Part shown: piece after piece, positions 1 to 64,000 of the stretch
How the letters are laid out: each line of letters starts with the position of its first letter
How positions within the stretch are numbered: the stretch's first letter is position 1
Source of the DNA: Candidatus Moraniibacteriota bacterium
GTDB lineage: Bacteria; Patescibacteriota; Minisyncoccia; Moranbacterales; UBA1568
Assembly: GCA_018062205.1 (NCBI GenBank)
Contig: JAGOSP010000004.1
Location: 198-64,197 of the forward strand
DNA length: 64,000 nt
Direction: 5' to 3'
Made by a program: the position numbers and the translations under genes
Notes under the pieces: model-generated
Seen by the model: the letters and a program-made list of their open reading frames with translations, nothing else
Databases searched by the model: none
Told to the model about the DNA's origin: nothing

Positions 1-171
1 GCAAATAAACTTAGTTCTCAAATAGTTTGGAATAATGAGTATTCGATTTTCAGGCCCTTGGCGAGCAGCTTGATACGCGTGATTAGATCTCTTTGGTTTT
101 TTGAACGATGAGTCTTGTTGGCTTGCCTGTTTAGGCGGAGCTCCTTGATGGTTTCATTCATTCAGGTTTTT

Positions 172-342
172 ATGTTTATGAAAAAATTAACAAAGAAACA
201 GTTGATATTTATAGCGTTCGGAGTACTAATTGCAGGAGAGACTGCAAATTTTTTTATCGGAGGGTCTGTAGGCCAATTTTTGGCTACAACAGGTGAAATT
301 GTTTTCTTTACTGCACTTGTTCTTCTGATGATTGTTTTCTAG
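172..342 (+). CDS. small hydrophobic hypothetical protein (about 56 aa, 2 predicted TM segments)
   Basis: ORF-track ORF 115..342 begins at TTG. An internal ATG at 172 gives MFMKKLTKKQLIFIAFGVLIAGE.., which is hydrophobic. No homology recognised. Confidence 0.25.
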   Translation: MFMKKLTKKQLIFIAFGVLIAGETANFFIGGSVGQFLATTGEIVFFTALVLLMIVF

Positions 343-612
343 TCAATAGTTTGGAATTTGTAGCATATACCGTATGTGGAATTGTTCAGGAGTATATCAG
401 GTATTCCCAAATTATTGAATCAGTATGAGTTTAAAATTTCTAAGCGCATCCTCTTGAGTGATTTCTGGAAAAAAGGTTTTAAAAAGCCTTTTTTTGTTGC
501 CTTATGTGGGAGCTGGATGATATGTATTGACTATTGTCTCTCATTCTGGGAGACTGGTTTTTCAAGAGTTATTTTTCCAATTTAAACAATCCGACTCCCT
601 TGGAGGTCACAC

Positions 613-1860
613 ATGAAATCACTCGTTCTTCGGAGTCGTGAAATCGAGGCAGCAACACAGCGTGTCTTGTCGGTGGCGGTACCTCTAGGAGCTATTTCGC
701 TTGTTACGCAGGTGCGGACGACAGTGGATGTTGATGAGGATCTTATCCCGAGTATCAAGGCACATGGACAACAAACGCCAGGCGTTGCAGTAGCACTCAC
801 TCCCGATGAGGCACGGCAATATATCGAAGAGATCAATGAGCTTTGGGGGAGTTGTCATCATATAGCTGACTTTCCGCTTGTAGAGCTTGATGGAGAGCGG
901 TACTACTTTATCTTGGTGGCGGGTCACCGTCGCTATGCTGCGTGCGCTATCCTTGCCGAAAATGCAGAACAGAATGCTGGTCAATCGGCTTTTGATGGGC
1001 GCTATCGGGTGGATATCCGATTTGGTATGCGGGTGAGCGAGACAATCCCACTTCAGTTCAATGAAAACAGGCATCAGCAGGTGCCTCCTCACGAAGAGGC
1101 TCGGGCTGCCTGGAAATTCTATCGGTGGCTCAAACGAAATGAACCAGAAATAACCATCTCTCAATTTGCTCGGAAGATCGGAAGGACGCCGGAATGGGTG
1201 CGCGGGGCATTGCGATTTTGTACACTTCCTTCTTCGGTACAGAACTACGCCGATGGAACTGACGGGTGTGTGAAACTGCCGTATAGTATTTTGACCAGTT
1301 TAGCGCGTCTTGGCGAAGGAATGTTTGAACTCACGGGCGAAGCATTTCCTGAGTTGGCGTATCACTCATGGATTGTGCGGGCTGTTGTTGGCCGGCTTAA
1401 CGCGACGGTGTTCAGGAAAACGGTGTCAGAATACCTGACATCCAAACAGCAAGAACATCGGGGCCAGCTTTCACTTTTTGGTTTGACAGAAGCGATTGTC
1501 GATGAGCGACCTCTCCGACGAGTGGTAGCTGCTCAAATGGTTCCGGCTGTTTGGACGATTCTCAGTTATTTGCAATCGTTGGAATGCGTACGAGAGAAGG
1601 GCGGTTTCGGTGATGAAAGTTATTTATCGCCAGAACTTGATTCTCGTGTGCGGACTCTCTATTCGCCAGGAAGCCCTCTGCATATTGTCACTCGTATCCT
1701 TGAGTATCTCGGGGTGCTCGTACCTCATCTTGAAGAGCTCGCTAGACGAGAGGGCAGCAGGCAGAGAAAAAAATTGCAACAAGGAGCTACGAACTTGCCG
1801 ATGGCAACAGAGCTTACCCAACAACTTTTTGCGTCGGAAAATGATGCAGCGCCCCAGTAA
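613..1860 (+). CDS. ParB/Srx-like nuclease-domain protein with central HTH
   Basis: Strong RBS (GGAGG) 7 nt before the ATG. The motif ILVAGHRRYAA matches ParB N-terminal box II (GxRRxxA). A predicted HTH is present (ITISQFARKIGRTPEWVRGAL). Local GC is clearly higher than the flanking AT-rich DNA. Confidence 0.65.
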   Translation: MKSLVLRSREIEAATQRVLSVAVPLGAISLVTQVRTTVDVDEDLIPSIKAHGQQTPGVAVALTPDEARQYIEEINELWGSCHHIADFPLVELDGERYYFILVAGHRRYAACAILAENAEQNAGQSAFDGRYRVDIRFGMRVSETIPLQFNENRHQQVPPHEEARAAWKFYRWLKRNEPEITISQFARKIGRTPEWVRGALRFCTLPSSVQNYADGTDGCVKLPYSILTSLARLGEGMFELTGEAFPELAYHSWIVRAVVGRLNATVFRKTVSEYLTSKQQEHRGQLSLFGLTEAIVDERPLRRVVAAQMVPAVWTILSYLQSLECVREKGGFGDESYLSPELDSRVRTLYSPGSPLHIVTRILEYLGVLVPHLEELARREGSRQRKKLQQGATNLPMATELTQQLFASENDAAPQ

Positions 1861-2417
1861 TATGGGGCTTTTTCTTTTCCAAATAAATACGAAGAGTTTT
1901 TGTTTTTTTCTCCAGGAAAACAATTGAACAAGGGGAGTTTCCTTGGCCTGAGAGAACAGTTGGAATTTTTTACACCACGAATTAGATACCTACATCTATG
2001 TCGTTGAACTCTATTTTTTCATTATTATCATGATCACGTGGCTTATTAACAGTTCTATTTCTCGATTTTACAAAGGTAAAAAATACACGTTGAAGTTTAG
2101 TCATCGCAAAGAGGTTTTTTAATGTCTAACGTGGGAAGCCCGTACTCATATGGGAACAATATAAAATAGTTTGGACATGTATGTAGAGAAGAAATAATTG
2201 AAAATTCTAGAGAAAGCCCGAGAAAAAATTTGCTTGTGAGGAGGTCGTTTTGGCTGCGGATATTGTGCGTCAAATAATCATCACTCTTTATGCTTCGCTT
2301 GCTTTCTCATTCTTGAATAAGGCTGGTCGTTTGTTTTTTTGCAACAAAATATTTATAACAAGCCTTTATTCTCGATATTACATGATAGAGGTATAAAAAT
2401 CTGGTATACTAATCAAG

Positions 2418-3848
2418 ATGAATAACCAAAAAAACATTGTATTTCTTTTTCGTCTCGCCGCTTTTCCGGTGCTTCTTTTTTGTTTTTTTGTTCAGAACGC
2501 TTCTGCGAAAAACTTTGATATCTATGTAGATAAAGGGGTTAAGGCAGAAGGAGACGGAAGTAAAGAATCTCCGTATGAGACTATTAGTCAAGCCCTCACA
2601 GAAGCTTTGTCAAAGAGTGTCGACAAGAGAAATATCTTTGTAGCTAAAGGGGTCTATGATGAATCACTTTTGCTGGGTGACTCTATGTATATCAGCGGAG
2701 CTGGGCGAGGGAAAACGATTATCACAGGAGATGTTTTAGTAGAGAAAAAATCAGGATTGGAAAATCTAACTATCAAGACCGAAAAGCTTGTTGCCATTAT
2801 GGTGAACGGACAGGCTGATTTTTCATTACAGAATATCGAAGTGAGCGGTTTCAGGAAAATTGGCTTACAGGCCATTCCTGGTGAGGGAAAAATTATCCTG
2901 AAGAACATCGCTATTCATGGTAGCAGCGGAAAGGGTTTGTATATACAAAAGGGGCATCGTTTAGAGATATCTGATAGTCGTATATATAAGAATGCTGAAG
3001 AAGGAGTTGATGTGAGAAACAATGTCGATGGCTTCATAAAAAATAATGCCTTGTATGAGAATGGTGAAGGGGGAATGGAAATTATTGTCGGGGATGCTGA
3101 TATGGTTATCAGTAATAATAAATTTACTCAAAATGCTGCAAGTGGTATTGCGGTTCAATTTTATGCGACTGCTAACACGGATGGACAAATTGAAATATCG
3201 AATAATACGATTACGAATAATGGGAAATATGGTCTTGATTGCAATGTTCCGAGTGGAGGCAAGCCTGGCCTGAATTATTGGAAGAGATCGATAAATCTCG
3301 AGAACAATACCATTGAAAGTAATAAAAGAAAGGAAATTAACCCATTTTGTAAGATTATCGATGCAGTGGATGCAAACGAGGAATTAGATAATAAAATCAA
3401 GGAAACAGATCCAGATGACCCAATAAATAACGGCATGAAAAATGAGAAATTTACAGCCGTAAATGTGACTGTTCTTTCAAATGAAGATTTAGAAAAAGAA
3501 AGGATTATCTGGGAGCAAGTAGAGTTGATGGCAACAGGTATTGAAGCGAGAGAAATCGCGATAGATGATCTTGGTGTGAAAATACAGAATCTGAATAAAT
3601 TGAAACTTTTTTTCTTCGGGGTAAAAAAAGAGTATCTTGAAAAATCAAAAGAAGAAATCAGGCAATCAAAAGAAATAATCGAAAATCTTAGGAGTCTTCT
3701 TACTCAAGCGCAAAGCTTTCAGAATCACGAAGAAGTGCAAAGCTTTATACAAGAAGAGGAAGTCGAAATAGTAAAGCATGAGGCTTTCATCCGAGAACAA
3801 GAAGAGGAAAATGGTATTCTCGGGTGGCGAAAATACGTAGCATTCTAG
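2418..3848 (+). CDS. secreted right-handed parallel beta-helix repeat protein (pectate-lyase/NosD-like fold) with C-terminal coiled coil
   Basis: N-terminal signal peptide (FPVLLFCFFVQNASA). The segment DIYVDKGVKAEGDGSKESPYETISQAL is typical of beta-helix (DUF1565-like) proteins. Repeated NN-rich beta-helix rungs follow. The C-terminal quarter is K/E-rich. Confidence 0.6.
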   Translation: MNNQKNIVFLFRLAAFPVLLFCFFVQNASAKNFDIYVDKGVKAEGDGSKESPYETISQALTEALSKSVDKRNIFVAKGVYDESLLLGDSMYISGAGRGKTIITGDVLVEKKSGLENLTIKTEKLVAIMVNGQADFSLQNIEVSGFRKIGLQAIPGEGKIILKNIAIHGSSGKGLYIQKGHRLEISDSRIYKNAEEGVDVRNNVDGFIKNNALYENGEGGMEIIVGDADMVISNNKFTQNAASGIAVQFYATANTDGQIEISNNTITNNGKYGLDCNVPSGGKPGLNYWKRSINLENNTIESNKRKEINPFCKIIDAVDANEELDNKIKETDPDDPINNGMKNEKFTAVNVTVLSNEDLEKERIIWEQVELMATGIEAREIAIDDLGVKIQNLNKLKLFFFGVKKEYLEKSKEEIRQSKEIIENLRSLLTQAQSFQNHEEVQSFIQEEEVEIVKHEAFIREQEEENGILGWRKYVAF

Positions 3849-3960
3849 TCTTTGGAATCCAAAGAGAAACTCTGCCTGGAGCTTTTTGTTTTCTTACGTG
3901 AATGTGGCAGGAAAGCCATTTTGATACGGCACAATTTGATCGATAATATGTCAAGGAGGC

Positions 3961-3988
3961 TTGACATATTTTTTGAATGCCTTACAAT
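3961..3988 (+). promoter_or_regulatory. sigma70-type promoter (TTGACA-16nt-TACAAT) for the XRE regulator gene
   Basis: TTGACA at 3961 and TACAAT at 3983. The upstream in-frame ATG at 3977 lies inside the promoter, which argues for the downstream start at 4019. Confidence 0.5.
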
Positions 3989-4018
3989 AAATATGTAAAG
4001 TCTATTTTACATGTTTAT

Positions 4019-4225
4019 ATGCAAGAGACTGTTGAAAACACCATAGAGAATATGCGAAGAAAGAAAGGGCTCACTCAGGAGGAATTAGCATCGGCTGTGG
4101 ATGTTACACGCCAAACAATTATTGCTCTTGAAAAGGGAAATTATACGCCCTCTGTGCTGCTAGCCCTGAAGATTGCTCGGTTTTTTCGTCTTCCAGTAGA
4201 AAAAATATTCACTCTTAAATTTTGA
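4019..4225 (+). CDS. XRE-family (Cro/C1-type) HTH transcriptional regulator
   Basis: MRRKKGLTQEELASAVDVTRQTIIALEKGNYTPSVLLALKIARFF is a canonical HTH_XRE. The start was moved to M15 of the track ORF because of the promoter position. Confidence 0.75.
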   Translation: MQETVENTIENMRRKKGLTQEELASAVDVTRQTIIALEKGNYTPSVLLALKIARFFRLPVEKIFTLKF

Positions 4226-4593
4226 GTATGAAACCCCAGTTTTTTTCAGAAAAAATCGTTTCAATATTTCTTATTTTTTTTCTTGTTTGGTTTATCAATC
4301 CATTTAGTTTTTGGATGACCGATGCCTTTCACATGACGCTTCTTGGCTTGATTGTCACATTTTTTTCCATTTTCGCGATGTTTTTGTGGGGAGAGGTTAT
4401 TTTAGATGAACGAGAACAATTACATCGTTTCATTGGGACTCGCTTCGCTTATACGGCTGGTGGAGGATTGCTTCTTGTGGGGATTATCGTACAGGCGCTT
4501 TCACATAAGATTGATCCATGGTTACCGTTGGTGTTGACGGGAATGGTGTTGGCTAAGATCGTCGGTCGATGGTATGCGGAAAAACGGTATTAA
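4222..4593 (+). CDS. small multi-TM membrane protein (DUF2178-like partner of XRE regulators)
   Basis: Its start overlaps the XRE stop (ATGA). It has 3-4 hydrophobic helices. The regulator-plus-membrane-protein arrangement is a common pair. Confidence 0.55.
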   Translation: MSMKPQFFSEKIVSIFLIFFLVWFINPFSFWMTDAFHMTLLGLIVTFFSIFAMFLWGEVILDEREQLHRFIGTRFAYTAGGGLLLVGIIVQALSHKIDPWLPLVLTGMVLAKIVGRWYAEKRY

Positions 4594-4645
4594 GGAAATA
4601 CTTGTGTAAAAAAAGAGATAAAAAAAGAAAGGAGGTGAAACAGAT

Positions 4646-5194
4646 ATGAATAAAATAATTATAGGAATTATGGTCTTAGGAAGTGCTGTCCTCGGAGGCT
4701 GGTGGTATCTGTCTAGTCAGAGAGCAATGGAAGAAGAGTCTTTGATGGAAAAGAAAGTCATGATGGAAAAAAAGACAGACGGAGTCGTCAAAGATGATGT
4801 CATAATGGAAAAGGAAGAAGACGTCATGATGAAGCAGGAAGAGGATACCGTGATGAAAAAAGAAGAGGGCGCTATGATAGTCAGGGGTGGACAGTATACC
4901 TTGTATGATGCATCAAAGGTTGCTTTCGCCAAGGATGGCAAAGTGGTACTTTTCTTCCGTGCTTCCTGGTGTCCGACTTGTCGTTCTTTGGACGGCGATA
5001 TCAAAGCAAATTTGAGTCAGATTCCACAAAATATTTTGATTCTTGATGTTGATTACGATAAGTCAACAGACCTCAAGAAGCAGTATGGAGTCACGTATCA
5101 GCACACCCTGGTGCAGGTGGATGCTTCAGGAAATATGATTACAAAGTGGTCAGGGAGCGCCGGGCTCAGCGAACTGCTTACTCAAGTAAAGTAG
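4646..5194 (+). CDS. membrane-anchored thioredoxin-like protein with Met-rich repeat linker
   Basis: N-terminal TM anchor. The repeats MEKKVMMEKK / VIMEKEEDVMMKQEEDTVMKKEEGAMI are present. A thioredoxin fold carries a WCPTC active site. RBS AAGGAGGTG. Confidence 0.75.
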   Translation: MNKIIIGIMVLGSAVLGGWWYLSSQRAMEEESLMEKKVMMEKKTDGVVKDDVIMEKEEDVMMKQEEDTVMKKEEGAMIVRGGQYTLYDASKVAFAKDGKVVLFFRASWCPTCRSLDGDIKANLSQIPQNILILDVDYDKSTDLKKQYGVTYQHTLVQVDASGNMITKWSGSAGLSELLTQVK

Positions 5195-5277
5195 TTTTGT
5201 TGTTGGGATAAAAGTAGTACACAGTTGGGACAGTTTCTGCAGAGCTGTTCCCTTGAGTAATATTTTTTCAAAATATC

Positions 5278-7041
5278 ATGACTATTCTTCTTGTATTCGC
5301 ATTTCTTTCGGGCGTCGTGACCATTTTTGCCCCATGTATATGGCCGATACTCCCTATTGTTTTGTCAACAGGTGCAACGGGAGGGGAAAGAAAACCGCTT
5401 GGCATTGTCACTGGTCTCGCTGTAAGTTTTTTGTTGGCAACTCTCACACTTGCTTTTGTGGTACAAATTATTCCGTTTGATCCGGAAATACTCCGCTTGC
5501 TCGCTGTCCTCGTGATTGCTCTTTTGGGTTTGACTTTGATTATTCCAGCTCTAGGAAGTCGGCTAGAGGGTCTCGTGAGCCGGCTGACTTCTTTTGGTGG
5601 ACGATTCACACAAAATGGAGGAACTGGTTTTTGGGGTGGCTTTATTACTGGTTTTGCATTGGGGTTAGTTTGGTCACCCTGTGCTGGGCCAATTTTGGCA
5701 ACTATTGCTACTCTTGCAGCGACTCAGGCAGTGAGCTTTCAAGTGGTTTTGGTCACCCTCGCTTTTGTTTCTGGGGTGGCGGTTCCGTTGTTTGTTTTAG
5801 CTCTTCTGGGAAAGAGAGTGCTCACGAGAACAAGAATATTAGCACCCTATACGAAGCGTATTCAACAGGTATTCGGATTGATTATGATTCTGGCAGCCGG
5901 AGCTATTTATACCGGATATGACAAAATACTCCAAACAAAACTCCTAGATACTTTTCCGGGTTATGAGAGTTTTTTGAATGGGTTGGAAAAAAATGATACG
6001 GTGAAAGAGAGGCTTGATGAGTTGAAGAATACTAATGAGAAGCGAGTTTCTCAGAAGAAAGAAGAGTCGAAAGTAAATATACGAAAAGATCTTCCTGAAT
6101 ACGGACAAGCACCCGATTTTGTTGGGATAGCGCATTGGTTGAATACCGATTCAGCACTAACTATGGAACAGTTGCGTGGAAAAGTGGTACTGATTGATTT
6201 TTGGACCTACAGCTGTATTAATTGTATCCGGACACTCCCGCATGTGACCAGTTGGTATGAAAAATACAAAGACCGGGGATTTGTGGTGATTGGAGTACAC
6301 ACACCAGAGTTTGAATTTGAGAAAAAAACGGCCAATGTGGAAAACGCTTTGGAGCGATACAAAATTCATTATCCGGTGGCTCAGGATAATAATTATGGTA
6401 CATGGCAAGCTTATAATAATCGTTATTGGCCAGCGCATTATTTGATTGATGCTGAAGGAAAAATCCGCGACTCGCATTTTGGAGAAGGCAACTATCAGGA
6501 AACAGAACTGGCCATTCAGAGTTTGCTTGAGGAAGCAGGGAGAGACGTAACTCCTAATTCAACAAGCGTGACCATGGACACTCCTGGAAAAAATAAAACC
6601 CCAGAAACATATTTGGGAAGTGATCGTATGGAGCGATTTTTATCACCTGAACGAGTGACTGGTGAGAAGCAAGTCTTCACGACACCTCCTATTCTCCGGA
6701 AGCACGATTTTGCCTATAGTGGATCTTGGAAAGTTGAATCAGAAAGGGCTTTGGCTTCCAGTAAATCAACACTCACGCTTCGTTTCGAGGGGAAGAAAGT
6801 GTTTTTGGTTCTTGCTCCACCTGAGAATACTTTATCTGGATCTGGAAGTGTCAAAGTTTTTTTGGATCAGAAGCTGATACCCAAAGAAGTGTCCGGTAAG
6901 GATGTTGTGGATGGAAAGGTGACACTAGATGCAGAAAGACTTTACGAGCTTTTTGATGGGAGAGAAATGACCGAAGAACATCTGCTTCATTTAGAATTTG
7001 AAACACCAGGGACCGCGGTGTACGCATTTACTTTTTCTTAA
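5278..7041 (+). CDS. ccdA: CcdA/DsbD-like transmembrane domain fused to TlpA/ResA-like thioredoxin domain (thiol-disulfide electron conduit)
   Basis: TM1 FAPCIWP and TM4 SPCAGP carry the CcdA cysteines. The periplasmic redoxin domain has WTYSCINC (CxxC). A C-terminal extra domain of about 170 aa is present. Confidence 0.8.
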   Translation: MTILLVFAFLSGVVTIFAPCIWPILPIVLSTGATGGERKPLGIVTGLAVSFLLATLTLAFVVQIIPFDPEILRLLAVLVIALLGLTLIIPALGSRLEGLVSRLTSFGGRFTQNGGTGFWGGFITGFALGLVWSPCAGPILATIATLAATQAVSFQVVLVTLAFVSGVAVPLFVLALLGKRVLTRTRILAPYTKRIQQVFGLIMILAAGAIYTGYDKILQTKLLDTFPGYESFLNGLEKNDTVKERLDELKNTNEKRVSQKKEESKVNIRKDLPEYGQAPDFVGIAHWLNTDSALTMEQLRGKVVLIDFWTYSCINCIRTLPHVTSWYEKYKDRGFVVIGVHTPEFEFEKKTANVENALERYKIHYPVAQDNNYGTWQAYNNRYWPAHYLIDAEGKIRDSHFGEGNYQETELAIQSLLEEAGRDVTPNSTSVTMDTPGKNKTPETYLGSDRMERFLSPERVTGEKQVFTTPPILRKHDFAYSGSWKVESERALASSKSTLTLRFEGKKVFLVLAPPENTLSGSGSVKVFLDQKLIPKEVSGKDVVDGKVTLDAERLYELFDGREMTEEHLLHLEFETPGTAVYAFTFS

Positions 7042-7087
7042 AAATAGACTGTTTTAGTCGAGTCATGAGAAATTTTACACAAAATAT

Positions 7088-8335
7088 ATGAAAATATCAC
7101 AGAGAATATGGTTGGTGATATTGGGATTTTCTCTCGCTGTAGGCTTGGTATGGTATGGGAAGTATTCTCAGAAGGTGAGCGATATCAAGATTCCCGGTAT
7201 ACCAAAACAGAATTGTTTGGAGCATAATCAAGAAAAACATATGAAAAAAACACAAGAAGAATTAAGTCAGTATCAGCGTGCCTACTTTGCTGGGGGGTGT
7301 TTCTGGTGCACAGAAAGTGATCTGCAGAAGGCTTCTGGAGTAGTCGAGGTTGTATCGGGGTATGCGGGTGGAAGGGTAGTGAATCCGACATATAGTGATG
7401 TGACGAGTGAGAAGAGCGGACATCGAGAAGCGGTGGAAATCTATTATGATGGAAAGGTAACGAGCTATGAAAATCTCGTGAAGTATCATTTGATGCATAT
7501 TGATCCGACGGATGCAGGCGGGCAGTTTTATGATCGCGGGGAGAGTTATCAGGCAGTGATTTTCTATCGTTCTGAGGAGGAGCGACTTGTAGTCGAGCGA
7601 ACGATACAGGAATTAGACAAAGCAAAAATTTTTGAGAAACCAGTCGCTGTGCGAGTTTTGCCGTATACAAATTTTTATACTGCGGAAGAGTATCACCAGA
7701 ATTATGCTGAGGAAAATACCATTAAGTATTGTGCTTATCGAGAGTCGAGCGGGCGAGATACTTTTTTGAAAAAATATTTTGAAGGGAAAACGTGGGATGA
7801 ATTACTCAGGAAGGGTACGACACAAAAAATAAACGAACCTGTTTCTTTGCAAAGTGATGATATGATTCCCGGAAAACTTGATTTTTCGCAGTATGTAAAA
7901 CCAAGCCAAGCAGAATTGCAGGCTAATCTCACCCCGCTTGAATATGAGGTGACACAAGAAGATGGGACCGAAAGACCATTTCATAATGCCTATAACGAAA
8001 ACCATGCTTCTGGAATTTACGTTGATATTGTCAGCGGCGAACCACTTTTTTCATCAAGCGACAAATATGAGAGTGGCACGGGGTGGCCAAGTTTTGTGAA
8101 GCCAATTGATAACCGGTTTATTGTGGAAAAAGTAGATGCTGGTTTTTTGAGTACGCGCACAGAGATACGGAGTAAATACGGAGATAATCATCTTGGACAT
8201 GTGTTTCCCGATGGGCCAAAGGATAGAGGTGGGATGCGCTACTGTATGAATTCCGCGGCACTTCATTTTATTCCGAAAGAATCCATGGAAAAAGAAGGAT
8301 ACGGAGATTTTCTTTCACAAGTGGATACTCAATAA
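7088..8335 (+). CDS. msrAB: membrane-anchored bifunctional peptide methionine sulfoxide reductase MsrA-MsrB
   Basis: N-terminal TM. The MsrA motif is GCFWC ([13 protein letters not shown]). The MsrB motifs are RYCMNSAAL and GHVFPDGP. Confidence 0.9.
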
Positions 8336-8355
8336 TTGAATTAATTCAAGAATGT

Positions 8356-8727
8356 ATGAATAAATTTCAAGAAGTTCTCAAAATGAGCGGTGTACCGGTA
8401 ATCCTTGCGTCACTGTGTTGTCTTTCACCGGTTATTCTGGTGCTACTGGGAATCTCCTCGGTGAGTTTTGCTTCTTCGCTGAGTGATACTCTGTATGGTG
8501 AGTATAAGTGGGTATTTCGTACGATTGGGTTATTGGCGCTCTTAGGATCACTGGCATACTATTTGTATCGACAGAAAGGAATCTGCTCTCTGGATGCTGC
8601 GAAACGTCGTCGGAATGAGATTATGAATTACATCGCGCTAACCCTTGTTGTTGGAGTATTCGGATATCTTTTTTTCTTGTACGTGGTTGTACACTATCTT
8701 GGTGTCTGGCTTTCAATTTGGAAATAA
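8356..8727 (+). CDS. small membrane protein with intramembrane Cys-Cys motif (MerT-like TM1)
   Basis: VPVILASLCCLSPVILVLLG resembles the CC-containing first helix of MerT-type thiol/metal transporters. Three TM segments. Confidence 0.45.
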   Translation: MNKFQEVLKMSGVPVILASLCCLSPVILVLLGISSVSFASSLSDTLYGEYKWVFRTIGLLALLGSLAYYLYRQKGICSLDAAKRRRNEIMNYIALTLVVGVFGYLFFLYVVVHYLGVWLSIWK

Positions 8728-8846
8728 TCTTTTTTGTTATTTTTTGTTCAGTTGCACTGGATGAGCACAAGAAGAAGCAGGCGGGAATTGTATACTCGAT
8801 GTGGTTTTTTGTGTGAGTACGAGCGTAAAATCAGTAGACTTCTTTA

Positions 8847-8880
8847 TAAAAAAAATTGCCCCGAGTACAAACCTCAGGGC
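8847..8880 (-). terminator. Rho-independent terminator of the GDPGP1-like gene
   Basis: On the minus strand, GCCCUGAG-GUUUGUA-CUCGGGGC (8 bp stem) is followed by UUUUUUUU. Confidence 0.6.
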
Positions 8881-8903
8881 GAAATCCAATCAAGGAGCAT
8901 TGG

Positions 8904-10040
8904 TCAGTGCGTTGTCATGCGGGAAACATTGGGAGGATTGACTCCTTTTAGAATACTCCACATTCGTTGGAACGTTATCTCGCCGGAATTAATTGCTGCA
9001 TCCTCTTCCGGCGTAGACAAAATAAACTCACCCATGACTTCCATTCCACCAACGATACCTTGGAGGCCAGCAGACCTCGAGTAGCGATAATTTCGCGGGA
9101 CGAGGTAGAATGTGACTTGCGATTTTTCGTGAATTGCGATGAGATTGGCCGAAGCGGCATTGCCCACCGTGTTACTCCACTCACGCATGCGTCCGATGGT
9201 GGCGCGAATCGTGTTTTCGCGGTTACCGGTGATACGGAAGGTGGTCAGCGGGTAATGCTGCGTGTCTACAACAAGCACTGACGGGGAAATATCATCAGCT
9301 GGTGTGCCGATGGATTCATTGGCCTTTTGCTCGATTCTCCTGGCTGCGTGTTGGATAGGGAAAAGCCCATGACCAGCAGGACTCATGAACGCCTGAAAAT
9401 GAAGGTGCTCTTCGATGCTGGCTCCAGCACCAACTCCGTTGTAAAAGCAGATCCATTCGGGTAGTTTGACGGCGAGATCATAGAGATCTGTGACTATCCG
9501 GGTCATCTTCCCCAATTCCTCTTCGGGTTTCCCATGCCATGATTGCGGTGCGTGTTCGGTGGAGGCGATTGTCATATGTGTCGGCATGAAGGGGAATGGG
9601 TTGCACAGTGCCGCATAGCTATTCCCGTTTACATCGAAGAGAAAGTAAAACTGCACTCCTCTTGATTGCCAACCAACGTTTTCGTGACAGATAAAACATT
9701 TGGTGGAACGGGTGGTTTTAGTTGCGACTCCCTCGGGCGGAGTAACTCGTCCGTTTCCTTTGAAACGAAGGCGGCGATTGGGATTATATTGCCCAATAAA
9801 GAAGGCATCGTCGCCTCCATGGCACTGGAAGTAGCGCACGGCAGTCAGGTCGTCAATGATGAATCCACTGTCCATTTGTTGTGCATGCAGGAGTCTCAGG
9901 GCATCCGAAAGCGGATGCTTGTTGAGTATTGCCTGAAGTTCGGCACGGTTCCGTAGATAGATGGAATCAGTCCATCTCCCCATCGTAGAACGCCCATCGG
10001 GATTTTGATAATCCGGAAGCAGGACAATTTTTGTAGTCAT
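8904..10040 (-). CDS. HIT-superfamily nucleotide-sugar phosphorylase-like protein (GDP-L-galactose/GDP-D-glucose phosphorylase GDPGP1/VTC2-like)
   Basis: HIT variant motif HLHFQAF (HxHxQ, diagnostic of the GDPGP1/VTC2 branch). An upstream segment (CNPFPFMPTHM) is analogous to the VTC2 substrate loop. The gene is GC-rich (about 52%) relative to its neighbours. Confidence 0.55.
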   Translation of the reverse strand: MTTKIVLLPDYQNPDGRSTMGRWTDSIYLRNRAELQAILNKHPLSDALRLLHAQQMDSGFIIDDLTAVRYFQCHGGDDAFFIGQYNPNRRLRFKGNGRVTPPEGVATKTTRSTKCFICHENVGWQSRGVQFYFLFDVNGNSYAALCNPFPFMPTHMTIASTEHAPQSWHGKPEEELGKMTRIVTDLYDLAVKLPEWICFYNGVGAGASIEEHLHFQAFMSPAGHGLFPIQHAARRIEQKANESIGTPADDISPSVLVVDTQHYPLTTFRITGNRENTIRATIGRMREWSNTVGNAASANLIAIHEKSQVTFYLVPRNYRYSRSAGLQGIVGGMEVMGEFILSTPEEDAAINSGEITFQRMWSILKGVNPPNVSRMTTH

Positions 10041-10241
10041 TCTGTTCTCCTTGAGAAGAATCGACGAATCGATTCGGTTGTCAAAAAAACTTCACAGTGA
10101 AGGTACCTCGGTTCTGTTATTTTGTCAATCTGATTTTTTTAGGGGTTTACTCAATATTTGATTTAAGGGAGATGCTGATAGAGGAGTGAAATTTATGCTA
10201 GAATAAGTATGATAAATAATGAGATAGAAAGAAAAAATACT

Positions 10242-10679
10242 ATGGCAACAACCAGCATTTATCTCAATTTTTCTCGGAATACTGAAGAGGCTTTTCGTTT
10301 TTACCAGTCTGTTTTTGGAGGGGAATTTGTGGGAGGAATTCACCGCATGGGTGAGGTGCCGACACAAGAGGGTCAAACACCAATACAAGAAGAAGATAAA
10401 GACCTTGTCATGCATATTGCACTGCCGATTCTGGGAGGATGTCTGCTTATGGGAACTGATGCACCAGAATCAATGGGATTTAGATTGAATCAGGGAAATA
10501 ATGTGTATATTAATCTTGAGCCAGATACGCGCGATGAAGCCGATGCATTGTTTACGAAGCTCTCTCAGGGAGGGAGGGTAGAAATGCCACTTCGGGAAAT
10601 GTTTTGGGGGGATTATTTCGGTTCATGCGTTGATAAGTTCGGCATTCAGTGGATGTGTAATTGCTCACAGAAAGGATAG
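10242..10679 (+). CDS. VOC (glyoxalase/PhnB-like, 3-demethylubiquinone-9 3-methyltransferase family) protein
   Basis: MATTSIYLNF..AFRFYQSVFGG..MHIAL..YINLE..FWGDYFGSCVDKFGIQWM is the typical PhnB-like VOC pattern. Confidence 0.7.
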   Translation: MATTSIYLNFSRNTEEAFRFYQSVFGGEFVGGIHRMGEVPTQEGQTPIQEEDKDLVMHIALPILGGCLLMGTDAPESMGFRLNQGNNVYINLEPDTRDEADALFTKLSQGGRVEMPLREMFWGDYFGSCVDKFGIQWMCNCSQKG

Positions 10680-10682
10680 TCT

Positions 10683-11102
10683 ATGAAATCACAACTCACA
10701 GTAGAAGTGTTTGTACTTGTCTCTGTCGAAAAAGCTTGGCAATACTGGATTTTACCAAAATACATAACGCAGTGGTGCTTTGCTTCCGATGACTGGTCTG
10801 CACCGAGAGCGGAGAACGAACTTCGTGTTGGAGGGAAGCTTAAAACACGAATGGAGGCCAAAGACGGGAGCGGAGGATTCGACTTTGAGGGAATATACAC
10901 CGTTGTCGAAGAGAAGAAGAAACTGGAATATCTACTTGTTGGTGATGATACAAGAAGGGTGATAGTCGAATTTTTGGAACAAGATGGCGGGTGCATAATC
11001 AGGGAAACGTTTGATGCCGAAGAAATGAATTCGCTCGAAATGCAAAAGAATGGCTGGCAATCAATCTTGAATAATTTTAAGAAGCTTGTTGAAACAGCTT
11101 AA
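10683..11102 (+). CDS. SRPBCC/AHSA1 (activator of Hsp90 ATPase homolog-like) domain protein
   Basis: A 139-aa protein with the SRPBCC pattern (VEKAWQYWILPKYITQWCF...GGKL..RMEAKDGS..FEGIYTVVEE). Confidence 0.7.
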   Translation: MKSQLTVEVFVLVSVEKAWQYWILPKYITQWCFASDDWSAPRAENELRVGGKLKTRMEAKDGSGGFDFEGIYTVVEEKKKLEYLLVGDDTRRVIVEFLEQDGGCIIRETFDAEEMNSLEMQKNGWQSILNNFKKLVETA

Positions 11103-11174
11103 AAAAACTGTCTTCGTTGACAAGCAGATAGATCAAAGGGGAAGAAAAATCTTTGAGAGTAATGTGGGGAATAA

Positions 11175-11212
11175 AAAAACGACCAAGCTAGATGAGCGTT
11201 AGTCGTTTTTTT
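11175..11212. terminator. bidirectional hairpin between convergent genes
   Basis: AAAAAAACGAC-loop-GTCGTTTTTTT has A-run/T-run symmetry. The stem is short. Confidence 0.35.
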
Positions 11213-11226
11213 ATTCGTTTGTGTGA

Positions 11227-11652
11227 TTATTCTACAATAAGTGTTCCCCACTGGCCTTTTGCTCTATGGCCAGGTTTTGAGCAGTAGAAGACGAATTCGC
11301 CTGTTTTGTTAGCGGTAAACTCAATGACAACCTCTTCGTTCAGCGGGAGCTCTTTCTTGACGCCGAATTCATCTATCACAAAGTCATGCATGCCCTTGGT
11401 ATTGGTGGCTTTGATGTGTATGGTATCGCCTGCTTTCACGCGCATTTCTTTGAGCGAAAACCAGACGCCAGTTTCGTCGTAATAGGCAGTAGTGGAAAAT
11501 TCTTTGACCGACTCTGATATTTCCGTTGAGGATTTTTCCTGAGACATGCCATTTTTTTCAGTCTTTGTCGTCGTTGGTTTTTCATTTTGAAAAAAGAAAT
11601 AGCCAGCGAACGCAATACCAACGATAAGTATCAGTCCAATTATTTTTCCCAT
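11227..11652 (-). CDS. membrane-anchored cupredoxin (plastocyanin/azurin-like blue copper protein)
   Basis: N-terminal TM. Type-1 Cu ligand pattern: H (GMHDF), then C and H in FYCSKPGH. The axial position appears to be Gln (GQWG) instead of Met. Confidence 0.65.
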   Translation of the reverse strand: MGKIIGLILIVGIAFAGYFFFQNEKPTTTKTEKNGMSQEKSSTEISESVKEFSTTAYYDETGVWFSLKEMRVKAGDTIHIKATNTKGMHDFVIDEFGVKKELPLNEEVVIEFTANKTGEFVFYCSKPGHRAKGQWGTLIVE

Positions 11653-11932
11653 AAGAAGAGTGTGTGTGATGATTTAAGTCCCTCTGTTTGAGGTGGAGTT
11701 TATTATAGAATATTTTGGTTTGTTCTCAAAATGAAAGAGTATTTTCTTTTCCGAAATTTGTTTCACTGACGAAAAAAATCGTCAATAAATTTATAAATAA
11801 TAAGGCTTTTATAAGCCATAAGTATGCGTTCTATTTTGAGGAAAGCATGCTAATTTGCATGTCTCTCCTCATGGAATTTGACTTTCATTTACACTGCTCT
11901 TAAGCTCATTGACAACAAAAGAGGAAAAAATC

Positions 11933-13102
11933 ATGAAACGGTATCGGCGTGGATTGGTAGCGCTTTCGGCAGATCCAATAACCTTTGGGCATATAGACTT
12001 GATTCGACGAGCAAAGGATTTATGTGACTCTCTCGTGATTCTTGTGGCAAATAATGACCTGAAAGTTGGGAGTTATCTGTTCACTCTTGAAGAGCGAGTT
12101 GCGATAACGAAGGAAGCAGTTCAACAGGCAGGAATAGCAAATATCTATGTTATTGGATCGCAAAACCTTCTTGTTGATGTCTATATCCGCGAAGACTGCG
12201 ATATTGTTTTCCGTGGTATTCGAAACGAAAAGGATGCCGCCTTTGAAAAGGAGCAAATGGAGCTTCATGTACATATCTTGCCAGACCTCCAAGGCCGTAT
12301 AGAGTTTTTGGAATCACACGAAGAATATCGAATGATTTCCTCATCGCTTGTGAAGGCATTCGTACGGAGTCATGTGGACGTGTCTCGTTTTGTGCCAGCT
12401 TTTGTGAAGCAGCTTCTTGAGGAACGAATTTGTCAGCAGTACATTCTTGCTGTTACTGGATGTCAGGCGAATGGAAAGACTTATGTTGCGGAATCGCTTG
12501 CGAGAAATTTGGTCGAAAGTGGAATCGAATCGCATGTGATCAGCATTGATGTTTTACTCCGGACTCTCTATGACGAAGATTCGCTGGGGGCGCAGAAGAT
12601 CCGTTTAGCACTCTCTCAGTTGTTTGGGGACGATGTGTTGACTGCTGATCAGAAACAGGTGCGTCGATCGGTACTTAAAAAACGCATCTTTGATTCCGAA
12701 CAGGATACAGAGAAAAGAGAACTGCTGCATTCCCTAGTCGAGCCGCATATTGATCGTTTGTATCGGGAAGCACTAGCAGGGAAAAAGGGATTGATTATTT
12801 TTGAATGGGCGCAGCTCGCAGAAATGAAGATGTCTTTCTGGTCAAACCATCAGGTCATTGTTGTAACAAGCGATGACCAGAGATTGTTGGCGGAAATGAG
12901 AGAAATATCTTCGGAAAATCAATCGCAAATGGCAAATTTTCAGTGGAGTACTGAGGAAAAAATCAGGGCACTCTATCAGGCCGCGAACGAAGCGATGCAC
13001 GGTACAGTAGTCTCTTACACGAATCGAGTTGGTGACGAGGAATCAATGAATCGTCTCGCTCAAACAGTGCGAAAAATATTCCCAGCACTTGGGATGGTTT
13101 GA
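11933..13102 (+). CDS. coaD: bifunctional phosphopantetheine adenylyltransferase / dephospho-CoA kinase (CoaD-CoaE fusion)
   Basis: The N-terminal PPAT domain has (T/H)xGH as DPITFGHIDLIRRA. The C-terminal P-loop (GCQANGKT) and the DPCK-like layout (LFGDDVL..LKKRIFDS..HSLVEPHI..VIVVTSDDQRLLAEM) match CoaE. RBS AGAGGA. Confidence 0.75.
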   Translation: MKRYRRGLVALSADPITFGHIDLIRRAKDLCDSLVILVANNDLKVGSYLFTLEERVAITKEAVQQAGIANIYVIGSQNLLVDVYIREDCDIVFRGIRNEKDAAFEKEQMELHVHILPDLQGRIEFLESHEEYRMISSSLVKAFVRSHVDVSRFVPAFVKQLLEERICQQYILAVTGCQANGKTYVAESLARNLVESGIESHVISIDVLLRTLYDEDSLGAQKIRLALSQLFGDDVLTADQKQVRRSVLKKRIFDSEQDTEKRELLHSLVEPHIDRLYREALAGKKGLIIFEWAQLAEMKMSFWSNHQVIVVTSDDQRLLAEMREISSENQSQMANFQWSTEEKIRALYQAANEAMHGTVVSYTNRVGDEESMNRLAQTVRKIFPALGMV

Positions 13103-13113
13103 CGGAGGAAATC

Positions 13114-13905
13114 ATGGATATTGGTCAGTATGAAATTCTGAGAAAAATCGGAGAGGGAAGCTTTGGGCGAACCTTCGAAGGTCGGCACCACATTCTTGGT
13201 ATACCAGCCTGCATTAAACAGGAGCGAACTGGAGACCCTGTCTATCAGAGAATGTTTCGGGAGGAAGCGGAACTGCTCGCAAAGGTGCATCATATCTCGC
13301 TTCCGGCATTTCGCGATTATTTTGAGCTTCCGGATTTTGGTCAGGTGCTCGTGATGTCATATATTTCCGGCGAAAATCTTCGGAAACGGGTTGATCGGGA
13401 AGGCGCGATTGATGATGAGCATATCGCATGGATTCTTCAGCGTACACTCGACGCTTTATCATATCTTCATTTTCAGTGCATCGTGCACTGCGATGTGAAG
13501 CCAGAAAATCTGATTCTTCATTTGGAGGAACATAATGTTGTCTTGGTAGATTTCGGATTGGGAGTGATTCACTCCGATGCAAAGACGCTGGCTAAGGGGG
13601 GAACAGAAGCCTATATGCCTCCAGAATTCGGAAATGGGTTACCGCCAATCCCGGCATCAGATATTTATTCGATTGGGAAAACCGCAGTGTTTCTTTCGGG
13701 TGGCAATCCGATGACTGGGGCGCTTCCAAAAGACATGCACCCGCTGTTTGCAGAGTGCATACGAGCGATGATTCGTAAGGATCCATTCGCTCGGCCGCAG
13801 AATGCGCGCGATGTCAGTCGCCGCATAACAGAAATCCGTCGCCAAATTTTTGGTCGAACGGAAACAACCGAGTTGTTTAAACTTCGTGAGAGGAGTATAT
13901 CATGA
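13114..13905 (+). CDS. Hanks-type Ser/Thr protein kinase (kinase domain only)
   Basis: Gly loop GEGSFG. A Lys-containing ACIK segment, catalytic loop HCDVKPEN, and DFG. RBS GGAGG 5 nt upstream. Its stop overlaps the next gene start (ATGA). Confidence 0.85.
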   Translation: MDIGQYEILRKIGEGSFGRTFEGRHHILGIPACIKQERTGDPVYQRMFREEAELLAKVHHISLPAFRDYFELPDFGQVLVMSYISGENLRKRVDREGAIDDEHIAWILQRTLDALSYLHFQCIVHCDVKPENLILHLEEHNVVLVDFGLGVIHSDAKTLAKGGTEAYMPPEFGNGLPPIPASDIYSIGKTAVFLSGGNPMTGALPKDMHPLFAECIRAMIRKDPFARPQNARDVSRRITEIRRQIFGRTETTELFKLRERSIS

Positions 13906-14942
13906 GTGGCGCATTTGGATGGGCACGGGCAAATTCAGCGGATGCTGGCACGAGAGTGCATGGCCCGGACAATTTCGCGGGAGCCAAAGGAGCATATGGC
14001 GGTGGGGCGAAACGAGTCGATATCGGATTTGATTCGAATGATGGGAGAAGTCGTAAGATCGACGCATTCGCAAACAAGCTCGGACCAAAAACGATTCCGA
14101 ACGGGAAGAGTACGCTTTCGAGTACGGCAGCCAATGTTGTCATGGTAGTGCTCGATGTGACAGGGTCGATGCAGGAGTGGCCGCAAGAGATTTTCAGGCG
14201 GCTCCCGCTTCTCTATACCGATCTTGTCAGGTATCTCGGATCGGATGACTTGGAAGTCCTCTTCATCGCCCATGGTGATGCGAGTGGATCAGACCGGTAT
14301 CCGGTGCAGGTAGGACGATTCGCACGTGGCGCGGAACTCGATGCAGTCCTTGCTTCGCTGGAACGCGAGGGCGGCGGGAGTGGCCGCGAATCACAACGTG
14401 AATCACAAGAGCTCATTGCTTACTACATGGTTGAGCGTATCGATACGACGTCGGCACAGAATGTCTTTGTCTTCTTCGTCACCGATGAAGCTGGCTATGA
14501 CACAGTGACTGCTTCGCAAGTTGATCAGCTTCTGGGAGTCCCGATGAATCATGAGCTTATCAGGACAGCGGATGTCTTTGCGAAGCTTTCGATTACGGCG
14601 GATGTGTATGCAGTGGTATGCGATACGAAGTCGTATGACAGTCCTCTGGCTCCAACCTGGTGGAAGAAAATGCTTGGTTCGGAACAAGTACTTCTGCTCG
14701 ATGATGCACGGCGGATTGTCGATGTATTGCTTGGGGTGATGGCTGGAAAAGTGGGGAAAGATCATGAATTTGATCAAGATCTCACAAGGCGTCAGGTCGG
14801 TATGCCACATGGGTATGCCAATATCGCAAATGTGCACAAGACGCTGGCAATTGTCCGAAGAGGTGGGAAAACAAGGCTTCTCCTGCCCCCGGATGTATCA
14901 GGGTCGCATAGCAAGAAGACGCGCTCCTTGCTGGATGATTGA
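13902..14942 (+). CDS. von Willebrand factor A (vWA) domain protein (TerY-like) with Gly-rich N-terminus
   Basis: MIDAS motif VVLDVTGSM. Translationally coupled to the kinase. RBS AGGAG. The gene is GC-rich. Confidence 0.75.
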   Translation: MSGAFGWARANSADAGTRVHGPDNFAGAKGAYGGGAKRVDIGFDSNDGRSRKIDAFANKLGPKTIPNGKSTLSSTAANVVMVVLDVTGSMQEWPQEIFRRLPLLYTDLVRYLGSDDLEVLFIAHGDASGSDRYPVQVGRFARGAELDAVLASLEREGGGSGRESQRESQELIAYYMVERIDTTSAQNVFVFFVTDEAGYDTVTASQVDQLLGVPMNHELIRTADVFAKLSITADVYAVVCDTKSYDSPLAPTWWKKMLGSEQVLLLDDARRIVDVLLGVMAGKVGKDHEFDQDLTRRQVGMPHGYANIANVHKTLAIVRRGGKTRLLLPPDVSGSHSKKTRSLLDD

Positions 14943-15012
14943 AAGAAATGAAAACGCGGCACTCCCTGGAATCTCAGGGGTGCCGCTTTTTTTGCCTACC
15001 AATTATGCGTGT

Positions 15013-15570
15013 CTATTCCCTGGTGAACTTCGCGAATTCACGCTCCCATGTTTCAAGAACGAGAGAGGAGATTGCTGGGTTGAGGAGTAGTTCCAAATCG
15101 CCGGGTCGCCTTTCCAAAAGGGCATCTCGGACTTCAGTTGCCGAAACTTTGGGGGTTTCTTTTCCAGCGAATCGGTTGATGATATGGAACGGTTTTCGTC
15201 CCTCCTCAATGAGCACACTCATTTCTTCTCTGCATCCGCCAACGAAGACTGTTCTTTCGGGGGCAAATCCAATGGCGCTGAGTATGCTGTCGATCGCCAT
15301 GAGCCATGACGAATTATCGTTATCAAAATCCGGCAAGGGGACTATGCTGAGTTCGGACTCGGGAAAAACTTTTCGCAGAAAAGATACTCGCTCTGCATAA
15401 CTAAAAAAATGCCGGATCGTTCGTGCATGCGAGGCACTTCCGATGAAAACGACACAGCGACCACTCCTCTCTATCATGCTGCGAATCATGGCCTCGTGAC
15501 CAGTATGAACTGGATTGAATCTGCCAACATAGGCCATTTCTGGCTTTTTAGTGGGTTTTTTAGTTGCCAT
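15013..15570 (-). CDS. nadM: nicotinamide-nucleotide adenylyltransferase, archaeal/NadM-type cytidylyltransferase fold
   Basis: GRFNPVHTGH matches the NMNAT (H/T)xGH signature (GRFQPFHxGH). 186 aa from the ATG at 15570, which has an AAGGAG RBS. The longer track ORF start at 15780 is rejected. Confidence 0.7.
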   Translation of the reverse strand: MATKKPTKKPEMAYVGRFNPVHTGHEAMIRSMIERSGRCVVFIGSASHARTIRHFFSYAERVSFLRKVFPESELSIVPLPDFDNDNSSWLMAIDSILSAIGFAPERTVFVGGCREEMSVLIEEGRKPFHIINRFAGKETPKVSATEVRDALLERRPGDLELLLNPAISSLVLETWEREFAKFTRE

Positions 15571-15797
15571 TGCTGATTCTCCTTGAGAGATGTCGCGCGG
15601 TTGAAAAGAACTGTAAATAAATAAGATATCATATACGTATACTTTTGTCAATGTCCGTGTTCTCGTTGTGTAGTTTGGAAGATAAAGATGCCGTTTGTGT
15701 AAAATACACGAAGTCTCATCGAATATTGAGAGGAAGATTTTTCTTGATATTTCTGTCGCTTCGCGATAGGATGCAGGCAATCGGCCATTACATTTTT

Positions 15798-16559
15798 ATG
15801 AGAAAAGAAATTAAAGAAGCATTGGAAAATCTTGGTTTTAGTACCAATGAGACTGCGGTGTATATCGCACTCACTCAGCTTGGAGAATCTCCAATAGCGA
15901 TTATTGCCAAGAAAGCGGAGCTTCCTCGGACAACCGTGGCGAGTATCTTGCTCCAGATGGCAAACAATGGATATGTTTCATCGCATGTCTATCGGAGGAA
16001 AACGTGGTATTGGGTTGAGTCTCCACGCACCATTGAAAGGATGCTTGAGAATCGAATTGCCATTGCCCAGGAATTGAACGGACTTCTGACGGATTTCTAT
16101 CGAAGCGAGGCGGATTTTCCGGAAGCAAAAGTGTTTGATACGAAAACTTCCATGAAAGCTTTTATTGAAAAACTCATGGTAACCATGAAAGATGGGACAT
16201 TGATTTTGACTTTGGATACCCCAGGTGCCGCTAACTATACAAAAATTTATTCTGAGAATTTTGATCTTGTTTTACGAGAAATAAAACGGAAGAAGAAAAT
16301 CATTACACATACACTTATTCCAATGGGCACGGGAGCAAGGATTGATCCGAGAAAATTGATGAATCGAGGAATTACTCTTCGTGAAATGCCAGCTGGGGTA
16401 CAGGGGTTTCAGGCTTCATTTTGGATTATTGATGATTTGTTTGTACAATTTTCTGGGCGATATCCCTTTATTGTTTCGGTACGACATTCTTTGATTGCCG
16501 AAAGTATGCGAGCGATTTTCCAGTATCTCTGGTCTGTTTCCACACCGGTAAAAAAATAA
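15798..16559 (+). CDS. TrmB-family wHTH transcriptional regulator-like protein
   Basis: N-terminal LGFSTNETAVYIALTQLGESPIAIIAKKAELPRTTVASILLQM is a TrmB-type wHTH. The start was taken at the internal ATG 15798. Confidence 0.55.
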   Translation: MRKEIKEALENLGFSTNETAVYIALTQLGESPIAIIAKKAELPRTTVASILLQMANNGYVSSHVYRRKTWYWVESPRTIERMLENRIAIAQELNGLLTDFYRSEADFPEAKVFDTKTSMKAFIEKLMVTMKDGTLILTLDTPGAANYTKIYSENFDLVLREIKRKKKIITHTLIPMGTGARIDPRKLMNRGITLREMPAGVQGFQASFWIIDDLFVQFSGRYPFIVSVRHSLIAESMRAIFQYLWSVSTPVKK

Positions 16560-16655
16560 CGCGGAAAAACGTTTTCCGTTAGGAATGTGTTTTGCTAATT
16601 GAAGGAAATGGCTGGGTTTTTCAAGAAAGAAAGACACTTTTTTTGGAAACTTTTC

Positions 16656-18287
16656 TTATTTTCTTAAGTATCGAAGCGGTATTGTGACTGAGAAAAAAGC
16701 GACGAGAAGAGAGAAGAGGAAGAAAAGTATAAGGAAAGTAAAATCTTTGGAAATAAGATAACTCCGAACGGCAGTAGCTGCGAATCCTCCGTAAAGTACG
16801 GAAGTAAAGATAAAGGTGAGACCAGGGAGAGATGTGCTGAGGAATTCAGGATCATCCGTTTCGAAATTTGGGAAAAGAGCCCCAAGAGCAAGGCCATACA
16901 GCGTTGTTGTGGCTGAGGCAAGGCAAACGACACTCAAAACGAGGAAATACTGGAAGGAAGAAAGGGGTATAACGAGTGTATTGAGAAGAGAAAAGAGGAA
17001 ACCAAGGAGAATGAGAAGCGGTACATAGAAACCAATGCGTGCTAAGAAGATTTTTGCTTTATCGAGAGGTGCACTTTCGATAACCCAACTCATTTTTTGC
17101 TCCATGCTAAAGGAAGGAAAAGCAAATCGGAGTACAAACATATTGACGAAGTAGATAGCAGCAGCAATTTGTAGTGTAATGACGATATAGGGAAATACCT
17201 GTGGGCGTTCAGAGAGTTGGTGGTTCAAAATGAAGGTGGATCCATTTTGGAATAACCAGATAAGACAGAAGAATCCGAACCAGGTCATACCACGGGTGTT
17301 ACGAAAGAAAGTGATAATTTCTTTGCGAAAGAGAGCATTGAGTGGTCCAGAAGCATGGGAAAGCGTGGCAGCAAAAGAGCGAGGGGCGGAGCTGTGAGCA
17401 TTGTCAATTTCTTGAAAATGCTGCCACAGTGAAAGATGATTTTTTTTCAGAAGTAGAAACGGAATGAAAGCGAGACAAAGAAAGGCGAGAATAATACCGA
17501 CACTCTGCAAAAGAAGGTGGAGATTGTTTTGGCTGACAGCGAAGAATACGAGCGCTGCTGGGTGAGAAGGAAGTAGGGAGAAGTGTGACTGGATTAAGGT
17601 GATATCCGCAGTGGTATTTTCGATAGCTTCAACGGAGAAGAGGGTATTAAGCGAGACTGAACGTATGTTTTGCCAGGCGATGGAAATAAAAAGAGCAGAG
17701 AAGAGAAGCGTGATGAGGACAAGTACGCGGTGTGTGAGGAAGGTCTTTCGCAAGGAGAACAGTATTTTTGCAACAAGGAAAATAAGCGAGAGTGCAGTAA
17801 TGACAGCGAGAGCAACAAAGAGAGCAAGAGCAAGAATGATAAAAAGTGCCCCCCAGAAAGAGAGTTGATAGGTGAGGCTGAGCGCGAGGAGTGCAGGGAG
17901 AATCAAGATAAGAATTGGCCAGAGCGAAACAAAAAACATTCGTGTGAGAATAAGTAGTGGTATGAGCGGGAATTTTGGCGAAAGAGCAAGAAGAACCTTC
18001 TCCTTCCCTGAAAAGAGACTAAAGAGACCAGTGATGAGTGCGCTGACAAATATTAAGACAAAAAGAGTGAACATGAAGAGTTCGGAGAGATAGAGAAGGA
18101 GTGCTTCTTCGAAATATCCAGAGAATGAGAGGAATCGGAAACCATGAAGAAAAAACAAAAAAATTGCCGCTGAAAGTGAGAGGATGAGTAGGACGAAGAG
18201 AGAGGCAGTGGTAATCTTCGCAGTACGATTCTGCGAAAAATACCGAGCTGTTCTTCGACAAAGATGGTGAAAAAAAAGTGGGAACAC
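16656..18287 (-). CDS. large polytopic ABC-2-type transporter permease
   Basis: 543 aa with at least 12 hydrophobic helices. It sits immediately downstream of an ABC ATPase (4-nt gap). Confidence 0.6.
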   Translation of the reverse strand: MFPLFFHHLCRRTARYFSQNRTAKITTASLFVLLILSLSAAIFLFFLHGFRFLSFSGYFEEALLLYLSELFMFTLFVLIFVSALITGLFSLFSGKEKVLLALSPKFPLIPLLILTRMFFVSLWPILILILPALLALSLTYQLSFWGALFIILALALFVALAVITALSLIFLVAKILFSLRKTFLTHRVLVLITLLFSALFISIAWQNIRSVSLNTLFSVEAIENTTADITLIQSHFSLLPSHPAALVFFAVSQNNLHLLLQSVGIILAFLCLAFIPFLLLKKNHLSLWQHFQEIDNAHSSAPRSFAATLSHASGPLNALFRKEIITFFRNTRGMTWFGFFCLIWLFQNGSTFILNHQLSERPQVFPYIVITLQIAAAIYFVNMFVLRFAFPSFSMEQKMSWVIESAPLDKAKIFLARIGFYVPLLILLGFLFSLLNTLVIPLSSFQYFLVLSVVCLASATTTLYGLALGALFPNFETDDPEFLSTSLPGLTFIFTSVLYGGFAATAVRSYLISKDFTFLILFFLFSLLVAFFSVTIPLRYLRK

Positions 18288-18290
18288 GGT

Positions 18291-19013
18291 TTAAGCAGTA
18301 ATGATATTGTACATAGTTTCGAGAGAGGCAGACGGTGTTTGGTGTATGTGTTCTCGAATATCCGCAAGGCTTCCTACGGAGATTATCCTCCCTTTTTTAA
18401 GGACACCGATACGATGTGAAATAGTTTCAGCTACTGGGAGCGTATGTGTGACAAGCAGTACGGATCCGCCTTGTTTGGCAAATTCGGTGAAAATGTGTTT
18501 GGCAACAATTGCGCTTTCGGGGTCCAGACCAACGATGGGTTCGTCAATAAGGAGGAGTTTGGGCTCATGGAGAAGTGCGGCTAAAATACTGAATTTTTGT
18601 TTATTTCCACGAGAGTATCCATCAAAATCATCCGTTTCACTTCCATCGATATGAAAGAGAGGAAGGAGTTCGGAAATTTTCTGTTTTCGTTTGGCTTCAT
18701 CGACACCGTAGAGCGCTCCGACGAAGTGTAGAAACTCTTCGCCTGTCATGCCGGGCCAGGTAGCTGGTTCATCGGGAATATATCCAATAAGAGACTTTGT
18801 TTTGAGTGGTTCGCGAACGGTATCGCTCCCATTGACAGTGATAGTCCCGTGGTCTGGATGAAGGAGACCAACAATCATTTTAATAATGGTTGTTTTTCCG
18901 GAACCATTTGATCCGATAAGCGAAAAGATCTCTCCCGATTCAAGAGAAAAGCTGACATCGTCGACAGCAGTCTTGTCACCGAAACGTTTGACGAGGTGAT
19001 CTAGAATGAGCAT
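18291..19013 (-). CDS. ABC transporter ATP-binding protein
   Basis: Walker A GSNGSGKTT, a degenerate LSGG-type signature (YSRGNKQK), and Walker B LLLIDEP. Confidence 0.9.
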   Translation of the reverse strand: MLILDHLVKRFGDKTAVDDVSFSLESGEIFSLIGSNGSGKTTIIKMIVGLLHPDHGTITVNGSDTVREPLKTKSLIGYIPDEPATWPGMTGEEFLHFVGALYGVDEAKRKQKISELLPLFHIDGSETDDFDGYSRGNKQKFSILAALLHEPKLLLIDEPIVGLDPESAIVAKHIFTEFAKQGGSVLLVTHTLPVAETISHRIGVLKKGRIISVGSLADIREHIHQTPSASLETMYNIITA

Positions 19014-19093
19014 AGATTATTTGGAAAGAAAGAAATTGATATCTTCTATTATATCAAAGAGTATCGGCGAGAGGAAATGAGGCAGTGCCTATT

Positions 19094-19993
19094 TTACTGA
19101 GTTGGCAGCATGCATTTTTCTGAGAGGGAAGGGGTGATATGTGAGGCAAGAAAAGTATAGGCGCCAAGAACTTCGGTTGAATCGGCGGTAATCCCAGGAT
19201 AACGGTTGACTTCGAGGAGATAAGGGAAGCCAGTCTGTTTGTCAATAATAATATCAGCGCGAGACCAAGAAAGGCCAAGGAGTCCGCTGGCTTGGATAGC
19301 CATTTCCTGAATATTCTTTGGTATCTCAGCTACGGTGACAAAATGCTCTTTTGCTCCATTACAGGTGTTATTACGAAACTCTCCTTGAGAAGGATAACTT
19401 TTTTCACCAGAAACCACCTGCCCATTTACGACCATAATGCCCCAGTCGTACTCATTTGTGATGAAACGCTGAAGGAGAAATCGTTTATTCTTTGGGAGGG
19501 CAGCCATCTTTTTGAGGAGTTCTGACTCATTGGCAACATATTCGGAATCCTTTCCTTTGGATCCGCGAATGTCTTTGATGATAAGTGGGTAGCCACAGAT
19601 CTTTTTAATGAGGGGCATGCTCGATTCAAAGTTGGCGCGACTCACATAGACAGTATCAGGAATAGGAAGTCCGTGTAGACTAAATACCATACAGTCAGTT
19701 ACTTTTGAAGTATTTTTTTCGGCGTAGGAATGAGGTGTTTTGGTGAATTCAAAATAAAGACGGAGTGCATAGGCAGTGTCTCGGCAGCTCCATCCGGAAG
19801 TAAGCCACACAAAGGAAAAATGTCGGGTATCAATGCCTCGATGAAGCACTTGAACATCTCCTTCTTGGAAGGAGAGTGAGATATCACGATATTGCCCAGC
19901 AGTGTGTTGTATCGGAAAGGAGAATTTTTGGAGCGCTTGTTTGGTGCTCTGAGCGGACGGCAGACTAAGAAGGGTGAATGGAGTTGATGGCAT
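19094..19993 (-). CDS. ATP-grasp ligase (RimK/glutathione-synthetase-like)
   Basis: C-terminal ATP-grasp signature ...YLLEVNRYPGI... The track ORF starts at TTG (20038). The first ATG at 19993 was chosen, so the start is uncertain. Confidence 0.65.
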   Translation of the reverse strand: MPSTPFTLLSLPSAQSTKQALQKFSFPIQHTAGQYRDISLSFQEGDVQVLHRGIDTRHFSFVWLTSGWSCRDTAYALRLYFEFTKTPHSYAEKNTSKVTDCMVFSLHGLPIPDTVYVSRANFESSMPLIKKICGYPLIIKDIRGSKGKDSEYVANESELLKKMAALPKNKRFLLQRFITNEYDWGIMVVNGQVVSGEKSYPSQGEFRNNTCNGAKEHFVTVAEIPKNIQEMAIQASGLLGLSWSRADIIIDKQTGFPYLLEVNRYPGITADSTEVLGAYTFLASHITPSLSEKCMLPTQ

Positions 19994-20232
19994 GGGGCGA
20001 GAAATCAGAAACGGATAAAAGATTTCCCTTTTATACAAGCCTTTTTATGTGCACAAGAATGAGCACGAAAGAGAAGTAAGATCTAAAATGATCAAAAATG
20101 AGAGAATCATCTAAAATTATATAATATTTTACGTATTTTGTAAAGAAAAAATATAAATATAGAAAGAAGGCATTTCTTGGCGATTGTTTCTTGGCAAGAG
20201 ACTTGGTACAATGGTGGTATAAGAAAAAAATT

Positions 20233-20478
20233 ATGTGTCTTGCGATACCCGGAAAAATTGAGGTGGTGGAAGGAAAAAAAGCGATGGTAAATTTCGGAGG
20301 AATCAAGCGTCGCGTTGATCTTTCCTTTCTCGATGATGCAGCCCAAGATGATTGGGTTTTGGTGCATGTTGGTTTTGCTCTTCAAAAAATAGATGAGGCA
20401 TCGGCACGAGAGGCGTACCATTTGCTTGCCGATACCCGTCCTGCTGATCTTGATGCAGAATTAAAAGCAATGTCATGA
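20233..20478 (+). CDS. hypC: [NiFe] hydrogenase maturation factor HypC
   Basis: Begins MCLAIPGKI (the essential Cys2). 81 aa. An extended -10 (TGgTACAAT) lies upstream at about 20203. Confidence 0.9.
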   Translation: MCLAIPGKIEVVEGKKAMVNFGGIKRRVDLSFLDDAAQDDWVLVHVGFALQKIDEASAREAYHLLADTRPADLDAELKAMS

Positions 20479-21494
20479 AAAGTCCGCTTCTTGCTGCCAT
20501 CGAGACTCTAGCGAAAGATATGGGTGAAGTGCGACTTATGGAAGTATGTGGCGGACATACGAACACGGTGATGCGTTTTGGTTTGCGGGAGGTCTTACCT
20601 TCGAATGTTCGTTTAATTTCTGGTCCTGGATGTCCAGTGTGTGTGACATCACAGCACGATATTGATTCCATGGTGGAATTGGCGCTTTCGGGGGTCCCAG
20701 TCGCAACGTATGGCGATATGATTAATGTGCCAGGGACAAAGATGAGCCTGGTAGATGCGCAAAACCTCGGAGCGGATGTGCGTATGGTGTATTCGATTGA
20801 TCAGATTATTGATGAGAAAGAGCGGGTATTTTTTGCCGTTGGGTTTGAGACAACGACACCGATGACTGCCAAGCTTCTCTCGGCGGGGATCAAAGTTTTT
20901 TGCGCACACAAGGTGATGCCGCCAGCCATGCGGGCGCTGACACAGGAAATGAATCTCGATGGTTTTATTGATCCGGGCCATGTTTCAGCTATTATCGGGA
21001 GCGATGTGTGGGGGAATATGGATATCCCATTGCCTCAAGTTATTTCTGGTTTTAAACCGGATCAACTCCTGCATGCAATTTTGACTTTGCTTGAACTGAT
21101 TAAGAATAAGGAAATACGGGTAGTAAATGACTATCCGGAGGTGGTGTTTCCGGGAGGCAATCCGATTGCGAAACGAATGATTAAAGAAACGTTGAAGCCA
21201 GTGGATTCTGAATGGCGAGGTATGGGAGTAATTCCTCTTTCAGGGCTAGCGCCGATCGATGAACGACTGGATGCCCGCCTGATTTATGCGGATCTTTTTA
21301 AGGATATCGTGAGCGTTGAACACCCCGAATGTCGCTGTGGAGAAATTGTTCGTGGCTTGGTTGAGCCAAGACAATGCCCTCTTTTTGGGACAGTTTGCAC
21401 GCCAGAGAATCCAAAGGGCGCTTGTATGGTGAGCGATTCTGAGGGAGCCTGTGCCATTGCTTATAAATATGGAAAAAGTTTAGCTGAAGTATGA
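20475..21494 (+). CDS. hypD: [NiFe] hydrogenase maturation factor HypD
   Basis: Motifs MEVCGGHT and GPGCPVCVT. Confidence 0.9.
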   Translation: MKSPLLAAIETLAKDMGEVRLMEVCGGHTNTVMRFGLREVLPSNVRLISGPGCPVCVTSQHDIDSMVELALSGVPVATYGDMINVPGTKMSLVDAQNLGADVRMVYSIDQIIDEKERVFFAVGFETTTPMTAKLLSAGIKVFCAHKVMPPAMRALTQEMNLDGFIDPGHVSAIIGSDVWGNMDIPLPQVISGFKPDQLLHAILTLLELIKNKEIRVVNDYPEVVFPGGNPIAKRMIKETLKPVDSEWRGMGVIPLSGLAPIDERLDARLIYADLFKDIVSVEHPECRCGEIVRGLVEPRQCPLFGTVCTPENPKGACMVSDSEGACAIAYKYGKSLAEV

Positions 21495-22519
21495 AGAAAA
21501 AAGATGAATCATGTCTGACGGGACAATGCCCGACACCGGTTGAACGCCCTTTGCATACGATTAAATTAAGTGAGGGGAGTGGTGGTCGTGAAATGCAAGC
21601 ACTTATTGGAACGCTCCGCGGACAGCTCGGCCCGACGAATAACTGGAAACACAGCGGGGATGATGGTGCGACCTTCTCTCTTGGAGATCAGCAATTGGTG
21701 TTTACCACGGATGCTTATGTGGTAACGCCGATTTTTTTTCCGGGAGGAAATATTGGGAAGATTGCATTTTGCGGTACGGTAAATGATTTAGCAGTGATGG
21801 GTGCTCGTCCGATTGGAATTTCTCTTTCACTGATTTTAGAGGAGGGATTTTCCAAGGAAGAATTTACGACCATTATCGACACCATCGGGAAACTGTCACG
21901 GGAAACTGGAATTCCAGTGGTGACTGGTGATACTAAGGTCGTTGAACGTGGGGGTATTGATAAAATCATCATCAATACGAGTGGCGTCGGATTGGCAGTG
22001 CGAGTACTCGAAGCACCACTCGAAGTGGGAGATGCAATAATTGTGTCTGGTGGTCTGGGCGAACATGGAGCAGCGCTACTTGCTCGACGCTTTGAACTGG
22101 AAACAACCCTGCAAACCGACAGCAAACCACTGCACGAAGAATTAGCAGTGATTGGTGACTATATCAAACAGGCGAAAGACATTACTCGGGGTGGGCTTGC
22201 CGCTATTCTGAATGAGCTTTCAGAGAAAAATTCGGTAGCTCTTACGGTTGAAGAAGCAGTTGTTCCATTGCATGACGAAGTTCGGGCTTTAACGGAGATG
22301 CTTGGTATTGATGTCTATAGTCTGGCGAGCGAAGGGCGCTTCGTTTGTATTGTGGCACCAGAACAGGAAAAGCGTGTACTTGAGATACTCCGCACCTTTA
22401 ATCCTTCGGCAGTGCAGATTGGAAGAGTGTCTGCTGGACGAGGAGTTTCCGTCCAGACAGTATATGGTAAGAAAATTCTCTCAATGCCTTCAGGGAATAT
22501 TGTTCCGCGGATTTGCTAG
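21491..22519 (+). CDS. hypE: [NiFe] hydrogenase maturation factor HypE
   Basis: AIR-synthase-like fold. N-terminal SGGREMQALI. C-terminal PRIC. Confidence 0.9.
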   Translation: MKKKDESCLTGQCPTPVERPLHTIKLSEGSGGREMQALIGTLRGQLGPTNNWKHSGDDGATFSLGDQQLVFTTDAYVVTPIFFPGGNIGKIAFCGTVNDLAVMGARPIGISLSLILEEGFSKEEFTTIIDTIGKLSRETGIPVVTGDTKVVERGGIDKIIINTSGVGLAVRVLEAPLEVGDAIIVSGGLGEHGAALLARRFELETTLQTDSKPLHEELAVIGDYIKQAKDITRGGLAAILNELSEKNSVALTVEEAVVPLHDEVRALTEMLGIDVYSLASEGRFVCIVAPEQEKRVLEILRTFNPSAVQIGRVSAGRGVSVQTVYGKKILSMPSGNIVPRIC

Positions 22520-24661
22520 ATATGCGGCGATTTGACCAAAACTGATGCCGCCATCACCAGAAGGAATTTCTTTGTTGACGAGAACGCCTTTGGAAAGAAA
22601 GTATTCAGTCATGATACGGTTATAAGCGCAGCCTCCGGCCCACACAATGGGCTTTTTTGTTTGGATGGCAATGGAATAAAGACCAATGGCTAGATATTTT
22701 TGTGCGGTGGCAGCAAGGCGGTATTTGTCCTCGTGTAAGTGTTCGATGAGGTAATGAAAGAGGGGAGTGGTTCGCAACACAGAATCTTTGATGACGGGGG
22801 TGATATCAAATGGCTCGGTAGAATATGCTTCTAGAAGCATGGCTGGTCGGCCATCATAAGTCCTCTCATCGCAGAGATTAAGGAGGGCAGCAGTCGCATC
22901 TAAAATTCGGCCGCAACTGGAGGTGAGAGGCGCATTGAATTTTTCGACAAATTGTTTTTCGAGGAGGGTGAGTTCGGAGGAAGAAAAGTGAGAATTGAGG
23001 AATGGACTACTCTCTTCAGGGGAAAGAAAGGACCGAAGAAGCGCATAGAGCATGCGGTGAGGAAATCGTGCGGCAGCATCACCACCAAGTTGCGGGTGGA
23101 GTTCGAGATGTCCAATGCGTGTGTGATTTTCAAATACCTCTCCACCCCAGAGCGTGCCATCATCTCCATAGCCAAGTCCGTCGCAAATGATAGCTGCAAA
23201 ATCGCTTAGCTGATGCTCGGCAGCAGCTGCATATGCATGGGCTCGGTGGTGTTGAATGGGAACGAGTGGAATGCTCAGTTGATTGGCAAGGTCGTGTCCA
23301 TAGAGAGACGTTTGATAATTTGGATGTGCATCACAAAGAATAGCCTGGGGCATGATATGAGCGTAAGAGAGGAAGCGATCAAGAGCAGCTCGATAGCGAT
23401 TGAAAGTGTCGGGATGAGTGGTGTTACCGATGTGCTGGGAGACAATAACACGCCCCTGTCCGTCATAGAGCGCGAATGTATTGTTCATTTCGGCACCAAG
23501 AGCGAGAAGGGGAGTTGTTATTGGCGAATGAATAATGATGGATTGAGGAACAAAGCCGCGGCTGCGTCGGATAAGTAAGGGTGTCTTGGCAATAACTTTG
23601 ACAACAGAATCATCGGTAGCATTGATAATCTCTCGATTATGGTCGAGTACCAGAGGGACAAATTGTTCTTCTCGCGTGGTGGTGAGTGGCGCGTGAGCCA
23701 GATTGGAAGAGGTGCAGATAAGCGGATAGGGATAATGTTCAAAGAGAAGGATATGGAGCGCAGTCGAAGCAAGCATAATGCCGAGAGTGTCGAGCTCGCT
23801 CACTTCTGGGGATTGGGTATTTTTTTTCACAAGAACGATAGGACGTTTTGGCGAAAGAAGTTGTTGCTCTTCTTCGAGAGTTGGACGAGAAATCATCTGC
23901 GCCATAGCGAGGTCTCGACAGAGAACTGCATAGGGTTTATGGATTCTTCCGGTAATGAGATTGAGCTTGTTTTTGGTTTTCTTCTGGGTATTACAGAATA
24001 AATGAAATCCACCAACTCCTTTGATGGCTACAACTTCTCCTTGAGAGAGCGCCTGCCCAACATGGTGGAGTATGTCTTGTTCAGCTGTTTTGGTTGAAGC
24101 AGCGCCATCTTGAAAGAGGGTGAGTTTTGGTCCACATGTGTGACAGGCGATGGTTTGAGCGTGGAATCTTCGACTTGTTGGATTGCGATACTCGTCACTA
24201 CAGTCAGGGCAGAGAGGAAAAATATGCATGGAGGTTGTTGCTCGGTCATAGGGACTTGATTTCGCCATAGTGAAGCGCGGACCGCAAAGAGTGCAGGTGA
24301 GAAAGAAATAATGGTGTCGGCGATTTTCTGGATTGCCAAGTTCTAAGAGGCAATCATCACACAAGAAAAAATCTGGTGGAATTTCAGAGAAACCTACGCC
24401 GGTGCTTGCGCGTATAGTGAAATCAGTACAGTGTTCCTTGGAGACTTCTTTCTGAATGGTATCAATACGCATGTGAGATGGAAGTTGATCAAGAATATTT
24501 TGAAAGGCTACGGTATCATTGACGACTACCACAACACCTTCTCCGGTGTTTTGCACGAAACCAAAAAGTTTCTCTTTGATACAGGCATTATAAATAAAAG
24601 GTCGGAATCCAACTCCCTGAACGATACCTTTAATAAGAAATTGGTGGAAAAGATGATTCAT
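22490..24661 (-). CDS. hypF: carbamoyltransferase HypF
   Basis: N-terminal acylphosphatase domain (VQGVGFRPF). Two Zn-finger-like CxxC pairs. YrdC and Kae1-like domains. Its 3' end overlaps hypE by 30 nt. Confidence 0.9.
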   Translation of the reverse strand: MNHLFHQFLIKGIVQGVGFRPFIYNACIKEKLFGFVQNTGEGVVVVVNDTVAFQNILDQLPSHMRIDTIQKEVSKEHCTDFTIRASTGVGFSEIPPDFFLCDDCLLELGNPENRRHHYFFLTCTLCGPRFTMAKSSPYDRATTSMHIFPLCPDCSDEYRNPTSRRFHAQTIACHTCGPKLTLFQDGAASTKTAEQDILHHVGQALSQGEVVAIKGVGGFHLFCNTQKKTKNKLNLITGRIHKPYAVLCRDLAMAQMISRPTLEEEQQLLSPKRPIVLVKKNTQSPEVSELDTLGIMLASTALHILLFEHYPYPLICTSSNLAHAPLTTTREEQFVPLVLDHNREIINATDDSVVKVIAKTPLLIRRSRGFVPQSIIIHSPITTPLLALGAEMNNTFALYDGQGRVIVSQHIGNTTHPDTFNRYRAALDRFLSYAHIMPQAILCDAHPNYQTSLYGHDLANQLSIPLVPIQHHRAHAYAAAAEHQLSDFAAIICDGLGYGDDGTLWGGEVFENHTRIGHLELHPQLGGDAAARFPHRMLYALLRSFLSPEESSPFLNSHFSSSELTLLEKQFVEKFNAPLTSSCGRILDATAALLNLCDERTYDGRPAMLLEAYSTEPFDITPVIKDSVLRTTPLFHYLIEHLHEDKYRLAATAQKYLAIGLYSIAIQTKKPIVWAGGCAYNRIMTEYFLSKGVLVNKEIPSGDGGISFGQIAAYLANPRNNIP

Positions 24662-24771
24662 ATTTCCTTACTATACTCGTGCCTTGTCTCAACAGCAAAG
24701 TTTTGCATGGAGGTTTTTTTGTGAGTATTTTGTGACAAAAGATGATACTATAAGAATAAAATTGTAGCACT

Positions 24772-26787
24772 ATGCAAATACATCATTGGTTTTCAGACGG
24801 GCATCCTCAAAAATATCATATAGCCGCTCTCCTCTTTGCCATTTTTGCCTTGGGTTCTGCGGCAACAACGACTATCTTTGCAAATGATCCCGAGCCTGCT
24901 GTTACAGTATGTTCATATAGTTATAGCGATTGGGGGAGCTGCCAGTCAACAGGAAAGCGTTTTCGTTTTGTAAAAGGATATGTACCGAGTGATTGTATTC
25001 AGGTGGACAAACCTTCCTTGATGGAATCTTGTACGCATGTAGAATCAGTCGCTTCTCAATGCGTGTATGCATATTCTGATTGGGGAGTTTGTCAGAGTGA
25101 TGGAAAACAAAAACGGTCTCTAACCTCAAAATCTCCTTCGGGTTGCGAAGAATACACGTATCCTCTTCTTGAACAACACTGCGTCTATGCTGGTGAGAGC
25201 AACAAGCAATCATGCGTGTACAGTTATAGCGATTGGGGGAGTTGCCAGTCAACAGGGAAGCGCTCTCGTGCGGTGACCGGCTATTCACCGAGCGATTGCG
25301 TACAGACGACCTTGCCTTATAAAGTAGATTCTTGCTTGTATACTGCTAAAAATACATCTGAGATAGCGAATACAGCTCAGTGTGTATATGCTTATTCAAA
25401 TTGGGGAAGCTGCCAAGCGAACGGCAAGAGAACGCGATCCCTGACGTCTAAATCACCCGTACATTGCGTGGAGTACACCCGTCCAGCGCTTGAGCAGAGC
25501 TGCATTTATGATGCCGTTATTGAAAACTCACTCGTAAAAGAAATTGATCGTTCGGAAATTCAATCAAAGGAGGTCTCCGAGACTGCAGACACACAGAGTG
25601 TGAGCACTGGTATTGTAACGCCTCCTTTTTCTTTTCAGAATGTTGTTGAGGGTATGACTTTGCATGGGAAATTTGAAATCAAGGGTGATGTTCGTAATGC
25701 AGAGAGTGTTGAGTATTATCTTGTTCCTATTGGATCAAATACGTATAAGTACATCGGAAAGGGTTCGCGGGTTTCCGAGACTGGTTGGAATCTTGTTTTT
25801 GCATCAGAAAAATTTCCGAACGGCGAATTTTATCTTCGAGTTAAGGTAAAGAATATCTACGGAGAGTACGGTAGCGGACAGAAAAAAATTCATATCGCTA
25901 ATCAGAATTTAGGAATAATTAATTCGACCTCCTCAGACGATGGATTTATTCCGTTTGAGATGAATAAAGTTGAGAAAATAGCGATCCTACAAAAAATGGA
26001 AGAGGAATTGCGGATTCCAAGAGAGGACACGGGAGATGCTTCTGATGAAGATCCTAATCAAAAAAGGAAGCGCATTTTTGATTACTGCCAGATTCAACCA
26101 GAAAAATGTTTTCCTGAACGCGATAGCGATAATGATGGCTTAAGCGATATCGATGAAATTCGTTATGGGACCAATCCTCAGTCCGCAGATAGCGACCTTG
26201 ATGGATTTATTGATGGAGATGAGGTAAGAGGCGGTTTTGATCCAGTGAAATATTCGCCAGGAGATCAGAGCGATCAAATCGTTTTTGAAAGTCCGAAGAT
26301 GTACGGAGAAGTTAAACAGAATTATGTCGTTCGAAATATCTCGTCTAAGCAGATGGATAACGGTGAACAGAAATTATATTTAGAAGGGCAAGGACTTCCA
26401 AATAGTTTTGTTACGATTTATATTTACAGTGACCCGATTGTGTTGACTGTTAAAACTGACAATGAAGGAAATTGGACGTATGAGCTCGATAAAAACCTTG
26501 AAGATGGGAATCACGAAGTCTATGTAGCAGTGACTGATAATACGGGGAAAATAACAGCAAAAAGCGAACCAATTGCCTTCGTAAAGACAGCGCAAGCTGT
26601 GACAGTGATTCCTACAGTTGAAGCAGCACCTGCCGTCGAAACTCTTTCGGTGACACAGAGCCATACCAGAAGAGATGTCCTCTTGCTGGTGTCGATTATT
26701 ACGGCAGCTATAGCAATAGCGTTAGCAACCATTGGATTTATCAAACATAAACGGAGTAGCGATGTTTCTGGGGAGACGATGCTTTAG
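24772..26787 (+). CDS. cell-surface protein: signal peptide, four tandem Cys-containing repeats, TSP3-like Ca-binding Asp-rich repeats, Ig-like region, C-terminal TM anchor
   Basis: Repeats C(V/S)Y(S/A)YSDWG(S/V)CQ(S/A)xGK(R/Q)xR occur 4 times, alternating two subtypes. DSDNDGLSDIDE..DSDLDGFIDGDE resembles thrombospondin type-3 repeats. A C-terminal hydrophobic helix is followed by KHKRSS. Confidence 0.65.
   Translation: MQIHHWFSDGHPQKYHIAALLFAIFALGSAATTTIFANDPEPAVTVCSYSYSDWGSCQSTGKRFRFVKGYVPSDCIQVDKPSLMESCTHVESVASQCVYAYSDWGVCQSDGKQKRSLTSKSPSGCEEYTYPLLEQHCVYAGESNKQSCVYSYSDWGSCQSTGKRSRAVTGYSPSDCVQTTLPYKVDSCLYTAKNTSEIANTAQCVYAYSNWGSCQANGKRTRSLTSKSPVHCVEYTRPALEQSCIYDAVIENSLVKEIDRSEIQSKEVSETADTQSVSTGIVTPPFSFQNVVEGMTLHGKFEIKGDVRNAESVEYYLVPIGSNTYKYIGKGSRVSETGWNLVFASEKFPNGEFYLRVKVKNIYGEYGSGQKKIHIANQNLGIINSTSSDDGFIPFEMNKVEKIAILQKMEEELRIPREDTGDASDEDPNQKRKRIFDYCQIQPEKCFPERDSDNDGLSDIDEIRYGTNPQSADSDLDGFIDGDEVRGGFDPVKYSPGDQSDQIVFESPKMYGEVKQNYVVRNISSKQMDNGEQKLYLEGQGLPNSFVTIYIYSDPIVLTVKTDNEGNWTYELDKNLEDGNHEVYVAVTDNTGKITAKSEPIAFVKTAQAVTVIPTVEAAPAVETLSVTQSHTRRDVLLLVSIITAAIAIALATIGFIKHKRSSDVSGETML
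24905..25510 (+). repeat. four in-frame tandem coding repeats (about 150 nt each) within the surface-protein gene
   Basis: R1 and R3 are near-identical at the DNA level (tatagcgattgggggag(c/t)tgccagtcaacagg(a/g)aagcg). R2 and R4 form a second subtype. Confidence 0.7.
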
Positions 26788-26807
26788 TGGTGTAGACGCT
26801 GGGAAAT

Positions 26808-28148
26808 ATGAAGAATCTTTTTTTGAACGGCATTGCATTTGTACGTGAAAATCCTCGTATTTTGTATTCTTTTGTGTTGCTTGTTTTTGTTCCAGCGGCT
26901 TTTTTCTTTAATACCTACAGTCTTATCTCCAGTATGGAGAAAGATATCGATCGTATTACTCAGCGTAAGGCGGTGTTGGCTGAGAAAATTATGAATAGCC
27001 TTATTGCTGGGAAAATAGGCGATAACGCTCTTCTTCAGACAACTATTGAGAGTGTTATCGCGGACAACAATGAGGTTCTTTCATTGGCTATTCTTCAATC
27101 AGAAAACGAAGGGAGTCGTTTTCGGGTAGTAGCATCGAGTGAGCCAGAAGCGATTGATCAGGTGACAGATGATATCCAATATACGCTAGCTTGGAATAAA
27201 CCTGAGGGAATCGCATTTCTCGATAGTGATACGAGCGGGCGTTTCTGGCGTGTCACTCGTCAACTAGTTGATGAGACGGATAATCGATCTGGATTGATTG
27301 CTATGACTTTTTCTTTGCGTGATTCGGATGCATTAATTGAAAAGACGGTATATCGGTCGTATCTTATCTTGATTGGGACGGTCATAATCGTTCTTCTCCT
27401 GGTTTCCAATCAAGCCCGTCTTTTTGGATACGTGCTTACGCTGAATAAACTGAAAGAAGTAGATGAGATGAAAGATAACCTCGTCTCAATGGCAAGCCAC
27501 GAATTGCGATCGCCGTTAGCTGCGATTCGTGGATATCTTGAATTACTTGACGACAAACATATTCATTTTGACGATGAAGCAAAGCATTATCTTGAAAACA
27601 TTGCTCATTCAGTAGATCGATTAAATACGCTCGTGAGTGATATGCTTGAGGTGTCTCGTCTTGAAGGGAATCGGATTCCCTTGACTATGGTAAATATTGA
27701 TCCTCAATTTCTTATCTCACAATCAGTAGAAGAACTTCGTTCTCAGTCAATACAGAAGGGATTGGAACTTGTGTTACTCGATATAGAGACAGCAAAAATA
27801 TATGCAGACTCAGAACGGACGAAAGAAATCCTTATCAATCTTATTGGGAATGCTCTTAAGTATACAGCGCAAGGAAGTGTGAGCGTGAGTGGGAAAATTA
27901 AGGATAATTCGTATTTGATTACCGTGGCTGATACAGGATTTGGTATATCGGCTGAAGATCAGAAACGATTATTTCAAAAATTTTCTCGTATTCAAAATCG
28001 GAAAACACAGATGATTACGGGAACTGGCTTGGGGCTATGGATAACATTTGAGCTTGCGCGCAGAATGAATGGGACAATCACAGTAGAGAGTATTGAAGGA
28101 GTTGGCTCACATTTTACACTACATCTTCCTTTGGCAAAGAAAGCGTAA
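26808..28148 (+). CDS. sensor histidine kinase (two N-terminal TM segments, extracytoplasmic sensor, HisKA + HATPase_c)
   Basis: H-box MASHELRSPLAAIRGY. N box IGNALKYT. G boxes DTGFGI and GTGLGLWI. Confidence 0.85.
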   Translation: MKNLFLNGIAFVRENPRILYSFVLLVFVPAAFFFNTYSLISSMEKDIDRITQRKAVLAEKIMNSLIAGKIGDNALLQTTIESVIADNNEVLSLAILQSENEGSRFRVVASSEPEAIDQVTDDIQYTLAWNKPEGIAFLDSDTSGRFWRVTRQLVDETDNRSGLIAMTFSLRDSDALIEKTVYRSYLILIGTVIIVLLLVSNQARLFGYVLTLNKLKEVDEMKDNLVSMASHELRSPLAAIRGYLELLDDKHIHFDDEAKHYLENIAHSVDRLNTLVSDMLEVSRLEGNRIPLTMVNIDPQFLISQSVEELRSQSIQKGLELVLLDIETAKIYADSERTKEILINLIGNALKYTAQGSVSVSGKIKDNSYLITVADTGFGISAEDQKRLFQKFSRIQNRKTQMITGTGLGLWITFELARRMNGTITVESIEGVGSHFTLHLPLAKKA

Positions 28149-28207
28149 AGGTATTTCACGGGTGAGTTACGGAGGCGCGTGAGTGGTAATTTCTTAAGTA
28201 AGAGTAT

Positions 28208-28960
28208 ATGCATCTTCCGAATGAATTTTTAAACAATGGGACGGCGGCGGGTCTCGCGGGGATTGCCGCGCTTGCAGTTGGACTAGTAACGCAGAAGGTA
28301 CGGAGTACATTCTTTGAAAAAATCCCCATTTTGAAGGCTCGATTTGCAACCTTTCCTCATAATATGGGCGATGGCGCGAGTATGAGTATACAGCATCGAC
28401 TTTCAAAACTTGGGCAAGAAAAAATATGGCGCATGGCAGCAATTGGCTCGCTTATTTTTTCTGCGCAGATGGTTAACTTTTCCATTGGCGGTGGGATATC
28501 GGGGCATTTGCTTGGCGGAGTACTCGCCGCCCTTATTCTGGGACCTTTTGAAGCATTTCTGGTGATGAGTGTTGTGCTTGCGACACAGGCTTTTGTTTTC
28601 GCGGATGGCGGAGTTATCGCTCTGGGAGCGAATATTTTTAATATAGGCATCGTGGGCGCTCTCGGCGGGTATTCTTATTTTATATTTTTGACAAAAAATT
28701 CGAAGCAAATAAAAAAAATATTTCTTCGAAGTGCGTTTGTCGCCGCCTGGCTTTCGGTTGTTTTTTCTGCTGTTGCAGCTTCGCTTGAGATTGCCTGGTC
28801 GGGGACACAGTCGCTTCCAATCGTGTTGCCATCAATGATACTGACACATATAAGTATCGGTCTTGGTGAAGGTTTGATTACTATAGTGATTCTCTTTTTC
28901 TTGCAAAAAAAGAATTTTTCACTGGAAATCCTCAAGAGAAAAGATTCTTATGCGGAATAG
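28208..28960 (+). CDS. CbiM/NikM-family ECF-type cobalt/nickel transporter membrane component
   Basis: The N-terminus MHLPNEFL matches CbiM MH(I/L)PxGFL. Gly-rich TM helices. Confidence 0.65.
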   Translation: MHLPNEFLNNGTAAGLAGIAALAVGLVTQKVRSTFFEKIPILKARFATFPHNMGDGASMSIQHRLSKLGQEKIWRMAAIGSLIFSAQMVNFSIGGGISGHLLGGVLAALILGPFEAFLVMSVVLATQAFVFADGGVIALGANIFNIGIVGALGGYSYFIFLTKNSKQIKKIFLRSAFVAAWLSVVFSAVAASLEIAWSGTQSLPIVLPSMILTHISIGLGEGLITIVILFFLQKKNFSLEILKRKDSYAE

Positions 28961-29249
28961 CTGGCGATTTGTGTTTTTTGGAGCGCTCTGTATTAGTGGC
29001 GGATTATCACTCTTCGCCTCTTCTTCTCCGGATGGATTGGAAAAAATTGCTAAAACACAAGGATTCCATGAGAAGGAAAGCCAGTTTTCCTGGGGTATTT
29101 TTTTGGACTATCGGATACCAGGAATTCAAGATGTTCATTTTTCGACAGCACTCGCTGGGATAGCCGGTACTATTTTTGTTTTTGGAATACTCTTTTTTCT
29201 AGGAAAAGTACTGTATCGTTCTGAGAAAATAGAGAATAATAATGTATAA
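28950..29249 (+). CDS. PDGLE-domain membrane protein (CbiN/NikN-like accessory component)
   Basis: Contains SSSPDGLEKIA. Two TM segments. It overlaps the cbiM-like stop by 11 nt. Confidence 0.55.
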   Translation: MRNSWRFVFFGALCISGGLSLFASSSPDGLEKIAKTQGFHEKESQFSWGIFLDYRIPGIQDVHFSTALAGIAGTIFVFGILFFLGKVLYRSEKIENNNV

Positions 29250-29296
29250 ATTTACACGCCCCGCTAGAAGCACCGGTGTTTTTTTTGATGATTTTT

Positions 29297-29683
29297 TTAT
29301 TTTCCAATTTCAAGAAAACTGACTGAGGCTATACCAAGAACAATGCCAATTATTTCATAGGGCGTGATGTTTTCGTGGAAAAAAAAGTAGCCAACAAAAG
29401 TAAGTGTAAGAATATTGAAAATGACCATAAGGAGAGAAGCTACGGCGATATTTTCGTACTTGTAGCTGTATGCCAACAAATTCATGCTTATAAGGTACAG
29501 GAAAATACCTCCTGCATAGAATAAGCTAGAGGAATTTCTGACCCATTGTTTGAGGACAATATCGCCAATAGTCAGGATTATGCCCGCTGTAATGGTGAGA
29601 AAAAGTACCATAGGAAGAGAATATTTGCAGAAAACTCTTTTCAGTATACAGTATACTGTGAGAAGCGATGTGACTTGGTGCAT
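29297..29683 (-). CDS. small 4-TM membrane protein (DMT/SMR-like half transporter?)
   Basis: 128 aa with four hydrophobic helices. No specific motif recognised. Confidence 0.4.
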   Translation of the reverse strand: MHQVTSLLTVYCILKRVFCKYSLPMVLFLTITAGIILTIGDIVLKQWVRNSSSLFYAGGIFLYLISMNLLAYSYKYENIAVASLLMVIFNILTLTFVGYFFFHENITPYEIIGIVLGIASVSFLEIGK

Positions 29684-29787
29684 CTTTTCTCTTGCTGTAC
29701 AAGAGATGCGAAATCCTTGGGATTTGGAAAGGATATCTTCTTAAGAGACCGTGTTTTTTTAAAAACCTATACGTGAGAGGAAATGAG

Positions 29788-30099
29788 ATGTCAAGAGTGG
29801 ATTTCGTTTTACCCGAAGAATTTACCCTGGATTGTACTGGGGTGAAAGTGATTCTTCGTATCGCACGTCGTCTCGCTGAAATCCGATTTGGAAATCAGAT
29901 GGCAACCAGATGTCCTTCTCAGATGGGGAAAGGTGGTGCTATTATCTTGCATCCAAAAACAGGTGCTCATCGGCTGTATCCACCAGGAAAAAAAGCTGAC
30001 CAACCGAAAGGGCATTGGCGATTGACCTCCTCGTGTGATGCTGTGCCGAAACTCCGATTGATAGTCGAAACCCTCTGTTGTTTCCCAGAGAGTATTTGA
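29788..30099 (+). CDS. hypothetical small protein (103 aa)
   Basis: ATG with RBS GAGAGGAAA. Followed by a terminator. No homology recognised. Confidence 0.35.
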   Translation: MSRVDFVLPEEFTLDCTGVKVILRIARRLAEIRFGNQMATRCPSQMGKGGAIILHPKTGAHRLYPPGKKADQPKGHWRLTSSCDAVPKLRLIVETLCCFPESI

Positions 30100-30118
30100 C
30101 TCGTTTTTTCGGCGTAAA

Positions 30119-30157
30119 ACCGCCCCCTGTTTGTTTTTTTCGGGGCGGCTTTTTTTA
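30119..30157 (+). terminator. Rho-independent terminator
   Basis: ACCGCCCC-loop-GGGGCGG followed by TTTTTTT. Confidence 0.55.
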
Positions 30158-30226
30158 TGCTTGTTTATGATATGATACAAATAATATCGAGAGCAGGGGG
30201 ATTTTTAGGTATAAATACCGAATCGT

Positions 30227-31195
30227 ATGCCATCTTTCGAAGCACCACAATCGTTTGAGTTTTCTCGAGCGAAGCGACCAGCGGGGGGTGATCGAATACA
30301 GCGTGAACGTGAGCCACAAATCGAGCGGGTAGTATGTTTGTCGGATATTCACAATGACCTTGTAGCGGCACGCGCCAGCTTGAAGCAGCGAGATCTTATA
30401 GGGAATGACGGAGAGTGGAAGTATTCAGTTCGACCGGTACACTTGTTGTTATTGGGGGATAGTGTGAATAAACAGAATCCCAATCCTGATGCACTTACAT
30501 ATTTCCGTCATCTTCAGAAAACAGCACCAGCTGATTGTTCAGTGACGATGCTTGTCGGAAATCACGAACTTGATCTCCTGACGCAAGTAGCCAATGGTAA
30601 GGAGGTAGGATTAAAAAACAAAAAAATCGAATTTCTTGGATCAATGGACGTTGTTTGTGTGCGCGGATCAGTGCTTTATTTACATCGGTATCCATCGCTT
30701 GGATTGGTACGAGAGCTCTGGCAGCAATATTGTGAACAAGGGGGAATTCCGGCAACTTGGAATATAAATCGTCGTTTTCGAGAAGCGGTATTCATGATGA
30801 GAAAAGATCCAGAAAAAAGTAAAAATATTTTTCGCGAATGTGATGATGGCGGTGAAGAGAGATCGCTTGGAGGTCTTTCTCCTAAGGAATATTATCAGAA
30901 ATACGGTGTTCTTTTGAGTCATTTTTTGAAGGAAATGGGCGTGACTACCGTTATACACGGGCACAAAAAACAAGAGGAGGGCGGTCAAAAATTTGAACCA
31001 TATATCCCGGATGTTCTTATGGTGAATAGTGATGTTGGAATATCCAGAAAAAAGAATTTAGAACATCATCATAGGATTGGTTCGGTTGAAGTAACCCCAG
31101 CAACTGATGGTGGTATTGAGATCATCTGTACGTATAAACCGAATATCAAACTCAAGAATAACGATACGACTACACAAACAAGGACGATTCATTAG
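30227..31195 (+). CDS. calcineurin-like metallophosphoesterase (possible PPP-type Ser/Thr phosphatase)
   Basis: Motifs DxH (CLSDIHND), GDxxN (LLGDSVNK) and GNHE. Confidence 0.75.
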   Translation: MPSFEAPQSFEFSRAKRPAGGDRIQREREPQIERVVCLSDIHNDLVAARASLKQRDLIGNDGEWKYSVRPVHLLLLGDSVNKQNPNPDALTYFRHLQKTAPADCSVTMLVGNHELDLLTQVANGKEVGLKNKKIEFLGSMDVVCVRGSVLYLHRYPSLGLVRELWQQYCEQGGIPATWNINRRFREAVFMMRKDPEKSKNIFRECDDGGEERSLGGLSPKEYYQKYGVLLSHFLKEMGVTTVIHGHKKQEEGGQKFEPYIPDVLMVNSDVGISRKKNLEHHHRIGSVEVTPATDGGIEIICTYKPNIKLKNNDTTTQTRTIH

Positions 31196-31214
31196 AAAGA
31201 AAGAATGATACTCA

Positions 31215-31248
31215 AAACAAGGTGAAGCAATCCTTGTTTTTCTTTTTT
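31215..31248 (+). terminator. Rho-independent terminator
   Basis: ACAAGG-TGAAGCAAT-CCTTGT followed by TTTTCTTTTTT. Confidence 0.6.
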
Positions 31249-31259
31249 AGAAGTAAAAT

Positions 31260-31288
31260 TTGACATACCCCAAGGGGGGTATTAAAAT
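31260..31288 (+). promoter_or_regulatory. copper-operon promoter with embedded CsoR operator
   Basis: TTGACA (31260-31265), a 17-nt spacer, then TAAAAT (31283-31288). The spacer contains the GC-rich inverted repeat ATACCCC-AAGG-GGGGTAT (31265-31282), which resembles known CsoR operators. Confidence 0.65.
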
Positions 31289-31321
31289 AGAGGTATTAAA
31301 AAATACTTAAATGAAATATTT

Positions 31322-31591
31322 ATGAATATCGAGAAAAAAAAACTGATTCACCGATTGAAAATTATTGAAGGTCAAGTACGCGGATTGCAGGAGATGTTGG
31401 AAAAAGATATTTATTGTATCGATATCATCACGCAGACTTCGGCCGTGAAGCAAGGACTAACTAATATCGAGGATAAATTGATGGAGTCTCATCTTGGGAG
31501 CTGTTTGGTTCGGCAGATGAAGAGTGGACAGAAGGAACAGGCTCAAGCTCAAGCAGAAATTCTGAAGGTGTATCGATTAAAACGAAAATAA
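31322..31591 (+). CDS. csoR: CsoR/RcnR-family copper-sensing transcriptional repressor
   Basis: 89 aa. RLKIIEGQVRGLQEML..YCIDIITQ..H..C carries the C-H-C ligand set. Confidence 0.85.
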   Translation: MNIEKKKLIHRLKIIEGQVRGLQEMLEKDIYCIDIITQTSAVKQGLTNIEDKLMESHLGSCLVRQMKSGQKEQAQAQAEILKVYRLKRK

Positions 31592-31672
31592 AAATTTTAT
31601 TAATATTTGAGATCAATTTGAAATATACGACTAATATAAAAGCGTCCAGTAGCTCATAATTAATTTGAATGT

Positions 31673-32233
31673 ATGTTTATGCAAAAAATTTCTCTTGCCC
31701 TCGCGCTCTCTCTCGCTTTAGTATCCGGGCTTATTGGTTTTGGAGTTGGATATGTTCTTACACCAGATTATGCCATGTATGATAAGAGCCGTATGGATCT
31801 CGGACGCCCCGATAGGACAATCGATTTGCGCTATATTAATGCGATGATTTCGCATCACCAAGGCGCGATTTTGCTTGCAAAACAAGCAGAGCAAAGTGAG
31901 CGGAAGGAAGTAAGGGACCTGGCTTTTGCTATTCAGAAAAGTGAACCAGAGTTGATTGCGGAATTGTATCGGTGGAAGAACGATTGGTATAACGATAAGC
32001 GCACGGTACCAGATCCTCTTGCGGCGAAACTTGGGGATTATAATGCTACTTTTGATTTACGATTTCTCAATGCACTAGTTGCTCATCATGAGAGCGGTAT
32101 CTTGATGACCAAGGAGATTCGAAATAAATCAAGCCGGAACGAAGTGTTGGACAATGCTGATGCAGTGGAGACATTTTTGAGTGATGGGCTGAATTTACTG
32201 AGAGGGTGGAGAAGTGAATGGTATAACCTGTAA
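31673..32233 (+). CDS. DUF305 domain protein (copper-resistance associated), membrane-anchored
   Basis: Duplicated motif RYINAMISHHQGAILLAK / RFLNALVAHHESGILMTK. Confidence 0.8.
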   Translation: MFMQKISLALALSLALVSGLIGFGVGYVLTPDYAMYDKSRMDLGRPDRTIDLRYINAMISHHQGAILLAKQAEQSERKEVRDLAFAIQKSEPELIAELYRWKNDWYNDKRTVPDPLAAKLGDYNATFDLRFLNALVAHHESGILMTKEIRNKSSRNEVLDNADAVETFLSDGLNLLRGWRSEWYNL

Positions 32234-32238
32234 ACCGT

Positions 32239-34491
32239 ATGATTACTCAAAAATTTCCTATCACAGGTATACACTGCGCCAGCTGCGCGGCTATCATCAC
32301 GAAGCATTTGACAAGAATGGATGGCGTTAATGATGTAGACGTAAACATTGCAACCGAACAAGCGAATATTGTTTTTGAGGAAAATCGAGTGAATCCAGAA
32401 TCGATGAATCAGATATTGGAACCTCTTGGTTATTCTCTTGTATTCGCAACCGATTCAGATAAAGAGATTGTTGCGGAAGAAAAAGATGAATTGTTTGTGG
32501 CGGAGCAAGCGAAAACATATTTTGTTTTACCACTCGCGATTGTTTTTTTTGTTCTGATGTTGTGGGAGATTGCCGCTCCAAGATACTTTTTTGTACCGAA
32601 TTTTCCGTTTCCGATGCAATTTTGGAGTATCTTTTCGCTCGCGATAGCAACTATGGTTTTCTTTTGGGCTGGAAGGCCGTTTTTATCTGGAGTGTGGCGT
32701 TTTATGCGATTCGGAGTAGCGGATATGAATACCCTGATTGGCATGGGAACATCAGTTGCATACTTTTATAGCACACTCATTGTGCTTCTTCCTTCTTTCC
32801 CGCTCTATTTCCGTCTACCAGAAGAAACATATTTTGACGTTGTAATCGTGGTTATTGGTTTTGTCACGTTAGGGAAATACCTTGAAGCTCGAGCTAAAGC
32901 AAAAACAGGTGATGCTATTGCTGAGCTTCTTCATCTTCAAGCAAAAACAGCGTTGGTAATTCGCAATGATGAAGAAAAAGAAATACCTATTTCTTCGGTA
33001 GTACCCGGTGATTTAGTTCGAGTTAAACCAGCGGGGAGAATCCCTGTTGATGGTAGAGTTATTGATGGATTTTCATATATAGATGAATCGATGCTCTCTG
33101 GAGAACCGATGCCAGTGGAAAAAAAGAAAGATGATTTAGTTCACGCTGGCACACTTAATACAACTGGTACATTTGTATTTTGCGTCACTGAGGTAGGCCA
33201 GACGACTTTGTTGGCACGTATCATTCGTATGGTTGAAGAGGCTCAAGGAAGTAAAGCTCCTATACAAGCGCTAGTTGATCGAATATCCGCTGTTTTTGTA
33301 CCAACGGTTTTGGGTTTTGCGGTCGTGATGGTCTGCCTCTGGCTCATTTTTGGAACACCTTTGTACGGTTTTTCCCAGGCTCTTTCTTTCGCGCTTCTAG
33401 CGTTTGTTGGCATACTCGTGATCGCTTGTCCTTGTGCGCTTGGATTAGCAACACCAACTTCGATTATTGTTGGAGTTGGCAAAGGGGCTCAAGAAGGGAT
33501 TCTGGTGAGAGATGCTGCGACACTTGAACAGTTGTCTCGGGCGCAAGTAATTGTTATGGATAAGACTGGAACGCTCACGAAAGGCGAACCGGAATTGGTT
33601 GCTATTCGTACTTCATTTGGGTATGAAGAAGAAAAAATTCTTGCTCTTGCGATTGCACTGGAAAATCATTCAGAACATCCGTTAGCGAAGGCTTTCATGG
33701 ATTTTGCCGCAAACAAGAATGTTGCTATTTCGTCGGTAGATAATTTTGAAGCCCAAAGAGGGAAGGGTGTTTCTGGTACCATATCGGGTCAGTCATACTA
33801 TCTAGGAAGCGTTGGATGGACGAAAGAACATGGATTATTAATGGATGAGGATACCATTAACCAGGAGGCTCGTGAAGGGAAGGTTCCTCTTATCCTCTGT
33901 TCTGATAAAGAAATCCTTGGAATATTTTTTGTTGCAGATCGCGTAAAACCAGAAGCGCATCAGTCAGTAGCTGAATTACAGAAGCTTGGTTTGCGGGTGA
34001 TAATGCTCACGGGAGATCATAGGCAAGTTGCTCAGTATATCGGAGAACAAGTAGGCATTCACGAAATTATCGCGGAAGCATTACCAGATGATAAGTTCGC
34101 AGTGATTAAGCGTCTACAGGGAGAAGGAAATATAGTGGTTATGGTGGGGGACGGCATTAATGATGCTCCAGCATTAGCTCAGGCAAATATTGGCATTGCT
34201 TTGGCAACGGGTACCGATGCGGCAATTGAATCGGCGGGTATTACTTTGTTGCATGGAGATATAGGGAAGTTGGTGAAAGCTGTTCGACTGTCACGGATGA
34301 CACTTTCTGGTATCAAGCAAAATCTTTTTCTTGCCTTTGTGTTTAATGTTGTTGGTATTCCACTCGCTGGCGGAATTTTTTATCCTCTGTTTGGCTGGTT
34401 CTTGAGTCCGGCATTCGCGGGGCTTGCGATGGCTTTCTCAAGTGTTACTGTGGTAAGTAATGCACTTCGTCTTAAAACGAAAAAATTGTAA
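32239..34491 (+). CDS. copA: copper-translocating P1B-type ATPase
   Basis: N-terminal HMA GIHCASCA. Motifs CPC (ACPCALGLATP), DKTGTLT and GDGINDAPAL. Confidence 0.9.
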   Translation: MITQKFPITGIHCASCAAIITKHLTRMDGVNDVDVNIATEQANIVFEENRVNPESMNQILEPLGYSLVFATDSDKEIVAEEKDELFVAEQAKTYFVLPLAIVFFVLMLWEIAAPRYFFVPNFPFPMQFWSIFSLAIATMVFFWAGRPFLSGVWRFMRFGVADMNTLIGMGTSVAYFYSTLIVLLPSFPLYFRLPEETYFDVVIVVIGFVTLGKYLEARAKAKTGDAIAELLHLQAKTALVIRNDEEKEIPISSVVPGDLVRVKPAGRIPVDGRVIDGFSYIDESMLSGEPMPVEKKKDDLVHAGTLNTTGTFVFCVTEVGQTTLLARIIRMVEEAQGSKAPIQALVDRISAVFVPTVLGFAVVMVCLWLIFGTPLYGFSQALSFALLAFVGILVIACPCALGLATPTSIIVGVGKGAQEGILVRDAATLEQLSRAQVIVMDKTGTLTKGEPELVAIRTSFGYEEEKILALAIALENHSEHPLAKAFMDFAANKNVAISSVDNFEAQRGKGVSGTISGQSYYLGSVGWTKEHGLLMDEDTINQEAREGKVPLILCSDKEILGIFFVADRVKPEAHQSVAELQKLGLRVIMLTGDHRQVAQYIGEQVGIHEIIAEALPDDKFAVIKRLQGEGNIVVMVGDGINDAPALAQANIGIALATGTDAAIESAGITLLHGDIGKLVKAVRLSRMTLSGIKQNLFLAFVFNVVGIPLAGGIFYPLFGWFLSPAFAGLAMAFSSVTVVSNALRLKTKKL

Positions 34492-34495
34492 CCGT

Positions 34496-35533
34496 ATGGA
34501 AAATACTACGAATATACAAACGCGCGTATTCTATATCACTGGTATGCATTGCAAAGCCTGTATCCTTCTAACTGAGGATGAACTTTGTGGACATCCAAAA
34601 GTTATTTCTGCTAAATCAAGCCTCAAAACCAGTTCTGTAGAAGTACAAGGAGATTTTGGATCAATGTCCCAAGAACTCCTTGTTAAGGAACTTGACGCTC
34701 TTCTCATAAAACATGGATATCATCTCTCGATTGAACGACCTCAGGAAAAACGCAATTGGCTTGATTTCCGCGTTGCAATTCCGCTGACACTCCTTTTTAT
34801 TGGATTTTTTGTTTTCCTTCAAAAAATAGGCTTAGTGAATTTATTGAATGTAAATGAAGTATCGTATGGAGCTGCTTTTCTGATTGGAATTATCGCATCA
34901 CTTTCCTCATGTTTAGCGGTAGTTGGAGGGCTTGCTCTTTCAGTTTCGGCAAGTTTCGCTAAAAATGGTGATGCCATCAAGCCACAAATCCTATTTCACG
35001 TAGGTCGTCTAGTAAGCTTTTTCTTTCTTGGTGGAATGATCGGTGCGCTAGGTGCACATTTCGCTTTGAGTGTAACAGGAACCTTTATTTTGAGCTTACT
35101 CACAGGAATAATTATGTTGTTACTTGGGCTGAATTTACTGGATATTTTTTCTTGGACGAAAGTGGTTCAATTGGGGATTCCAAGAAGCATTGCGGATAGA
35201 GCGTATCGGCTGAAAGATATACAGCATCGTTTTGTACCATTTTTACTTGGTGGGGTTACGTTCTTTCTCCCTTGTGGCTTTACTCAGTCTATGCAGGTCT
35301 ACACGCTTTCCACTGGCAGTTTTTTTTCCGGAGCGCTGACGATGACTGCTTTTGCTTTAGGGACAATGCCAGTATTATTGCTTCTCAGTTTTGGTTCGCT
35401 TGGGATTCGTTCGGGCGTTCCTTTGAGCATCTTTTTCAAAACAGCCGGATTGATCGTGATTGCTTTTGCACTTCTTGCTATGTATAGTAGCCTGGTTGCT
35501 ATTGGTATCGTTCCTCCGATTTTTAATCTCTAA
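34496..35533 (+). CDS. HMA-domain fused to polytopic permease (DsbD_2/TauE-like) with Cys-containing TM helices
   Basis: N-terminal YITGMHCKAC (an HMA-like segment). Downstream TM helices carry SSCLAV and PCGFTQ. Starts 4 nt after the copA stop. Confidence 0.6.
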   Translation: MENTTNIQTRVFYITGMHCKACILLTEDELCGHPKVISAKSSLKTSSVEVQGDFGSMSQELLVKELDALLIKHGYHLSIERPQEKRNWLDFRVAIPLTLLFIGFFVFLQKIGLVNLLNVNEVSYGAAFLIGIIASLSSCLAVVGGLALSVSASFAKNGDAIKPQILFHVGRLVSFFFLGGMIGALGAHFALSVTGTFILSLLTGIIMLLLGLNLLDIFSWTKVVQLGIPRSIADRAYRLKDIQHRFVPFLLGGVTFFLPCGFTQSMQVYTLSTGSFFSGALTMTAFALGTMPVLLLLSFGSLGIRSGVPLSIFFKTAGLIVIAFALLAMYSSLVAIGIVPPIFNL

Positions 35534-35552
35534 TATCAAAGCATTGAATACT

Positions 35553-35954
35553 ATGAAAATATTTTTTTGGATCCTTTTTGGAATTACCTTGTTGGTTGGC
35601 GGATACTTAATGAGAGAGCTCTTTTTCTCAGAAAAAAATCAATCCCGCTTAAGTGAAGAAGCAGGTGCGAACAATGTGACAGAAAGCGACGGAAAGCAAT
35701 ATATTGAAATACGCGCAAAGGGTGGTTATTTGCCACGTGTTAGTGTGGCAAAGGCTGAAATGCCAACAATACTTCGTTTTCGTACGGAGAGTACTTTCGA
35801 CTGTTCTTCTCAGGTGCTTATTCCGAGTTTGAATATAAGCCAGGTACTATCTTCCTCCGGAGTGACTGAGACAAATCTCGGTGTCCTTAAACCAGGAACG
35901 ATTCAGGGTTTGTGTAGTATGGGGATGTATTCATTTGAAATCCAGGTTGAATAG
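35553..35954 (+). CDS. cupredoxin-like domain protein (membrane-anchored)
   Basis: N-terminal TM. YIEIRAKGGYLPRVSVAKAEMPTILRFRTEST, then C..C..M, resembles Cupredoxin_1-type proteins common in copA operons. Confidence 0.55.
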   Translation: MKIFFWILFGITLLVGGYLMRELFFSEKNQSRLSEEAGANNVTESDGKQYIEIRAKGGYLPRVSVAKAEMPTILRFRTESTFDCSSQVLIPSLNISQVLSSSGVTETNLGVLKPGTIQGLCSMGMYSFEIQVE

Positions 35955-36101
35955 ATTGATCAGGTTGGTGGGCACAGGTTTGATTCTGCGGGGCTACGAT
36001 ACTTGACATTCTAGACCAGAGTGTCCTAATTCAGAACGGAATGAATGCAAGGGTGGACGGGGAGGTTTTTTTGTTTTTTAACAATGATGGAGGTTTCTGA
36101 A

Positions 36102-36779
36102 ATGATAGCAAAAATGGTGATAGCGATATTTTTCTTTCTCTTTTCCACTTTTTCTTCTTTGGTCATAGCCGATGGAAGACAAATTCCGGCGTCTGATCGG
36201 CAATCGAGTTCTGCAGGCGAGGCGTCTGCCCTTACGAGCACGTCGTTCGACTTCAAGGATCCTCGCTCTTGGGTGGAGCTTGGAGACAATGCTGGTTTGG
36301 CTTTGGCCAAAGCTGCTGAACGACTCGGCGTTGCTGGAGACAAGGTGCTTGAGAGCAATTCGGGGAAAATCGCAGTGGTCTTGATCTCTGCCAAGATATT
36401 GAACGTATCGGCAGCTGACATCGCGACCATGCCATATAAAATCGCAGCGTTTTTTCTGGGGGTGTCGATGCTGTTTATATTTGTTATCGCCTGGATCTGG
36501 TATTTTAATGTTTTGTGCCTGCGCGTTCCTGATGGATCGGTACCGGTGCACAAGGGCTTGATGCTGAGTATTCTTGGATCGGGCGTGTTGTTTTCATTCA
36601 GCGTAGCTTTTTCTGCTCCTTGGGTTGCATTATTCTCAATCGCCATTCCGGCAATCGCTGGTGCAGCCAGGTATCTTGCCATCGCGGATCAGAAAAGCAC
36701 GGCAGAGATGGTTGATTCATCAATTGCAAAACTGGCTGCCAAGCAGCAGTCTCGACCCGAAAACTCTCCGCCGGCTTGA
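36102..36779 (+). CDS. hypothetical secreted/membrane protein, GC-rich
   Basis: RBS GGAGG 8 nt upstream. Signal-anchor followed by 2-3 further hydrophobic helices. The opposite-strand ORF 36026..36682 is treated as a GC-driven shadow. Confidence 0.45.
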   Translation: MIAKMVIAIFFFLFSTFSSLVIADGRQIPASDRQSSSAGEASALTSTSFDFKDPRSWVELGDNAGLALAKAAERLGVAGDKVLESNSGKIAVVLISAKILNVSAADIATMPYKIAAFFLGVSMLFIFVIAWIWYFNVLCLRVPDGSVPVHKGLMLSILGSGVLFSFSVAFSAPWVALFSIAIPAIAGAARYLAIADQKSTAEMVDSSIAKLAAKQQSRPENSPPA

Positions 36780-36976
36780 TTCGATGTTTTTTTTGTGGCT
36801 CGTTCTGACGGGCCTTTTTTTTACTTTTTCTGTAAAATATAAAAGAGGAAAGTGAAGTTTTTTATTTACTGAGGCTCAAGGAGAATCGCGTAAGATTTTT
36901 GATTGGAGAAAGAGTGGGAGTGATTTAGATAGCGAAAGATTTGCTTTTTGGCTCGGGTACGCTACGATAAGGAAGT

Positions 36977-38596
36977 ATGAAAACATATCTTTCCGTCAAA
37001 ATAAGAGAGGCATTGGAGATATCTCAAAGGCAGGGTATTTTGCCGGATTTTGAGCTGCCTCTCTTTCAGGTGAATCGGCCAGAGGAGGTAGCGTTCGGAG
37101 AATATACCACGAACATTGCTTTGATGACAGCAAAACTTACCAAGCAGTCATCTCAGGCATTCGCAGAAGTCTTAAAAGAAACGCTTTTAAAGAACGATTC
37201 AAGAGAACGGTTTTTTGAAAAAATTGAAGTAGCTGGGCCGGGGCACCTTAACTTTTTTTTGTCGCAAAAAGTACTTGGTCAGACAGTGGAGGACATCATC
37301 GCGCAGGGAAATGCTTATGGTGATTCACTTCTTGGTCAAGGTCAAGCGGTAAACAATGAATTTATTTCAGCCAATCCGACAGGGCCTCTTCATTTGGGCA
37401 ATGGTCGAGGGGGATTTTTTGGTGATACCTTGTCTCGGGTTTTGCGCAAGACGGGATATGCAGTGACGAACGAGTACTATGTGAATGATGCTGGCGAACA
37501 GGTAGTCAAACTTGGGCATAGCGTTCTCAAGGACAATGAAGCGGTATATGCGGGCGAATATATCGATGCGCTTCATCAAGAATTTATGGCGAACGATGTT
37601 CAAGCTACTGATGCTCGGGTAATCGGCGAGCAGGCAGCCTTATCCATTTTACAACATGATATACAGCCCACATTAGTCGAAAACATGGGCATTATTTTTG
37701 ACACGTTTACTTCTGAAAAACACGAGATTATTGAGCAGGGATATGTCGATAAGGCACTCTCACTTTTGAGAGAGAAAAATCTGACTTATGAATCAGAGTC
37801 CGCTGTTTGGCTTAAGACAAAAAAATTTGGTGATGATAAAGATCGAGTACTTGTAAAGAGTGATGGTACTCGGACATATTTTGCTTCTGATTGTGGGTAT
37901 CTTCTTTTTAAAATGGAGCGTGGTTTTGCGCGTTTTGTTTTGACACTCGGTGCTGACCATCATGGATATCAGGCTCGTTTGCGTGCTGCGGCAGAGGCGC
38001 TTGGTTTTGTTGGACATTTTGATTTTGTTTTTGTTCAAATGGTACGACTCATGAAAGACGGTGAGGAAGTGCGCATGAGCAAACGGGCCGGTAACGTTGT
38101 TTCGATTGATGAATTGATCGAAAAAATAGGTGTTGACGTCGCGCGTTTTTTCTTTCTCATGTACAGTCCTGATACACACATGAACTTTGATCTTGGTTTG
38201 GCCGAAGAGAGGTCACAGAAGAACCCGGTGTATTATGCTCAGTATGCATATGCTCGGCTCTCGAGTATCGTGCGTAAGGCAGAGGCAGAGGGATTTGATG
38301 CCAATCGTGGCGATGTTTCGCTTTTGACGCATCCAAAAGAAAGGATACTCCTTGCTGAATTACTTGCTTTCCCTGATTTGATCAAGGAAACGTCTGAGAA
38401 TTATTCCGTGCATCATTTGCCGCAATATGCGATACGATTAGCCGACCACTTCCATTCATTTTATGGTGCTTGTCGTGTAATTGATGAAAATGCGCGAGAG
38501 CTTTCTGAGGCTCGCTTGCGATTAGTGAATGGTGTTATAATCGTACTGAAAGAGACGCTTCGTCTCATTGGGGTTTCTGCACCAGAAAGCATGTAA
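36977..38596 (+). CDS. argS: arginine--tRNA ligase
   Basis: Class I motifs PTGPLHLGN (HIGH-like) and MSKR. Length 539 aa. Confidence 0.9.
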   Translation: MKTYLSVKIREALEISQRQGILPDFELPLFQVNRPEEVAFGEYTTNIALMTAKLTKQSSQAFAEVLKETLLKNDSRERFFEKIEVAGPGHLNFFLSQKVLGQTVEDIIAQGNAYGDSLLGQGQAVNNEFISANPTGPLHLGNGRGGFFGDTLSRVLRKTGYAVTNEYYVNDAGEQVVKLGHSVLKDNEAVYAGEYIDALHQEFMANDVQATDARVIGEQAALSILQHDIQPTLVENMGIIFDTFTSEKHEIIEQGYVDKALSLLREKNLTYESESAVWLKTKKFGDDKDRVLVKSDGTRTYFASDCGYLLFKMERGFARFVLTLGADHHGYQARLRAAAEALGFVGHFDFVFVQMVRLMKDGEEVRMSKRAGNVVSIDELIEKIGVDVARFFFLMYSPDTHMNFDLGLAEERSQKNPVYYAQYAYARLSSIVRKAEAEGFDANRGDVSLLTHPKERILLAELLAFPDLIKETSENYSVHHLPQYAIRLADHFHSFYGACRVIDENARELSEARLRLVNGVIIVLKETLRLIGVSAPESM

Positions 38597-38786
38597 AAAA
38601 CAAAAAGCATGATTCGGAGAGTTCCCAAAAAATACCAGGAAAAATATATGAGACCGCAAGGGTTTAGCGGACAAGTTCTCTTTTTCGCGTGTAAAGTTAT
38701 TGGACCGGTAGCATTGTTTTTTGTTTCAGCAGTTGGTTTCGATGTCTATTCTTTGATGAGGTAATTTGTTTGTGAGAGTAAGTGTG

Positions 38787-39359
38787 ATGATGCAGCCAAT
38801 AAAAATTTATTTGGTGCGACACGGAGAAGCGGAACACAATGTGCTGAGTATTGGCTCTTCTTTACCCGAAATAACGGAGCGACATTTGACAGAGAAAGGA
38901 AAAGATCAGATTCGGGAAGTTGCAGAATTTCTTCGAGATAAGTCAGTTTCTGCCATTATTAGTTCACCACTATTGCGAACGCGTGAGACGGCAGCAATTA
39001 TTTCGAAATCAGCTGGCGTGCCAGTTGATATCGATGATCGTTTACATGAGACTGGTTTAGGGATTTTCAATGAAAAACCGATACAGTTATTTTTTGATAA
39101 ATATCCAAAACCAGAGATGCGTCTCAGTCCTGATCGCGCGGATGGCGTAGAGAGTTTTATTGATATGAGAGGAAGGCTCCAGCGTTTTTTGAGTGATCTC
39201 GAAGAACACTATGCGGGCAAAACAGTGGTGGTTGTTTCGCATGGCGATCCGCTCGAACAATTACATGGTATCTTGACTCACGAGGCCCCTGGACTTTCCG
39301 CTACTGGCTGGTACCCTACGAAGGGGAGTTGTACAGAAGTGGTCTGGATCGGAGCATAA
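38787..39359 (+). CDS. histidine phosphatase family (phosphoglycerate mutase-like) protein
   Basis: IYLVRHGEAEHN (RHG catalytic motif) and SSPLLRTRETA. Confidence 0.8.
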   Translation: MMQPIKIYLVRHGEAEHNVLSIGSSLPEITERHLTEKGKDQIREVAEFLRDKSVSAIISSPLLRTRETAAIISKSAGVPVDIDDRLHETGLGIFNEKPIQLFFDKYPKPEMRLSPDRADGVESFIDMRGRLQRFLSDLEEHYAGKTVVVVSHGDPLEQLHGILTHEAPGLSATGWYPTKGSCTEVVWIGA

Positions 39360-39518
39360 AAAAACTGTTCTCTTGAATCAGTCATCATTCCTCTTGATTG
39401 AGTGAAAATAGAAGAGGACCAGGTGAGATAAAAAATAACCCTTTGTGCTCTCTCTAGAGTACTGGTAAGATGGGGAGAAAGTACTTATTCTATAAAGAAG
39501 AAATATTGAGACAATACT

Positions 39519-40004
39519 ATGGATGAATATCTTGAAGCATTAAAGAAGTATGCAGCATTTGACGGCCGAGCCAGTCGACGAGAATATTGGATGTTTACCG
39601 GAGTAAACCTTCTCATTGTATTTATACTGGGAATAATCGGTGCCATGATACATATCAGGATACTCGCGCTGTTGTATACCCTCACTGTTCTTGTTCCTTT
39701 ATTTGCAATTAGTATACGTCGATTACACGATACAAATCGGAGCGGCTGGTGGTTGCTTCTCGGGCTTGTCCCAGTTATTGGTAATCTAGTACTTCTCATG
39801 TTTACTTTGCAGGGGAGTCAAAATGAGGGGAATAGATATGGTGATGTCTCTGAGCGTACTCGAATCACCGAGCAAACACTTTCTGATTTTATAGCGCAAT
39901 CTCGAGCAGCAGGGCAAACGGATGGACAGATTAAAATTGCGCTCCTTGAAAAAGGTTGGTCTTACAAAGATATCGAATCGATACTGAGGGGCGATAAGGA
40001 GTAG
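39519..40004 (+). CDS. DUF805 (YhaH-like) membrane protein
   Basis: GRASRREYW ... RRLHDTNRSGWW ... VPVIGNL are DUF805 hallmarks. Confidence 0.75.
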   Translation: MDEYLEALKKYAAFDGRASRREYWMFTGVNLLIVFILGIIGAMIHIRILALLYTLTVLVPLFAISIRRLHDTNRSGWWLLLGLVPVIGNLVLLMFTLQGSQNEGNRYGDVSERTRITEQTLSDFIAQSRAAGQTDGQIKIALLEKGWSYKDIESILRGDKE

Positions 40005-40074
40005 CTTTTTTGGTCAAGGAAGAAAGCGTTTGATTTTTCTTCTTTGGGATGTTACTCTGGGTCTACAATTTTGA

Positions 40075-40297
40075 AAGGCATTGATGAGGCAATCACCTCG
40101 GAGCCTGGGGAAGAAATTTGGCTTGGAATTCGTTGTTGAAGCGAACAAAGACAAAGAATAGAACCTCACGTCGCGCGCGTTTGCAAGCGTATAATAAGTC
40201 CGTCTTCTTCATCAATGTGATGTGGATATGACGGAGAAGCCAGGGTGGTACCACGTCTTTGACGTCCTTGACACGAGTTTCGTGTTGAGGATTTTTT
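40075..40297 (+). ncRNA. T-box riboswitch leader (Ile-specific candidate) with intrinsic terminator
   Basis: T-box consensus-like AGGGTGGTACCACG at 40242-40255. A 10-bp terminator hairpin CCTTGACACG-AGTTT-CGTGTTGAGG plus TTTTTT at 40266-40297. Candidate specifier AUCA at about 40092. Confidence 0.55.
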
Positions 40298-40332
40298 GTG
40301 TGTGAGTGCTGATTATTTTTTGAGAGAGAGCT

Positions 40333-43300
40333 ATGAAATCTATATTTAAAAAAGTAGAAGCGCAGGCGAATTTTCCAAAAATGGAGGAGGAGATTTTAAA
40401 ATATTGGGAGATGGAGAACATTTTTGAAAAGTCAGTAGCGGGGCGCGAGGGGAAGCCACGCTATAGTTTTAACGATGGACCACCTTTTGCAACTGGGACG
40501 CCGCACTATGGACATATTGTGGCAAGTGTTATCAAAGATGCGGTGCCGCGCTACTTCACGATGCGGGGATTTCAAGTGGAACGGAAGTGGGGTTGGGATT
40601 GCCATGGCCTGCCAATCGAAAATATCGCCGAGAAAGCTCTTGGTATTAAACACAAGAAAGATATCGAAGCCCTTGGCGTGGCGAAGTTCAATGAATTCTG
40701 CCGTGGGACAGTATTAGAATATGCAGCCGAGTGGGAAAAGGTGATGCCGCGCATTGGACGCTGGGCAGATATGCGGCATGCATATCGAACGATGGATAAG
40801 GAGTATATGGAAAGTGTCTGGTGGGTATTTAAAACCCTCTGGGACAAGGGGCTTATTTATGAGAGCTATCGTTCCATGCATATTTGTCCGCGCTGTGAAA
40901 CCACTCTCTCTCAGCAGGAAGTGAGTGACAATTATATCGACGTGAAGGATTTATCAGTGACAGCCAAGTTTGAATTAGCAGATGAACCAGGAACCTTTAT
41001 ACTCGCGTGGACAACAACCCCATGGACATTGCCGGGAAATGTGGCTTTGGCAGTGGGGAGTGAGATTGAATATCTTCGTGTGAAATTCGACAGCAAGGAG
41101 GAACACACCGAATCCTCGTCAGATTATTCAGTGGATAAAAAGAAGACCATAGAGCCTGGGATATATATATTTGCGAAAAAAAGATATTTAGATTTTGAAG
41201 AGCTTTTTGATCCTGCAGATTATACTAAATTTCTGAATGGAACCATACAAATTGAAGATATCTCTAATGTTAAAGGCGTTATTAGTGGTAGAGACTTAGT
41301 AGGACAGCGCTATAAACCACTTTTCAATACCTATGCCAACGATACGACGCTTGAAAATCATGAGCGAGGCTGGAAAATCTATGTGGCAGATTTCGTGAAC
41401 ACCGATGAAGGAACGGGAGTGGTCCATATCGCGCCAGCTTTCGGTGAGGATGATATGGAACTCGGGAGAAAAGAATCATTGCCCTTTGTTCAACACGTAC
41501 GCATGGATGGAACAATGAAAGATGAAGTGACGGAATTTGCTGGCATGGATATTAGTCCGCGTGCCAAAGGAAAGGTCGAGGAAATTCGTGAGTCAGATCT
41601 TACTATTGTAAAATATCTCACTGGCAAAGGCTTGGTGTTTACTTCAGAAAAATATCTCCACAGCTATCCGCATTGCTGGCGTTGTGATACGCCGCTTCTT
41701 AACTACGCGACATCATCATGGTTTGTCGCAGTGACAAAGATTAAAGAAAAATCCCTTGAATTAGCCAAACAAATATACTGGTCTCCCGAACATATTAAGG
41801 AAGGTCGTTTTGGAAAGTGGCTTTCGGGTGCGCGTGATTGGTCCATTAGCCGTCAGCGTTACTGGGCAAGCGTGATGCCAATTTGGAAATGTGAGTGCGA
41901 GGAACTTCGGGTGTTTGGATCGGTGGCGGATCTCGAAAGAGCAAGTGGTAAAAAAATCACTGATCTCCATAAGCATATTGTGGATGACATTGTTGTGCCA
42001 TGTGAAAAATGCGGAGAGACCATGCATCGTATTCCAGATGTGCTTGATACCTGGTTTGATTCGGGCTCAATGCCGTATGCACAGGAACACTATCCGTTTG
42101 AAAATGCAGGACATTTTCAGAGTGGTTTTCCGGTTGATTTCATTGCTGAGGGAGTAGATCAAACACGTGCTTGGTTTTATTACCAACATATACTGGGGAC
42201 AGCAGTTCAGGAGAGCGTTGCATTCAAACATGTCATTGTGAACGGCATTGTTTTGGCTGAAGATGGCAAAAAAATGTCCAAGCGGCTCAAGAATTATCCC
42301 GATCCAATGGAAGTGGTACAACGACATGGAGCTGATGCTTTGCGATTGTATCTTCTTTCTTCGCCGATTGTTGCCGGGGAGAATCTGAATTTTTCGGAAC
42401 GTGATTTGACCGAGAGCTCCCGTAATGTATTTCGCATGCTTTGGAATTCGTATTCCTTCTTCGTGATGTATGCCGTAATTGATGAATGGAGCCCGAAAGA
42501 AAACATAAAACCATCGGAGCATGTTCTTGATAGGTGGATGCTTTCGGAACTTCAAATACTTATTCGCAGTGTCGATCAGGCAATGGAATCCTATGAACTT
42601 GCACGCGCGACACGCTTGTTTGCGCCCTTCATTGATCAATTATCCAACTGGTATATTCGACGCAGCCGGGACCGATTTTGGAAATCCGAGAACGATACGG
42701 ACAAAGAACACGCCTATCAAACACTGTATGATGTCCTGGTGACACTCTCTCAATTAATGGCTCCGTTTACCCCTTTTCTTGCCGAAGAGCTCTATCGGAA
42801 TTTGACTGGGAAGCCATCTGTCCACCTGAGCGATTGGCCAGTAGTTGCTGAAAAATTGGTAGATGAGAAACTGAATGAGGACATGAGTTTGCTTCGTGAA
42901 GTGGTGACTCTCGGTCTCCAAAAACGTGCTGAGAAAAACATGAAAGTTCGACAACCGCTTGCAAAAGTGCTTCTTCCTCACAAATACGGGGGTCTCTTTG
43001 ATGAGGCAAAGTGGCGCGCTATTCTCTGCGAAGAATTAAATGTTCATGGAACAGAACTGCGCGATACCGAGGATGTCGATTTTGATTGGGCACTCACTGA
43101 TGATTTGAAGCTCGAAGGTGAGATGAACGAAATCAATCGGGCTATTCAGGAAGGAAGGAAAAAAGCCGGATTTCACGTGGAGGATCGTATCGTGCTGGGC
43201 TATCAAGGGAAAGCAAATGTCTTTGAAAAATTTCAAACGGAAATCGCACGAAAAGTCCTCGCTGAAACGGTGACACCTGGTGATGTGGCTAATGCTGAAT

Positions 43301-43359
43301 ATATCGCCACCATTGACATCGAAGGAGAGCCATTTACCTTTCAGTTGAAACGAGTATAA
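40333..43359 (+). CDS. ileS: isoleucine--tRNA ligase (type 2, eukaryote-like)
   Basis: HIGH motif PFATGTPHYGHI. KMSKS motif KMSKRL. 1008 aa. Confidence 0.95.
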   Translation: MKSIFKKVEAQANFPKMEEEILKYWEMENIFEKSVAGREGKPRYSFNDGPPFATGTPHYGHIVASVIKDAVPRYFTMRGFQVERKWGWDCHGLPIENIAEKALGIKHKKDIEALGVAKFNEFCRGTVLEYAAEWEKVMPRIGRWADMRHAYRTMDKEYMESVWWVFKTLWDKGLIYESYRSMHICPRCETTLSQQEVSDNYIDVKDLSVTAKFELADEPGTFILAWTTTPWTLPGNVALAVGSEIEYLRVKFDSKEEHTESSSDYSVDKKKTIEPGIYIFAKKRYLDFEELFDPADYTKFLNGTIQIEDISNVKGVISGRDLVGQRYKPLFNTYANDTTLENHERGWKIYVADFVNTDEGTGVVHIAPAFGEDDMELGRKESLPFVQHVRMDGTMKDEVTEFAGMDISPRAKGKVEEIRESDLTIVKYLTGKGLVFTSEKYLHSYPHCWRCDTPLLNYATSSWFVAVTKIKEKSLELAKQIYWSPEHIKEGRFGKWLSGARDWSISRQRYWASVMPIWKCECEELRVFGSVADLERASGKKITDLHKHIVDDIVVPCEKCGETMHRIPDVLDTWFDSGSMPYAQEHYPFENAGHFQSGFPVDFIAEGVDQTRAWFYYQHILGTAVQESVAFKHVIVNGIVLAEDGKKMSKRLKNYPDPMEVVQRHGADALRLYLLSSPIVAGENLNFSERDLTESSRNVFRMLWNSYSFFVMYAVIDEWSPKENIKPSEHVLDRWMLSELQILIRSVDQAMESYELARATRLFAPFIDQLSNWYIRRSRDRFWKSENDTDKEHAYQTLYDVLVTLSQLMAPFTPFLAEELYRNLTGKPSVHLSDWPVVAEKLVDEKLNEDMSLLREVVTLGLQKRAEKNMKVRQPLAKVLLPHKYGGLFDEAKWRAILCEELNVHGTELRDTEDVDFDWALTDDLKLEGEMNEINRAIQEGRKKAGFHVEDRIVLGYQGKANVFEKFQTEIARKVLAETVTPGDVANAEYIATIDIEGEPFTFQLKRV

Positions 43360-44076
43360 ATGGAATATCGTTACACCGCTATTGTACTGAAAAAAAGAGA
43401 GATCGGAGAAACCGACCGTCTCTACACGTTCTATACCAAGGAGCAGGGAAAGGTACGAGCGGTGGCCAAGGGAATTCGAAAATCAGGAGCGAAACTTGCG
43501 AGTCAGCTTGAAAATGGGATGCTCGCTGATGTCGCTGTAGCACGGACGAGGGGAACGGGAAAAATTACCGGAGCATTAGCAGAAGAACAATATCCAAAAC
43601 TACGCAATCAATTAGAAGGTCTCCGTGCTGTGTTGGCAACCCTAGATCGATTCGAGCGATTGGTTCAATTTGATGAACCAGATGAGCAGTTGTATTTTCT
43701 TCTAGCTAACTTTTTGAGGTATGCCGAAAAAAGTGCAGCAGAGAAAAATCAGGAAATTATACGTTTGCTTGGGCCCGCTTTTCTCTTTCAAGCTATTGCG
43801 CGTCTTGGCTATGCTATGGAGGCGCGCGTTTCAGCTGTGAGCGGACAAAAATTTCTTGGACATGAGCGATTCTTCTTCTCAGCAGCTCAGGGAGGAATTG
43901 TTTTTTCGTCTGAATGCGGAGAAAATCCATCATTTCCGGTGAGTAAAAATGCTGTGAAACTTCTGCGGGTGTTCCAAGAACATCCATTATTAGCGGTAAC
44001 AAAAATACGTGTTTCCGAAAAGGATGTGCGCGAGATAGAGCGTGCGATTCAGTATTTGGTTGAATGGGTTCTTTAG
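43360..44076 (+). CDS. recO: DNA repair protein RecO
   Basis: N-terminal OB fold (IVLKKREIGETDRLYTFYTKEQGKVRAVAKG) and a C-terminal alpha-helical domain. The ATG immediately follows the ileS stop. Confidence 0.75.
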   Translation: MEYRYTAIVLKKREIGETDRLYTFYTKEQGKVRAVAKGIRKSGAKLASQLENGMLADVAVARTRGTGKITGALAEEQYPKLRNQLEGLRAVLATLDRFERLVQFDEPDEQLYFLLANFLRYAEKSAAEKNQEIIRLLGPAFLFQAIARLGYAMEARVSAVSGQKFLGHERFFFSAAQGGIVFSSECGENPSFPVSKNAVKLLRVFQEHPLLAVTKIRVSEKDVREIERAIQYLVEWVL

Positions 44077-44086
44077 AAATATCGTG

Positions 44087-44112
44087 CACGTTGAGGCGAA
44101 CGTTTGTTTTTG
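44087..44112 (+). terminator. weak Rho-independent terminator
   Basis: ACGTT-GAGGCG-AACGT followed by TTGTTTTT. Confidence 0.35.
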
Positions 44113-44140
44113 GTAGAATGAAGGCAATAAAGAAAAAAAT

Positions 44141-46051
44141 ATGGGACTGCAAGATTTAAATGAAGAACTGCACGGAAGAGAACTCCATCGTGCTCGTATG
44201 TCTGAACATACAGTATATGATCCAACAACTCCTGGGAATCAAGCGAATGGAAAACGGCAGGCTTTTGAATCTGCTGGAGAATGGCAAACAACAAATCGTC
44301 CGAGCGGGGATGTCGTTTTTATGCAGCAAGAGAAGCGCAAGCATTGGATTGTGTTAAGTCTTGGTGGAATAGCGATAGTGGCCCTTCTCGTTGGATCTGT
44401 TTTTAAGATACGCTCACTTCTGTATAGCGAGGAACAGATATTGTTTACCGTAAATGGGCCGAGGCAGGTAGCGAGTGCTGAATCAAGTGAATTTACTATT
44501 ATCTACAGCAATAAGAATTGGTCTGATTTGGAGAACGTTTCGCTGATAGTCGGATATCCAGATGGCTTTCAGCCAGATGAGGATTCAAGAATGAAAATGA
44601 GTGGCTCACAATTGGAAATCCCACTCGGAACGGTTAATGCGCGTACAGATGGTAAGGCGACTTTTTCGGGAAAATTTTATGGTTCACGGGGAGATACTCT
44701 TTTCCTAAAGATGCGTCTACGTTATTCCCCAGCAAGCCTGAGTTCTCAGTTTGAGAAAGAAGAACAGTATGGTGTTTCGATAGCGTCTTCTATTTTGGCT
44801 ATTAATATGATTGCTCCTCAGCAGTCATCCAGTGAAAGTGTAGTGGAATACGCTATTGATTATACAAGTCAGAGTGACAAAAGTATTGCGAATATCCGCG
44901 TGAAGGTTGAATATCCAGAACAATTTACATTTGTATCAGCAGAGCCAGCTCCATCGGAAGGGAATTCAGTTTGGTATATCGGAACACTTAATCCTGATCA
45001 GAAAGGAAAAATTATTGTTAAAGGTAATTTGACTGGCGCTCAAGATGAAATAAAAAAGACCAAAGCATCTATTGGTTATATGGGAGGAGGAAGATTTGTC
45101 GCCTATGGTATATCGGAACAATTGACTCGTATTGTTGTTCCACCATTGTCTATCACGCAGACAATCAATGGGAAGCGTGATTTGAATGTGAATGCAGGCG
45201 ATATGTTGAACTTTGATATTTCATATCGCAACGAGAGTAATATTGGTCTTCGCGATGCTATCATTACCATGAATTTGAATTCCGAATTGCTCGACTATCA
45301 GAAACTCAAACAAGAAAAAGGATCATATAATTCATCGAATCAAACATTGATTTGGAAAGCATCTGATCTCCCCGGGTTAGCGCGTCTGAATCCTGGCGAG
45401 GGAGGAACGGTTTCTTTTTCAATCCCGATGTTGAATCCTATTCCAAGCAGCATCTCAGGTAAGAATTTTTCTCTGCAAACAACCGCAAAGATTGATAGTC
45501 CGGATATTCCGACCCCGATCGGTTCCAATAAGATTATTGCGAGCAATACTTTGATGACAAGGGTGAGTTCGTCTGTGAATATCGGTCTGTATCTGAATCA
45601 GAACGATGCGTTACTTGTCGGGAAAGGTCCTCTTCCACCAGTAGTCGGCGAAGAAACTCTTTACACGCTTAAGATTCGATTGAACAATGAATACAATGAT
45701 GTGACAGGTGCAAAGTTGGTGATTACTCTGCCGAGTAGTTCGAAGTATCAGAAAAAATTTGCACCTGATACTGAGGCTGTTGAATGGAATGATCGTACGA
45801 ATACTCTGGTGTGGGATTTGGCAACCTATCGAGCAGCTCGTGGTGCAAATCGGGAATTACGTTTTCAGGTAGCTGTCACCCCAGAGATATCAATGGCGAA
45901 TAATGATCTCCTCTTGATTAATGGAATGGTATTCACCGGGAAGGATCAGTTCACTAAACAGGATATTCGTATTGAAAAAACCGAACAAGAGACACGAAAT
46001 ATCAAAAAAGAGGATGGAAGCTTTGTGAGTATGGTCGTCATAGGGAATTAA
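44141..46051 (+). CDS. large membrane-anchored surface protein with repeated beta-sandwich (DUF11/CARDB-like) domains
   Basis: N-terminal TM (WIVLSLGGIAIVALLVG). Several roughly 100-aa segments have a Thr/Asn-rich beta-strand character. Confidence 0.55.
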   Translation: MGLQDLNEELHGRELHRARMSEHTVYDPTTPGNQANGKRQAFESAGEWQTTNRPSGDVVFMQQEKRKHWIVLSLGGIAIVALLVGSVFKIRSLLYSEEQILFTVNGPRQVASAESSEFTIIYSNKNWSDLENVSLIVGYPDGFQPDEDSRMKMSGSQLEIPLGTVNARTDGKATFSGKFYGSRGDTLFLKMRLRYSPASLSSQFEKEEQYGVSIASSILAINMIAPQQSSSESVVEYAIDYTSQSDKSIANIRVKVEYPEQFTFVSAEPAPSEGNSVWYIGTLNPDQKGKIIVKGNLTGAQDEIKKTKASIGYMGGGRFVAYGISEQLTRIVVPPLSITQTINGKRDLNVNAGDMLNFDISYRNESNIGLRDAIITMNLNSELLDYQKLKQEKGSYNSSNQTLIWKASDLPGLARLNPGEGGTVSFSIPMLNPIPSSISGKNFSLQTTAKIDSPDIPTPIGSNKIIASNTLMTRVSSSVNIGLYLNQNDALLVGKGPLPPVVGEETLYTLKIRLNNEYNDVTGAKLVITLPSSSKYQKKFAPDTEAVEWNDRTNTLVWDLATYRAARGANRELRFQVAVTPEISMANNDLLLINGMVFTGKDQFTKQDIRIEKTEQETRNIKKEDGSFVSMVVIGN

Positions 46052-46053
46052 AT

Positions 46054-47226
46054 ATGTTTGAAAAAAGAGTGTTACCGACTGGCGGACGGGTAGGAAAGCT
46101 CACCACAAGAAGAGGAGTGGTGGGAACTCCATTTTTTATGCCGGATGCAACGCGAGCCTCGGTTCGTGGTTTAACAATTACTGATATTGAAAAAACGGGT
46201 GTTGAAGCATTGGTGGTGAATACCTATCACTTATATTTACAGCCAGGCATTGAACTGATGAAACGGGTTTCAGTAGAAGGAAATAACTTGGGTGATGTAC
46301 ATGCTTTCATGGGATGGGATAAACCGCTTCTTTCAGATTCTGGTGGATATCAAATTTACTCACTTATTCACAAGCATGCTGAAATGGGTTGTATTACCGA
46401 CGAAGGAGCAGAATTCCGATCGGTACTTGATGGTTCAAAACACTTGATTACTCCCGAACGAGCGATTGCTATTCAATTTGATTTGGGAACGGATATGATG
46501 GTGTGTCTTGATGATCCGCGACCCAATGATGCCTCAAGGGAAGAAATCACCGCAGCAGTTGACCGCACGCTTGCGTGGGCAAAGCGTTGTAAATCCGAAT
46601 ACGATCGACAGTGTGTGGCGCGCGGTTTTGATGAGTTGACTCGACCGCTACTCTTTAGCGTCGTACAGGGTGGGACGCATATGGATGAGCGGAAGCGGTG
46701 TGCCACTGGTCTTGCTCAGATTGGTTTTGATGGGTATGGTTTTGGAGGACGGCATATTGATGATGAGGGAAATTTTTTGGTGGATATTCTTGAAGAAACA
46801 GCAAAAGCTATCCCTGAACAGGCTCCGCGTTTTGCACTCGGTATCGGAACCCCGGCAGATATCGTACGTTGTCATGCTTTGGGTTGGGACATGTTTGATT
46901 GTGTTATTCCAACTCGCGAGGGGAGGCACGGACGATTGTTTATCCAGAATCAACAAGGAGAGCTTTCAAATTTACCACTTGCTATTTACCATCAGACCCC
47001 AGCAGATTTTTACCACACCATCAATATTCAGAACGAACAATTCAAAGAGGATTTTTCCCCGGTTGACGCAACCTGCGATTGCGAATTGTGTGCAAAGTAT
47101 ACGCGCGCGTATTTGAAGCATCTTTTTAAGGTCGCCGATCCTTTGGCTGGCCGTCTAGCATCAGTGCACAATCTACATTTTTATATGCGGCTGATGAAGG
47201 TATTGAGAGAGCAAAATGCTTTTTAA
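46054..47226 (+). CDS. tgt: queuine tRNA-ribosyltransferase
   Basis: Catalytic segment DSGGYQ. Zn site CDCELCAKYTRAYLKHL. A typical Tgt N-terminus. Confidence 0.9.
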   Translation: MFEKRVLPTGGRVGKLTTRRGVVGTPFFMPDATRASVRGLTITDIEKTGVEALVVNTYHLYLQPGIELMKRVSVEGNNLGDVHAFMGWDKPLLSDSGGYQIYSLIHKHAEMGCITDEGAEFRSVLDGSKHLITPERAIAIQFDLGTDMMVCLDDPRPNDASREEITAAVDRTLAWAKRCKSEYDRQCVARGFDELTRPLLFSVVQGGTHMDERKRCATGLAQIGFDGYGFGGRHIDDEGNFLVDILEETAKAIPEQAPRFALGIGTPADIVRCHALGWDMFDCVIPTREGRHGRLFIQNQQGELSNLPLAIYHQTPADFYHTINIQNEQFKEDFSPVDATCDCELCAKYTRAYLKHLFKVADPLAGRLASVHNLHFYMRLMKVLREQNAF

Positions 47227-47411
47227 AAAATGAGCATTCTGAAAATTGAGAGAAAAAAATATTCTATATTTTACCTTAACAAAGCCTTTATTTTCTACTT
47301 TACTCTCGCATATAGACAAGATATACAACTTATGATATAATAGGATGTTGCCAAAAGGCAATAGAGAGTAATTTTTTCAACAAGCAAGCAGAAAAGAGGA
47401 GTGAAGGTATC

Positions 47412-48194
47412 ATGTCGATAAAAATTTTGATCCTCGCCGGGCCGGCTCAGCTCGTCGTTCATTGTGTGGCGCAGTATAACGATTTGCCCAAAGGGAGCAG
47501 GAAAAAAGGCGGCGTTCGCTGCGAAGATTGTGGCGTGTGCAAGCCAGTCCCCCTAGCGAGGTTTCTGAAAAAACTGTCTTGGAGAGTTGCGGCAGACTTG
47601 CTGCTCGACCAGGCGGAGTGTCTAGGAAACATCCTTTCTCTTGAGGGGCGAGAAGAGACAAATGCTGATGTGTTGTCTATCAGCAGCGCTCGAAATTGGT
47701 TTTTGAGCGAGCTTTCTTCCGCAGGCGAAACGCTCGTGCAGGGTGGCGCTATTTCGCAGCCATTGTTGGATAGCCTGAGTTTGGAGTGTCAGGAAGTTGC
47801 CAGGGAGGATTCTTTTTTTGGCCTCGCATTTCGTGGCATCCTCCAGGAGGAGGTGCTCGATTGTGCACGCCGCCTGAGCGTTGAATTGTCTCTGGAACAG
47901 GGAGAACGAGATATCGTACATCGCCCTGGCGGGAAATGCTACGCATTTTTGCACAGCCTGAGCGTATTTCTGTGCCAGACCAAGCAAAAGGTACACTTGG
48001 AAGACCTTGATGCTCAGATCGACATTGCTTATCCAGCATACGGTTTGCGTGAGAAGCGCTGTACATTTGCCTTTGCGCTTCTGCGCGAGTATGCCCGTCG
48101 GATGAAACGGAGTCGGGGAGGTTCTCTCGGGCTTTCCGGGGCACGGCGGAAACTCATCACCCACTTTCTTGGCCGGGTGGCCGAGGGAAGCTGA
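47412..48194 (+). CDS. hypothetical protein, GC-rich (about 55%)
   Basis: RBS AGGAG. Followed by a terminator. No recognisable domain. Opposite-strand ORFs are considered shadows. Confidence 0.45.
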   Translation: MSIKILILAGPAQLVVHCVAQYNDLPKGSRKKGGVRCEDCGVCKPVPLARFLKKLSWRVAADLLLDQAECLGNILSLEGREETNADVLSISSARNWFLSELSSAGETLVQGGAISQPLLDSLSLECQEVAREDSFFGLAFRGILQEEVLDCARRLSVELSLEQGERDIVHRPGGKCYAFLHSLSVFLCQTKQKVHLEDLDAQIDIAYPAYGLREKRCTFAFALLREYARRMKRSRGGSLGLSGARRKLITHFLGRVAEGS

Positions 48195-48220
48195 TCATCG
48201 TATCGGCGGCCAACAGTCTC

Positions 48221-48256
48221 AAAGCGGTTTCTGCGGAAGCCGCTTTCTTTTTCTAT
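48221..48256 (+). terminator. Rho-independent terminator
   Basis: AAAGCGG-loop-CCGCTTT followed by CTTTTTC. Confidence 0.5.
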
Positions 48257-48351
48257 TTTATTGCAGAGGTGCGTTTGAGAGAGATACTTTTGAATAAGAG
48301 TAAACAGGGAAAAATGAATACGTGGCAAGAAATGAAAAAATACGATACACT

Positions 48352-48795
48352 ATGTGGAGTAAAATACTGAAAAAATGTGTGTCTATGGAAGCAACGAAAG
48401 CAAATTTTGATGTACGAGTGAAACGCTCGAGCGCCGGATTGGGACTCTATGCCTTTGAGGTAATTAAGAAAGGAGCAACGATTATTGAGTACGTTGGGAA
48501 TCGTATTCCTCGGGAACGAGGAGATTCTTTACAGAATCGATATATTTTTAATGTGAATTCTCGTATTGATATTGATGGAAGTCCACGCTGGAATACGGCT
48601 CGTTATGCTAATCATTCTTGTCGACCGAATTGTGAAGCGGTGGATCGACGGGGGCATATTTTTATTGTAGCGCGTCGTGGAATCAAGATCGGTGAAGAGC
48701 TCACATATGATTATGGCAAGGAATATTTTGAAGATATTATCAAAAAAGAAGGTTGTCGCTGCGTGAAGTGTACGGAGAACCGAATCAAAGTCTGA
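48352..48795 (+). CDS. SET-domain protein lysine methyltransferase-like
   Basis: SET signatures RYANHSCRPNC and ELTYDYG, plus a post-SET CxC..C (CRCVKC). The start is uncertain (GTG 48322, ATG 48352, or ATG 48385). Confidence 0.7.
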   Translation: MWSKILKKCVSMEATKANFDVRVKRSSAGLGLYAFEVIKKGATIIEYVGNRIPRERGDSLQNRYIFNVNSRIDIDGSPRWNTARYANHSCRPNCEAVDRRGHIFIVARRGIKIGEELTYDYGKEYFEDIIKKEGCRCVKCTENRIKV

Positions 48796-48824
48796 GAGAC
48801 TTTTTTGTGAAGCTCTGATAGAAT

Positions 48825-48852
48825 AGAGAAGTAATTTACTTCTCTCTTTTTG
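48825..48852 (+). terminator. AT-rich hairpin terminator after the SET gene
   Basis: AGAGAAGTA-ATT-TACTTCTCT followed by CTTTTT. Confidence 0.4.
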
Positions 48853-48862
48853 TATTTAGCGT

Positions 48863-49378
48863 ATGTCTCCTCAGAAAAAATTGCGTATCGGGTGGTTTTC
48901 TTTTTCCTGTTGTGAAGATAGCACCGTGATGTTTGCGGAATACCTAAATGATCACTATCAGGAATGGCTTCCATTACTTGATATTCGGTATGCGAAAGTG
49001 CTTCAGTCAAAGAATGTCATTGATCAAATGGATGTGGCTTTTGTTGAGGGTGCGATTACTGCCCCTGAGCAGGAAGCGAAGTTGCTTGATGTCCGATCAA
49101 AGGCGACCAAGCTGGTTGCCATCGGAGCTTGTGCCAATATGGGAATGCCATCGTGTCAGCGCAATCAATTCCCTCCTGAAGTCGAAGAGCAGATTCACTT
49201 TCTCCTTGAGCGCTTTCATTATGGAGAAAAAGCAAAGAAGCTCGACGAACTCGTGACTGTGGATGCACATGTGAATGGCTGTCCCATGCAAGAAGAAGTA
49301 TTTATCAAAGTTTTAAATGAAATGCTTATCGAGTTTGGTGTTATCAAACCTCAACCGGAAGCAGAATCAGCCGCCTAA
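48863..49378 (+). CDS. [NiFe] hydrogenase small subunit (NuoB/HoxY-like, single proximal cluster)
   Basis: 171 aa. The N-terminal WFSFSCCEDS is a tandem-Cys as in NuoB CCxxE. GACANMGMPSC and the GCP motif (VNGCPMQ) are present. Confidence 0.65.
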   Translation: MSPQKKLRIGWFSFSCCEDSTVMFAEYLNDHYQEWLPLLDIRYAKVLQSKNVIDQMDVAFVEGAITAPEQEAKLLDVRSKATKLVAIGACANMGMPSCQRNQFPPEVEEQIHFLLERFHYGEKAKKLDELVTVDAHVNGCPMQEEVFIKVLNEMLIEFGVIKPQPEAESAA

Positions 49379-49411
49379 GAGACAACACTATTTTTTTCTA
49401 ACAATCATCCT

Positions 49412-50713
49412 ATGCACCAAGTATCAGAAATGAGCGCATTCAGTATTAAAGAAATTACCAAGATTGAAGGATCAGCAGGACTTGAGGTGCTTGTTGAGGA
49501 TGGCAAGGTGACATCTGTGCAGTTTGCTATCAATGAATACAAGCGCTTCTTTACTCAGGCGATGGTGGGCAAGTCTATTATGGCGATTCCACAAATGCTG
49601 GCACGTATTTGCGGTACCTGTTCCAATGCGCATCTTATGGCAAGTATTGAAGCGGTCGAGAAGGGCTTTGGACTCCAGCCAACCGAACAAACGAAACTGC
49701 TCCGCACATTAGCGTATCATGGTTTGATTATTCGTGATCATGCGCTCCATCTGTATATCTTTGTGGCACCGGATTTTTTTGGGAAAGATTCTTTGCTTGC
49801 TTTTGATGAAAATGATCCAGCACAGCATGATGTTTTGCATGATGCATTTGCTATCAAATCAGTTGGGAATCACCTTTCGATTTTAGCAGGCGGACGAAGT
49901 GTCCATGCGCCTTTTCTTATGCCAGGTGGTTTTGCCAAAGTTCCTGAGAAGGAGGAAATGGAGAAATGTCTGGAAGAACTCAAAGCTATTCGGCCAACGA
50001 TACTCCGTTCAATTGAGTTATTCATGAATTGCCCGTTTTCTTTTATTCGTGAAACCAACTATATTGGTCTGAAGTCCACCCCATTTTCGTATTTCGAAGG
50101 AGAACTCTGGGATATGAATGGAAAAATCTGTGATGAGAGTGGATACCGCAGTCATCTTGAGCACGTTGTCATTCCCTATTCACAGGCTTCCGGATACACG
50201 TTTGATGGGAAGGTATTTCGAGTTGGTGCACTTGCTCGGGTCAATCTCAACAAAGATGCTTTTCATCCGAATACACGGCGCGATGCAGCCGAAGCACTCA
50301 AGCGTTTCCCGTCCCATGACGTTTACGATAATTGTTTGGCGCAAGCGATTGCTATTCTTCATTCAGTTGATGAATCGATTGATATTCTCTCCACAGCAAC
50401 TTTTGCGAAAGAACCTTTGCAACAAATAGTACCAAGGGAAACAGTGTGTGTCGGTGTGGTGGAAGCACCGCGCGGTACGCTGTATCATAAATATGAGACG
50501 GATGCGAAGGGTGTTGTTACTCATGGCGAAGTGATTGTACCGACTGGGCAGAATCAAATTACGGTCGAGCAAGATCTCGGAAAATTTATTCAGGACAACC
50601 TTGCTCTTGATCGTGATGCTCTCGGATTGGAGTGTGAAAAAATCATTCGCGCCTATGACCCTTGCATGAGCTGTGCCTCACACTTCCTCAAACTCAAAAT
50701 CCGCGAGATCTGA
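49412..50713 (+). CDS. [NiFe] hydrogenase large subunit (group 3-like)
   Basis: N-terminal RICGTCSNAH (L1, RxCGxCxxxH). C-terminal DPCMSCASH (L2) with a 9-residue tail consistent with C-terminal processing. Confidence 0.85.
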   Translation: MHQVSEMSAFSIKEITKIEGSAGLEVLVEDGKVTSVQFAINEYKRFFTQAMVGKSIMAIPQMLARICGTCSNAHLMASIEAVEKGFGLQPTEQTKLLRTLAYHGLIIRDHALHLYIFVAPDFFGKDSLLAFDENDPAQHDVLHDAFAIKSVGNHLSILAGGRSVHAPFLMPGGFAKVPEKEEMEKCLEELKAIRPTILRSIELFMNCPFSFIRETNYIGLKSTPFSYFEGELWDMNGKICDESGYRSHLEHVVIPYSQASGYTFDGKVFRVGALARVNLNKDAFHPNTRRDAAEALKRFPSHDVYDNCLAQAIAILHSVDESIDILSTATFAKEPLQQIVPRETVCVGVVEAPRGTLYHKYETDAKGVVTHGEVIVPTGQNQITVEQDLGKFIQDNLALDRDALGLECEKIIRAYDPCMSCASHFLKLKIREI

Positions 50714-50749
50714 GCAAAGGAAAAGGCAGAGAGAAATTCTTTTATTTAA

Positions 50750-50780
50750 GGCCGCTTCCTAAAGCGGTCTTGAATTTTTG
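50750..50780 (+). terminator. Rho-independent terminator after the hydrogenase genes
   Basis: GGCCGCTT-CCTA-AAGCGGTC followed by a TTGAATTTTT T-run. Confidence 0.45.
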
Positions 50781-50857
50781 GAAAATTGTACTGTAAAAAT
50801 GCTTCTGTTTGATTCTCTTAAAGAATCAGCGTACGCTGGTGATTAAGAAAATGAACA

Positions 50858-52636
50858 GTGTCTGCATTGAGAATAATGAGGATGTCCAAGTTACAGAAAA
50901 TAGGGAGGTTTTTAGAATGCCATTCGATAGGAGTTTTTGCTGTGACCATGGCAATGTCCGTCTTCCTTCTTTTTGATCCATTGGGTCAGCGGGCTTGGGA
51001 TACTTTTTTTACTAATAATGAAAAAGTGTTGGAGATTTATTGGCAAACGTTGACCCTTCTTTTGGTGATATTGATTCCGGTTACAGGGGCTGTTATTGGG
51101 AAATTAGATAAAAAATTTCCTGAGTTTGGAGCGAGAATTTTTTTTCAGATAGTGGCGCGTGTGAGACAGTTTTGGATACTGATTCCATTTAGCTTCCTTC
51201 TTTTTTTCGCAAGAGTTCCAGTGCAAAATATGCCGCCAGAAGGCATTTCAGTAAATCTCGAAGTTTTGAGGATTATCCATTACCTTTTGTTCGTTTTATG
51301 GTGTTTTCTCTTTTGGGGATTTTTTGAAATCCTGAGAAAGTCGGTTGCGCTTTTCGTGGACTTAGGTGATTTACAAAACGAAGTATTCTATAGGCACCTT
51401 TCGGAGTATAGTCGGCAACAGAAAACAATGAGTGATGATGAAAATGAGGGACCAGCATGGAAACTACTTTGGGACGGTATTGACGTAAAAAATGATAAGT
51501 GGCACCGAAAATTTCTGCTTCTCTTTTGGAAGCGACAGGAAGAATTGATTGGGAATAAGCAATATCTTCTGGCCACTACATTGCTGGAGAGTTTTTCGCA
51601 ACGGTATCTGACTTTTGGTGACGGTCAGAAGCAAATCGATGTTGCCCGACAGATGAATGCACGGAAACGCTGGCTTTGGTTTTGCGAAAAACAGATGAAT
51701 GATAAAACAGAAAATCCTTATGCCATTGCTATTCGACTGTTAGATATTCATTTTTCCACATGGCGAAATCTTGAGGAAATCAAAAATCCTGGGAATGGAA
51801 ATAATATGGACCCTAAAAAACGGGGCAGGTTGAGTACTTTGCAGCGCCTCGTACGTAGCATGCTCGAAACATTGTTTCGTGATGAGCTTGGTAAGACTGA
51901 TGATTATTACGACTCTTTTTTTCGTTGTCTCACGGGATTCTTCGATACCGTTGCTCCAGATAAATCCACTTTGTCCCCAAAAAAGTATCAAGAATATCTA
52001 GAGAGTCTTCCTGTCTACCGGCCAGTTTTTGAGGCTGCTTATAACTCTCATCTTTCCAATTATGAACCACATGCGGAAGGGTCGGGCTTCCCAAATCAGT
52101 GGAGGGTGCTAGAGGCGTGCTTGGAGCAGACTAATAGTATAGACAGTGTACAGCGTCGTGTGTGGCTCGAACAGTTCTGTACATGGTCTCGAGACCACAT
52201 TGATCACGGGAAGAAAGAGTGGGACAACGCTTTAGATGGAGCACTCAAGATGTTGTTTCCGGAGGCATACGCACCCTGGATGGCTTTCGCATTCGCTTAC
52301 AGAGCGCTTGCCTTTGGAAAGAGTCAAATAGCAGGACGTTGTTCCTGGAACCGAAATTTTGGGTATGATTCTCTTCTTATTGATATGTCTGATATGCCAG
52401 AAGAGGGGTGGGAACAAAAACACGATGAACGAATGATGAAAGTGACGCGGGAGCGTCAGACAATAGCAGTAACAATTATTCAGAAGTTCAGATTTTTTGG
52501 TAAACCAGGCCAAATAACAAATTTGATAGCGGAATTAGAAAGCCTTTCAGGAACGCTTTCTGGTGATTCGGAGAGTGAGAATAATCGTCGAGAAATACTC
52601 GAAATGCTTCAGGAAATAGCGAAATCTTCCCCCTGA
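50858..52636 (+). CDS. large hypothetical protein with N-terminal multi-TM region and alpha-helical cytoplasmic domain
   Basis: 592 aa. Four or five N-terminal hydrophobic helices, then an Arg/Glu/Trp-rich helical region. No known motif recognised. Confidence 0.5.
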   Translation: MSALRIMRMSKLQKIGRFLECHSIGVFAVTMAMSVFLLFDPLGQRAWDTFFTNNEKVLEIYWQTLTLLLVILIPVTGAVIGKLDKKFPEFGARIFFQIVARVRQFWILIPFSFLLFFARVPVQNMPPEGISVNLEVLRIIHYLLFVLWCFLFWGFFEILRKSVALFVDLGDLQNEVFYRHLSEYSRQQKTMSDDENEGPAWKLLWDGIDVKNDKWHRKFLLLFWKRQEELIGNKQYLLATTLLESFSQRYLTFGDGQKQIDVARQMNARKRWLWFCEKQMNDKTENPYAIAIRLLDIHFSTWRNLEEIKNPGNGNNMDPKKRGRLSTLQRLVRSMLETLFRDELGKTDDYYDSFFRCLTGFFDTVAPDKSTLSPKKYQEYLESLPVYRPVFEAAYNSHLSNYEPHAEGSGFPNQWRVLEACLEQTNSIDSVQRRVWLEQFCTWSRDHIDHGKKEWDNALDGALKMLFPEAYAPWMAFAFAYRALAFGKSQIAGRCSWNRNFGYDSLLIDMSDMPEEGWEQKHDERMMKVTRERQTIAVTIIQKFRFFGKPGQITNLIAELESLSGTLSGDSESENNRREILEMLQEIAKSSP

Positions 52637-52799
52637 GAATCGCTTCAAGATATCGACAGCAGAATGATACTTTGAGTATGATTTCTCACCACAACGCCTC
52701 AGTCCAAGTTTTTTTGTTCTTGGGGAAGCGATTTGATGTACCTTGTTAGAAAAAACAAAATAATCATACATGCCTGTCTCGCTCATAAAAAACTAGACT

Positions 52800-52833
52800 G
52801 TATCATAATAAGACGGCCGTCTGATTATGATAC
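52800..52833. repeat. 34-bp palindrome copy A (GTATCATAATAAGACGG|CCGTCTGATTATGATAC)
   Basis: A 17-bp arm inverted repeat with one mismatch, 77 nt upstream of the PaaX-like gene start. Confidence 0.7.
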
Positions 52834-52909
52834 AATGAGAAAGGTGCGAGTAGAGATTTGAAAGACGAAATAGATGAAATTATATTGAAATTCATAACGG
52901 GAAAGAAGT

Positions 52910-53485
52910 ATGTATAAACTTGGTCCGGTACAACAGAAAGTTTTATTAGTACTCGCAGGAGTAGTTATTCTCGGGACAGAGACATCTTCACTGCGGTATT
53001 ATCAGAAATTGAGAATGCTTTACCGTGGATGGAAAAAGATTGATCAGCGTAACTTTAATCGTTCCGTTCATCGATTAAGTGAACAGAAATTGGTGCAAGA
53101 AGTTTCGCTTGCCGATGGATCATTTCGATTAGTATTGACCAAAGAAGGAGCGAGGCAGGCAAAAATTCAAGCTCTATTTGGATCAAAAATACATTTTAAG
53201 CGTCCGAAGCAGTGGGATAAAAAATGGCGTATCGTTCTGTTTGATATCCCAGAAAAGGAGAGAGGGTTTCGTACGGTATTACGGGAACATTTACAGGAAC
53301 TCCATTTTTTTAAATTGCAGCAGAGTGTGTTTGTTTCACCTTTCCCGTGCGAAAAACCAATTATGGAACTTGTAGCACTGTATGGAGCGGAAGTTCATGT
53401 GAGGATTATGACTGCTCATTGGATTGATAATGAAACAAAACTTAAAAAACATTTCTTTAAGCCACCGAAGAAAAAAGTATCATAA
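52910..53485 (+). CDS. PaaX-family transcriptional regulator-like protein (wHTH + PaaX_C)
   Basis: WDKKWRIVLFDIPEKERGFRTVLREHLQELHFFKLQQSVFVSP matches the PaaX C-domain pattern W..W..V.Y.VPE..R..R..LR..L..LGF..L....WVSP. The N-terminus is wHTH-like. Confidence 0.55.
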   Translation: MYKLGPVQQKVLLVLAGVVILGTETSSLRYYQKLRMLYRGWKKIDQRNFNRSVHRLSEQKLVQEVSLADGSFRLVLTKEGARQAKIQALFGSKIHFKRPKQWDKKWRIVLFDIPEKERGFRTVLREHLQELHFFKLQQSVFVSPFPCEKPIMELVALYGAEVHVRIMTAHWIDNETKLKKHFFKPPKKKVS

Positions 53486-53510
53486 TATGACGACCGTCAT
53501 ATTATGATAC
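53477..53510. repeat. 34-bp palindrome copy B (GTATCATAATATGACGA|CCGTCATATTATGATAC)
   Basis: A 17-bp arm inverted repeat (16 paired positions, central A/C not paired). It overlaps the last three codons of the PaaX-like gene, with AAAAAA upstream and TTTT downstream. Confidence 0.7.
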
Positions 53511-53556
53511 TTTTGGGTTTAGGATTGAGAGAAGGAGGTTCTATTGCTGAGGGCTT

Positions 53557-53925
53557 CTAGAGGAGGGCGATGATGGCAGGAAGGACGGTTTTTGCATCAC
53601 TTCCCATGGGGACGCCGATGATGCGGATATGAATATTTGGTTGGAGTTTTTTGATAAGCAGAAGATAGGAGGAGAGATCAAAATCATGTGTGGTGGCACG
53701 TGCGGCCGTGGCTTCAATTTCATCGAGCGTGATATCTCGTACAGCTTTTAATCCGTCTACAGTGTCGAGAGCAATAAAATTTTCATTTTCTTCTGGGAGG
53801 TCAAGTTCGTTCGGGTCAGTAAAGAGGAAGGTATGTTGCGGGCAGGCCTCCTGAAGACGCGGTAAAAGCACTACGGGTAAGGCGTCAAAAGGAAGATCGG
53901 GATTGCCAAAAATATGAATCAGCAT
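53557..53925 (-). CDS. hydrogenase maturation endopeptidase (HycI/HybD/HoxW-like)
   Basis: 122 aa. The pattern MLIHIFGNPDLPFDALPVVLLPRL ... HDFDLSSYLL ... IIGVPMG is typical of the family. Confidence 0.7.
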   Translation of the reverse strand: MLIHIFGNPDLPFDALPVVLLPRLQEACPQHTFLFTDPNELDLPEENENFIALDTVDGLKAVRDITLDEIEATAARATTHDFDLSSYLLLIKKLQPNIHIRIIGVPMGSDAKTVLPAIIALL

Positions 53926-54148
53926 AGGAATTTCAAAACTCTCTGAAGAAAAGTATACCAGATTTCTTACGGATTTGGGTAAAAGACGCTTTTTTGATTG
54001 ACAGGGAAATGACTACCGGGTACGCTATTTGTGACATGAAGACGTTTGGCGAGAAGGAGGAAATGCACCTCAAAAAGACGCGTGCGAAATGTGCGCTCAC
54101 CTTTTTTCCTTCGCGAATCCTCCGCGCTCAAATGATCAGGTGTCCGTC

Positions 54149-54397
54149 ATGAACCAAGTAATTCTTTCAGCTTGTGTTGACGTTCTTGTGGTTGAAGATG
54201 ATCCCAACTGGGTGTTCTTTTATCGCAAGATTTTTGAAAGACTCGGCATTGCATGTGAGGTGGCAATGACCATTGAAGATGCCGAGCAAAAGCTTGATAC
54301 GGGACTGTTTCGATATATTCTCTGTGACGGGACTGGGTGGGATTCCGTGATCCGGCAGCCTCGATCTTGGATGTACCGTGGTGATCCAAAGCGGTGA
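54149..54397 (+). pseudogene. truncated/frameshifted response-regulator receiver (REC) domain
   Basis: VDVLVVEDDP...YILCDGTG carries the REC acidic pocket and the phospho-acceptor Asp. The ORF stops 30 aa after the Asp. A direct 9-nt duplication GGTGATCCA..GGTGATCCA lies at the stop. The +1 frame continues for about 37 aa. Confidence 0.4.
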
Positions 54398-54521
54398 TCC
54401 AGAGAGCTTCGATATATACGGGGTGGTCACTATTGGCAAGATACAGGGAGCGAACGCTGTCGTTGAGGCATTTTTGACAGTGACTGGTCTTCGGCAGACA
54501 GCATAAGCAAATGCTCTTTTG

Positions 54522-54551
54522 GGCAGCGGATATCCGTTGCCTGTTTTTTTT
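54522..54551 (+). terminator. Rho-independent terminator
   Basis: GGCAGCGG-ATAT-CCGTTGCC (8 bp) followed by TGTTTTTTTT. Confidence 0.65.
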
Positions 54552-54667
54552 GGAGCTTTTCTTGAGTCTTGATAGGGGTTCGGGTCGTAGTACAAAGACA
54601 CGGGGTTTTGTGTGGATTTCTGTATTCTTTTGTGAAGAAAGAAAAAAGCGTGACATAATAGAGACAC

Positions 54668-55273
54668 ATGGAAAGAAATGAGAAAAAACTGATTGAGGCG
54701 AGTTTACATGATGACGGGAAAGCTTTTGAAGAGCTTCTTTCGGTGTATCTCAGGCCAGTGTACGCATTTGTTTTGTTTCTGACTCGCGATGTTCCCATGG
54801 CGGAGGATGTCACTCAGGAAACGAGCATTAAAGTTTGGAAGCATCTCGCTCGTTTTGATACGGAGAAAAGTTTTAAAACCTGGGTGTTTGCTATTGCTAA
54901 GAATACCGCTTACGATGCTTTGAAAAAAAAACGTGATTTGCCATTCTCACTCTTTTCAAAGGGTGAAAATGAAGAAGAGGAAGATCTTTGGTCAGAGCGC
55001 ATTGTTGATGAGGCACCCCTTATAGACGAGCTCTTGGTTCGGGCGGAGAGTGCTGAGGTTTTAGACCAGAAATTAAACATGCTTTCACCTCGCTTCCAGC
55101 AGATTCTCCGATTACACTACCGAGAGGATTTTTCACTTGCGGAAATAGCCGAGATCCTTGGTGAACCTTATAACACTATTAAGAGTCGGCACGGAAGAGC
55201 TATTCGAAGTTTACGGCAGACTTTTGAAAAGAAGAGCTTCCTTATTGCGTCGGAGTTATCAGGAATATCGTAA
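54668..55273 (+). CDS. ECF-subfamily RNA polymerase sigma-70 factor
   Basis: Region 2 (YLRPVYAFVLFLTRDVPMAEDVTQETSIKVW) and region 4 (LSPRFQQILRLHYREDFSLAEIAEILGEPYNTIKSR). Confidence 0.85.
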   Translation: MERNEKKLIEASLHDDGKAFEELLSVYLRPVYAFVLFLTRDVPMAEDVTQETSIKVWKHLARFDTEKSFKTWVFAIAKNTAYDALKKKRDLPFSLFSKGENEEEEDLWSERIVDEAPLIDELLVRAESAEVLDQKLNMLSPRFQQILRLHYREDFSLAEIAEILGEPYNTIKSRHGRAIRSLRQTFEKKSFLIASELSGIS

Positions 55274-55287
55274 TCAAAGCAAAGCAT

Positions 55288-55704
55288 ATGAAATCATCCC
55301 TCTCCTCACTTCTCAAGTCACTTCCAGAACCGGAGCTCCCCGCTGGTTTTTCGGAGCGAATTTTTTCTGAGATAACACAATTGCAGGAGCGTAAGATGCG
55401 CCGGGCGATACTCTTTTCGTGGGTACGTATTGGAATATCAGGTCTCGTTTCTCTCCTCGCGATTTTTTTCGCAGGATCGACGATACTTGGTTCGGAATTT
55501 GCACAGCTTTTTTCATTGATTGTCTCCGATACCTTGGTTTTGACAACTTACGGTCGAGAGCTGTTTTGGCTCTTTTTAGAGACATTTCCGACCGTTCCTT
55601 TCGCTCTTTTATTTGTTCCATTATTTTTCTTTCTCCTTTCACTCGGTATGCATGCAACAGTAAAAAATCATTCTCAATTTCCCCAATTAGTATCCATCAC
55701 ATAA
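55288..55704 (+). CDS. putative anti-sigma factor (membrane protein downstream of the ECF sigma)
   Basis: Short cytoplasmic N-terminus followed by TM helices. The position is typical for an anti-sigma partner. Confidence 0.45.
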   Translation: MKSSLSSLLKSLPEPELPAGFSERIFSEITQLQERKMRRAILFSWVRIGISGLVSLLAIFFAGSTILGSEFAQLFSLIVSDTLVLTTYGRELFWLFLETFPTVPFALLFVPLFFFLLSLGMHATVKNHSQFPQLVSIT

Positions 55705-55714
55705 TCTTATTTGT

Positions 55715-56245
55715 ATGACTATGAATTTTCAAACATGCATGCAGTCTCAAGTTTTTCGATCAAGCGTAATTATAGTCGGAATTGCGTCTGTGGCGCTTGT
55801 GAGTTTTGCCGCTGGAGTGGCAGTTGGTTTGCATAAGGCTCGATTTTCGTATGCCTGGGGAGAGAACTATGAGCGGAATTTTCTTGGTGGTTCACATGGA
55901 TTTATGCCGGGTGATATGATGGGAAAAGGAGAAGGCTCGCGTGGTTTTCGAAACCCGCATGGAATATCGGGCATTGTTTTGTCGATAGAAAATGATTCTT
56001 TGTTTCTCAAAAATCGAAATAATAATCAGGAATCAAGTGTGCGTATCACCGATCAGACACTGCTTATGAAGCAACAGACAAAGATAGTTGTGAGCGATAT
56101 ACAGAAGAATGATATCGTAATGGTTGTTGGTAAGCCAGCTGAAGATGGTGTGGTGGTTGCTGATTTCGTCCGTGTTTTTGACCAGAATGAGAAGGACGAT
56201 GAAAGAGATTCTCGTCAGCCAATGGGTCGTAATCGTGGTAAATAA
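55715..56245 (+). CDS. hypothetical exported protein
   Basis: N-terminal signal-anchor. No motif recognised. In the same operon orientation. Confidence 0.45.
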   Translation: MTMNFQTCMQSQVFRSSVIIVGIASVALVSFAAGVAVGLHKARFSYAWGENYERNFLGGSHGFMPGDMMGKGEGSRGFRNPHGISGIVLSIENDSLFLKNRNNNQESSVRITDQTLLMKQQTKIVVSDIQKNDIVMVVGKPAEDGVVVADFVRVFDQNEKDDERDSRQPMGRNRGK

Positions 56246-56269
56246 GAGATTCTTTGTGAAAAATATCCT

Positions 56270-57397
56270 ATGATGCAGAGCATATTCACGTGGGGAAAAA
56301 GACACTGGAAACTGATTACTATTGGAGTGGTCTTTGCGGGTGGCGCATATTGGTATTTTGGAAATTCTTCTTCGGCAACCCAGGCTCCCGTTCAGAAAAC
56401 GGTGACTGTCGAGCGAGGTGATTTACGTGTTGTCGTATCGGGAAGTGGACAAGTGGAAGCTGTTTCACAGGTTGACTTGACGCCGGTTATCGCGGGAGAC
56501 GGTATTGATGTTTTGTTGGTACAAGTAGAGAATAATCAGATGGTAAAAAAGGGCCAGGTTATTGCTGTGCTGGATACTCAAGATGCAGTGCGCGATATCA
56601 AGAATGCTCAACTGAATCTTCAGAATGCAAAAATTAAACAGAAGCAAACAGAAGACATGTACGAAAAACAGACCAAAACTGATCTCTGGAACCGTCAGTT
56701 GCAGGAAATAGGAGTTGCGCAGAGTCAAAATAGTTTGAGTAAGGCACAGGAAAAACTTGCTGATTACTCAATCAAGGCACCTTTTGATGGTATTGTGACC
56801 GGCTTGAGTGTCGAAGCGGGAGACTCAGTTGCACGTAATACTATACTCGCATCAGTGATTACACCAGAACGAAAAATTGTGGTTAATCTGAATGAGGTTG
56901 ATGCGGCAAGGGTGGTCGAGGGTAATCGCGTAGAACTCTCTTTTAATGCGCTACCAAACCTGATACTTGGCGGAAAAGTTTCAAGAATAGCAACTATCGG
57001 TAAGGTGACCCAGAATGTTGTTTCTTATGAAGCAGACATTGAATTGGATGAACAAAATGATTCCATCAAACCAGGAATGAGTGTGAGTGCTGATATTTTG
57101 GTAGTAGAAAAAAAGAATGTCTTGCTCCTGCCGAATGCCGCGTTGAGTACGGATGAGGATGGTCAGGTGACGGTGAAAAAAAGAATGAACAATCGGAGTA
57201 CTCCAGATACACGCGGAACGGAGGCCCAGGCTATTGAGATTGGTTTGACTAATGATATACAGACTGAGGTGACGAGCGGTATAAATGAAGGAGATAAGGT
57301 GATTTTGCCATCTATTACTACGAGCGCGACCAAAGCCGCATCAGGCGGAAGTGTTCTCAGTTCATTGTTTCGGGGATCAGGAAGAAATAATCGGTAG
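56270..57397 (+). CDS. macA: efflux transporter periplasmic adaptor (membrane fusion protein, MacA/HlyD family)
   Basis: N-terminal TM, biotinyl/lipoyl-like half-domains, a coiled coil (AQLNLQNAKIKQKQTEDMYEK), and a beta-barrel region. Confidence 0.8.
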   Translation: MMQSIFTWGKRHWKLITIGVVFAGGAYWYFGNSSSATQAPVQKTVTVERGDLRVVVSGSGQVEAVSQVDLTPVIAGDGIDVLLVQVENNQMVKKGQVIAVLDTQDAVRDIKNAQLNLQNAKIKQKQTEDMYEKQTKTDLWNRQLQEIGVAQSQNSLSKAQEKLADYSIKAPFDGIVTGLSVEAGDSVARNTILASVITPERKIVVNLNEVDAARVVEGNRVELSFNALPNLILGGKVSRIATIGKVTQNVVSYEADIELDEQNDSIKPGMSVSADILVVEKKNVLLLPNAALSTDEDGQVTVKKRMNNRSTPDTRGTEAQAIEIGLTNDIQTEVTSGINEGDKVILPSITTSATKAASGGSVLSSLFRGSGRNNR

Positions 57398-57561
57398 TAT
57401 ACAGGGAGGGCGAGAGGGTTTTCTGACAGTTGATGAAAAGATGTCATTCTTGTTTTCTCTCACGGTGTATTTGTAGATCAGCAGAGGAATAAAAAACTCC
57501 CTTTATTTTTTCAATAACAGATGAAGGAGAGAGGAATATATTGATTTAGTGATTCAGATGT

Positions 57562-58257
57562 ATGATTGAATGTCGCGATATTCGCAAAACCTATCAAAAT
57601 GAAGGCGGCGATACTGAGGTGCTCAGGGGTATTTCATTTGCTATCGCGGATGGAGAATTTGTCTCGATTATGGGACCGAGTGGATCAGGAAAGTCAACGC
57701 TCATGCATATTCTAGGTGCACTTGATAGTCCTTCATCTGGAGGATACTTTCTGGATGGTCAGGATATGTCGAAGCGTTCAGATGATGAGCTTGCTCGTTT
57801 GCGGCGAGAAAAAATTGGATTTGTTTTTCAGGCATTTAATCTTTTGCCACGGACAAGCGTGGTACGCAATGTGATGCTACCACTTATTTATCAGGAGGCA
57901 CCAGTTGAAGATCGTATGAAGCAGGTTGAAGCTTCGCTTCTGGCAGTTGGACTTGACCGAGAGCATTGGACACATCAGTCAAATCAACTTTCTGGTGGAC
58001 AGATGCAGCGAGTGGCAATTGCACGAGCTCTTGTGAACAACCCATCTCTTATTCTTGCTGATGAACCAACCGGGAACCTGGACACCAAAACAGGAGAGTT
58101 GGTCCTTCAAACTTTCGAACGTTTGAACCGGGAGCATGGGCATACCATTATATTGATTACACACGAAGCGGATGTTGCCCGACATGCTGATCGGACGCTC
58201 CTCATTCGAGACGGACTGCTTGTGAGTGACATCCAAAATACGCCACGCAAGAAATAA
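57562..58257 (+). CDS. macB: ABC transporter ATP-binding protein (MacB/LolD family)
   Basis: Walker [10 protein letters not shown], the LSGGQ signature as [15 protein letters not shown], and Walker [12 protein letters not shown]. Confidence 0.9.
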
Positions 58258-58276
58258 TTTTTTTTCACCATCGATT

Positions 58277-59503
58277 ATGTTGGCAGGCGATCTTTCCTCA
58301 GAAATCTATGCGGCGCTTACGGTGAATAAATCACGGTCAGGTTTGACCGTGCTTGGTATCGTGATTGGTATTGCCTCGGTGATTATTATGGTAGCCATTG
58401 GCCGTGGGGCACAGGATTCAATACAGGCGAGTATTCAATCTATTGGTTCTAATTTGCTTATGGTACGTCCGGGTGCCGAACGGGAGCGTGGTTCATCCGT
58501 AGTTGGAGCACAAGGTTCAGCGCAATCATTAAAATTGGCAGACGCTGAAGTTTTGAAAAACACAGTATCGGATGTTTCGGCGATAGCTCCGGAAGTTTCT
58601 GCTCGTAATAAACAAGTAACTGCCGCAGGAAATAATACCAATACCAGCGTGACGGGTGTGACAGAAGAGTATGCGACTGTTCGTAATGTAAATATTGCAC
58701 AAGGAGCTTTTATTACCGCAGGACAAGTGCGTACTTTGGCCAAGGTAGCGGTAATTGGTCCGGATGTGGTGACAGCAATTTTTGGTGCTGACGCTTCAAA
58801 TCCGGTTGGAAAAAAACTTCGCATCTCTAATACAGACTTCACTATTATTGGAGTGACCATTCCTCGTGGGGGAACTGGTTTCGGTAGTTCGGATGATGTT
58901 ATTTATGTGCCTATTTCAACTGCACAACAATTTTTTACGGGAAATGAGTATCTCTCGAGTATAAACATTCAAGTCAAAGATGGTGCGGATATGAATGCAA
59001 CATCAGACGCTGTGAAGGCAGCACTTCTCTCGAGTCATCAGATTGCAGACCCAACCAAGGCAGACTTCTCGATTATGAATCAGGCGGATATTGTTTCAAC
59101 TGCTTCATCAGTGACGAGTACTTTTACAGCATTACTTGGTGCGGTGGCAGGAATCTCACTTTTAGTTGGTGGTATTGGAATTATGAATATGATGTTGACG
59201 ACAGTGACCGAGCGGACACGCGAGATTGGTTTGCGTAAGGCTATTGGGGCTGAAGGGGCTGATATTCGTAAACAATTTTTGTATGAAGCCATTGTACTGA
59301 CTTTTTCTGGTGGAGCTATCGGTGTTTTTCTCGGTTGGCTGGTAGCGGTTGTTGCGACCTCTTTTGGTCTGCCGGCGAGTATTTCTTCTGGTTCTATTCT
59401 CTTAGCTTTCGTGGTTTCGACAGCCATTGGTATTATTTTCGGTTATTACCCAGCGAGTCGCGCTGCTCGCATGAATCCCATCGAGGCTTTGCGATACGAA
59501 TAA
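58277..59503 (+). CDS. ABC transporter permease (MacB_PCD + FtsX domains)
   Basis: N-terminal TM. A periplasmic MacB-like core domain. Three C-terminal FtsX-type helices. Confidence 0.85.
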   Translation: MLAGDLSSEIYAALTVNKSRSGLTVLGIVIGIASVIIMVAIGRGAQDSIQASIQSIGSNLLMVRPGAERERGSSVVGAQGSAQSLKLADAEVLKNTVSDVSAIAPEVSARNKQVTAAGNNTNTSVTGVTEEYATVRNVNIAQGAFITAGQVRTLAKVAVIGPDVVTAIFGADASNPVGKKLRISNTDFTIIGVTIPRGGTGFGSSDDVIYVPISTAQQFFTGNEYLSSINIQVKDGADMNATSDAVKAALLSSHQIADPTKADFSIMNQADIVSTASSVTSTFTALLGAVAGISLLVGGIGIMNMMLTTVTERTREIGLRKAIGAEGADIRKQFLYEAIVLTFSGGAIGVFLGWLVAVVATSFGLPASISSGSILLAFVVSTAIGIIFGYYPASRAARMNPIEALRYE

Positions 59504-59533
59504 TGTCTACGAACAAACAGAGAAAAGAAAAAT

Positions 59534-59572
59534 CCGCACGCGAGCCAGAGGCAAGCGTGCGGTTTTTTTGTC
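59534..59572. terminator. strong Rho-independent terminator (usable in both directions)
   Basis: CCGCACGC-GAGCCAGAGGCAA-GCGTGCGG (8 bp GC stem). T-run on the plus side, A-run on the other side. Confidence 0.7.
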
Positions 59573-59574
59573 GT

Positions 59575-59875
59575 TCTCTGTTTCTACCAGTGACGATGCC
59601 CACGTCGGAAAAACCAGTGACGGATGACTTTCTTGGGAATGTTCCGAACAACCCGGAGATCGAGACTGTGGATACATCGAGGCCAGAACGGAGGCCTTGG
59701 TTTCGTGTAATGAGCAGACCTTCTCATCTGAAGATAGGCCATCGTTGCTCTGCGTGCAGCCCGTACCCTGCTGCTGTCCCTGTTTTCCGAACGATTCAAA
59801 ATCATCAACATGGTGTAGACCTCTCTTTTCTTGTCAGTGAAGCAGTGGGTACTTTTCCGGAAAGGAAAAGCTCTA
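59575..59875 (-). other. promoter/terminator-bounded roughly 340-nt transcription unit without convincing ORF (candidate ncRNA, or an Arg-rich 75-aa microprotein)
   Basis: Minus-strand promoter TTGACA-16nt-TATAAA at about 59880-59910. The unit terminates at the 59534-59572 hairpin. The only ORF (59584..59811, minus) is 20% Arg, with a GAGAGG RBS. Confidence 0.35.
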
Positions 59876-59964
59876 GAAAACTTTTATACTGCCCAGTTTT
59901 CCATTGTCAAACAACACACAATTGTACTTTTTTATCTTGTTTTCGTCAATGCAAAGACCCTATT

Positions 59965-60693
59965 TTATGACTGTAAATCTAAATCAGCCAGGAAGGCTTC
60001 GCGAGCAGCGCCGGAAATAGGACGTGACTGGCCAGGGTTCATTGCACCGAGGCGTACCTGCATAATACGCACGCGTTTTAGAGCAATAACAGTGAGATGG
60101 ATAGCCGAGAGCATGCGACGAATTTGATGCTTTTTTCCTTCAGTTAGAATGATGGTCAGGGTATTTTTGTTTGTGATGCGGACTGATTTGGCAGTGAGGA
60201 GTTCTCCTTCTTCCATGATGCCGGCTTCGAGATAGGGAAGCTTGGTGACGTCGATGGTTTCCTGCACCGTGACCTCATATTCTTTCTCATGCGCGAAGCG
60301 AGGGTGGAGTAGGCGCTCAGTGATGCGCCCGTCATTGGTGAGAATAATAAGACCCTCGGAGTCTTTATCAAGTCGGCCAATCGGGAAGAGATCTGATTTC
60401 TTGGTGACATCGGCGATGGAATACTCCCTTTTTCCTTGGGGTGAGTGAGTGATGATGCCACGTGGCTTGTAGTATGCGAGATAGGTGTGATGCCGGCGGT
60501 TTGCGTTTTCAACAGTAATCTGGTCTGTTTCGGAAATTTTCATACCGAGCACGGCTTTTTGTCCGTTGACGATGATGCGACCGGCTTCGATGAGCGCATC
60601 AGCTTCGCGGCGTGTGGCGATACCTTGTTTTGCGAGATAACGATTGAGGCGCATTGGAAATGTGGCGTCTTCTGGAGTGAGAGGAGTTTTCAT
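59965..60693 (-). CDS. rsuA: pseudouridine synthase, RsuA/RluB family (S4 + PseudoU_synth_2)
   Basis: N-terminal S4 domain (RLNRYLAKQGIATRREADALIEAGRI). Catalytic GRLDKDSEGL and HQIRRM. Confidence 0.85.
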   Translation of the reverse strand: MKTPLTPEDATFPMRLNRYLAKQGIATRREADALIEAGRIIVNGQKAVLGMKISETDQITVENANRRHHTYLAYYKPRGIITHSPQGKREYSIADVTKKSDLFPIGRLDKDSEGLIILTNDGRITERLLHPRFAHEKEYEVTVQETIDVTKLPYLEAGIMEEGELLTAKSVRITNKNTLTIILTEGKKHQIRRMLSAIHLTVIALKRVRIMQVRLGAMNPGQSRPISGAAREAFLADLDLQS

Positions 60694-60765
60694 ATGAGAT
60701 TTGTGAATGAGTGATTAATTAAAGAGAGAAAAATGTTATTTTGTTGTAGCCATATATTTTGAATG

Positions 60766-63700
60766 TTATCTGTTTTGAAACCAGCTTTTATAAATGACGG
60801 GAATGAAGAAGAGTTTCGCAACACCAGAAAAAGTAAGGCCAGCAATAATAGCTCCTCCGAGTCCCTGCCAAATTGGATCGGAAAGTGTGATAGGAATGAG
60901 ACCAATGATGGTGGTAAGGGCGGTGAGGAGTATCGGCTCGAGTCGGCTGGCTGCCCCGGAAGCAATTGCTTCATCGAGATCGGACATGCACTCCATATTT
61001 TTATTGATCTTGTCGACCATAATAATAGAATTATTCACTACAATACCGAACAGTGCCAGAACACCGATAAGCGCAGGGAAAGAAAGTGGAATACCGAACA
61101 GCGCAAAGATAACAAAGACTCCAGAAACCGCAAGGGGGATAACCAGAAGTACGATGATAGCTTTACGAAAGGAATTAAATTGCATCACCATCGTAGCGAA
61201 TATCAACGCTGCCGAGAGAAGCATCGCAAGAAGAATCGAACGAACAGATTTTGTGTTTTCTTCGTTTACTCCTCCAGTTTGAAAGGAATATCCATCAGGA
61301 AAGACGACATTCTTTTGAACATAGGTCTCAAGGTTTTTACTTTCAGTTGAGACACTGTAGCCTGGCGTGACGTCCGCAGTGACAGAGAGGACGCGATTCC
61401 CGTCTTCGCGATCAATACTGGCAGGATTTTCTTTCAGGATAAAACGTCCGAGAGCAGACAGTGGAATCATACCTGTTGATCCGCTCACAAAGAGTCTCTC
61501 GGGATCAGAGAGAGTTGCTCCCTGAGAATCATCAGTGAGAGCAATTGCGATATCCATTTTCTGATTATCAAAACGGGCATCATTTTTTGCTATGAAGCCA
61601 TTACCGAGGGTGCGGAGAGTAAGTGCTAATCCATCAGTTGTGACACCAAAGTGAGCCAGCGCTTCTGTATCAGGAACAAAAACGAGTTTCCCTTTGACAG
61701 AGAGAGAAGTGGAAATATTCGTGACAGAAGATTTTTCTTTGAGGTGATCCTGAATTGTTTTGGCGAGTTTGTCGAGAGTTTCAAGATTTGATCCAAGGAG
61801 TTTAAGTGTAATATCACTTCCAGCTGGTGGTCCTCCGGAAATTTGTGTGGCAGAAATCTCCCCTTCGTTTGAGGAGGCATATTGACGGTTCAGCCGATCA
61901 ACCAGCGCACCTGAAGTTTCGTTACGATCTTTTTTATCTGGAAGAATCAAAGTGAAGAGGATTTCGTTGGTGTCAGGGGTGGAGGGGCTATTGTCTGTTG
62001 GCGGTTTGGCGCCAATTTCTGCAACGACAAAATTGGCGAGCGCCTCAAGACGTATTTTCTCGGCGAAATCAATCGCTTGCGAGCGACTTTTTTCGGGTGA
62101 TGTGCCAACGGGAAGTTTGAGTCGAAGATACACGATCGATTGATCATCTTCAGGAAAAAATTCATTGACAACATATCCTGTCGGAACGAGCACGTAGGAG
62201 AAAAGAGAAAAAAGAATAAGCATGGCGAAAGTGCGTCGGCGGAGTTTTTTTGAGGCGAGGATATTTTTGATGAAAATATGATAACGAGCCGCTATTCGAT
62301 CTAGATTAAGGTTTGCGCGGAGAGTCGCAAGCTGAGCAAGCCAGTTCGTTGTGCGCGGAAAAGCGATGAGGCGAGGGATGACCGTTGAAAAAGAGAATAG
62401 AATGATGCTGAGCGCAATAAGACTTGCTACCAGAGCGGGAACAAAAAAGAGACTTCCTTTGAAGAATATGAATAGCGACAAGATGACTGTAGTGGTGAGA
62501 AACACCTTGCCAAGAATGTTCACCCGTCGTGGTATGTTTCCAGCGAGAAGCGCGGCCATGAACGGAAGAATAATAAACAATGCGATAAGGGCCGAAAGGG
62601 CGAGTGCAGTGGAGACAACAATAGGGATTGGCTTGATGAATTCGCCAATGATTCCAGAAGCCAAGAGAAGTGGAAGAAAGGCCCAGACAGTAGTGATAGT
62701 TGTAGTAAGAATGACAACTCGGTAATCAGCAAAGACTTGAAGGGTTGTCTGCATGGGGTCCTCGTTGATAAAAATTCGTCGTCGACTTGAAACAGCAGAG
62801 ACGATAACAATAGCATTATCAACCAGAATTCCTAATGCTAAGAGAAGAGAAAAGAGTGATATGAAATTAATGGAAAGACCGGAGAGTTGCATAACAAGAA
62901 AGGTGCCGAGAAAGGTGATTGGAATGGCGAGTGCCGCAACAACGGATTGACGAAATCCGAAGAAGGTAAGAAGTACCAAAAAAACTAAGAAAAAAGTAAG
63001 AAGAAAATCATGAAGAAGCTGGTCGAAGCTTTTACTAATTTCTTGGCCACCATCAAAAAGTGCGGCGAGAGTAATATGTCCTCCTTCTTGATCCGCAAGA
63101 GATTGTGCCGTTCTTAGTACGGTATCGACTGTGGTTCGTGTATCGGCGGTATCACTTTTGAAAACTGAGAGTAAAATAGCCGGTGTCGGTGATGTCTCGC
63201 GATCAGCAAAAAAAGCTTCGGTGCCTCCTGGCGGTGCACGTTCAGTGATACGAGCGATTGATCCGAGTGGCATGATGGTGCCGCCAAGAGAGAGAGGAAG
63301 CGAGCGGATATCGCTGGCAGAATCAGCGAGCTTCTCAATGCCGAGGGTATACTTGGTGTTTGTACTCTGAAGTGATCCAGATGGATGGTTATCGAGTGCG
63401 CTTCCGATGCTTGCTCCCAGCGCTGGAACCGAGAGACGATAGGTGTCGATTGTTTCTGGCGTGATGGCAACCTGTATGACGGGTTCATTCCGATAAGAAA
63501 GAGCTACTCGTTCAACGCCAGACAAATCTTTGACGGTTTCCTTGAGTGCATCAGCGAAGTGTTCGAGTGATGCTTGTTCACCGTTGCGATTTGTCACGGC
63601 TAGGATGAGCGAGGGCTGATTCTGGAAATCAAGAACTTGAATATTGGGCTTCTCGGCATCTTTTGGAAGAGTTGTTACACTGTCGAGAGCTGTTTGAACA

Positions 63701-64000
63701 TCGTTTTTGGCTGTATCCGGATCAGTTCCCGATACAAACTCAAGTGTAATATGAGAAACACTTTCTTGAGAGGTTGCGGTTGCTTTGGTGACCCCGGAAA
63801 GATTTTCAAGAGCATCTTCAAGCGGAATAGTAACTAGCTGCTCCATATCTTCAGGATCAGTACCTGGGAGAAGGGTAGTCACGAAGACAATGGGGATTTG
63901 GATATTTGGATTGAGTTCTTTCGTCAGCGTGACATAGCTCGTGAGACCAGCGCCGGAGAGAATGATGGCAATGAGCGAAACAACGCGGATGCGTGAAAAA
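60766..64000 (-). CDS. RND-superfamily efflux permease (AcrB/HAE family), 5' end beyond window
   Basis: At least 1038 aa with the 12-TM, two-large-loop architecture. The reading frame stays open upstream of the track start at 63882 to the window edge, where the translation FFTRIRVVSLIAIILSGAGL.. resembles the AcrB TM1 region. Confidence 0.85.
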   Translation of the reverse strand, partial: FSRIRVVSLIAIILSGAGLTSYVTLTKELNPNIQIPIVFVTTLLPGTDPEDMEQLVTIPLEDALENLSGVTKATATSQESVSHITLEFVSGTDPDTAKNDVQTALDSVTTLPKDAEKPNIQVLDFQNQPSLILAVTNRNGEQASLEHFADALKETVKDLSGVERVALSYRNEPVIQVAITPETIDTYRLSVPALGASIGSALDNHPSGSLQSTNTKYTLGIEKLADSASDIRSLPLSLGGTIMPLGSIARITERAPPGGTEAFFADRETSPTPAILLSVFKSDTADTRTTVDTVLRTAQSLADQEGGHITLAALFDGGQEISKSFDQLLHDFLLTFFLVFLVLLTFFGFRQSVVAALAIPITFLGTFLVMQLSGLSINFISLFSLLLALGILVDNAIVIVSAVSSRRRIFINEDPMQTTLQVFADYRVVILTTTITTVWAFLPLLLASGIIGEFIKPIPIVVSTALALSALIALFIILPFMAALLAGNIPRRVNILGKVFLTTTVILSLFIFFKGSLFFVPALVASLIALSIILFSFSTVIPRLIAFPRTTNWLAQLATLRANLNLDRIAARYHIFIKNILASKKLRRRTFAMLILFSLFSYVLVPTGYVVNEFFPEDDQSIVYLRLKLPVGTSPEKSRSQAIDFAEKIRLEALANFVVAEIGAKPPTDNSPSTPDTNEILFTLILPDKKDRNETSGALVDRLNRQYASSNEGEISATQISGGPPAGSDITLKLLGSNLETLDKLAKTIQDHLKEKSSVTNISTSLSVKGKLVFVPDTEALAHFGVTTDGLALTLRTLGNGFIAKNDARFDNQKMDIAIALTDDSQGATLSDPERLFVSGSTGMIPLSALGRFILKENPASIDREDGNRVLSVTADVTPGYSVSTESKNLETYVQKNVVFPDGYSFQTGGVNEENTKSVRSILLAMLLSAALIFATMVMQFNSFRKAIIVLLVIPLAVSGVFVIFALFGIPLSFPALIGVLALFGIVVNNSIIMVDKINKNMECMSDLDEAIASGAASRLEPILLTALTTIIGLIPITLSDPIWQGLGGAIIAGLTFSGVAKLFFIPVIYKSWFQNR

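Follow-up and report, generated by a model that had tools for sequence, protein, structure and literature searches.

A two-subunit, one-cluster [NiFe] hydrogenase of the hyd2 clade in a Patescibacterium, with a putative electron partner in trans

How does a [NiFe] hydrogenase exchange electrons with the cell when it is made of only two subunits, appears to carry a single iron-sulfur cluster, and has no electron-transfer partner encoded beside it? An earlier note on a 64,000-nucleotide stretch of DNA (the whole stretch analysed, hereafter the window) drew attention to such a gene pair and regarded its subunit composition as atypical. In our reading the pair probably encodes a functional cytosolic two-subunit hydrogenase of the hyd2 type, which would serve as an H2/redox module together with a soluble partner supplied in trans.

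Both open reading frames are present as first described, and each has a Pfam match. The small-subunit gene (48863..49378, plus strand, 171 aa; Oxidored_q6, 1e-17) precedes the gene of the large subunit (49412..50713, plus strand, 433 aa; NiFeSe_Hases, 3.8e-27). The flanks also agree with the first description: upstream is a gene identified by Pfam as a SET-domain gene (48322..48795), and downstream is an ORF for a 592-aa protein (50858..52636) having about four N-terminal hydrophobic segments and no Pfam match. A terminator-like hairpin with a U-run (48818..48858, plus strand; placed at 48825-48845 by a consensus scan) separates the SET-domain gene from that of the small subunit; RNA folding gave it -12 kcal/mol and z = -3.6. 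A second terminator-like hairpin, with a 14-bp stem and a U-run (50742..50782, plus strand), lies 30 nt 3' of the large-subunit stop codon; its fold was calculated at -18 kcal/mol (z = -4.7), and none of 200 shuffled sequences was equally stable. Because such hairpins occur on both flanks, they suggest the 5' and 3' borders of a self-contained bicistronic unit.

The large subunit has both of the NiFe-binding boxes ascribed to it, RICGTCSNAH with Cys67 and Cys70 and DPCMSCASH with Cys418, Cys421 and His424, and its four predicted Ni-Fe ligands are Cys67, Cys70, Cys418 and Cys421. The chain extends 9 residues past His424. Among NCBIfam models it scored highest with ShyA (247.6 bits) and HydA (211), followed by VhuA (145) and FrhA (105), the first two being far lower than the equivalog cut-offs of 700-880. 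Among PDB sequences the best matches were the alpha subunit of P. furiosus SHI at 202 bits and its T. kodakarensis counterpart at 198, then Mvh (156) and Hox (107), with Frh also below. By these scores the large subunit is nearest to the group 3b references, and since it falls so far under the equivalog cut-offs we regard it as a divergent relative of them. The 3b-closest large subunit with both CxxC motifs is thus the part of this enzyme that agrees with the definition of group 3b.

The small subunit departs from that definition, according to which the delta subunit has about 250-260 residues and proximal, medial and distal clusters. Typical 3b small subunits have 240-265 residues and 12-15 cysteines; further CxxC groups occur at about positions 165 and 203, in the part that is absent from the 171-aa protein. 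Against the SHI delta subunit of P. furiosus, which has 261 aa, this protein covers residues 3-152, the C-terminal part being absent, and NCBIfam models HydD, FrhG and VhuG were matched across their N-terminal halves only; the domain for the medial and distal clusters is missing. In an alignment of 25 sequences the only invariant cysteines are C16, C17, C90 (in GACA) and C140 (in GCP). Four would be enough for one [4Fe-4S] cluster, and we infer that the C16/C17 tandem, C90 and C140 are the ligands of a single proximal [4Fe-4S] site. The AF2 model (pLDDT 88) has the N-terminal domain of SHI delta as its best fold match (TMq 0.70-0.72). By sequence and predicted fold, the protein is a truncated group-3b delta subunit; the four invariant cysteines, together with an alignment only to the N-terminal 150 residues of SHI delta, bear out the earlier view of a 171-aa, one-cluster small subunit.

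The first two of these cysteines are adjacent, in the motif FSCCEDS. Could the pair be a normal CxxC that was corrupted in sequencing or assembly? We rule this out, since the motif stands in every full-length close homologue: all 109 full-length homologue clusters, which come from independent assemblies, keep CCEDS, the alignment has no variation at C16 or C17, and the motif was also seen among unbiased 50%-identity representatives. Nothing was counted in favor of the artefact.

The same motif was the basis for likening the protein to NuoB of complex I, and here the tandem cysteines stand while the overall resemblance does not, the N-terminal domain of SHI delta, HoxY and HydS being better matches in sequence and fold. 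In common with NuoB/PSST/Nqo6, which carry cluster N2, are an adjacent cysteine pair, the GxCA and GCP cysteines and, by prediction, a single [4Fe-4S] cluster bound by these four. The local motif F-x-x-S-C-C was judged by eye to be alike, and hhalign to NuoB aligned residues 43-154, leaving the CC region outside. Of the small subunit, NCBIfam NuoB models reach residues 124-153 alone, at E values no better than 4e-4, and in the Foldseek ranking NuoB/PSST (TMq 0.52-0.58) come below all group-3 and group-1 small subunits. The partner of NuoB is NuoD, which is without Ni-Fe cysteines, together with a membrane arm, whereas here a true Ni-Fe large subunit adjoins; Pfam searches of the window ORFs gave no nuo genes. 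Relatives of the small subunit include canonical GCEGC and CCxxC variants, from which it appears most likely that CC arose independently within the 3b lineage. The likeness to NuoB, as read from sequence and model, is at the motif level only.

The closest solved relative of the pair is P. furiosus SHI (group 3b, HydBGDA; PDB 9nez, 9e15, 9e1j; 202 and 45 bits), with the same Ni-Fe motifs and the same N-terminal domain fold of the small subunit. Its delta subunit of 261 aa carries three clusters and a canonical CxxC (SCYGC), whereas the hyd2 small subunit stops past the proximal-cluster domain and has CC. Native SHI is tetrameric, its beta and gamma subunits being linked to NADPH, in contrast to the two subunits here. 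An engineered alpha-delta heterodimer of SHI was reported to be highly active, to make no use of NADPH, and to be reduced directly by pyruvate:ferredoxin oxidoreductase, PFOR (Hopkins et al. 2011, PMC3200332), and so is a precedent for an active 3b enzyme of two subunits; unlike the hyd2 small subunit, this heterodimer keeps all three delta clusters. A small subunit having only the proximal cluster is in itself not unusual. HoxY of group 3d (189 aa, 178 residues resolved in 5xf9_C) is a one-cluster protein of the same size class, and HydS of NiFe-HydABCSL (7t2r_E, 179 aa) likewise has the proximal cluster only; the small subunit matches the folds of both (TMq 0.69-0.71). In these enzymes electrons exit directly to a partner protein. 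However, HoxY and HydS always occur in multi-subunit complexes encoded in the same operon (HoxFU, HydABC), and such genes are absent here; moreover, the large subunit is 3b-like and not 3d-like as in the HoxY enzyme.

To which group does such a pair belong? Jaffe et al. (2020, BMC Biol 18:69, PMC7304191) gave the name hyd2 to a group-3b-related clade of CPR hydrogenases whose small subunits are all shortened (mean 164 aa) and in which the beta and gamma subunits are not co-located, and they called its function uncertain. Our small subunit has 171 residues and those of related loci have 170 on average (range 158-195, n = 72, by our own ORF calls). Neither the window nor the 84 related loci have co-located beta or gamma genes, and the gene context is variable. 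The host is of the CPR, the nearest named relatives being Candidatus Moraniibacteriota and Patescibacteria group MAGs. By these features the locus is a hyd2 member with no essential difference from the clade, and no new category is called for. The composition is therefore atypical, as had been proposed, by comparison with textbook 3b enzymes, but within the hyd2 clade it is the rule (PMC7304191).

The clade is large. In the 3b tree its large subunits form a CPR-specific group on a long branch (PMC7304191), and the evidence for placing the present one there is indirect. All 120 listed homologues of the large subunit have 415-475 residues and are 54-94% identical to it; where a source gives a name, it is a general one (nickel-dependent hydrogenase large subunit, sulfhydrogenase alpha, F420-reducing hydrogenase alpha), and each host so named belongs to Patescibacteria or is an unclassified MAG. 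Reading of 24 contigs gave the identical large subunit, and the collection lists it in 30 blocks. The large-subunit family adjoins short small subunits in RIFCSP/GW2011 CPR genomes, the kind used by Jaffe et al. (PMC7304191). No fewer than 501 GTDB species genomes, from Patescibacteria and from DPANN archaea, have the hyd2 system. Homologue searches gave more than 1500 clusters for the small subunit, nearly all of 160-180 aa, and more than 4800 for the large subunit. The size of the family and its conservation across phyla argue for selection on a working enzyme. Patescibacteria and DPANN archaea account for a large share of microbial diversity, are without respiratory chains, and have few known means of redox balancing; hyd2 is one of the few widespread redox catalysts among them. 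Its architecture of two subunits and one predicted Fe-S cluster is, moreover, the smallest known among natural [NiFe] hydrogenases, which makes it an attractive minimal scaffold for engineering. Three features are new here, namely the conserved CC motif, a cluster of protease, DUF6390, EamA and HypC genes at most hyd2 loci, and fusions or adjacencies to redox proteins at a minority of them; the main text of Jaffe et al. is silent on the tandem cysteines, on the synteny with protease, DUF6390 and EamA genes, on the fusions and on members from DPANN archaea (PMC7304191).

The next question is whether a partner is encoded near the two genes. We applied Pfam to about 55 ORFs, scanned all ORFs of at least 35 aa for Fe-S motifs, ran tblastn with sequences from related loci (ferredoxin, FNR-like, ferredoxin-reductase-like, TrxR-like, NuoF-like, EamA and DUF6390), and walked 7-8 kb past each end of the window, about 80 kb being inspected in all. 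Within these 80 kb around the hydrogenase genes there is no ferredoxin, flavoprotein, diaphorase, or beta or gamma subunit. TrxR-like, ferredoxin-reductase-like, FNR-like and NuoF-like genes were absent by tblastn from the window and also from the 7-8 kb beyond it; the only window ORF of 35 aa or more with an Fe-S motif is HypF. The earlier statement that no HoxFU-, MvhD- or FrhB-type subunits or membrane subunits are adjacent is upheld for the window, where beta/gamma subunits are likewise absent, and the possibility raised with it, that partners lie just outside, came to nothing in the 7-8 kb past either end. A 260-aa protein encoded upstream, with the motif CEDCGVC, was considered as an Fe-S partner and rejected, the third cysteine not being kept in its orthologues (family 43).

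Might the enzyme nevertheless be a conventional tetrameric group-3b (sulf)hydrogenase, with the beta and gamma diaphorase genes at another place in the genome? In its favor, the large subunit has its nearest counterparts in 3b alpha subunits, only about 80 kb of the genome is visible, and Jaffe et al. leave it unclear whether hyd2 is consistently without beta and gamma (PMC7304191). We nonetheless consider a tetramer very unlikely. The C-terminal two-cluster domain, which in 3b enzymes wires the proximal cluster to beta, is wholly absent. No domains of a beta (Fe-S) or gamma (FAD/NAD(P)) subunit were found in window ORFs of at least 110 aa or in the 7-8 kb beyond, so that the co-encoded beta and gamma genes of group 3b are missing within about 80 kb. 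The truncation and the want of adjacent beta and gamma genes persist throughout the 84 related loci and in the literature (PMC7304191), and such partners as are found belong to other types.

The maturation genes are split across the window, as had been noted. HypC, the maturation chaperone (20233..20478, plus strand), starts MCLAIPGK and was identified from its ORF sequence and from tblastn matches of HypC proteins of related loci. It is followed on the plus strand by hypD (20475..21494; Pfam HypD, E = 1.2e-111) and hypE (21491..22519; AIRS and AIRS_C); the hypE start and the hypD stop overlap, an arrangement suggestive of translational coupling. The carbamoyltransferase gene hypF (22490..24661, minus strand; Acylphosphatase, zf-HYPF, Sua5_yciO_yrdC, HypF_C and HypF_C_2) is convergent with hypE. 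These genes are 25-28 kb from the hydrogenase genes. At 3.5 kb from hypF is a gene for a CbiM/NikM-type metal-uptake component (28208..28960, plus strand, starting MHLPNE; Pfam CbiM, E = 4.4e-46), by which the hydrogenase might be supplied with nickel. Neither hypA nor hypB was found by Pfam in the window or in the walk of 7-8 kb past either end, in line with the first reading of the sequence. Their absence counts against our main explanation, as it leaves nickel insertion unexplained. EamA and DUF6390 genes, searched for by tblastn and Pfam, are also absent from the window, unlike most hyd2 loci, and no protease-DUF6390-EamA-HypC cluster is found beside the hydrogenase.

The protease, placed at 53.6 kb by the earlier note, is a 122-aa ORF (53557..53925, minus strand) whose predicted fold is that of a minimal HybD/HycI-like maturation endopeptidase. 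Its match to Pfam HycI is below threshold (E = 0.12; 12.7 bits against a cut-off of 23), and a profile of 20 sequences had no match among PDB sequences. The AF2 model (pLDDT 86.6) has T. kodakarensis HybD as its top Foldseek match (5ija, E 5.5e-5, TMq 0.64), followed by E. coli HycI (2e85/2kml). D14, D54 and H80 are invariant among its homologues and fit the metal-binding triad of two acidic residues and a histidine. The family occurs in 55 of the 84 related loci, in 41 of them at position +1 on the opposite strand and convergent to the large subunit; a DPANN orthologue has a weak precomputed HycI match, and the large subunit has the 9-residue extension past His424. Assignment of this ORF as the hydrogenase maturation protease is thus supported by model and context.

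These data also bear on whether the pair is a degenerating or non-catalytic relic, such as a pseudo-hydrogenase or scaffold like the CPR Ehr proteins, in which the metal ligands are lost. The genome is reduced, hypA, hypB and a partner were not found, and a 2.8-kb insertion separates the hydrogenase from the protease gene, all of which would fit decay. Yet the four Ni-Fe cysteines, the arginine of APRG, the glutamate of EG and the four cluster cysteines have all been kept without variation, hypCDEF and the protease likewise show no damage, and the same large subunit recurs on the 24 contigs and 30 blocks amid strong conservation across phyla. We find a relic hardly credible.

For a working enzyme, the proposed sequence of events would be as follows. 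HypCDEF, judging from gene content, would build and insert the Fe(CN)2CO center, nickel would probably be imported by the CbiM-type transporter, and the 122-aa HybD/HycI-like protease would cut off the nine residues past His424. H2 would then be split or formed at the Ni-Fe site of Cys67/70/418/421, and electrons would cross one [4Fe-4S] cluster held by C16-C17, C90 and C140. As the medial/distal cluster domain of 3b enzymes is absent, this proximal cluster should be near the surface, where it could act as the point of both electron exit and entry. The partner in trans would be soluble, of low potential, and encoded elsewhere in the genome, most likely either a small ferredoxin or, acting directly, PFOR or a similar enzyme that reduces ferredoxin, with a flavoprotein as the alternative. 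The most probable role is that of a reversible redox valve, which in a fermentative Patescibacterium devoid of respiration would convert excess reductant into H2. Of all this, the gene content, motifs, conservation, truncation, lack of partners within about 80 kb, and the synteny and fusions of relatives are observations; cluster ligation, surface exposure, partner identity and catalytic direction are inferred, and the sequence does not fix the direction.

What do the related loci tell about the partner? A candidate lies nearby in only 16 of the 84, and the candidates are of five different kinds, for which reason the partner in the lineage of the window cannot be deduced from its relatives. 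In three loci (L064, L066 and L068) the operon order is ferredoxin, ferredoxin-reductase-like protein, small subunit, large subunit. The small subunit is fused to a ferredoxin-reductase-like protein in L081 (581 aa), to a NuoF-like protein in P0250, and to a TrxR-like protein in P0244 of locus L089, a DPANN locus in which genes for the large subunit, the protease, EamA and HypC occur as well. The TrxR-like part of P0244 has a Pyr_redox_2 domain and a CVNC redox motif. Stand-alone TrxR-like genes adjoin hyd2 in L052 and L056, and FNR-like neighbors occur in several loci. In Jaffe et al., flavoproteins of PF07992 and members of a small Fe-S protein family lie near only some of the hyd2 genes (PMC7304191). 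The fusions and operons point to a one-cluster small subunit that may pass electrons to ferredoxin or directly to a flavin. Together with the CC motif and the protease/DUF6390/EamA/HypC cluster, the fusions to four flavoprotein types and the operons of ferredoxin, reductase, small and large subunits make the question of the partner testable.

One may go further and regard hyd2 as a free-standing H2 module with interchangeable partners. The tandem-cysteine [4Fe-4S] cluster would then be a direct electron port to ferredoxin and to ferredoxin-reductase-like, TrxR-like, FNR-like and NuoF-like proteins, the CC, convergent with that of complex I cluster N2, tuning the cluster for its exposed role. 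A flavoprotein fused to the small subunit would yield an H2:thioredoxin or H2:NAD(P) oxidoreductase in some DPANN/CPR lineages, and stand-alone versions such as that of the window would couple directly to ferredoxin or PFOR. DUF6390 and EamA would constitute a lineage-specific maturation and nickel-supply set replacing HypA/HypB. Taken as a whole, this extension is possible but doubtful.

A cluster of thioredoxin, DsbD-AhpC-Trx and MsrAB genes is located at 4.6-8.3 kb of the window. It enters into another explanation, namely that the enzyme takes up H2 rather than evolving it, and that its single cluster directly reduces the FAD of a TrxR-like, ferredoxin-reductase-like or FNR-like protein whose gene is unlinked. 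The thioredoxin or NAD(P)H so reduced would serve thiol repair and biosynthesis in cells that have few other sources of reductant. We hold uptake of this kind to be unlikely. Flavoprotein partners are found beside only a minority of loci, no gene for any of the four flavoprotein types is present in the window or the 7-8 kb beyond, and the thiol-repair genes, though present, are 40 kb off and look periplasm-facing (DsbD_TM fusion). In favor of uptake are, among the relatives, the TrxR-like fusion of P0244/L089, the TrxR-like neighbors in L052 and L056, and the ferredoxin-reductase-like fusion of L081. P0244 is without the NADPH-phosphate motif HRRxxxR, as read by eye only, and in this respect resembles the ferredoxin-dependent flavin thioredoxin reductases (PMC8154056, PMC12796991).

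A two-gene [NiFe] hydrogenase, as the earlier note had proposed, is encoded by co-directional ORFs separated by 33 bp, a small-subunit ORF (48863..49378, + strand; 171 aa; Pfam Oxidored_q6, 1e-17) and a large-subunit ORF (49412..50713, + strand; 433 aa; Pfam NiFeSe_Hases). Oxidored_q6 is the NuoB/hydrogenase small-subunit superfamily. By RNA folding, a hairpin with a U-run lies at each end: that at 48818-48858, directly 5' of the small-subunit gene, has -12 kcal/mol (z -3.6), and a stronger one at 50742-50782, 30 nt 3' of the large-subunit stop, has -18 kcal/mol (z -4.7). Bounded in this way, the two genes appear to form a bicistronic unit of their own.

The large subunit has both of the NiFe-binding boxes described earlier, RICGTCSNAH (Cys67, Cys70) and DPCMSCASH (Cys418, Cys421, His424), and alignment to the large (alpha) subunit of Pyrococcus furiosus soluble hydrogenase I (SHI) showed that the EG and APRG elements are kept. 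The nine residues after His424 (FLKLKIREI) appear to be a tail of the kind that maturation endopeptidases cut off. By sequence, group 3b is the nearest group: the scores were 247.6 bits for ShyA and 211 for HydA (NCBIfam, where every score was far under the equivalog cut-offs), and 202 for SHI alpha and 198 for the T. kodakarensis enzyme (solved structures), followed by groups 3c (145-156 bits), 3a and 3d.

The small subunit matches the N-terminal halves of HydD, FrhG, VhuG and ShyD (NCBIfam), and its best match among solved structures is the small (delta) subunit of SHI. Since this alignment (residues 6-156 of the query) covers residues 3-152 of 261, the entire C-terminal domain is absent. 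Ordinary 3b small subunits have 240-265 aa and 12-15 Cys, with extra CxxC groups of the C-terminal domain near positions 165 and 203. In a 25-sequence alignment with identity down to 41%, only C16, C17, C90 and C140 are invariant, which would be the number that one [4Fe-4S] cluster needs, and the single-cluster small subunit of the earlier note is thus upheld.

All 109 full-length homologue clusters have the tandem Cys of the FSCCEDS motif, which excludes an artefact of CxxC. It also occurs in most representatives of an unbiased set at 50% identity, in which CSEDS and canonical CxxC variants are rare. In the HMMER register against SCYGC, C17 is the first canonical Cys, S20 takes the place of the second and C16 is an extra residue; the register is equal against P0248 and P0260, family members that keep GCEGC. 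In two homologues with CSEDS (P0243 and P0250) the canonical Cys is lost and the extra Cys kept, so that three Cys and a nearby Glu/Asp remain. CCxxC, the motif of P0280 and P0282, is seen in some full-length 3b subunits, where it is a plausible evolutionary intermediate, and the tandem Cys probably originated within the 3b lineage.

The earlier note had also called the small subunit NuoB-like. The motif and cluster content are indeed shared, but the resemblance goes no further. NCBIfam NuoB models cover only residues 124-153, and hhalign against E. coli NuoB (an approximate sequence) covers residues 43-154, leaving the tandem Cys outside. Foldseek with the AF2 model (pLDDT 88) ranked the N-domain of SHI delta (TMq 0.70-0.72), HoxY (0.71) and HydS of HydABCSL (0.69) above NuoB/PSST chains (0.52-0.58). 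The likeness to NuoB is thus probably an analogy and not a relationship; it was over-read in a note whose observation and interpretation were otherwise correct.

The 3b-related hydrogenases of CPR bacteria were divided into hyd1 and hyd2 (Jaffe et al. 2020, PMC7304191). In hyd2 the small subunit is consistently truncated (mean 164 aa) and no beta/gamma subunits are located with it; subsets have some PF07992 flavoproteins and an Fe-S family nearby, and HypC-like neighbours are described there too. The window locus fits this description of hyd2, of which it was said that "its function remains uncertain"; the main text of that paper does not contain the tandem cysteines. Our literature search found no paper that characterises hyd2. 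Small-subunit homologues form more than 1500 clusters, nearly all of 160-180 aa, and large-subunit homologues more than 4800. With one genome scanned per species, the small subunit turned up in at least 501 species, spread over many lineages of Patescibacteria (Moranii-, Gottesman-, Chisholm-, Uhr-, Azam-, Jackson-, Kerfeld-, Lloyd- and Komeilibacteria) and DPANN archaea (Woese-, Pace-, Micr- and Nanoarchaeota). The window hydrogenase is a regular member of a published and widespread clade.

ORFs were called in 84 related loci and clustered. In the conserved order, the small-large pair is followed on the opposite strand by genes for a protease, DUF6390 (~250 aa, with a weakly HupF/HypC-like C-terminus), EamA transporter (~305 aa) and HypC, as in L028:8896-11184 (-) and L040:11776-14036 (-), both convergent to the hydrogenase. 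No other neighbour of the hydrogenase is as conserved across genomes as the protease family, which is present in 55 of the 84 loci, in 41 at position +1 on the opposite strand. DUF6390/EamA genes occur in 53 loci and are absent from the window; they are not known to have a described role, and the EamA protein may be a nickel importer. In three DPANN loci (L004:2827-5134, L038 and L062) an extra gene, a GNAT acetyltransferase in L004, separates the two subunit genes. The large-subunit ORF of a 95%-identical relative (L009:553-~2100) has just 320 aa, with unrelated genes after it; this could be a truncation, a frameshift or an assembly join.

Maturation genes are split across the window as reported, with hypC (20233..20478; MCLAIPGK at its start), hypD, hypE and the convergent hypF near 20-24.6 kb and a 122-aa protease ORF at 53557..53925 (-); neither hypA nor hypB was found among the window ORFs. 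The protease is HybD/HycI-like by predicted fold: Pfam HycI was under threshold (E = 0.12) and a profile search against PDB gave no match, and the AF2 model (pLDDT 86.6) best matched T. kodakarensis HybD (5ija, E 5.5e-5, TMq 0.64) and also E. coli HycI. With D14, D54 and H80 invariant in its family, we accept it as a predicted minimal maturation endopeptidase. Near the hyp genes, a CbiM/NikM-type component (28208..28960; MHLPNE at its start) may provide an alternative nickel route. Just downstream, a half-size EamA/SMR-like ORF (128 aa; 29297-29683, -) and an adjoining 123-aa ORF (29809-30180, -) may be a split or paired small transporter.

The flanking genes are also as noted: upstream a SET-domain, lysine methyltransferase-like gene (48322..48795), which keeps this place only in L009-L013, the five closest loci, and downstream a 592-aa protein (50858..52636) with about four N-terminal hydrophobic/TM segments, no Pfam match and no homologue among the 84 loci. 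In the 95%-identical relative L010, this gene and the following PaaX_M/Cas2-like gene (52910..53485) are missing, and the protease gene lies next to the large subunit in convergent orientation. The two genes are therefore a 2.8-kb strain-level insertion (50858-53485) that, relative to L010, splits the hydrogenase from the protease.

Pfam searches of all sizeable window ORFs, a Cys-motif scan of ORFs of at least 35 aa and tblastn with the candidate partners of relatives detected no HypA, HypB, ferredoxin, flavoprotein, HydB/HydG, HoxFU, MvhD, FrhB or membrane hydrogenase subunit, in agreement with the earlier note. Its proviso that partners might lie just outside was answered by the 7-8 kb past each end on contig JAGOPL010000002.1 of NCBI GCA_017991955.1, where the window spans positions 198-64197; these flanks hold only transporter, protease, tRNA-modification, NUDIX and Fic genes; no redox partner lies within about 80 kb. 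A four-subunit form was modelled for a CPR 3b hydrogenase (PMC10811913, the only later paper on CPR 3b subunit composition that we found). A tetramer with hidden diaphorase (beta/gamma) subunits is quite unlikely here. The locus combines an intact Ni-Fe large subunit, a one-cluster small subunit, HypCDEF with a protease, a separate two-gene unit and strong conservation. We are highly confident that it is a predicted functional hyd2 member; that it is a relic, for which the missing partner might speak, is most improbable.

Candidate redox partners were seen in only 16 of the 84 loci (10 of the 46 with at least 5 kb on each side). Nine loci encode a ferredoxin-reductase-like (FR-like) protein (~410 aa, Pyr_redox_2 + Reductase_C), and in four of them its gene immediately precedes that of the small subunit; of these four, L064, L066 and L068 also have a 93-aa Fer4_15 ferredoxin (Fd) ahead of it, giving the order Fd-FR-small-large. 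FNR-like proteins (FAD_binding_6/NAD_binding_1) are present in at least five loci, plus L004, and separate thioredoxin-reductase-like (TrxR-like) proteins in L052 and L056. The hyd2 small subunit is also fused behind three flavoprotein types, each fusion adjoining a hyd2 large subunit: FR-like (L081:8741-10486, 581 aa), TrxR-like (P0244, 500 aa, CVNC motif; L089:8001-9503, within a complete DPANN hyd2 cluster) and NuoF-like (P0250, 702 aa, JGI 3300072015, also beside a protease-like gene and DUF6390).

Loss of the domain for the medial and distal clusters would make the proximal cluster a surface electron port. Judging by the Fd-FR-small-large operons and flavoprotein fusions, this port would exchange electrons with a small ferredoxin, or directly with a flavin. 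High activity was shown for an engineered heterodimer of SHI alpha and delta, which draws electrons straight from pyruvate:ferredoxin oxidoreductase and makes no use of NADPH (Hopkins et al. 2011, PMC3200332). For a stand-alone hyd2 such as that of the window, the partner would be encoded in trans, either a ferredoxin or PFOR or else a flavoprotein, an assignment that we regard as evenly balanced. In a fermentative, respiration-less host the most plausible task of the hydrogenase would be to release reductant as H2, and it may be reversible. The main rival, which we consider rather doubtful, is an uptake role with electrons passing to TrxR-like or other flavoproteins. The fusions are in line with it, and electron flow from Fe-S through FAD to a dithiol has an established precedent in TrxR-like flavoenzymes that depend on ferredoxin and not on pyridine nucleotides (PMC8154056, PMC12796991); in the window itself no flavoprotein was found. 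We favor, with somewhat better than even confidence, the one-cluster hyd2 hydrogenase with a surface port, a trans partner and H2 venting. Beyond this locus, it is the redox partner and the new clues at family level that merit further pursuit.

Elsewhere in the window, a thiol-repair cluster (4646-8335) encodes thioredoxin, a DsbD_TM-AhpC/TSA-Thioredoxin_10 fusion (587 aa) and an MsrA-MsrB fusion (415 aa). Scattered metal-handling genes (8356-8727, 11227-11652 (-) and 31673-35954) encode a MerT-like protein, two cupredoxin-domain proteins, DUF305, a CopA-type P-type ATPase with an HMA domain and an HMA-DsbD_2 protein; the blue-copper proteins stand out in a host expected to be without respiration. 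GC skew is positive in all 2-kb bins (0.08-0.30) over 1-64000 and genes are mostly on the + strand, which would fit a window that belongs entirely to a single leading-strand replichore.

Follow-up and report, generated by a model that had tools for sequence, protein, structure and literature searches.

Why should the gene of a short putative regulator be enclosed by two copies of one palindrome, the first in front of its start and the second written into its stop codon? This question is raised by a locus within the 64 kb stretch of DNA from an uncultured Moranbacteria genome analysed here (hereafter "the window"), for which the initial annotation described two 34-bp near-palindromes around a regulator gene, with identical outer arms and 2-nt differences in the inner arms. 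That description was confirmed, and the features on which the following argument draws are:

52800 to 52833, no strand: palindrome copy A, the upstream site, 34 bp, reversed in the related strain L057
52828 to 52836, forward strand: TGATACAAT, an extended -10-like motif and candidate promoter (P1), made up of copy A's right arm and the flanking AAT
52858 to 52886, forward strand: alternative sigma-70-like promoter TTGAAA-17-TATATT, a consensus match only (10/12)
52910 to 53485, forward strand: regulator gene, 191 aa, winged helix plus Cas2-like (PaaX_M) domain, Pfam PF20803
53471 to 53514, no strand: copy B with its A6/T4 flanks, a terminator-like hairpin between convergent genes with a 20-bp stem
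53477 to 53510, no strand: palindrome copy B, the downstream site, 34 bp, coding for the last two codons and the stop

Copies A (GTATCATAATAAGACGGCCGTCTGATTATGATAC) and B (GTATCATAATATGACGACCGTCATATTATGATAC) have the same 10-nt outer arms, differ at two positions per inner arm, and are 88% identical over their 34 nt. Each carries a single asymmetry, namely the pair A11/G24 in copy A and the central A17/C18 in copy B. Between the end of copy A and the ATG at 52910 lie 76 nt, while copy B provides the last two sense codons and the stop of the regulator gene (GTA TCA TAA) and is flanked by A6 and T4, which extend its stem to 20 bp with 100% complementarity (53473-53492 / 53495-53514). The predicted RNA hairpins have energies of -16.8 kcal/mol (z-score -4.9) for copy A and -26.1 kcal/mol (z-score -7.3) for copy B, the latter folding at -26.1 kcal/mol on the forward and -23.4 on the reverse strand. 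No third site exists in the 64 kb window, as a search allowing up to 3 mismatches returned copies A and B only (and 0 matches in 100 shuffles), and a looser arm scan with up to 4 mismatches gave the same two. A CRISPR array, in which spacers of 25-50 nt separate the repeats, was rejected, as the repeats here number two, stand 677 bp apart, and enclose a gene.

The 191-aa product of the enclosed gene matches the Pfam family PaaX_M (PF20803; E 2.7e-21, residues 100-173), i.e., the Cas2-like central domain of PaaX. In its AlphaFold model (pLDDT 75), residues 6-90 form a wHTH of three helices and a beta-wing and residues 106-182 adopt a ferredoxin/Cas2 fold, and the best Foldseek matches of this model were E. 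coli PaaX (8a39, on top), Rv0674, and Cas2 proteins, all with weak E-values. A protein profile gave weak matches to the wHTH regulators QsrR and YodB, and a PDB sequence search with the protein found nothing significant, the PaaX/Cas2 link coming from the fold search only. E. coli PaaX is autorepressing, binds a long-spaced inverted repeat (TGATTC-N27-GAATCA), and binds phenylacetyl-CoA through its C-terminal domain (PMC9493321). The window protein resembles it in having an N-terminal winged helix followed by a Cas2-like PaaX_M domain, but it ends just past the latter at 191 aa, lacking the C-terminal helical domain of PaaX, and no paa catabolic genes flank its gene in the window. With no C-terminal domain and 28.4 bits against a cut-off of 264.55 for the PaaX equivalog (TIGR02277), it was rejected as a PaaX orthologue. 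The likeness to Cas2 consists of the ferredoxin-like fold and the aspartate motif of beta1 (...FDI...), and an identical NCBI protein from a Candidatus Moranbacteria MAG is labelled "CRISPR-associated endonuclease Cas2" because residues 106-143 score just above the Cas2 cut-off. However, the Cas2 model covers only these ~38 residues and the domain is fused to a wHTH, so a genuine Cas2, which stands alone at ~90-100 aa beside cas1, was rejected as well; no cas genes occur among the genes directly flanking the cassette. Similar proteins of 180-200 aa constitute a family with 3,072 cluster representatives (50% identity) at E<=1e-3 and 1,340 at E<=1e-10, whose named members come from Moranbacteria, Tagabacteria, Taylorbacteria, Pacebacteria, and Berkelbacteria (all Patescibacteria lineages), and in which the motif W-R-x3-FDIPE...LQxSVF is invariant. 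Literature searches on PaaX + Cas2, PF20803, or Patescibacteria palindromes returned no relevant paper on the family or its sites.

The gene neighbourhood in the window includes a NiFe hydrogenase subunit (the large subunit, upstream at 49412-50713), unknown proteins of 592 and 122 aa, and an ECF-type sigma factor. The convergent 122-aa gene had been read as a hydrogenase protease, a label that found no support, as the product matches no Pfam family and its sole NCBIfam match falls well short of the threshold (E 0.043, 13 bits). In relatives, the neighbours are unrelated housekeeping or defence genes. A LexA box, suggested by the S24 peptidase gene close to the L026 cassette, was rejected, too, as this proximity is not consistent across genomes.

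DNA around homologues, fetched independently of any DNA pattern, revealed the gene bracketed by two site copies in 15 of the 15 genomes examined, which represent several Patescibacteria lineages. Ten of these are window-clade genomes (the window, L003, L020, L022, L026, L028, L031, L042, L048, and L049), and five hold distant members of the family (L035, L050, L051, L052, and L053), each with its own, different inverted-repeat site of 31-38 nt. Across the 15 genomes, the site sequence varies with the protein clade, and the downstream copy begins no more than ~30 nt from the stop codon and often overlaps it (starting 9 nt before the gene end in four window-clade genomes, including L020, L026, and L048). 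The distance between the two flanking sites ranges from 560 to 785 bp, and this spacing is not conserved. Our strongest argument comes from one genome (L018 and L035), which has a GTATCATAAT-type site near RNase J as well as a 40%-identical paralogue bracketed by a different, TTTATTCTACGCGGCCGCGTAGAATAAA-type palindrome. Because both site types occur in this one genome, the sites are specific to the gene copy that they flank and not to the genome, and thus protein and site appear to be a cognate pair. Scanning species-representative genomes with the outer arms alone recovered 25 loci, ~16 of them in Moranbacteria/Patescibacteria MAGs (some labelled Bdellovibrionales), with the consensus GTATCATAATTCCACGGCCGTGGAATTATGATAC and 1-3 exact-arm matches per genome. 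A phage or viral origin was rejected, given that the pattern matches in IMG/VR are chance ones and that the sole homologue there is 5'-truncated with a degenerate downstream site.

Comparison of 34 sites found G1, CATAAT (positions 5-10), CG (15-16), and their mirror positions to be invariant or nearly so and positions 2-4 and 11-14 to be variable, and this blocky conservation suggests protein contacts. At the variable positions pairing is nonetheless kept, with 87% of cells paired, double changes in 12 pairs, and 58 double-change cells against 20 expected (a count reached in 0/500 shuffles), in a set in which many sites were fetched with fixed outer arms and sites from the same genome are not independent. 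With these caveats, the covariation shows that intrastrand pairing matters in the window clade, be it for function or through mutation; symmetry can also be restored without selection, by template switching in quasi-palindromes. Pairing is not kept in other clades, where the L052 and L053 sites are poor hairpins. The L052 site is self-complementary only in its outer 7 nt and core (ACGGCCGT), yet its two copies are identical at 38/38 nt, which favours recognition of sequence over recognition of structure. Variants within a genome are also concerted. The two flanking copies of L048 (at 9843 and 10628 of that locus) have a common variant, GTGTCATAATTCCGCGGCCGCGGAATTATGACAC, and this variant recurs 190 kb away on the same 500-kb contig in the L046 copy (at 10860 of that locus, GTGTCATAATTCCGCGG...), which lies in an O-antigen-ligase gene. 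In L028, three copies of the TCCGCGG type are identical, and the TTCTCGA type is common to L011 and L016.

The reading that we favour, with about even confidence, is that the palindromes serve a dimeric, autoregulated regulator as its cognate operators and that copy B would, in addition, be a terminator-like hairpin. Mechanistically, the N-terminal winged helix of the ~190-aa regulator would read DNA, and the Cas2-like domain, which is a dimerisation module in PaaX, would give rise to a symmetric dimer. Such a dimer would match the symmetry of the site, in which two conserved CATAAT blocks, separated by 20 bp, surround a CG-rich centre. With copy A overlapping or abutting the gene's promoter, the protein would likely repress its own synthesis. 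Copy B would be a second operator at the 3' end, which may loop with copy A or block incoming convergent transcription and, through its A/T-run flanks, may also be a hairpin terminator; the few further copies per genome would be additional targets. Operators of the wHTH regulator had been among the possibilities named at the outset, and this reading now gains comparative support from the 15/15 brackets, the clade-tracking sites, the genome-specific variants common to distant copies, and the usual -10 overlap, as well as from the low copy number and the precedent of E. coli PaaX. The proposed control of the convergent gene is unsupported.

Known systems offer partial parallels for such an arrangement. 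The PaaX operator is likewise a long inverted repeat, its half-sites set far apart, but the putative site in the window is a full 34-bp palindrome, and a second copy coincides with the stop codon. Looping between two operators that enclose a repressor gene is known from lambda CI (with OL/OR), GalR, and DeoR. The window regulator gene is similarly located between two copies of a putative operator, the upstream one overlapping the candidate promoter; it differs in that the second site is exactly at the stop codon and that the distance is variable (560-785 bp among the genomes examined). Patescibacteria (CPR) have small genomes and their regulation is little known, and here a large uncharacterised family, often mislabelled "Cas2" or "PaaX" (an annotation error hereby corrected), is linked with a particular DNA site that is easy to recognise. 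The site of any member can be found by inspecting both ends of its gene, and the window thus supplies a candidate regulator/operator pair that is directly testable.

P1 is a candidate promoter of the regulator gene on the basis of its motif. AAT directly follows the upstream copy in 7/9 window-clade genomes compared, L050, L052, and L053 have TGnTAnAAT-like motifs that coincide in part with their upstream sites, and in most clades it is the gene-proximal arm of the upstream copy that forms such a motif. Against the operator reading, the promoter is ambiguous, as a second sigma-70-like match (TTGAAA-17-TATATT) lies downstream of copy A, and its use would put copy A near -77. At the other end of the gene, copy B plausibly is a terminator as well. 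The earlier suggestion that the palindromes are bidirectional terminators is plausible for copy B only (A6, 20-bp stem, T4, and convergent genes); copy A has no T-run, and the consensus terminator scan of the window flagged neither copy, the stem base of copy B being AT-rich. Runs of T follow the downstream copy in 5/8 window-clade genomes versus 0/4 genomes of other clades, and since these other clades lack them, termination is not a family-wide function.

Several observations count against operators. At least five copies lie between convergent genes (L015, L016, L022, L048, and window copy B), where no promoter is expected, and one copy is inside the O-antigen-ligase ORF. Solo copies adjoin TsaE and PolA, RNase J and HAD, the convergent pairs MFS/TfoX and ZIP/Zn-ribbon, a Type ISP restriction enzyme, a glyoxalase, and a NUDIX gene, among which there is no common functional theme; about half of them are 20-170 nt upstream of a gene, and some follow the 3' ends of genes unrelated to one another. 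In L026 and L048, compensatory changes maintain the symmetry even at positions where the sites of one genome differ, which a dimer reading fixed bases would not predict, and there is no established reason why an operator should be conserved at the stop codon. The operator model thus leaves the convergent 3' copies, the copy in the ligase (Wzy_C) gene, and the within-genome symmetry unexplained, and these would be explained either by a system akin to REP elements and their RAYT proteins or by a function at the RNA level.

REP elements are present in tens to hundreds of copies per genome, and RAYT is an HUH/Y1 transposase. By analogy, the bracketed protein might maintain, copy, or recombine hairpin-forming palindromes through a Cas2-like nuclease, either in the REP/RAYT manner or as a cassette system; the gene with its own elements would then be the analogue of a REPtron, with solo copies as dispersed progeny or as scars of recombination. 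We consider this unlikely, though of interest as an alternative, and many features of the locus accord with it. A single-copy gene is flanked by its own clade-specific palindromes of 30-40 bp, as RAYT genes are by REPs; extra copies are extragenic, 3' or convergent, and occur as genome-specific variants; pairing is preserved by compensatory evolution; and the aspartate of the Cas2-type FDIPE motif is invariant. Runs of three sites separate small ORFs beside the gene in L026, L028, and L048, and an in-frame copy occurs in ~17 of 121 Wzy_C orthologues and is missing from the others. Copy number, on the other hand, is low, with ~1-4 known copies per genome and no extra site in ~170 kb of DNA from relatives that had been retrieved for other purposes. 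Pfam, NCBIfam, and fold searches returned wHTH, PaaX_M, and Cas2, with no known transposase fold, HUH/Y1 or otherwise; conservation of the protein is strong, in the fashion of a host gene, and the L052 and L053 sites make poor hairpins. A generic REP-like repeat at many unrelated sites with no association to the gene, which the initial annotation had named as its refuting case, was rejected, because each genome has few copies and these cluster at the regulator gene.

Rearrangements near the sites bear on the same REP/RAYT-like idea. Copy A of L057 reads as the exact reverse complement of window copy A within unchanged flanks, and since the flip amounts to the only two substitutions in 1 kb, we read it as an inversion of the palindrome interior. 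L026 and L028 have orthologous GIY-YIG, PaaX-like, and Cdd1 genes (82-85% identity) in different order, and the PaaX block starts 23 nt ahead of the upstream site and ends 3 nt past the downstream one. Both the L057 flip and the L026/L028 reordering can, however, arise without a dedicated enzyme, as template switching can produce small hairpin inversions and symmetrisation, and any surviving rearrangement would be expected to break beside the gene's own signals. Moreover, presence/absence polymorphism is nil, the cassette being at the same place in 24/24 contigs that encode an identical 122-aa neighbour, with no empty site among them. An apparent cassette swap between L026 and L027 was rejected, as the two regions align collinearly at 99% and their gene lists differ through gene calling only. 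A dif/Xer site was likewise rejected, having too short a centre to accommodate the 14 bp seen here and not occurring in several copies per genome.

A wider version of this idea would make the short wHTH-Cas2-like proteins of Patescibacteria (~3,000 clusters at 50% identity) and their palindromes an undescribed partnership of protein and DNA element, comparable to RAYT/REP or integron cassettes and working through an active Cas2-like nuclease/recombination module. The Cas2-like domain would act on hairpin or cruciform sites and might thereby produce the flips, the cassette reordering, the solo copies, and the Wzy_C copy. This is speculative and improbable on present evidence, and if it were true, the result would be a new element/protein partnership built on a Cas2-like fold, with a bearing on the origins of the Cas2 and PaaX domains.

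Alternatively, the sites may act in transcripts, as hairpins that terminate transcription, stabilise 3' ends, or mark processing sites and that are possibly bound by the RRM-like Cas2 domain of the protein, with the symmetry of the DNA as a by-product. We regard this as doubtful. It would account well for the very stable predicted hairpins, the many copies just past stop codons or between convergent genes, the T-runs in 5/8 window-clade genomes, and the strong covariation described above. One-sided changes give a U.G wobble on the sense strand in L047 and L003, as pairing in RNA would allow, but A.C on the sense strand in L004 and L042, with no strand bias between G.U and A.C seen in these few cases. 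Further, outer arms and CG core are conserved across species at 60-70% protein identity, unlike terminators, and ordinary GC-stem terminators in the same genomes look different from the sites (L048, 13553-13582; L050, 2365-2402). Other clades have neither T-runs nor good stems, the terminator scan passed over both window copies, and a known RNA family was rejected because the palindromes have no Rfam match. If the -10 element does fall within the upstream copy's arm, the transcript would not contain this copy whole, which also argues against a role in RNA.

The remaining possibility named at the outset, that the palindromes are the inverted ends of a small mobile cassette, i.e., an insertion sequence with terminal inverted repeats and the regulator as its transposase, could point to a compact layout with the left repeat overlapped by the promoter and the right one by the stop codon (as in many insertion sequences) and to gene neighbourhoods that differ among genera, but it is very improbable and largely refuted by the fixation of the cassette at one locus in all 24 contigs, by the single family member at each locus examined (one in the window), by asymmetric sites that are direct and not inverted repeats (L052, 38/38; L051, 90%), and by the lack of target duplications at the L026/L028 boundaries.

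The copy inside the Wzy_C O-antigen-ligase gene has a history of its own. In L012 and L017 it is read through in frame as the peptide C-IIIPRPWNYDT, and the insert-bearing orthologues group together in clustering, yet are interleaved with insert-less ones, a pattern that fits a single gain with losses or repeated gain. Rickettsia palindromic elements, which are in-frame gene insertions of ~100-150 bp, are comparable in that the Wzy_C palindrome is translated in some orthologues only; it differs from them in its length (34-44 bp) and its single insertion site, and in that compensatory change has kept it perfectly palindromic across a deep divergence. The L047 copy is a 42-nt palindrome with one T.G pair, and the L046 copy is a perfect palindrome with two double changes, both of which alter the encoded peptide.

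In a related strain (L057; JGI 3300056850, a 216-kb contig), the site equivalent to window 52800-52833, i.e., the 34-bp near-palindrome upstream of the PaaX-like regulator gene (copy A), reads GTATCATAATCAGACGGCCGTCTTATTATGATAC, which is the exact reverse complement of window copy A, and its flanks are the same as those in the window. This flip accounts for two changes, the sole substitutions across 1 kb relative to the window, and the sequence comparison thus indicates that the palindrome interior of copy A was inverted in vivo.

Gene order around the regulator also differed between related genomes, as seen for the GIY-YIG, PaaX-like, and Cdd1 orthologues (82-85% identity) of two window-clade relatives (L026 3940-5300 vs L028 2340-3650), where the PaaX block is bounded by its own palindromes. 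In both of these relatives and in L048, small ORFs adjoining the regulator are set apart by runs of three palindromes. A symmetric variant, GTAACATAAT...ATTATGTTAC, was found adjoining the regulator gene in three different genomes, and it co-occurs with the GTATCATAAT or GTGTCATAAT site type.

Symmetric variant sites
L020 1981-2014, variant site
L026 3611-3644, variant site
L048 10997-11030, variant site

Public annotations label this regulator family (window 52910-53485; homologues P0001, P0003, P0248, and others) as either "CRISPR-associated endonuclease Cas2" or "PaaX". The Cas2 label comes from a 38-residue match to TIGR01573, whose score of 26.3 bits is barely over the 24.5-bit cut-off, and this label probably reflects a mis-annotation that is systematic across Patescibacteria. 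As for the neighboring genes, the initial annotation called the convergent 122-aa gene (window 53557-53925, minus strand) a hydrogenase protease; the gene has neither a Pfam nor a significant NCBIfam match. The 592-aa ORF (window 50858-52636, plus strand), which lies between the NiFe hydrogenase large subunit gene and the cassette, matched no family whatever.

The regulator-flanking palindrome was also observed in frame within a Wzy_C O-antigen-ligase gene, where it encodes the peptide C-IIIPRPWNYDT.

In-frame palindromes in Wzy_C genes
L012 2290-2323, palindrome
L017 1896-1929, palindrome
L046 10860-10893, palindrome
L047 2361-2402, palindrome

The insert is carried by about 17 of 121 Wzy_C orthologues, and compensatory changes preserve its symmetry even where they alter the encoded amino acids (W to R in L046). 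Because ATTTTT follows the palindrome in L012 and L017, these two copies resemble, by sequence, a terminator within the coding region.

A perfect palindrome of 54 bp, GAATAGAACAGTATCATAATGAGAATTAATTCTCATTATGATACTGTTCTATTC, is common to several Clostridium genomes; its outer arms (GTATCATAAT) are those of the regulator-flanking sites, but its center differs.

Clostridium palindrome loci
L006 7161-7194, palindrome
L008 3814-3847, palindrome, flanked by a 610-aa ORF and a 429-aa ORF
L009 1088-1121, palindrome
L019 2420-2453, palindrome
L025 3362-3395, palindrome

No PaaX-like gene was detectable in the vicinity of this palindrome. Separately, an IMG/VR contig classed as viral (L066) carries a 5'-truncated regulator homologue at 3001-3480, probably a pseudogene, and only the right half of its downstream palindrome remains (CCACGGCCGTGGAATTATGA).

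Follow-up and report, generated by a model that had tools for sequence, protein, structure and literature searches.

The DUF1127 small proteins, such as CcaF1 and YjiS, are examples of lineage-restricted bacterial microproteins encoded by sORFs; they are about 50–75 aa in size, very rich in arginine, and encoded by free-standing genes with their own promoters. In these features they are similar to ORF1, the small gene considered here, which is located in the window (the whole 64-kb stretch of Candidatus Moraniibacteriota DNA that was analysed). However, DUF1127 proteins are known from Proteobacteria, whereas ORF1 belongs to Patescibacteria; ORF1 has a conserved motif of its own, RRGHRHW, at the very C-terminus, and the two are unrelated in sequence: a Pfam-A scan of ORF1, DUF1127 (PF06568) included, gave no match at E ≤ 10.

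Another likeness is to type II toxin–antitoxin systems in which the first gene is small and basic (hicAB-like, higBA-like). The operon found in relatives consists of genes for a basic protein of ~65 aa and an acidic protein of ~98 aa; there is a palindrome at the promoter, the distribution is patchy, the evolution is fast, and orphan single-gene copies occur. Unlike these systems, the two proteins have no match to a toxin, antitoxin, or defence model, and the window contains ORF1 only. The likeness is one of organisation only.

SgrS/SgrT, TnaC, SecM, and SpeFL are dual-function RNAs and regulatory leader or arrest peptides. As is generally known, they combine a short transcript, a small ORF, and C-terminal conservation near the stop codon with a downstream RNA signal, and presumably ORF1 resembles the TnaC-type or SpeFL-type peptides in this respect. 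In contrast to typical leader peptides, ORF1 is much longer and is not followed by a regulated downstream gene in the window.

RNase P RNA (RF00010/RF00011) is comparable with the window unit only in its approximate length and in a possible 5′/3′ closing helix of the minimum-free-energy fold. In contrast to RNase P RNA, the window unit has no covariance-model match at E ≤ 10 and neither conserved structure nor covariation, its conservation tracks the reading frame, and it is missing at the locus in sister species. The absence from this locus in L010 and L011 is not expected of an RNase P RNA gene, although it concerns the locus only.

The predicted transcription unit between rsuA and macB

The promoter-to-terminator unit 3′ of rsuA is a real small protein gene, which encodes a very basic protein of 75 residues. 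It is located on the minus strand of the rsuA–macB intergenic gap, which is ~460 nt long in the window genome; macB is convergent with the unit and has its stop codon at 59503. Promoter P1 starts 16 nt past the rsuA stop codon, and the transcript expected from promoter to terminator is ~340–390 nt in size. The coordinates of the features are given in Table 1. The best account of the unit is a monocistronic protein-coding gene for an unannotated, clade-restricted microprotein, and we consider this account likely to be correct.

ORF1 was not called by gene callers in any of the eight contigs among those listed for this species, whereas its homologue is called as a gene in the source annotations of the sister-species contigs L090, L092, L097, L098, L099, and L100. 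The arrangement recurs in sister species, whose orthologous loci carry the upstream promoter, the ORF and its stop codon, and a terminator at the equivalent position. The unit can be regarded as going beyond chance, because P1, the ORF, the stop codon, and the terminator position are retained although the flanking genes are synonymously saturated. The gap in this Moraniibacteriota genome holds a missed real gene and not an RNase P-like RNA, and its annotation should be corrected.

Table 1. Features of the rsuA–macB gap in the window
Feature	Coordinates	Strand	Details
Compound bidirectional intrinsic terminator	59515–59583	both	Fold energies, inverted repeats I1 and I4
Conserved C-terminal 23 codons of ORF1 (RVVRNIPKKVIRHWFFRRGHRHW)	59587–59655	−	tblastn, codon-position differences
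Invariant RRGHRHW	59587–59607	−	Codons vary only synonymously, six lineages
ORF1, 75-aa basic microprotein	59584–59811	−	ATG 59811–59809, TAG 59586–59584; ORF list
Three within-species polymorphisms	59708–59750	−	59750 G>A (R21K), 59738 C>T (A25V), 59708 A>G (Y35C)
5′ UTR, ~103 nt from P1	59812–59914	−	Two local hairpins 59903–59874 and 59871–59851; RBS GAGAGG 59825–59820
Promoter P2 (of the earlier note)	59883–59910	−	TTGACA 59910–59905, 16-nt spacer, TATAAA 59888–59883
Conserved box GTTGTTTGACAA	59904–59915	−	About transcript start; relatives carry GTTGTTTAACAA
Promoter P1	59921–59949	−	−35 TTGACG 59949–59944, 17-nt spacer, −10 TACAAT 59926–59921; promoter scan

P1 is a predicted sigma-70-type promoter with 10 of the 12 consensus positions in the promoter scan, and transcription from it would start near 59914. 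In the alignment, its TTGAC and −10 element (AGTAYART) are kept in six relatives (L014, L089, L090, L098, L100, and L009). An earlier note on this DNA had placed the promoter at P2. This near-consensus site (11 of 12 positions) is indeed present and predicted to be a promoter, but it is P1 upstream of it that is conserved across species, whereas P2 is species-specific: at the aligned positions of both P2 hexamers, the relatives have TTTAAC or TTAACA and GTACGR. The promoter scan demands T at the final −10 position, which is why P2 is missing from its list. Promoter-like sites as such occur in the region at chance level (4 found vs 3.2 ± 2.0 expected).

The GTTGTTTRACAA box is conserved along with P1. 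In the relatives, GTTGTTTAACAA includes the palindrome TTGTT-T-AACAA, and in the window an A-to-G difference creates the TTGACA of P2. Among the fetched loci, exact matches to the box are confined to carriers of the cassette described below; if one mismatch is allowed, the number of matches within the window stays at chance level (3 found vs ~1 expected). The palindromic box at the transcript start may be an operator. Compared with shuffles, the folding of the 5′ UTR gives z-scores from −0.08 to −1.7, and at z −0.08 it is no better than shuffles. The Shine–Dalgarno sequence GAGAGG precedes the ORF1 ATG by 8 nt in the window, and in the relatives AAAGGAAT is found ahead of the ORF1 ATG.

The core of the terminator is an 8-bp GC stem formed by CCGCACGC (59562–59555) paired with GCGTGCGG (59541–59534) and flanked, on the minus strand, by an upstream A-run and a downstream U-run. 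For the minus-strand sequence the fold energy is −23.4 kcal/mol (z −4.2), and for the plus-strand sequence −26.1 kcal/mol (z −5.0). Given the fold energies on both strands together with the A-run and the U-run, the hairpin is a bidirectional terminator common to ORF1 and the convergent macB. The GC hairpin at 59534–59572, which had been proposed as the terminator of the minus-strand transcript, is present and strong; however, it does not serve ORF1 alone, as macB shares it. An outer perfect stem of 10 bp (59574–59583 with 59515–59524) reaches to 1 nt from the ORF1 stop codon, while the core stem is 21 nt from it. A simple terminator scan did not report the hairpin because its loop exceeds 8 nt. 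The terminator sequences differ between species, while the position is the same.

A mobile element was considered as well, but terminal repeats flanking the unit, whether inverted or direct, were not found; the inverted repeats present are those of the terminator. Neither a second copy of the unit within the window nor a match to phage DNA was found.

The ORF1 family and its coding constraint

The ORF1 protein contains 16 arginines (21%) and three tryptophans and has a pI of 12.0; in the family, the pI ranges from 10.4 to 12.0. The Arg-rich ORF of 75 aa with its GAGAGG ribosome-binding site is present as described in the earlier note. The AlphaFold2 model (pLDDT 60) suggests, with low confidence, a mostly helical product with a Pro-rich linker, and it is too uncertain for a fold search.

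The search for homologues of the 75-aa peptide, which the earlier note had proposed, revealed syntenic homologues of 65–69 aa in sister Moraniibacteriota. They are located between rsuA and macB in L014 (65 aa) and in L089, L090, and L098 (67 aa each), while the homologue of L100 (69 aa) sits in another context. In a tblastn comparison over the C-terminal 23 codons, the window ORF1 and that of L014 show 52% identity (E 0.006–0.009). Over its N-terminal two thirds, the window protein can hardly be aligned with the relatives, and the overall identity is 27–30%. The family shares a strictly conserved C-terminal signature, R..R[NH].P....R....RRGHRHW-COOH, and the remainder of the protein evolves fast.

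Across all six lineages, the ORF1 frame is the sole stop-free frame of the six. The ORFs are 65, 67, 67, 67, 69, and 75 aa in length, and all the indels are of whole codons. In the terminal RRGHRHW-stop, five of the seven codons show synonymous variation only, and the stop codon is TAG or TAA. In the last 23 codons, the differences between the window and L014 number 8, 6, and 17 at the first, second, and third codon positions, respectively. For this part of the gene, pN is 0.33–0.41 vs a pS of 0.76–0.83 (0.33 and 0.83 for the window–L014 pair). Over the whole ORF1, the signal is weaker than in the C-terminal part, with dN/dS of 0.36–1.0 across the family. Because these values are high, much of the protein is taken to be under weak constraint. 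Between the same genomes, the dS of rsuA and macB is 1.2–3.1, which means synonymous saturation; at such flanking dS, an unconstrained 228-nt ORF with its promoter would not survive.

The earlier note had left two alternatives for the unit, a structured and perhaps RNase P-like ncRNA or an Arg/Trp-rich microprotein. The microprotein is borne out by the orthologues, the open frame, and the synonymous C-terminal variation, while the structured RNA has to be given up. The note itself had set conservation of the 75-aa ORF with a synonymous-substitution pattern against the RNA; such a pattern is found, and the microprotein alternative is therefore supported. On the opposite strand, an ORF of 211 aa (59335–59970, plus) was considered as a real gene and rejected: the substitution bias fits the minus-strand frame only, because the third positions of the sense frame are the first positions of the antisense frame. 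The antisense frame is also interrupted by stop codons in three lineages.

ORF1 represents a tiny orphan family of six lineages, whose known occurrence is so far confined to a narrow group of Moraniibacteriota (Patescibacteria/CPR). A direct homology search with the 75-aa peptide gave no candidate sharing enough words, and no further relatives were found among 5.8 billion clustered proteins, 1.84 billion representatives, the JGI metagenomes, and IMG/VR. A single HMMER match among the 1.84 billion representatives, P0007, is spurious. It is the translation of a ~74-aa tandem repeat, present in four copies on a 6.5-Mb contig that is probably eukaryotic; its E-value is inflated because the four repeats were summed, and a single stretch shares only PPFWP.C...LD with the family. 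Scans of the JGI metagenomes and IMG/VR with the family alignment gave no true relative beyond the contig of L098 itself. Another candidate, L103, was rejected as an off-frame match within a high-GC gene.

The ORF1–ORF2 cassette

In L014, L089, and L090, ORF1 is followed by ORF2, which encodes an acidic protein of 98 aa (pI 4.98) and has the ribosome-binding site AAGGAG. In L014, the ORF1 stop codon and the ORF2 ATG are 17 nt apart, and the ORF2 ribosome-binding site lies within this interval. The window and L098 have no ORF2, and ORF1 is alone there. Two adjacent co-transcribed small genes are not found in the window: only ORF1 is present, and downstream of its stop codon there is a degenerate match to the ORF2 ribosome-binding region and then the terminator. 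The L098 ORF1 is solitary and intact and has its own terminator. ORF1 occurs without ORF2, while ORF2 without ORF1 was never seen.

ORF1 belongs to an accessory cassette. The sister species L010 and L011 lack all of it at the locus, and their rsuA–macB gap is only 25–35 nt. In the RsuA tree, L010 and L011 are nested within the cassette-bearing group, which suggests that the cassette was lost in their lineage. In L100, ORF1 adjoins a transposase-type HTH gene (sub-threshold Pfam matches).

Neither ORF1 nor ORF2 has a match in Pfam, NCBIfam, PADLOC, or PHROGs at E ≤ 10, and PDB sequence searches with both gave nothing significant. A PDB fold search with the ORF2 model (pLDDT 71) also gave nothing significant; T3SS chaperones and eIF1 were on top, with E ≥ 0.1. 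No relative was found in viral contigs or phage genomes. On present evidence, ORF1 is one more orphan small protein without an assigned function, which no known protein family matches.

Possible function and rival explanations

The gene would be transcribed from the conserved sigma-70-type P1 (59949–59921), and the species-specific P2 may contribute as well. Translation would begin at the GAGAGG ribosome-binding site and the ATG at 59811, and transcription would end at the bidirectional terminator shared with macB, whose outer stem starts 1 nt past the stop codon. The ORF1 protein may work in trans, its Arg-rich helices and invariant C-terminal tail binding a polyanionic partner. The partner could be a nucleic acid (RNA or DNA) or else an acidic protein, for instance ORF2, and autoregulation by ORF1 through the palindromic box at the transcription start is possible. 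A search for a domain, fold, or literature link to such binding found none. As the tail is invariant in lineages that have no ORF2, whatever activity depends on the C-terminus would not require ORF2.

The Rfam comparison suggested in the earlier note (RNase P, 6S, and others) was run and gave no match. For the whole 64-kb window, Rfam 15 has no match at the gathering score; at E ≤ 10, the region 59400–60050 has no credible match, neither to RNase P nor to 6S, and the six orthologous loci have none either, RNase P included. The best sub-threshold match, STnc320 (E 0.34), corresponds to the terminator hairpin only, as does Thr_leader. The internal hairpins and the 5′/3′ pairing predicted in the earlier note are both present in the minimum-free-energy fold, although the fold of the whole unit goes only marginally beyond shuffles, with a z-score of −1.9 and 3 in 100 shuffles folding equally well, and the UAGAAA arm of the pairing includes the ORF1 stop codon. 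For the six orthologous units, the consensus fold from RNAalifold is weak in energy, and its covariation term is +2.62, where a positive value is a penalty. That the ~340–390 nt transcript is itself functional as a structured ncRNA (RNase P-like, 6S-like, or of a new class) and the ORF is incidental is consequently highly improbable. The unit's own promoter and terminator, the minimum-free-energy fold with its several hairpins and closing helix, and the failure of gene callers to call the ORF in this species would agree with such an RNA; the absence of Rfam matches in the window and at the orthologous loci, the weak consensus fold with its positive covariation term, and the 5′ UTR that folds no better than shuffles do not. 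Conservation, moreover, goes by the reading frame, with synonymous-only variation in RRGHRHW, a frame open in every lineage, and whole-codon indels, and the clustered SNPs, in our own reading of the fold, are not compensatory in the predicted helices. By the measure of the earlier note itself, the ncRNA reading is largely refuted. It is also very unlikely that ORF1 acts in cis, with its nascent C-terminal peptide making the ribosome stall on the stop codon or close to it and so affecting the ORF2 ribosome-binding site in the relatives or, in the window, the terminator hairpin 1–12 nt past the stop. The concentration of conservation in the final residues before the stop codon, with the rest evolving fast, would fit such a peptide, as would the distances of 1 nt and 21 nt from the stop to the outer and core terminator stems and the position of the L014 ORF2 ribosome-binding site in the 17 nt between the two genes. 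However, 65–75 aa is a large size for peptides of this kind, neither the window nor L098 has a downstream gene to regulate, and read-through would only be antisense to macB.

Another explanation is decay: an ancestral ORF1–ORF2 cassette would have lost ORF2 in the window lineage, leaving ORF1 to drift, maybe transcribed and functionless. The loss of ORF2 with only a degenerate trace of its ribosome-binding region, the high divergence of the N-terminal two thirds, the three polymorphisms that are all non-synonymous, and the loss of the whole cassette in L010 and L011 are consistent with it. We regard it as improbable, since at a flanking dS of >1 a drifting ORF of 228 nt would gain stop codons or frameshifts, whereas the promoter, ribosome-binding site, and RRGHRHW are all intact, and L098 independently retains a solitary intact ORF1 with its own terminator. 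Somewhat easier to imagine, though still unlikely, is a toxin–antitoxin-like or conflict module, in which ORF1 would be a DNA-binding regulator or antitoxin-like protein and ORF2 the effector, or else a basic effector ORF1 would be restrained by ORF2, the window copy being an orphan. The pairing of a small basic with a small acidic protein (pI about 12 and 4.98), the tight gene spacing with a strong ORF2 ribosome-binding site, the palindromic box, the patchy presence across sister species, the L100 copy beside the putative transposase-type gene, the fast evolution with a cluster of non-synonymous polymorphisms, and the occurrence of ORF1 without ORF2 and never the reverse all point in this direction. 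Still, no toxin, antitoxin, or defence model in the four collections searched matches at E ≤ 10, the best E-value of the ORF2 fold search is 0.1, no relative occurs in viral contigs or phage genomes, and the invariant C-terminus persists without ORF2 and so is not simply an ORF2-binding tail. In a broader form, which we hold to be equally doubtful, ORF1 could form the centre of a new conflict or interaction module that CPR episymbionts carry and that diversifies rapidly: a cationic effector acting through the RRGHRHW tail (e.g., on the ribosome, RNA, or a host-cell target), modulated by the optional acidic ORF2 and subject to diversifying selection within populations. Such selection would explain why two pairs of co-circulating strains differ at just three sites in ~6.1 kb and why all three are non-synonymous ORF1 changes.

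With the protein-coding gene as the preferred reading, a point of method can be noted. In a fast-evolving microprotein, the coding signal may sit in a few C-terminal codons, and such a signal is visible only through syntenic comparison across synonymously saturated species. Should ORF1 prove to be an effector or regulator specific to these episymbionts, it would give tractable access to CPR-specific biology, thanks to its presence/absence polymorphism, the non-synonymous cluster, the invariant RRGHRHW tail, and an acidic partner that is optional.

This cluster was found when the window was compared with L005 or L007: just three sites differ over ~6.1 kb, all inside ORF1 and all non-synonymous. 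L001 also carries the three polymorphisms. They were considered as compensatory RNA changes and rejected as such, since in the predicted fold one breaks a terminal G–C pair, one turns C–G into U–G, and one is unpaired. Three non-synonymous SNPs out of three would also be expected under relaxed constraint or decay.

The rsuA–macB gap and its counterparts in related genomes

The gap between the convergent genes rsuA and macB is 461 nt long in the window, and no gene is called in it in any of the eight same-species contigs listed. A promoter (P2), a 75-aa Arg-rich ORF (ORF1) with a GAGAGG ribosome-binding site and an 8-bp GC hairpin had been described here in the earlier note, and all of them are present as written; the ribosome-binding site is 8 nt before the ATG. 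On either strand, the hairpin forms a strong fold (-23.4 kcal/mol, z -4.2, on the minus strand; -26.1 kcal/mol, z -5.0, on the plus strand); it is therefore a bidirectional terminator serving macB too. A perfect 10-nt direct repeat, CGTCACTGGT (minus strand), is located at 59586-59595 and 59613-59622, 27 nt apart, and each copy encodes RHW (..IRHWFFRRGHRHW*). Only the window species has the first RHW; its relatives have RVG or RVE at that place.

Features of the rsuA–macB gap in the window and of related loci
Feature	Locus	Position	Strand	Remark
rsuA	window	59965-60693	minus	upstream border of gap
macB-type permease gene	window	58226-59503	plus	convergent, other border of gap
P1, TTGACG-17-TACAAT	window	59949-59921	minus	just upstream of P2; site listed by promoter scan
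P2, TTGACA-16-TATAAA	window	59910-59905; 59888-59883	minus	16-nt spacer
ORF1, 75 aa	window	59584-59811	minus	16 Arg, 3 Trp, pI 12.0
8-bp GC hairpin	window	59562-59534		flanked by A-run and U-run
Perfect 10-bp outer stem	window	59574-59583 with 59515-59524		brings hairpin to 1 nt from ORF1 stop codon
ORF1 homologues, 67 aa	L089, L090			
ORF1 homologue, 67 aa	L098 (GCA_009612895.1)			P0004
ORF1 homologue, 69 aa	L100			P0006
ORF2	L014	5123-5419		absent from window and L098
ORF2	L089	511-807		
ORF2	L090	735-1031		
Cassette-less rsuA-macB junction	L010	2157-2192		
Cassette-less rsuA-macB junction	L011	4726-4752		
Locus of ORF1 cassette and adjoining 108-aa gene	L100	5-331; 576-785	minus (5-331)	contig 941 nt long

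The pivotal evidence is the comparison with sister species at this locus. The identical RsuA protein is found on 24 contigs, among them the MAG GCA_017991955.1, and relatives at 90-93% RsuA identity carry the labels Moraniibacteriota or Patescibacteria. In the related loci L010 and L011, the order acrB-rsuA> <macB is kept, the stop codons of rsuA and macB are merely 25-35 nt apart, no evident terminator hairpin lies between these genes, and the entire cassette (ORF1, followed in some relatives by a second gene, ORF2) is absent. In the related locus L014, about 780 nt separate rsuA and macB. The sole blastn match to the gap was a 52-nt promoter stretch in L014; on the protein level, however, the last 23 residues of ORF1 align with the C-terminus of a 65-aa ORF in the corresponding position of L014 (52% identity, E 0.006-0.009). 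More family members were found via the neighbours of the second gene of L014 and a profile search. The L009 contig has the same promoter and a similar-looking N-terminus, at which it ends. In several sister-species contigs, ORF1 had already been called as a gene by the source annotations, and these family members are deposited as unnamed proteins. Searches of large protein collections, JGI metagenomes, IMG/VR and phage genomes revealed no further ORF1 relatives. The sole HMMER match to the 75-aa peptide, P0007 (L101 2001-3032, GCA_030522465.2; 343 aa), is spurious: it comes from the translation of a tandem repeat on a 6.5-Mb, probably eukaryotic contig. It consists of four repeats of about 74 aa with PPFWP.C...LD in common with the peptide, and its E-value is inflated because the match is repeated.

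Coding pattern of ORF1 and the structured-RNA reading

Sequence comparison places the unit, which is unannotated, in a tiny, fast-evolving family of small proteins restricted to one clade. Of the six frames, that of ORF1 alone is without stops in all six lineages, and length differences among them are whole codons. In the C-terminal RRGHRHW, the amino acids are invariant, while five of the seven codons vary, synonymously in every case; the following stop codon is TAG or TAA. Over the last 23 codons, the window differs from its relatives at 8-10, 6-9 and 15-17 sites in codon positions 1, 2 and 3, respectively (pN 0.33-0.41, pS 0.76-0.83). An antisense ORF of 211 aa (59335-59970, plus strand), spanning the gap and the 3' end of macB, was also considered. 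Its codons are in register with those of ORF1, and the substitution bias argues against its coding, as a third position in the sense frame is a first position in the antisense frame; the antisense ORF also has stops in three lineages.

The earlier note had wavered between an RNase P-like or other structured ncRNA and an Arg/Trp-rich microprotein, regarding a conserved ORF with a synonymous pattern as evidence against the former. The open frame, the RRGHRHW codons and the third-position bias are such a pattern, and they bear out the microprotein. The Rfam searches that it had suggested (RNase P, 6S and others) yielded nothing credible: no tRNA, tmRNA or Rfam family was found at gathering score anywhere in the 64-kb window (1-64000), only the terminator hairpin and noise, with RNase P and 6S absent, appeared in the gap at E <= 10, and the six orthologous loci gave no match. 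The fold of the whole unit is marginally better than shuffles (z -1.9), that of the 5' UTR is no better, and consensus folding of the six orthologous units yields a weak energy and a covariation term of +2.62, a positive value being a penalty. Together with the coding pattern, this makes a structured ncRNA the least likely product. A decaying remnant is also argued against. In the same genome pairs, rsuA and macB show dS of 1.2-3.1 (dN/dS 0.025-0.045); neutral sequence is therefore saturated. Without constraint, the 228-nt ORF would have been lost together with its stop position and promoter, yet ORF, promoter and tail are intact.

Promoters, cassette history and rate of evolution

P1 (TTGAC...AGTAYART) is the promoter conserved in all relatives. 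Downstream of it, close to where transcription would start, lies the conserved 12-mer GTTGTTTAACAA with the palindrome TTGTT-T-AACAA; among the fetched loci, exact copies are confined to those bearing the cassette. The window version is GTTGTTTGACAA. Since its A-to-G difference creates the consensus TTGACA of P2, and the TATAAA of P2 falls within non-conserved sequence, P2 can be explained either as a species-specific second promoter or as a chance match.

In L014, L089 and L090, a 17-nt stretch with an AAGGAG ribosome-binding site separates ORF1 from the downstream ORF2 (98 aa, acidic, pI 4.98; P0001-P0003), with a terminator after ORF2 in L014. In the window and L098, ORF1 is alone and the terminator comes next after its stop codon. 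L098 and L090 are 98% identical over their common stretch, so the loss or gain of ORF2 is recent. L100 has the cassette, including the same promoter and 12-mer box, beside a 108-aa gene instead of rsuA; this gene has sub-threshold transposase-type HTH matches, and the context hints at mobility. In a rough RsuA tree, the cassette-less L010 and L011 are nested in the cassette-bearing group; the simplest history would be an ancestral cassette and one loss.

Pairwise dN/dS of ORF1 is 0.36-1.0, versus about 0.03-0.045 in the neighbouring genes, and the window shares about 30% identity with relatives in ORF1 but 91-93% in RsuA. Over about 6.1 kb, the same-species loci L005 and L007 are identical to the window except at three sites (59750, 59738 and 59708). 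These sit inside ORF1 within 43 nt of one another, each at a second codon position, and are non-synonymous transitions (R21K, A25V and Y35C); L001 carries them along with other differences. We estimate the chance of all three landing in ORF1 to be of the order of 10^-3 or less, and the clustering is far from random. Diversifying selection, recombination of a small patch or a local hotspot of mutation may lie behind it. None of the three changes is compensatory in the predicted RNA fold.

Putative product and gene neighbourhood

ORF1 and ORF2 have no match at E <= 10 in Pfam, NCBIfam, PADLOC or PHROGs, and none in PDB sequence searches. The low-confidence AF2 model of ORF1 (pLDDT 60) has a long helix (5-35), a Pro-rich linker and a short helix (61-69). 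The ORF2 model (pLDDT 71) is beta-beta-alpha-beta-beta-alpha; no PDB fold is significantly similar, T3SS chaperones and eIF1 being the best.

Most plausibly, ORF1 acts in trans as a very basic microprotein with a polyanionic binding partner, such as RNA, DNA or an acidic protein like ORF2, and it may autoregulate via the palindromic box. A functional link to the neighbouring exporters is possible. The Arg-rich DUF1127 small proteins show that RNA binding or regulation is within reach of proteins of such size and composition (PMC11707872); ORF1 lies outside that family. The cassette organisation also fits a toxin-antitoxin-like or conflict module, although neither protein matches any such model; as ORF1 can exist alone, it is not a toxin reliant on ORF2 for neutralisation. 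The conserved C-terminus adjoining stop codon and terminator would fit a cis-acting nascent peptide; however, the ORF is long for this, and no gene that it could regulate follows in the window. Any activity of the tail would need no ORF2, because lineages lacking ORF2 keep the tail invariant.

According to the gene tables of same-species loci (L001/L002), which cover the neighbourhood at about 54900-64000 of the window, an RND pump composed of an adaptor and a 1097-aa AcrB-like protein lies upstream of rsuA. The opposing MacB-type operon encodes a YknX-like adaptor, an ABC ATPase and an FtsX/MacB permease, and is preceded by an ECF-type sigma factor and two proteins (176 and 138 aa) without Pfam matches.
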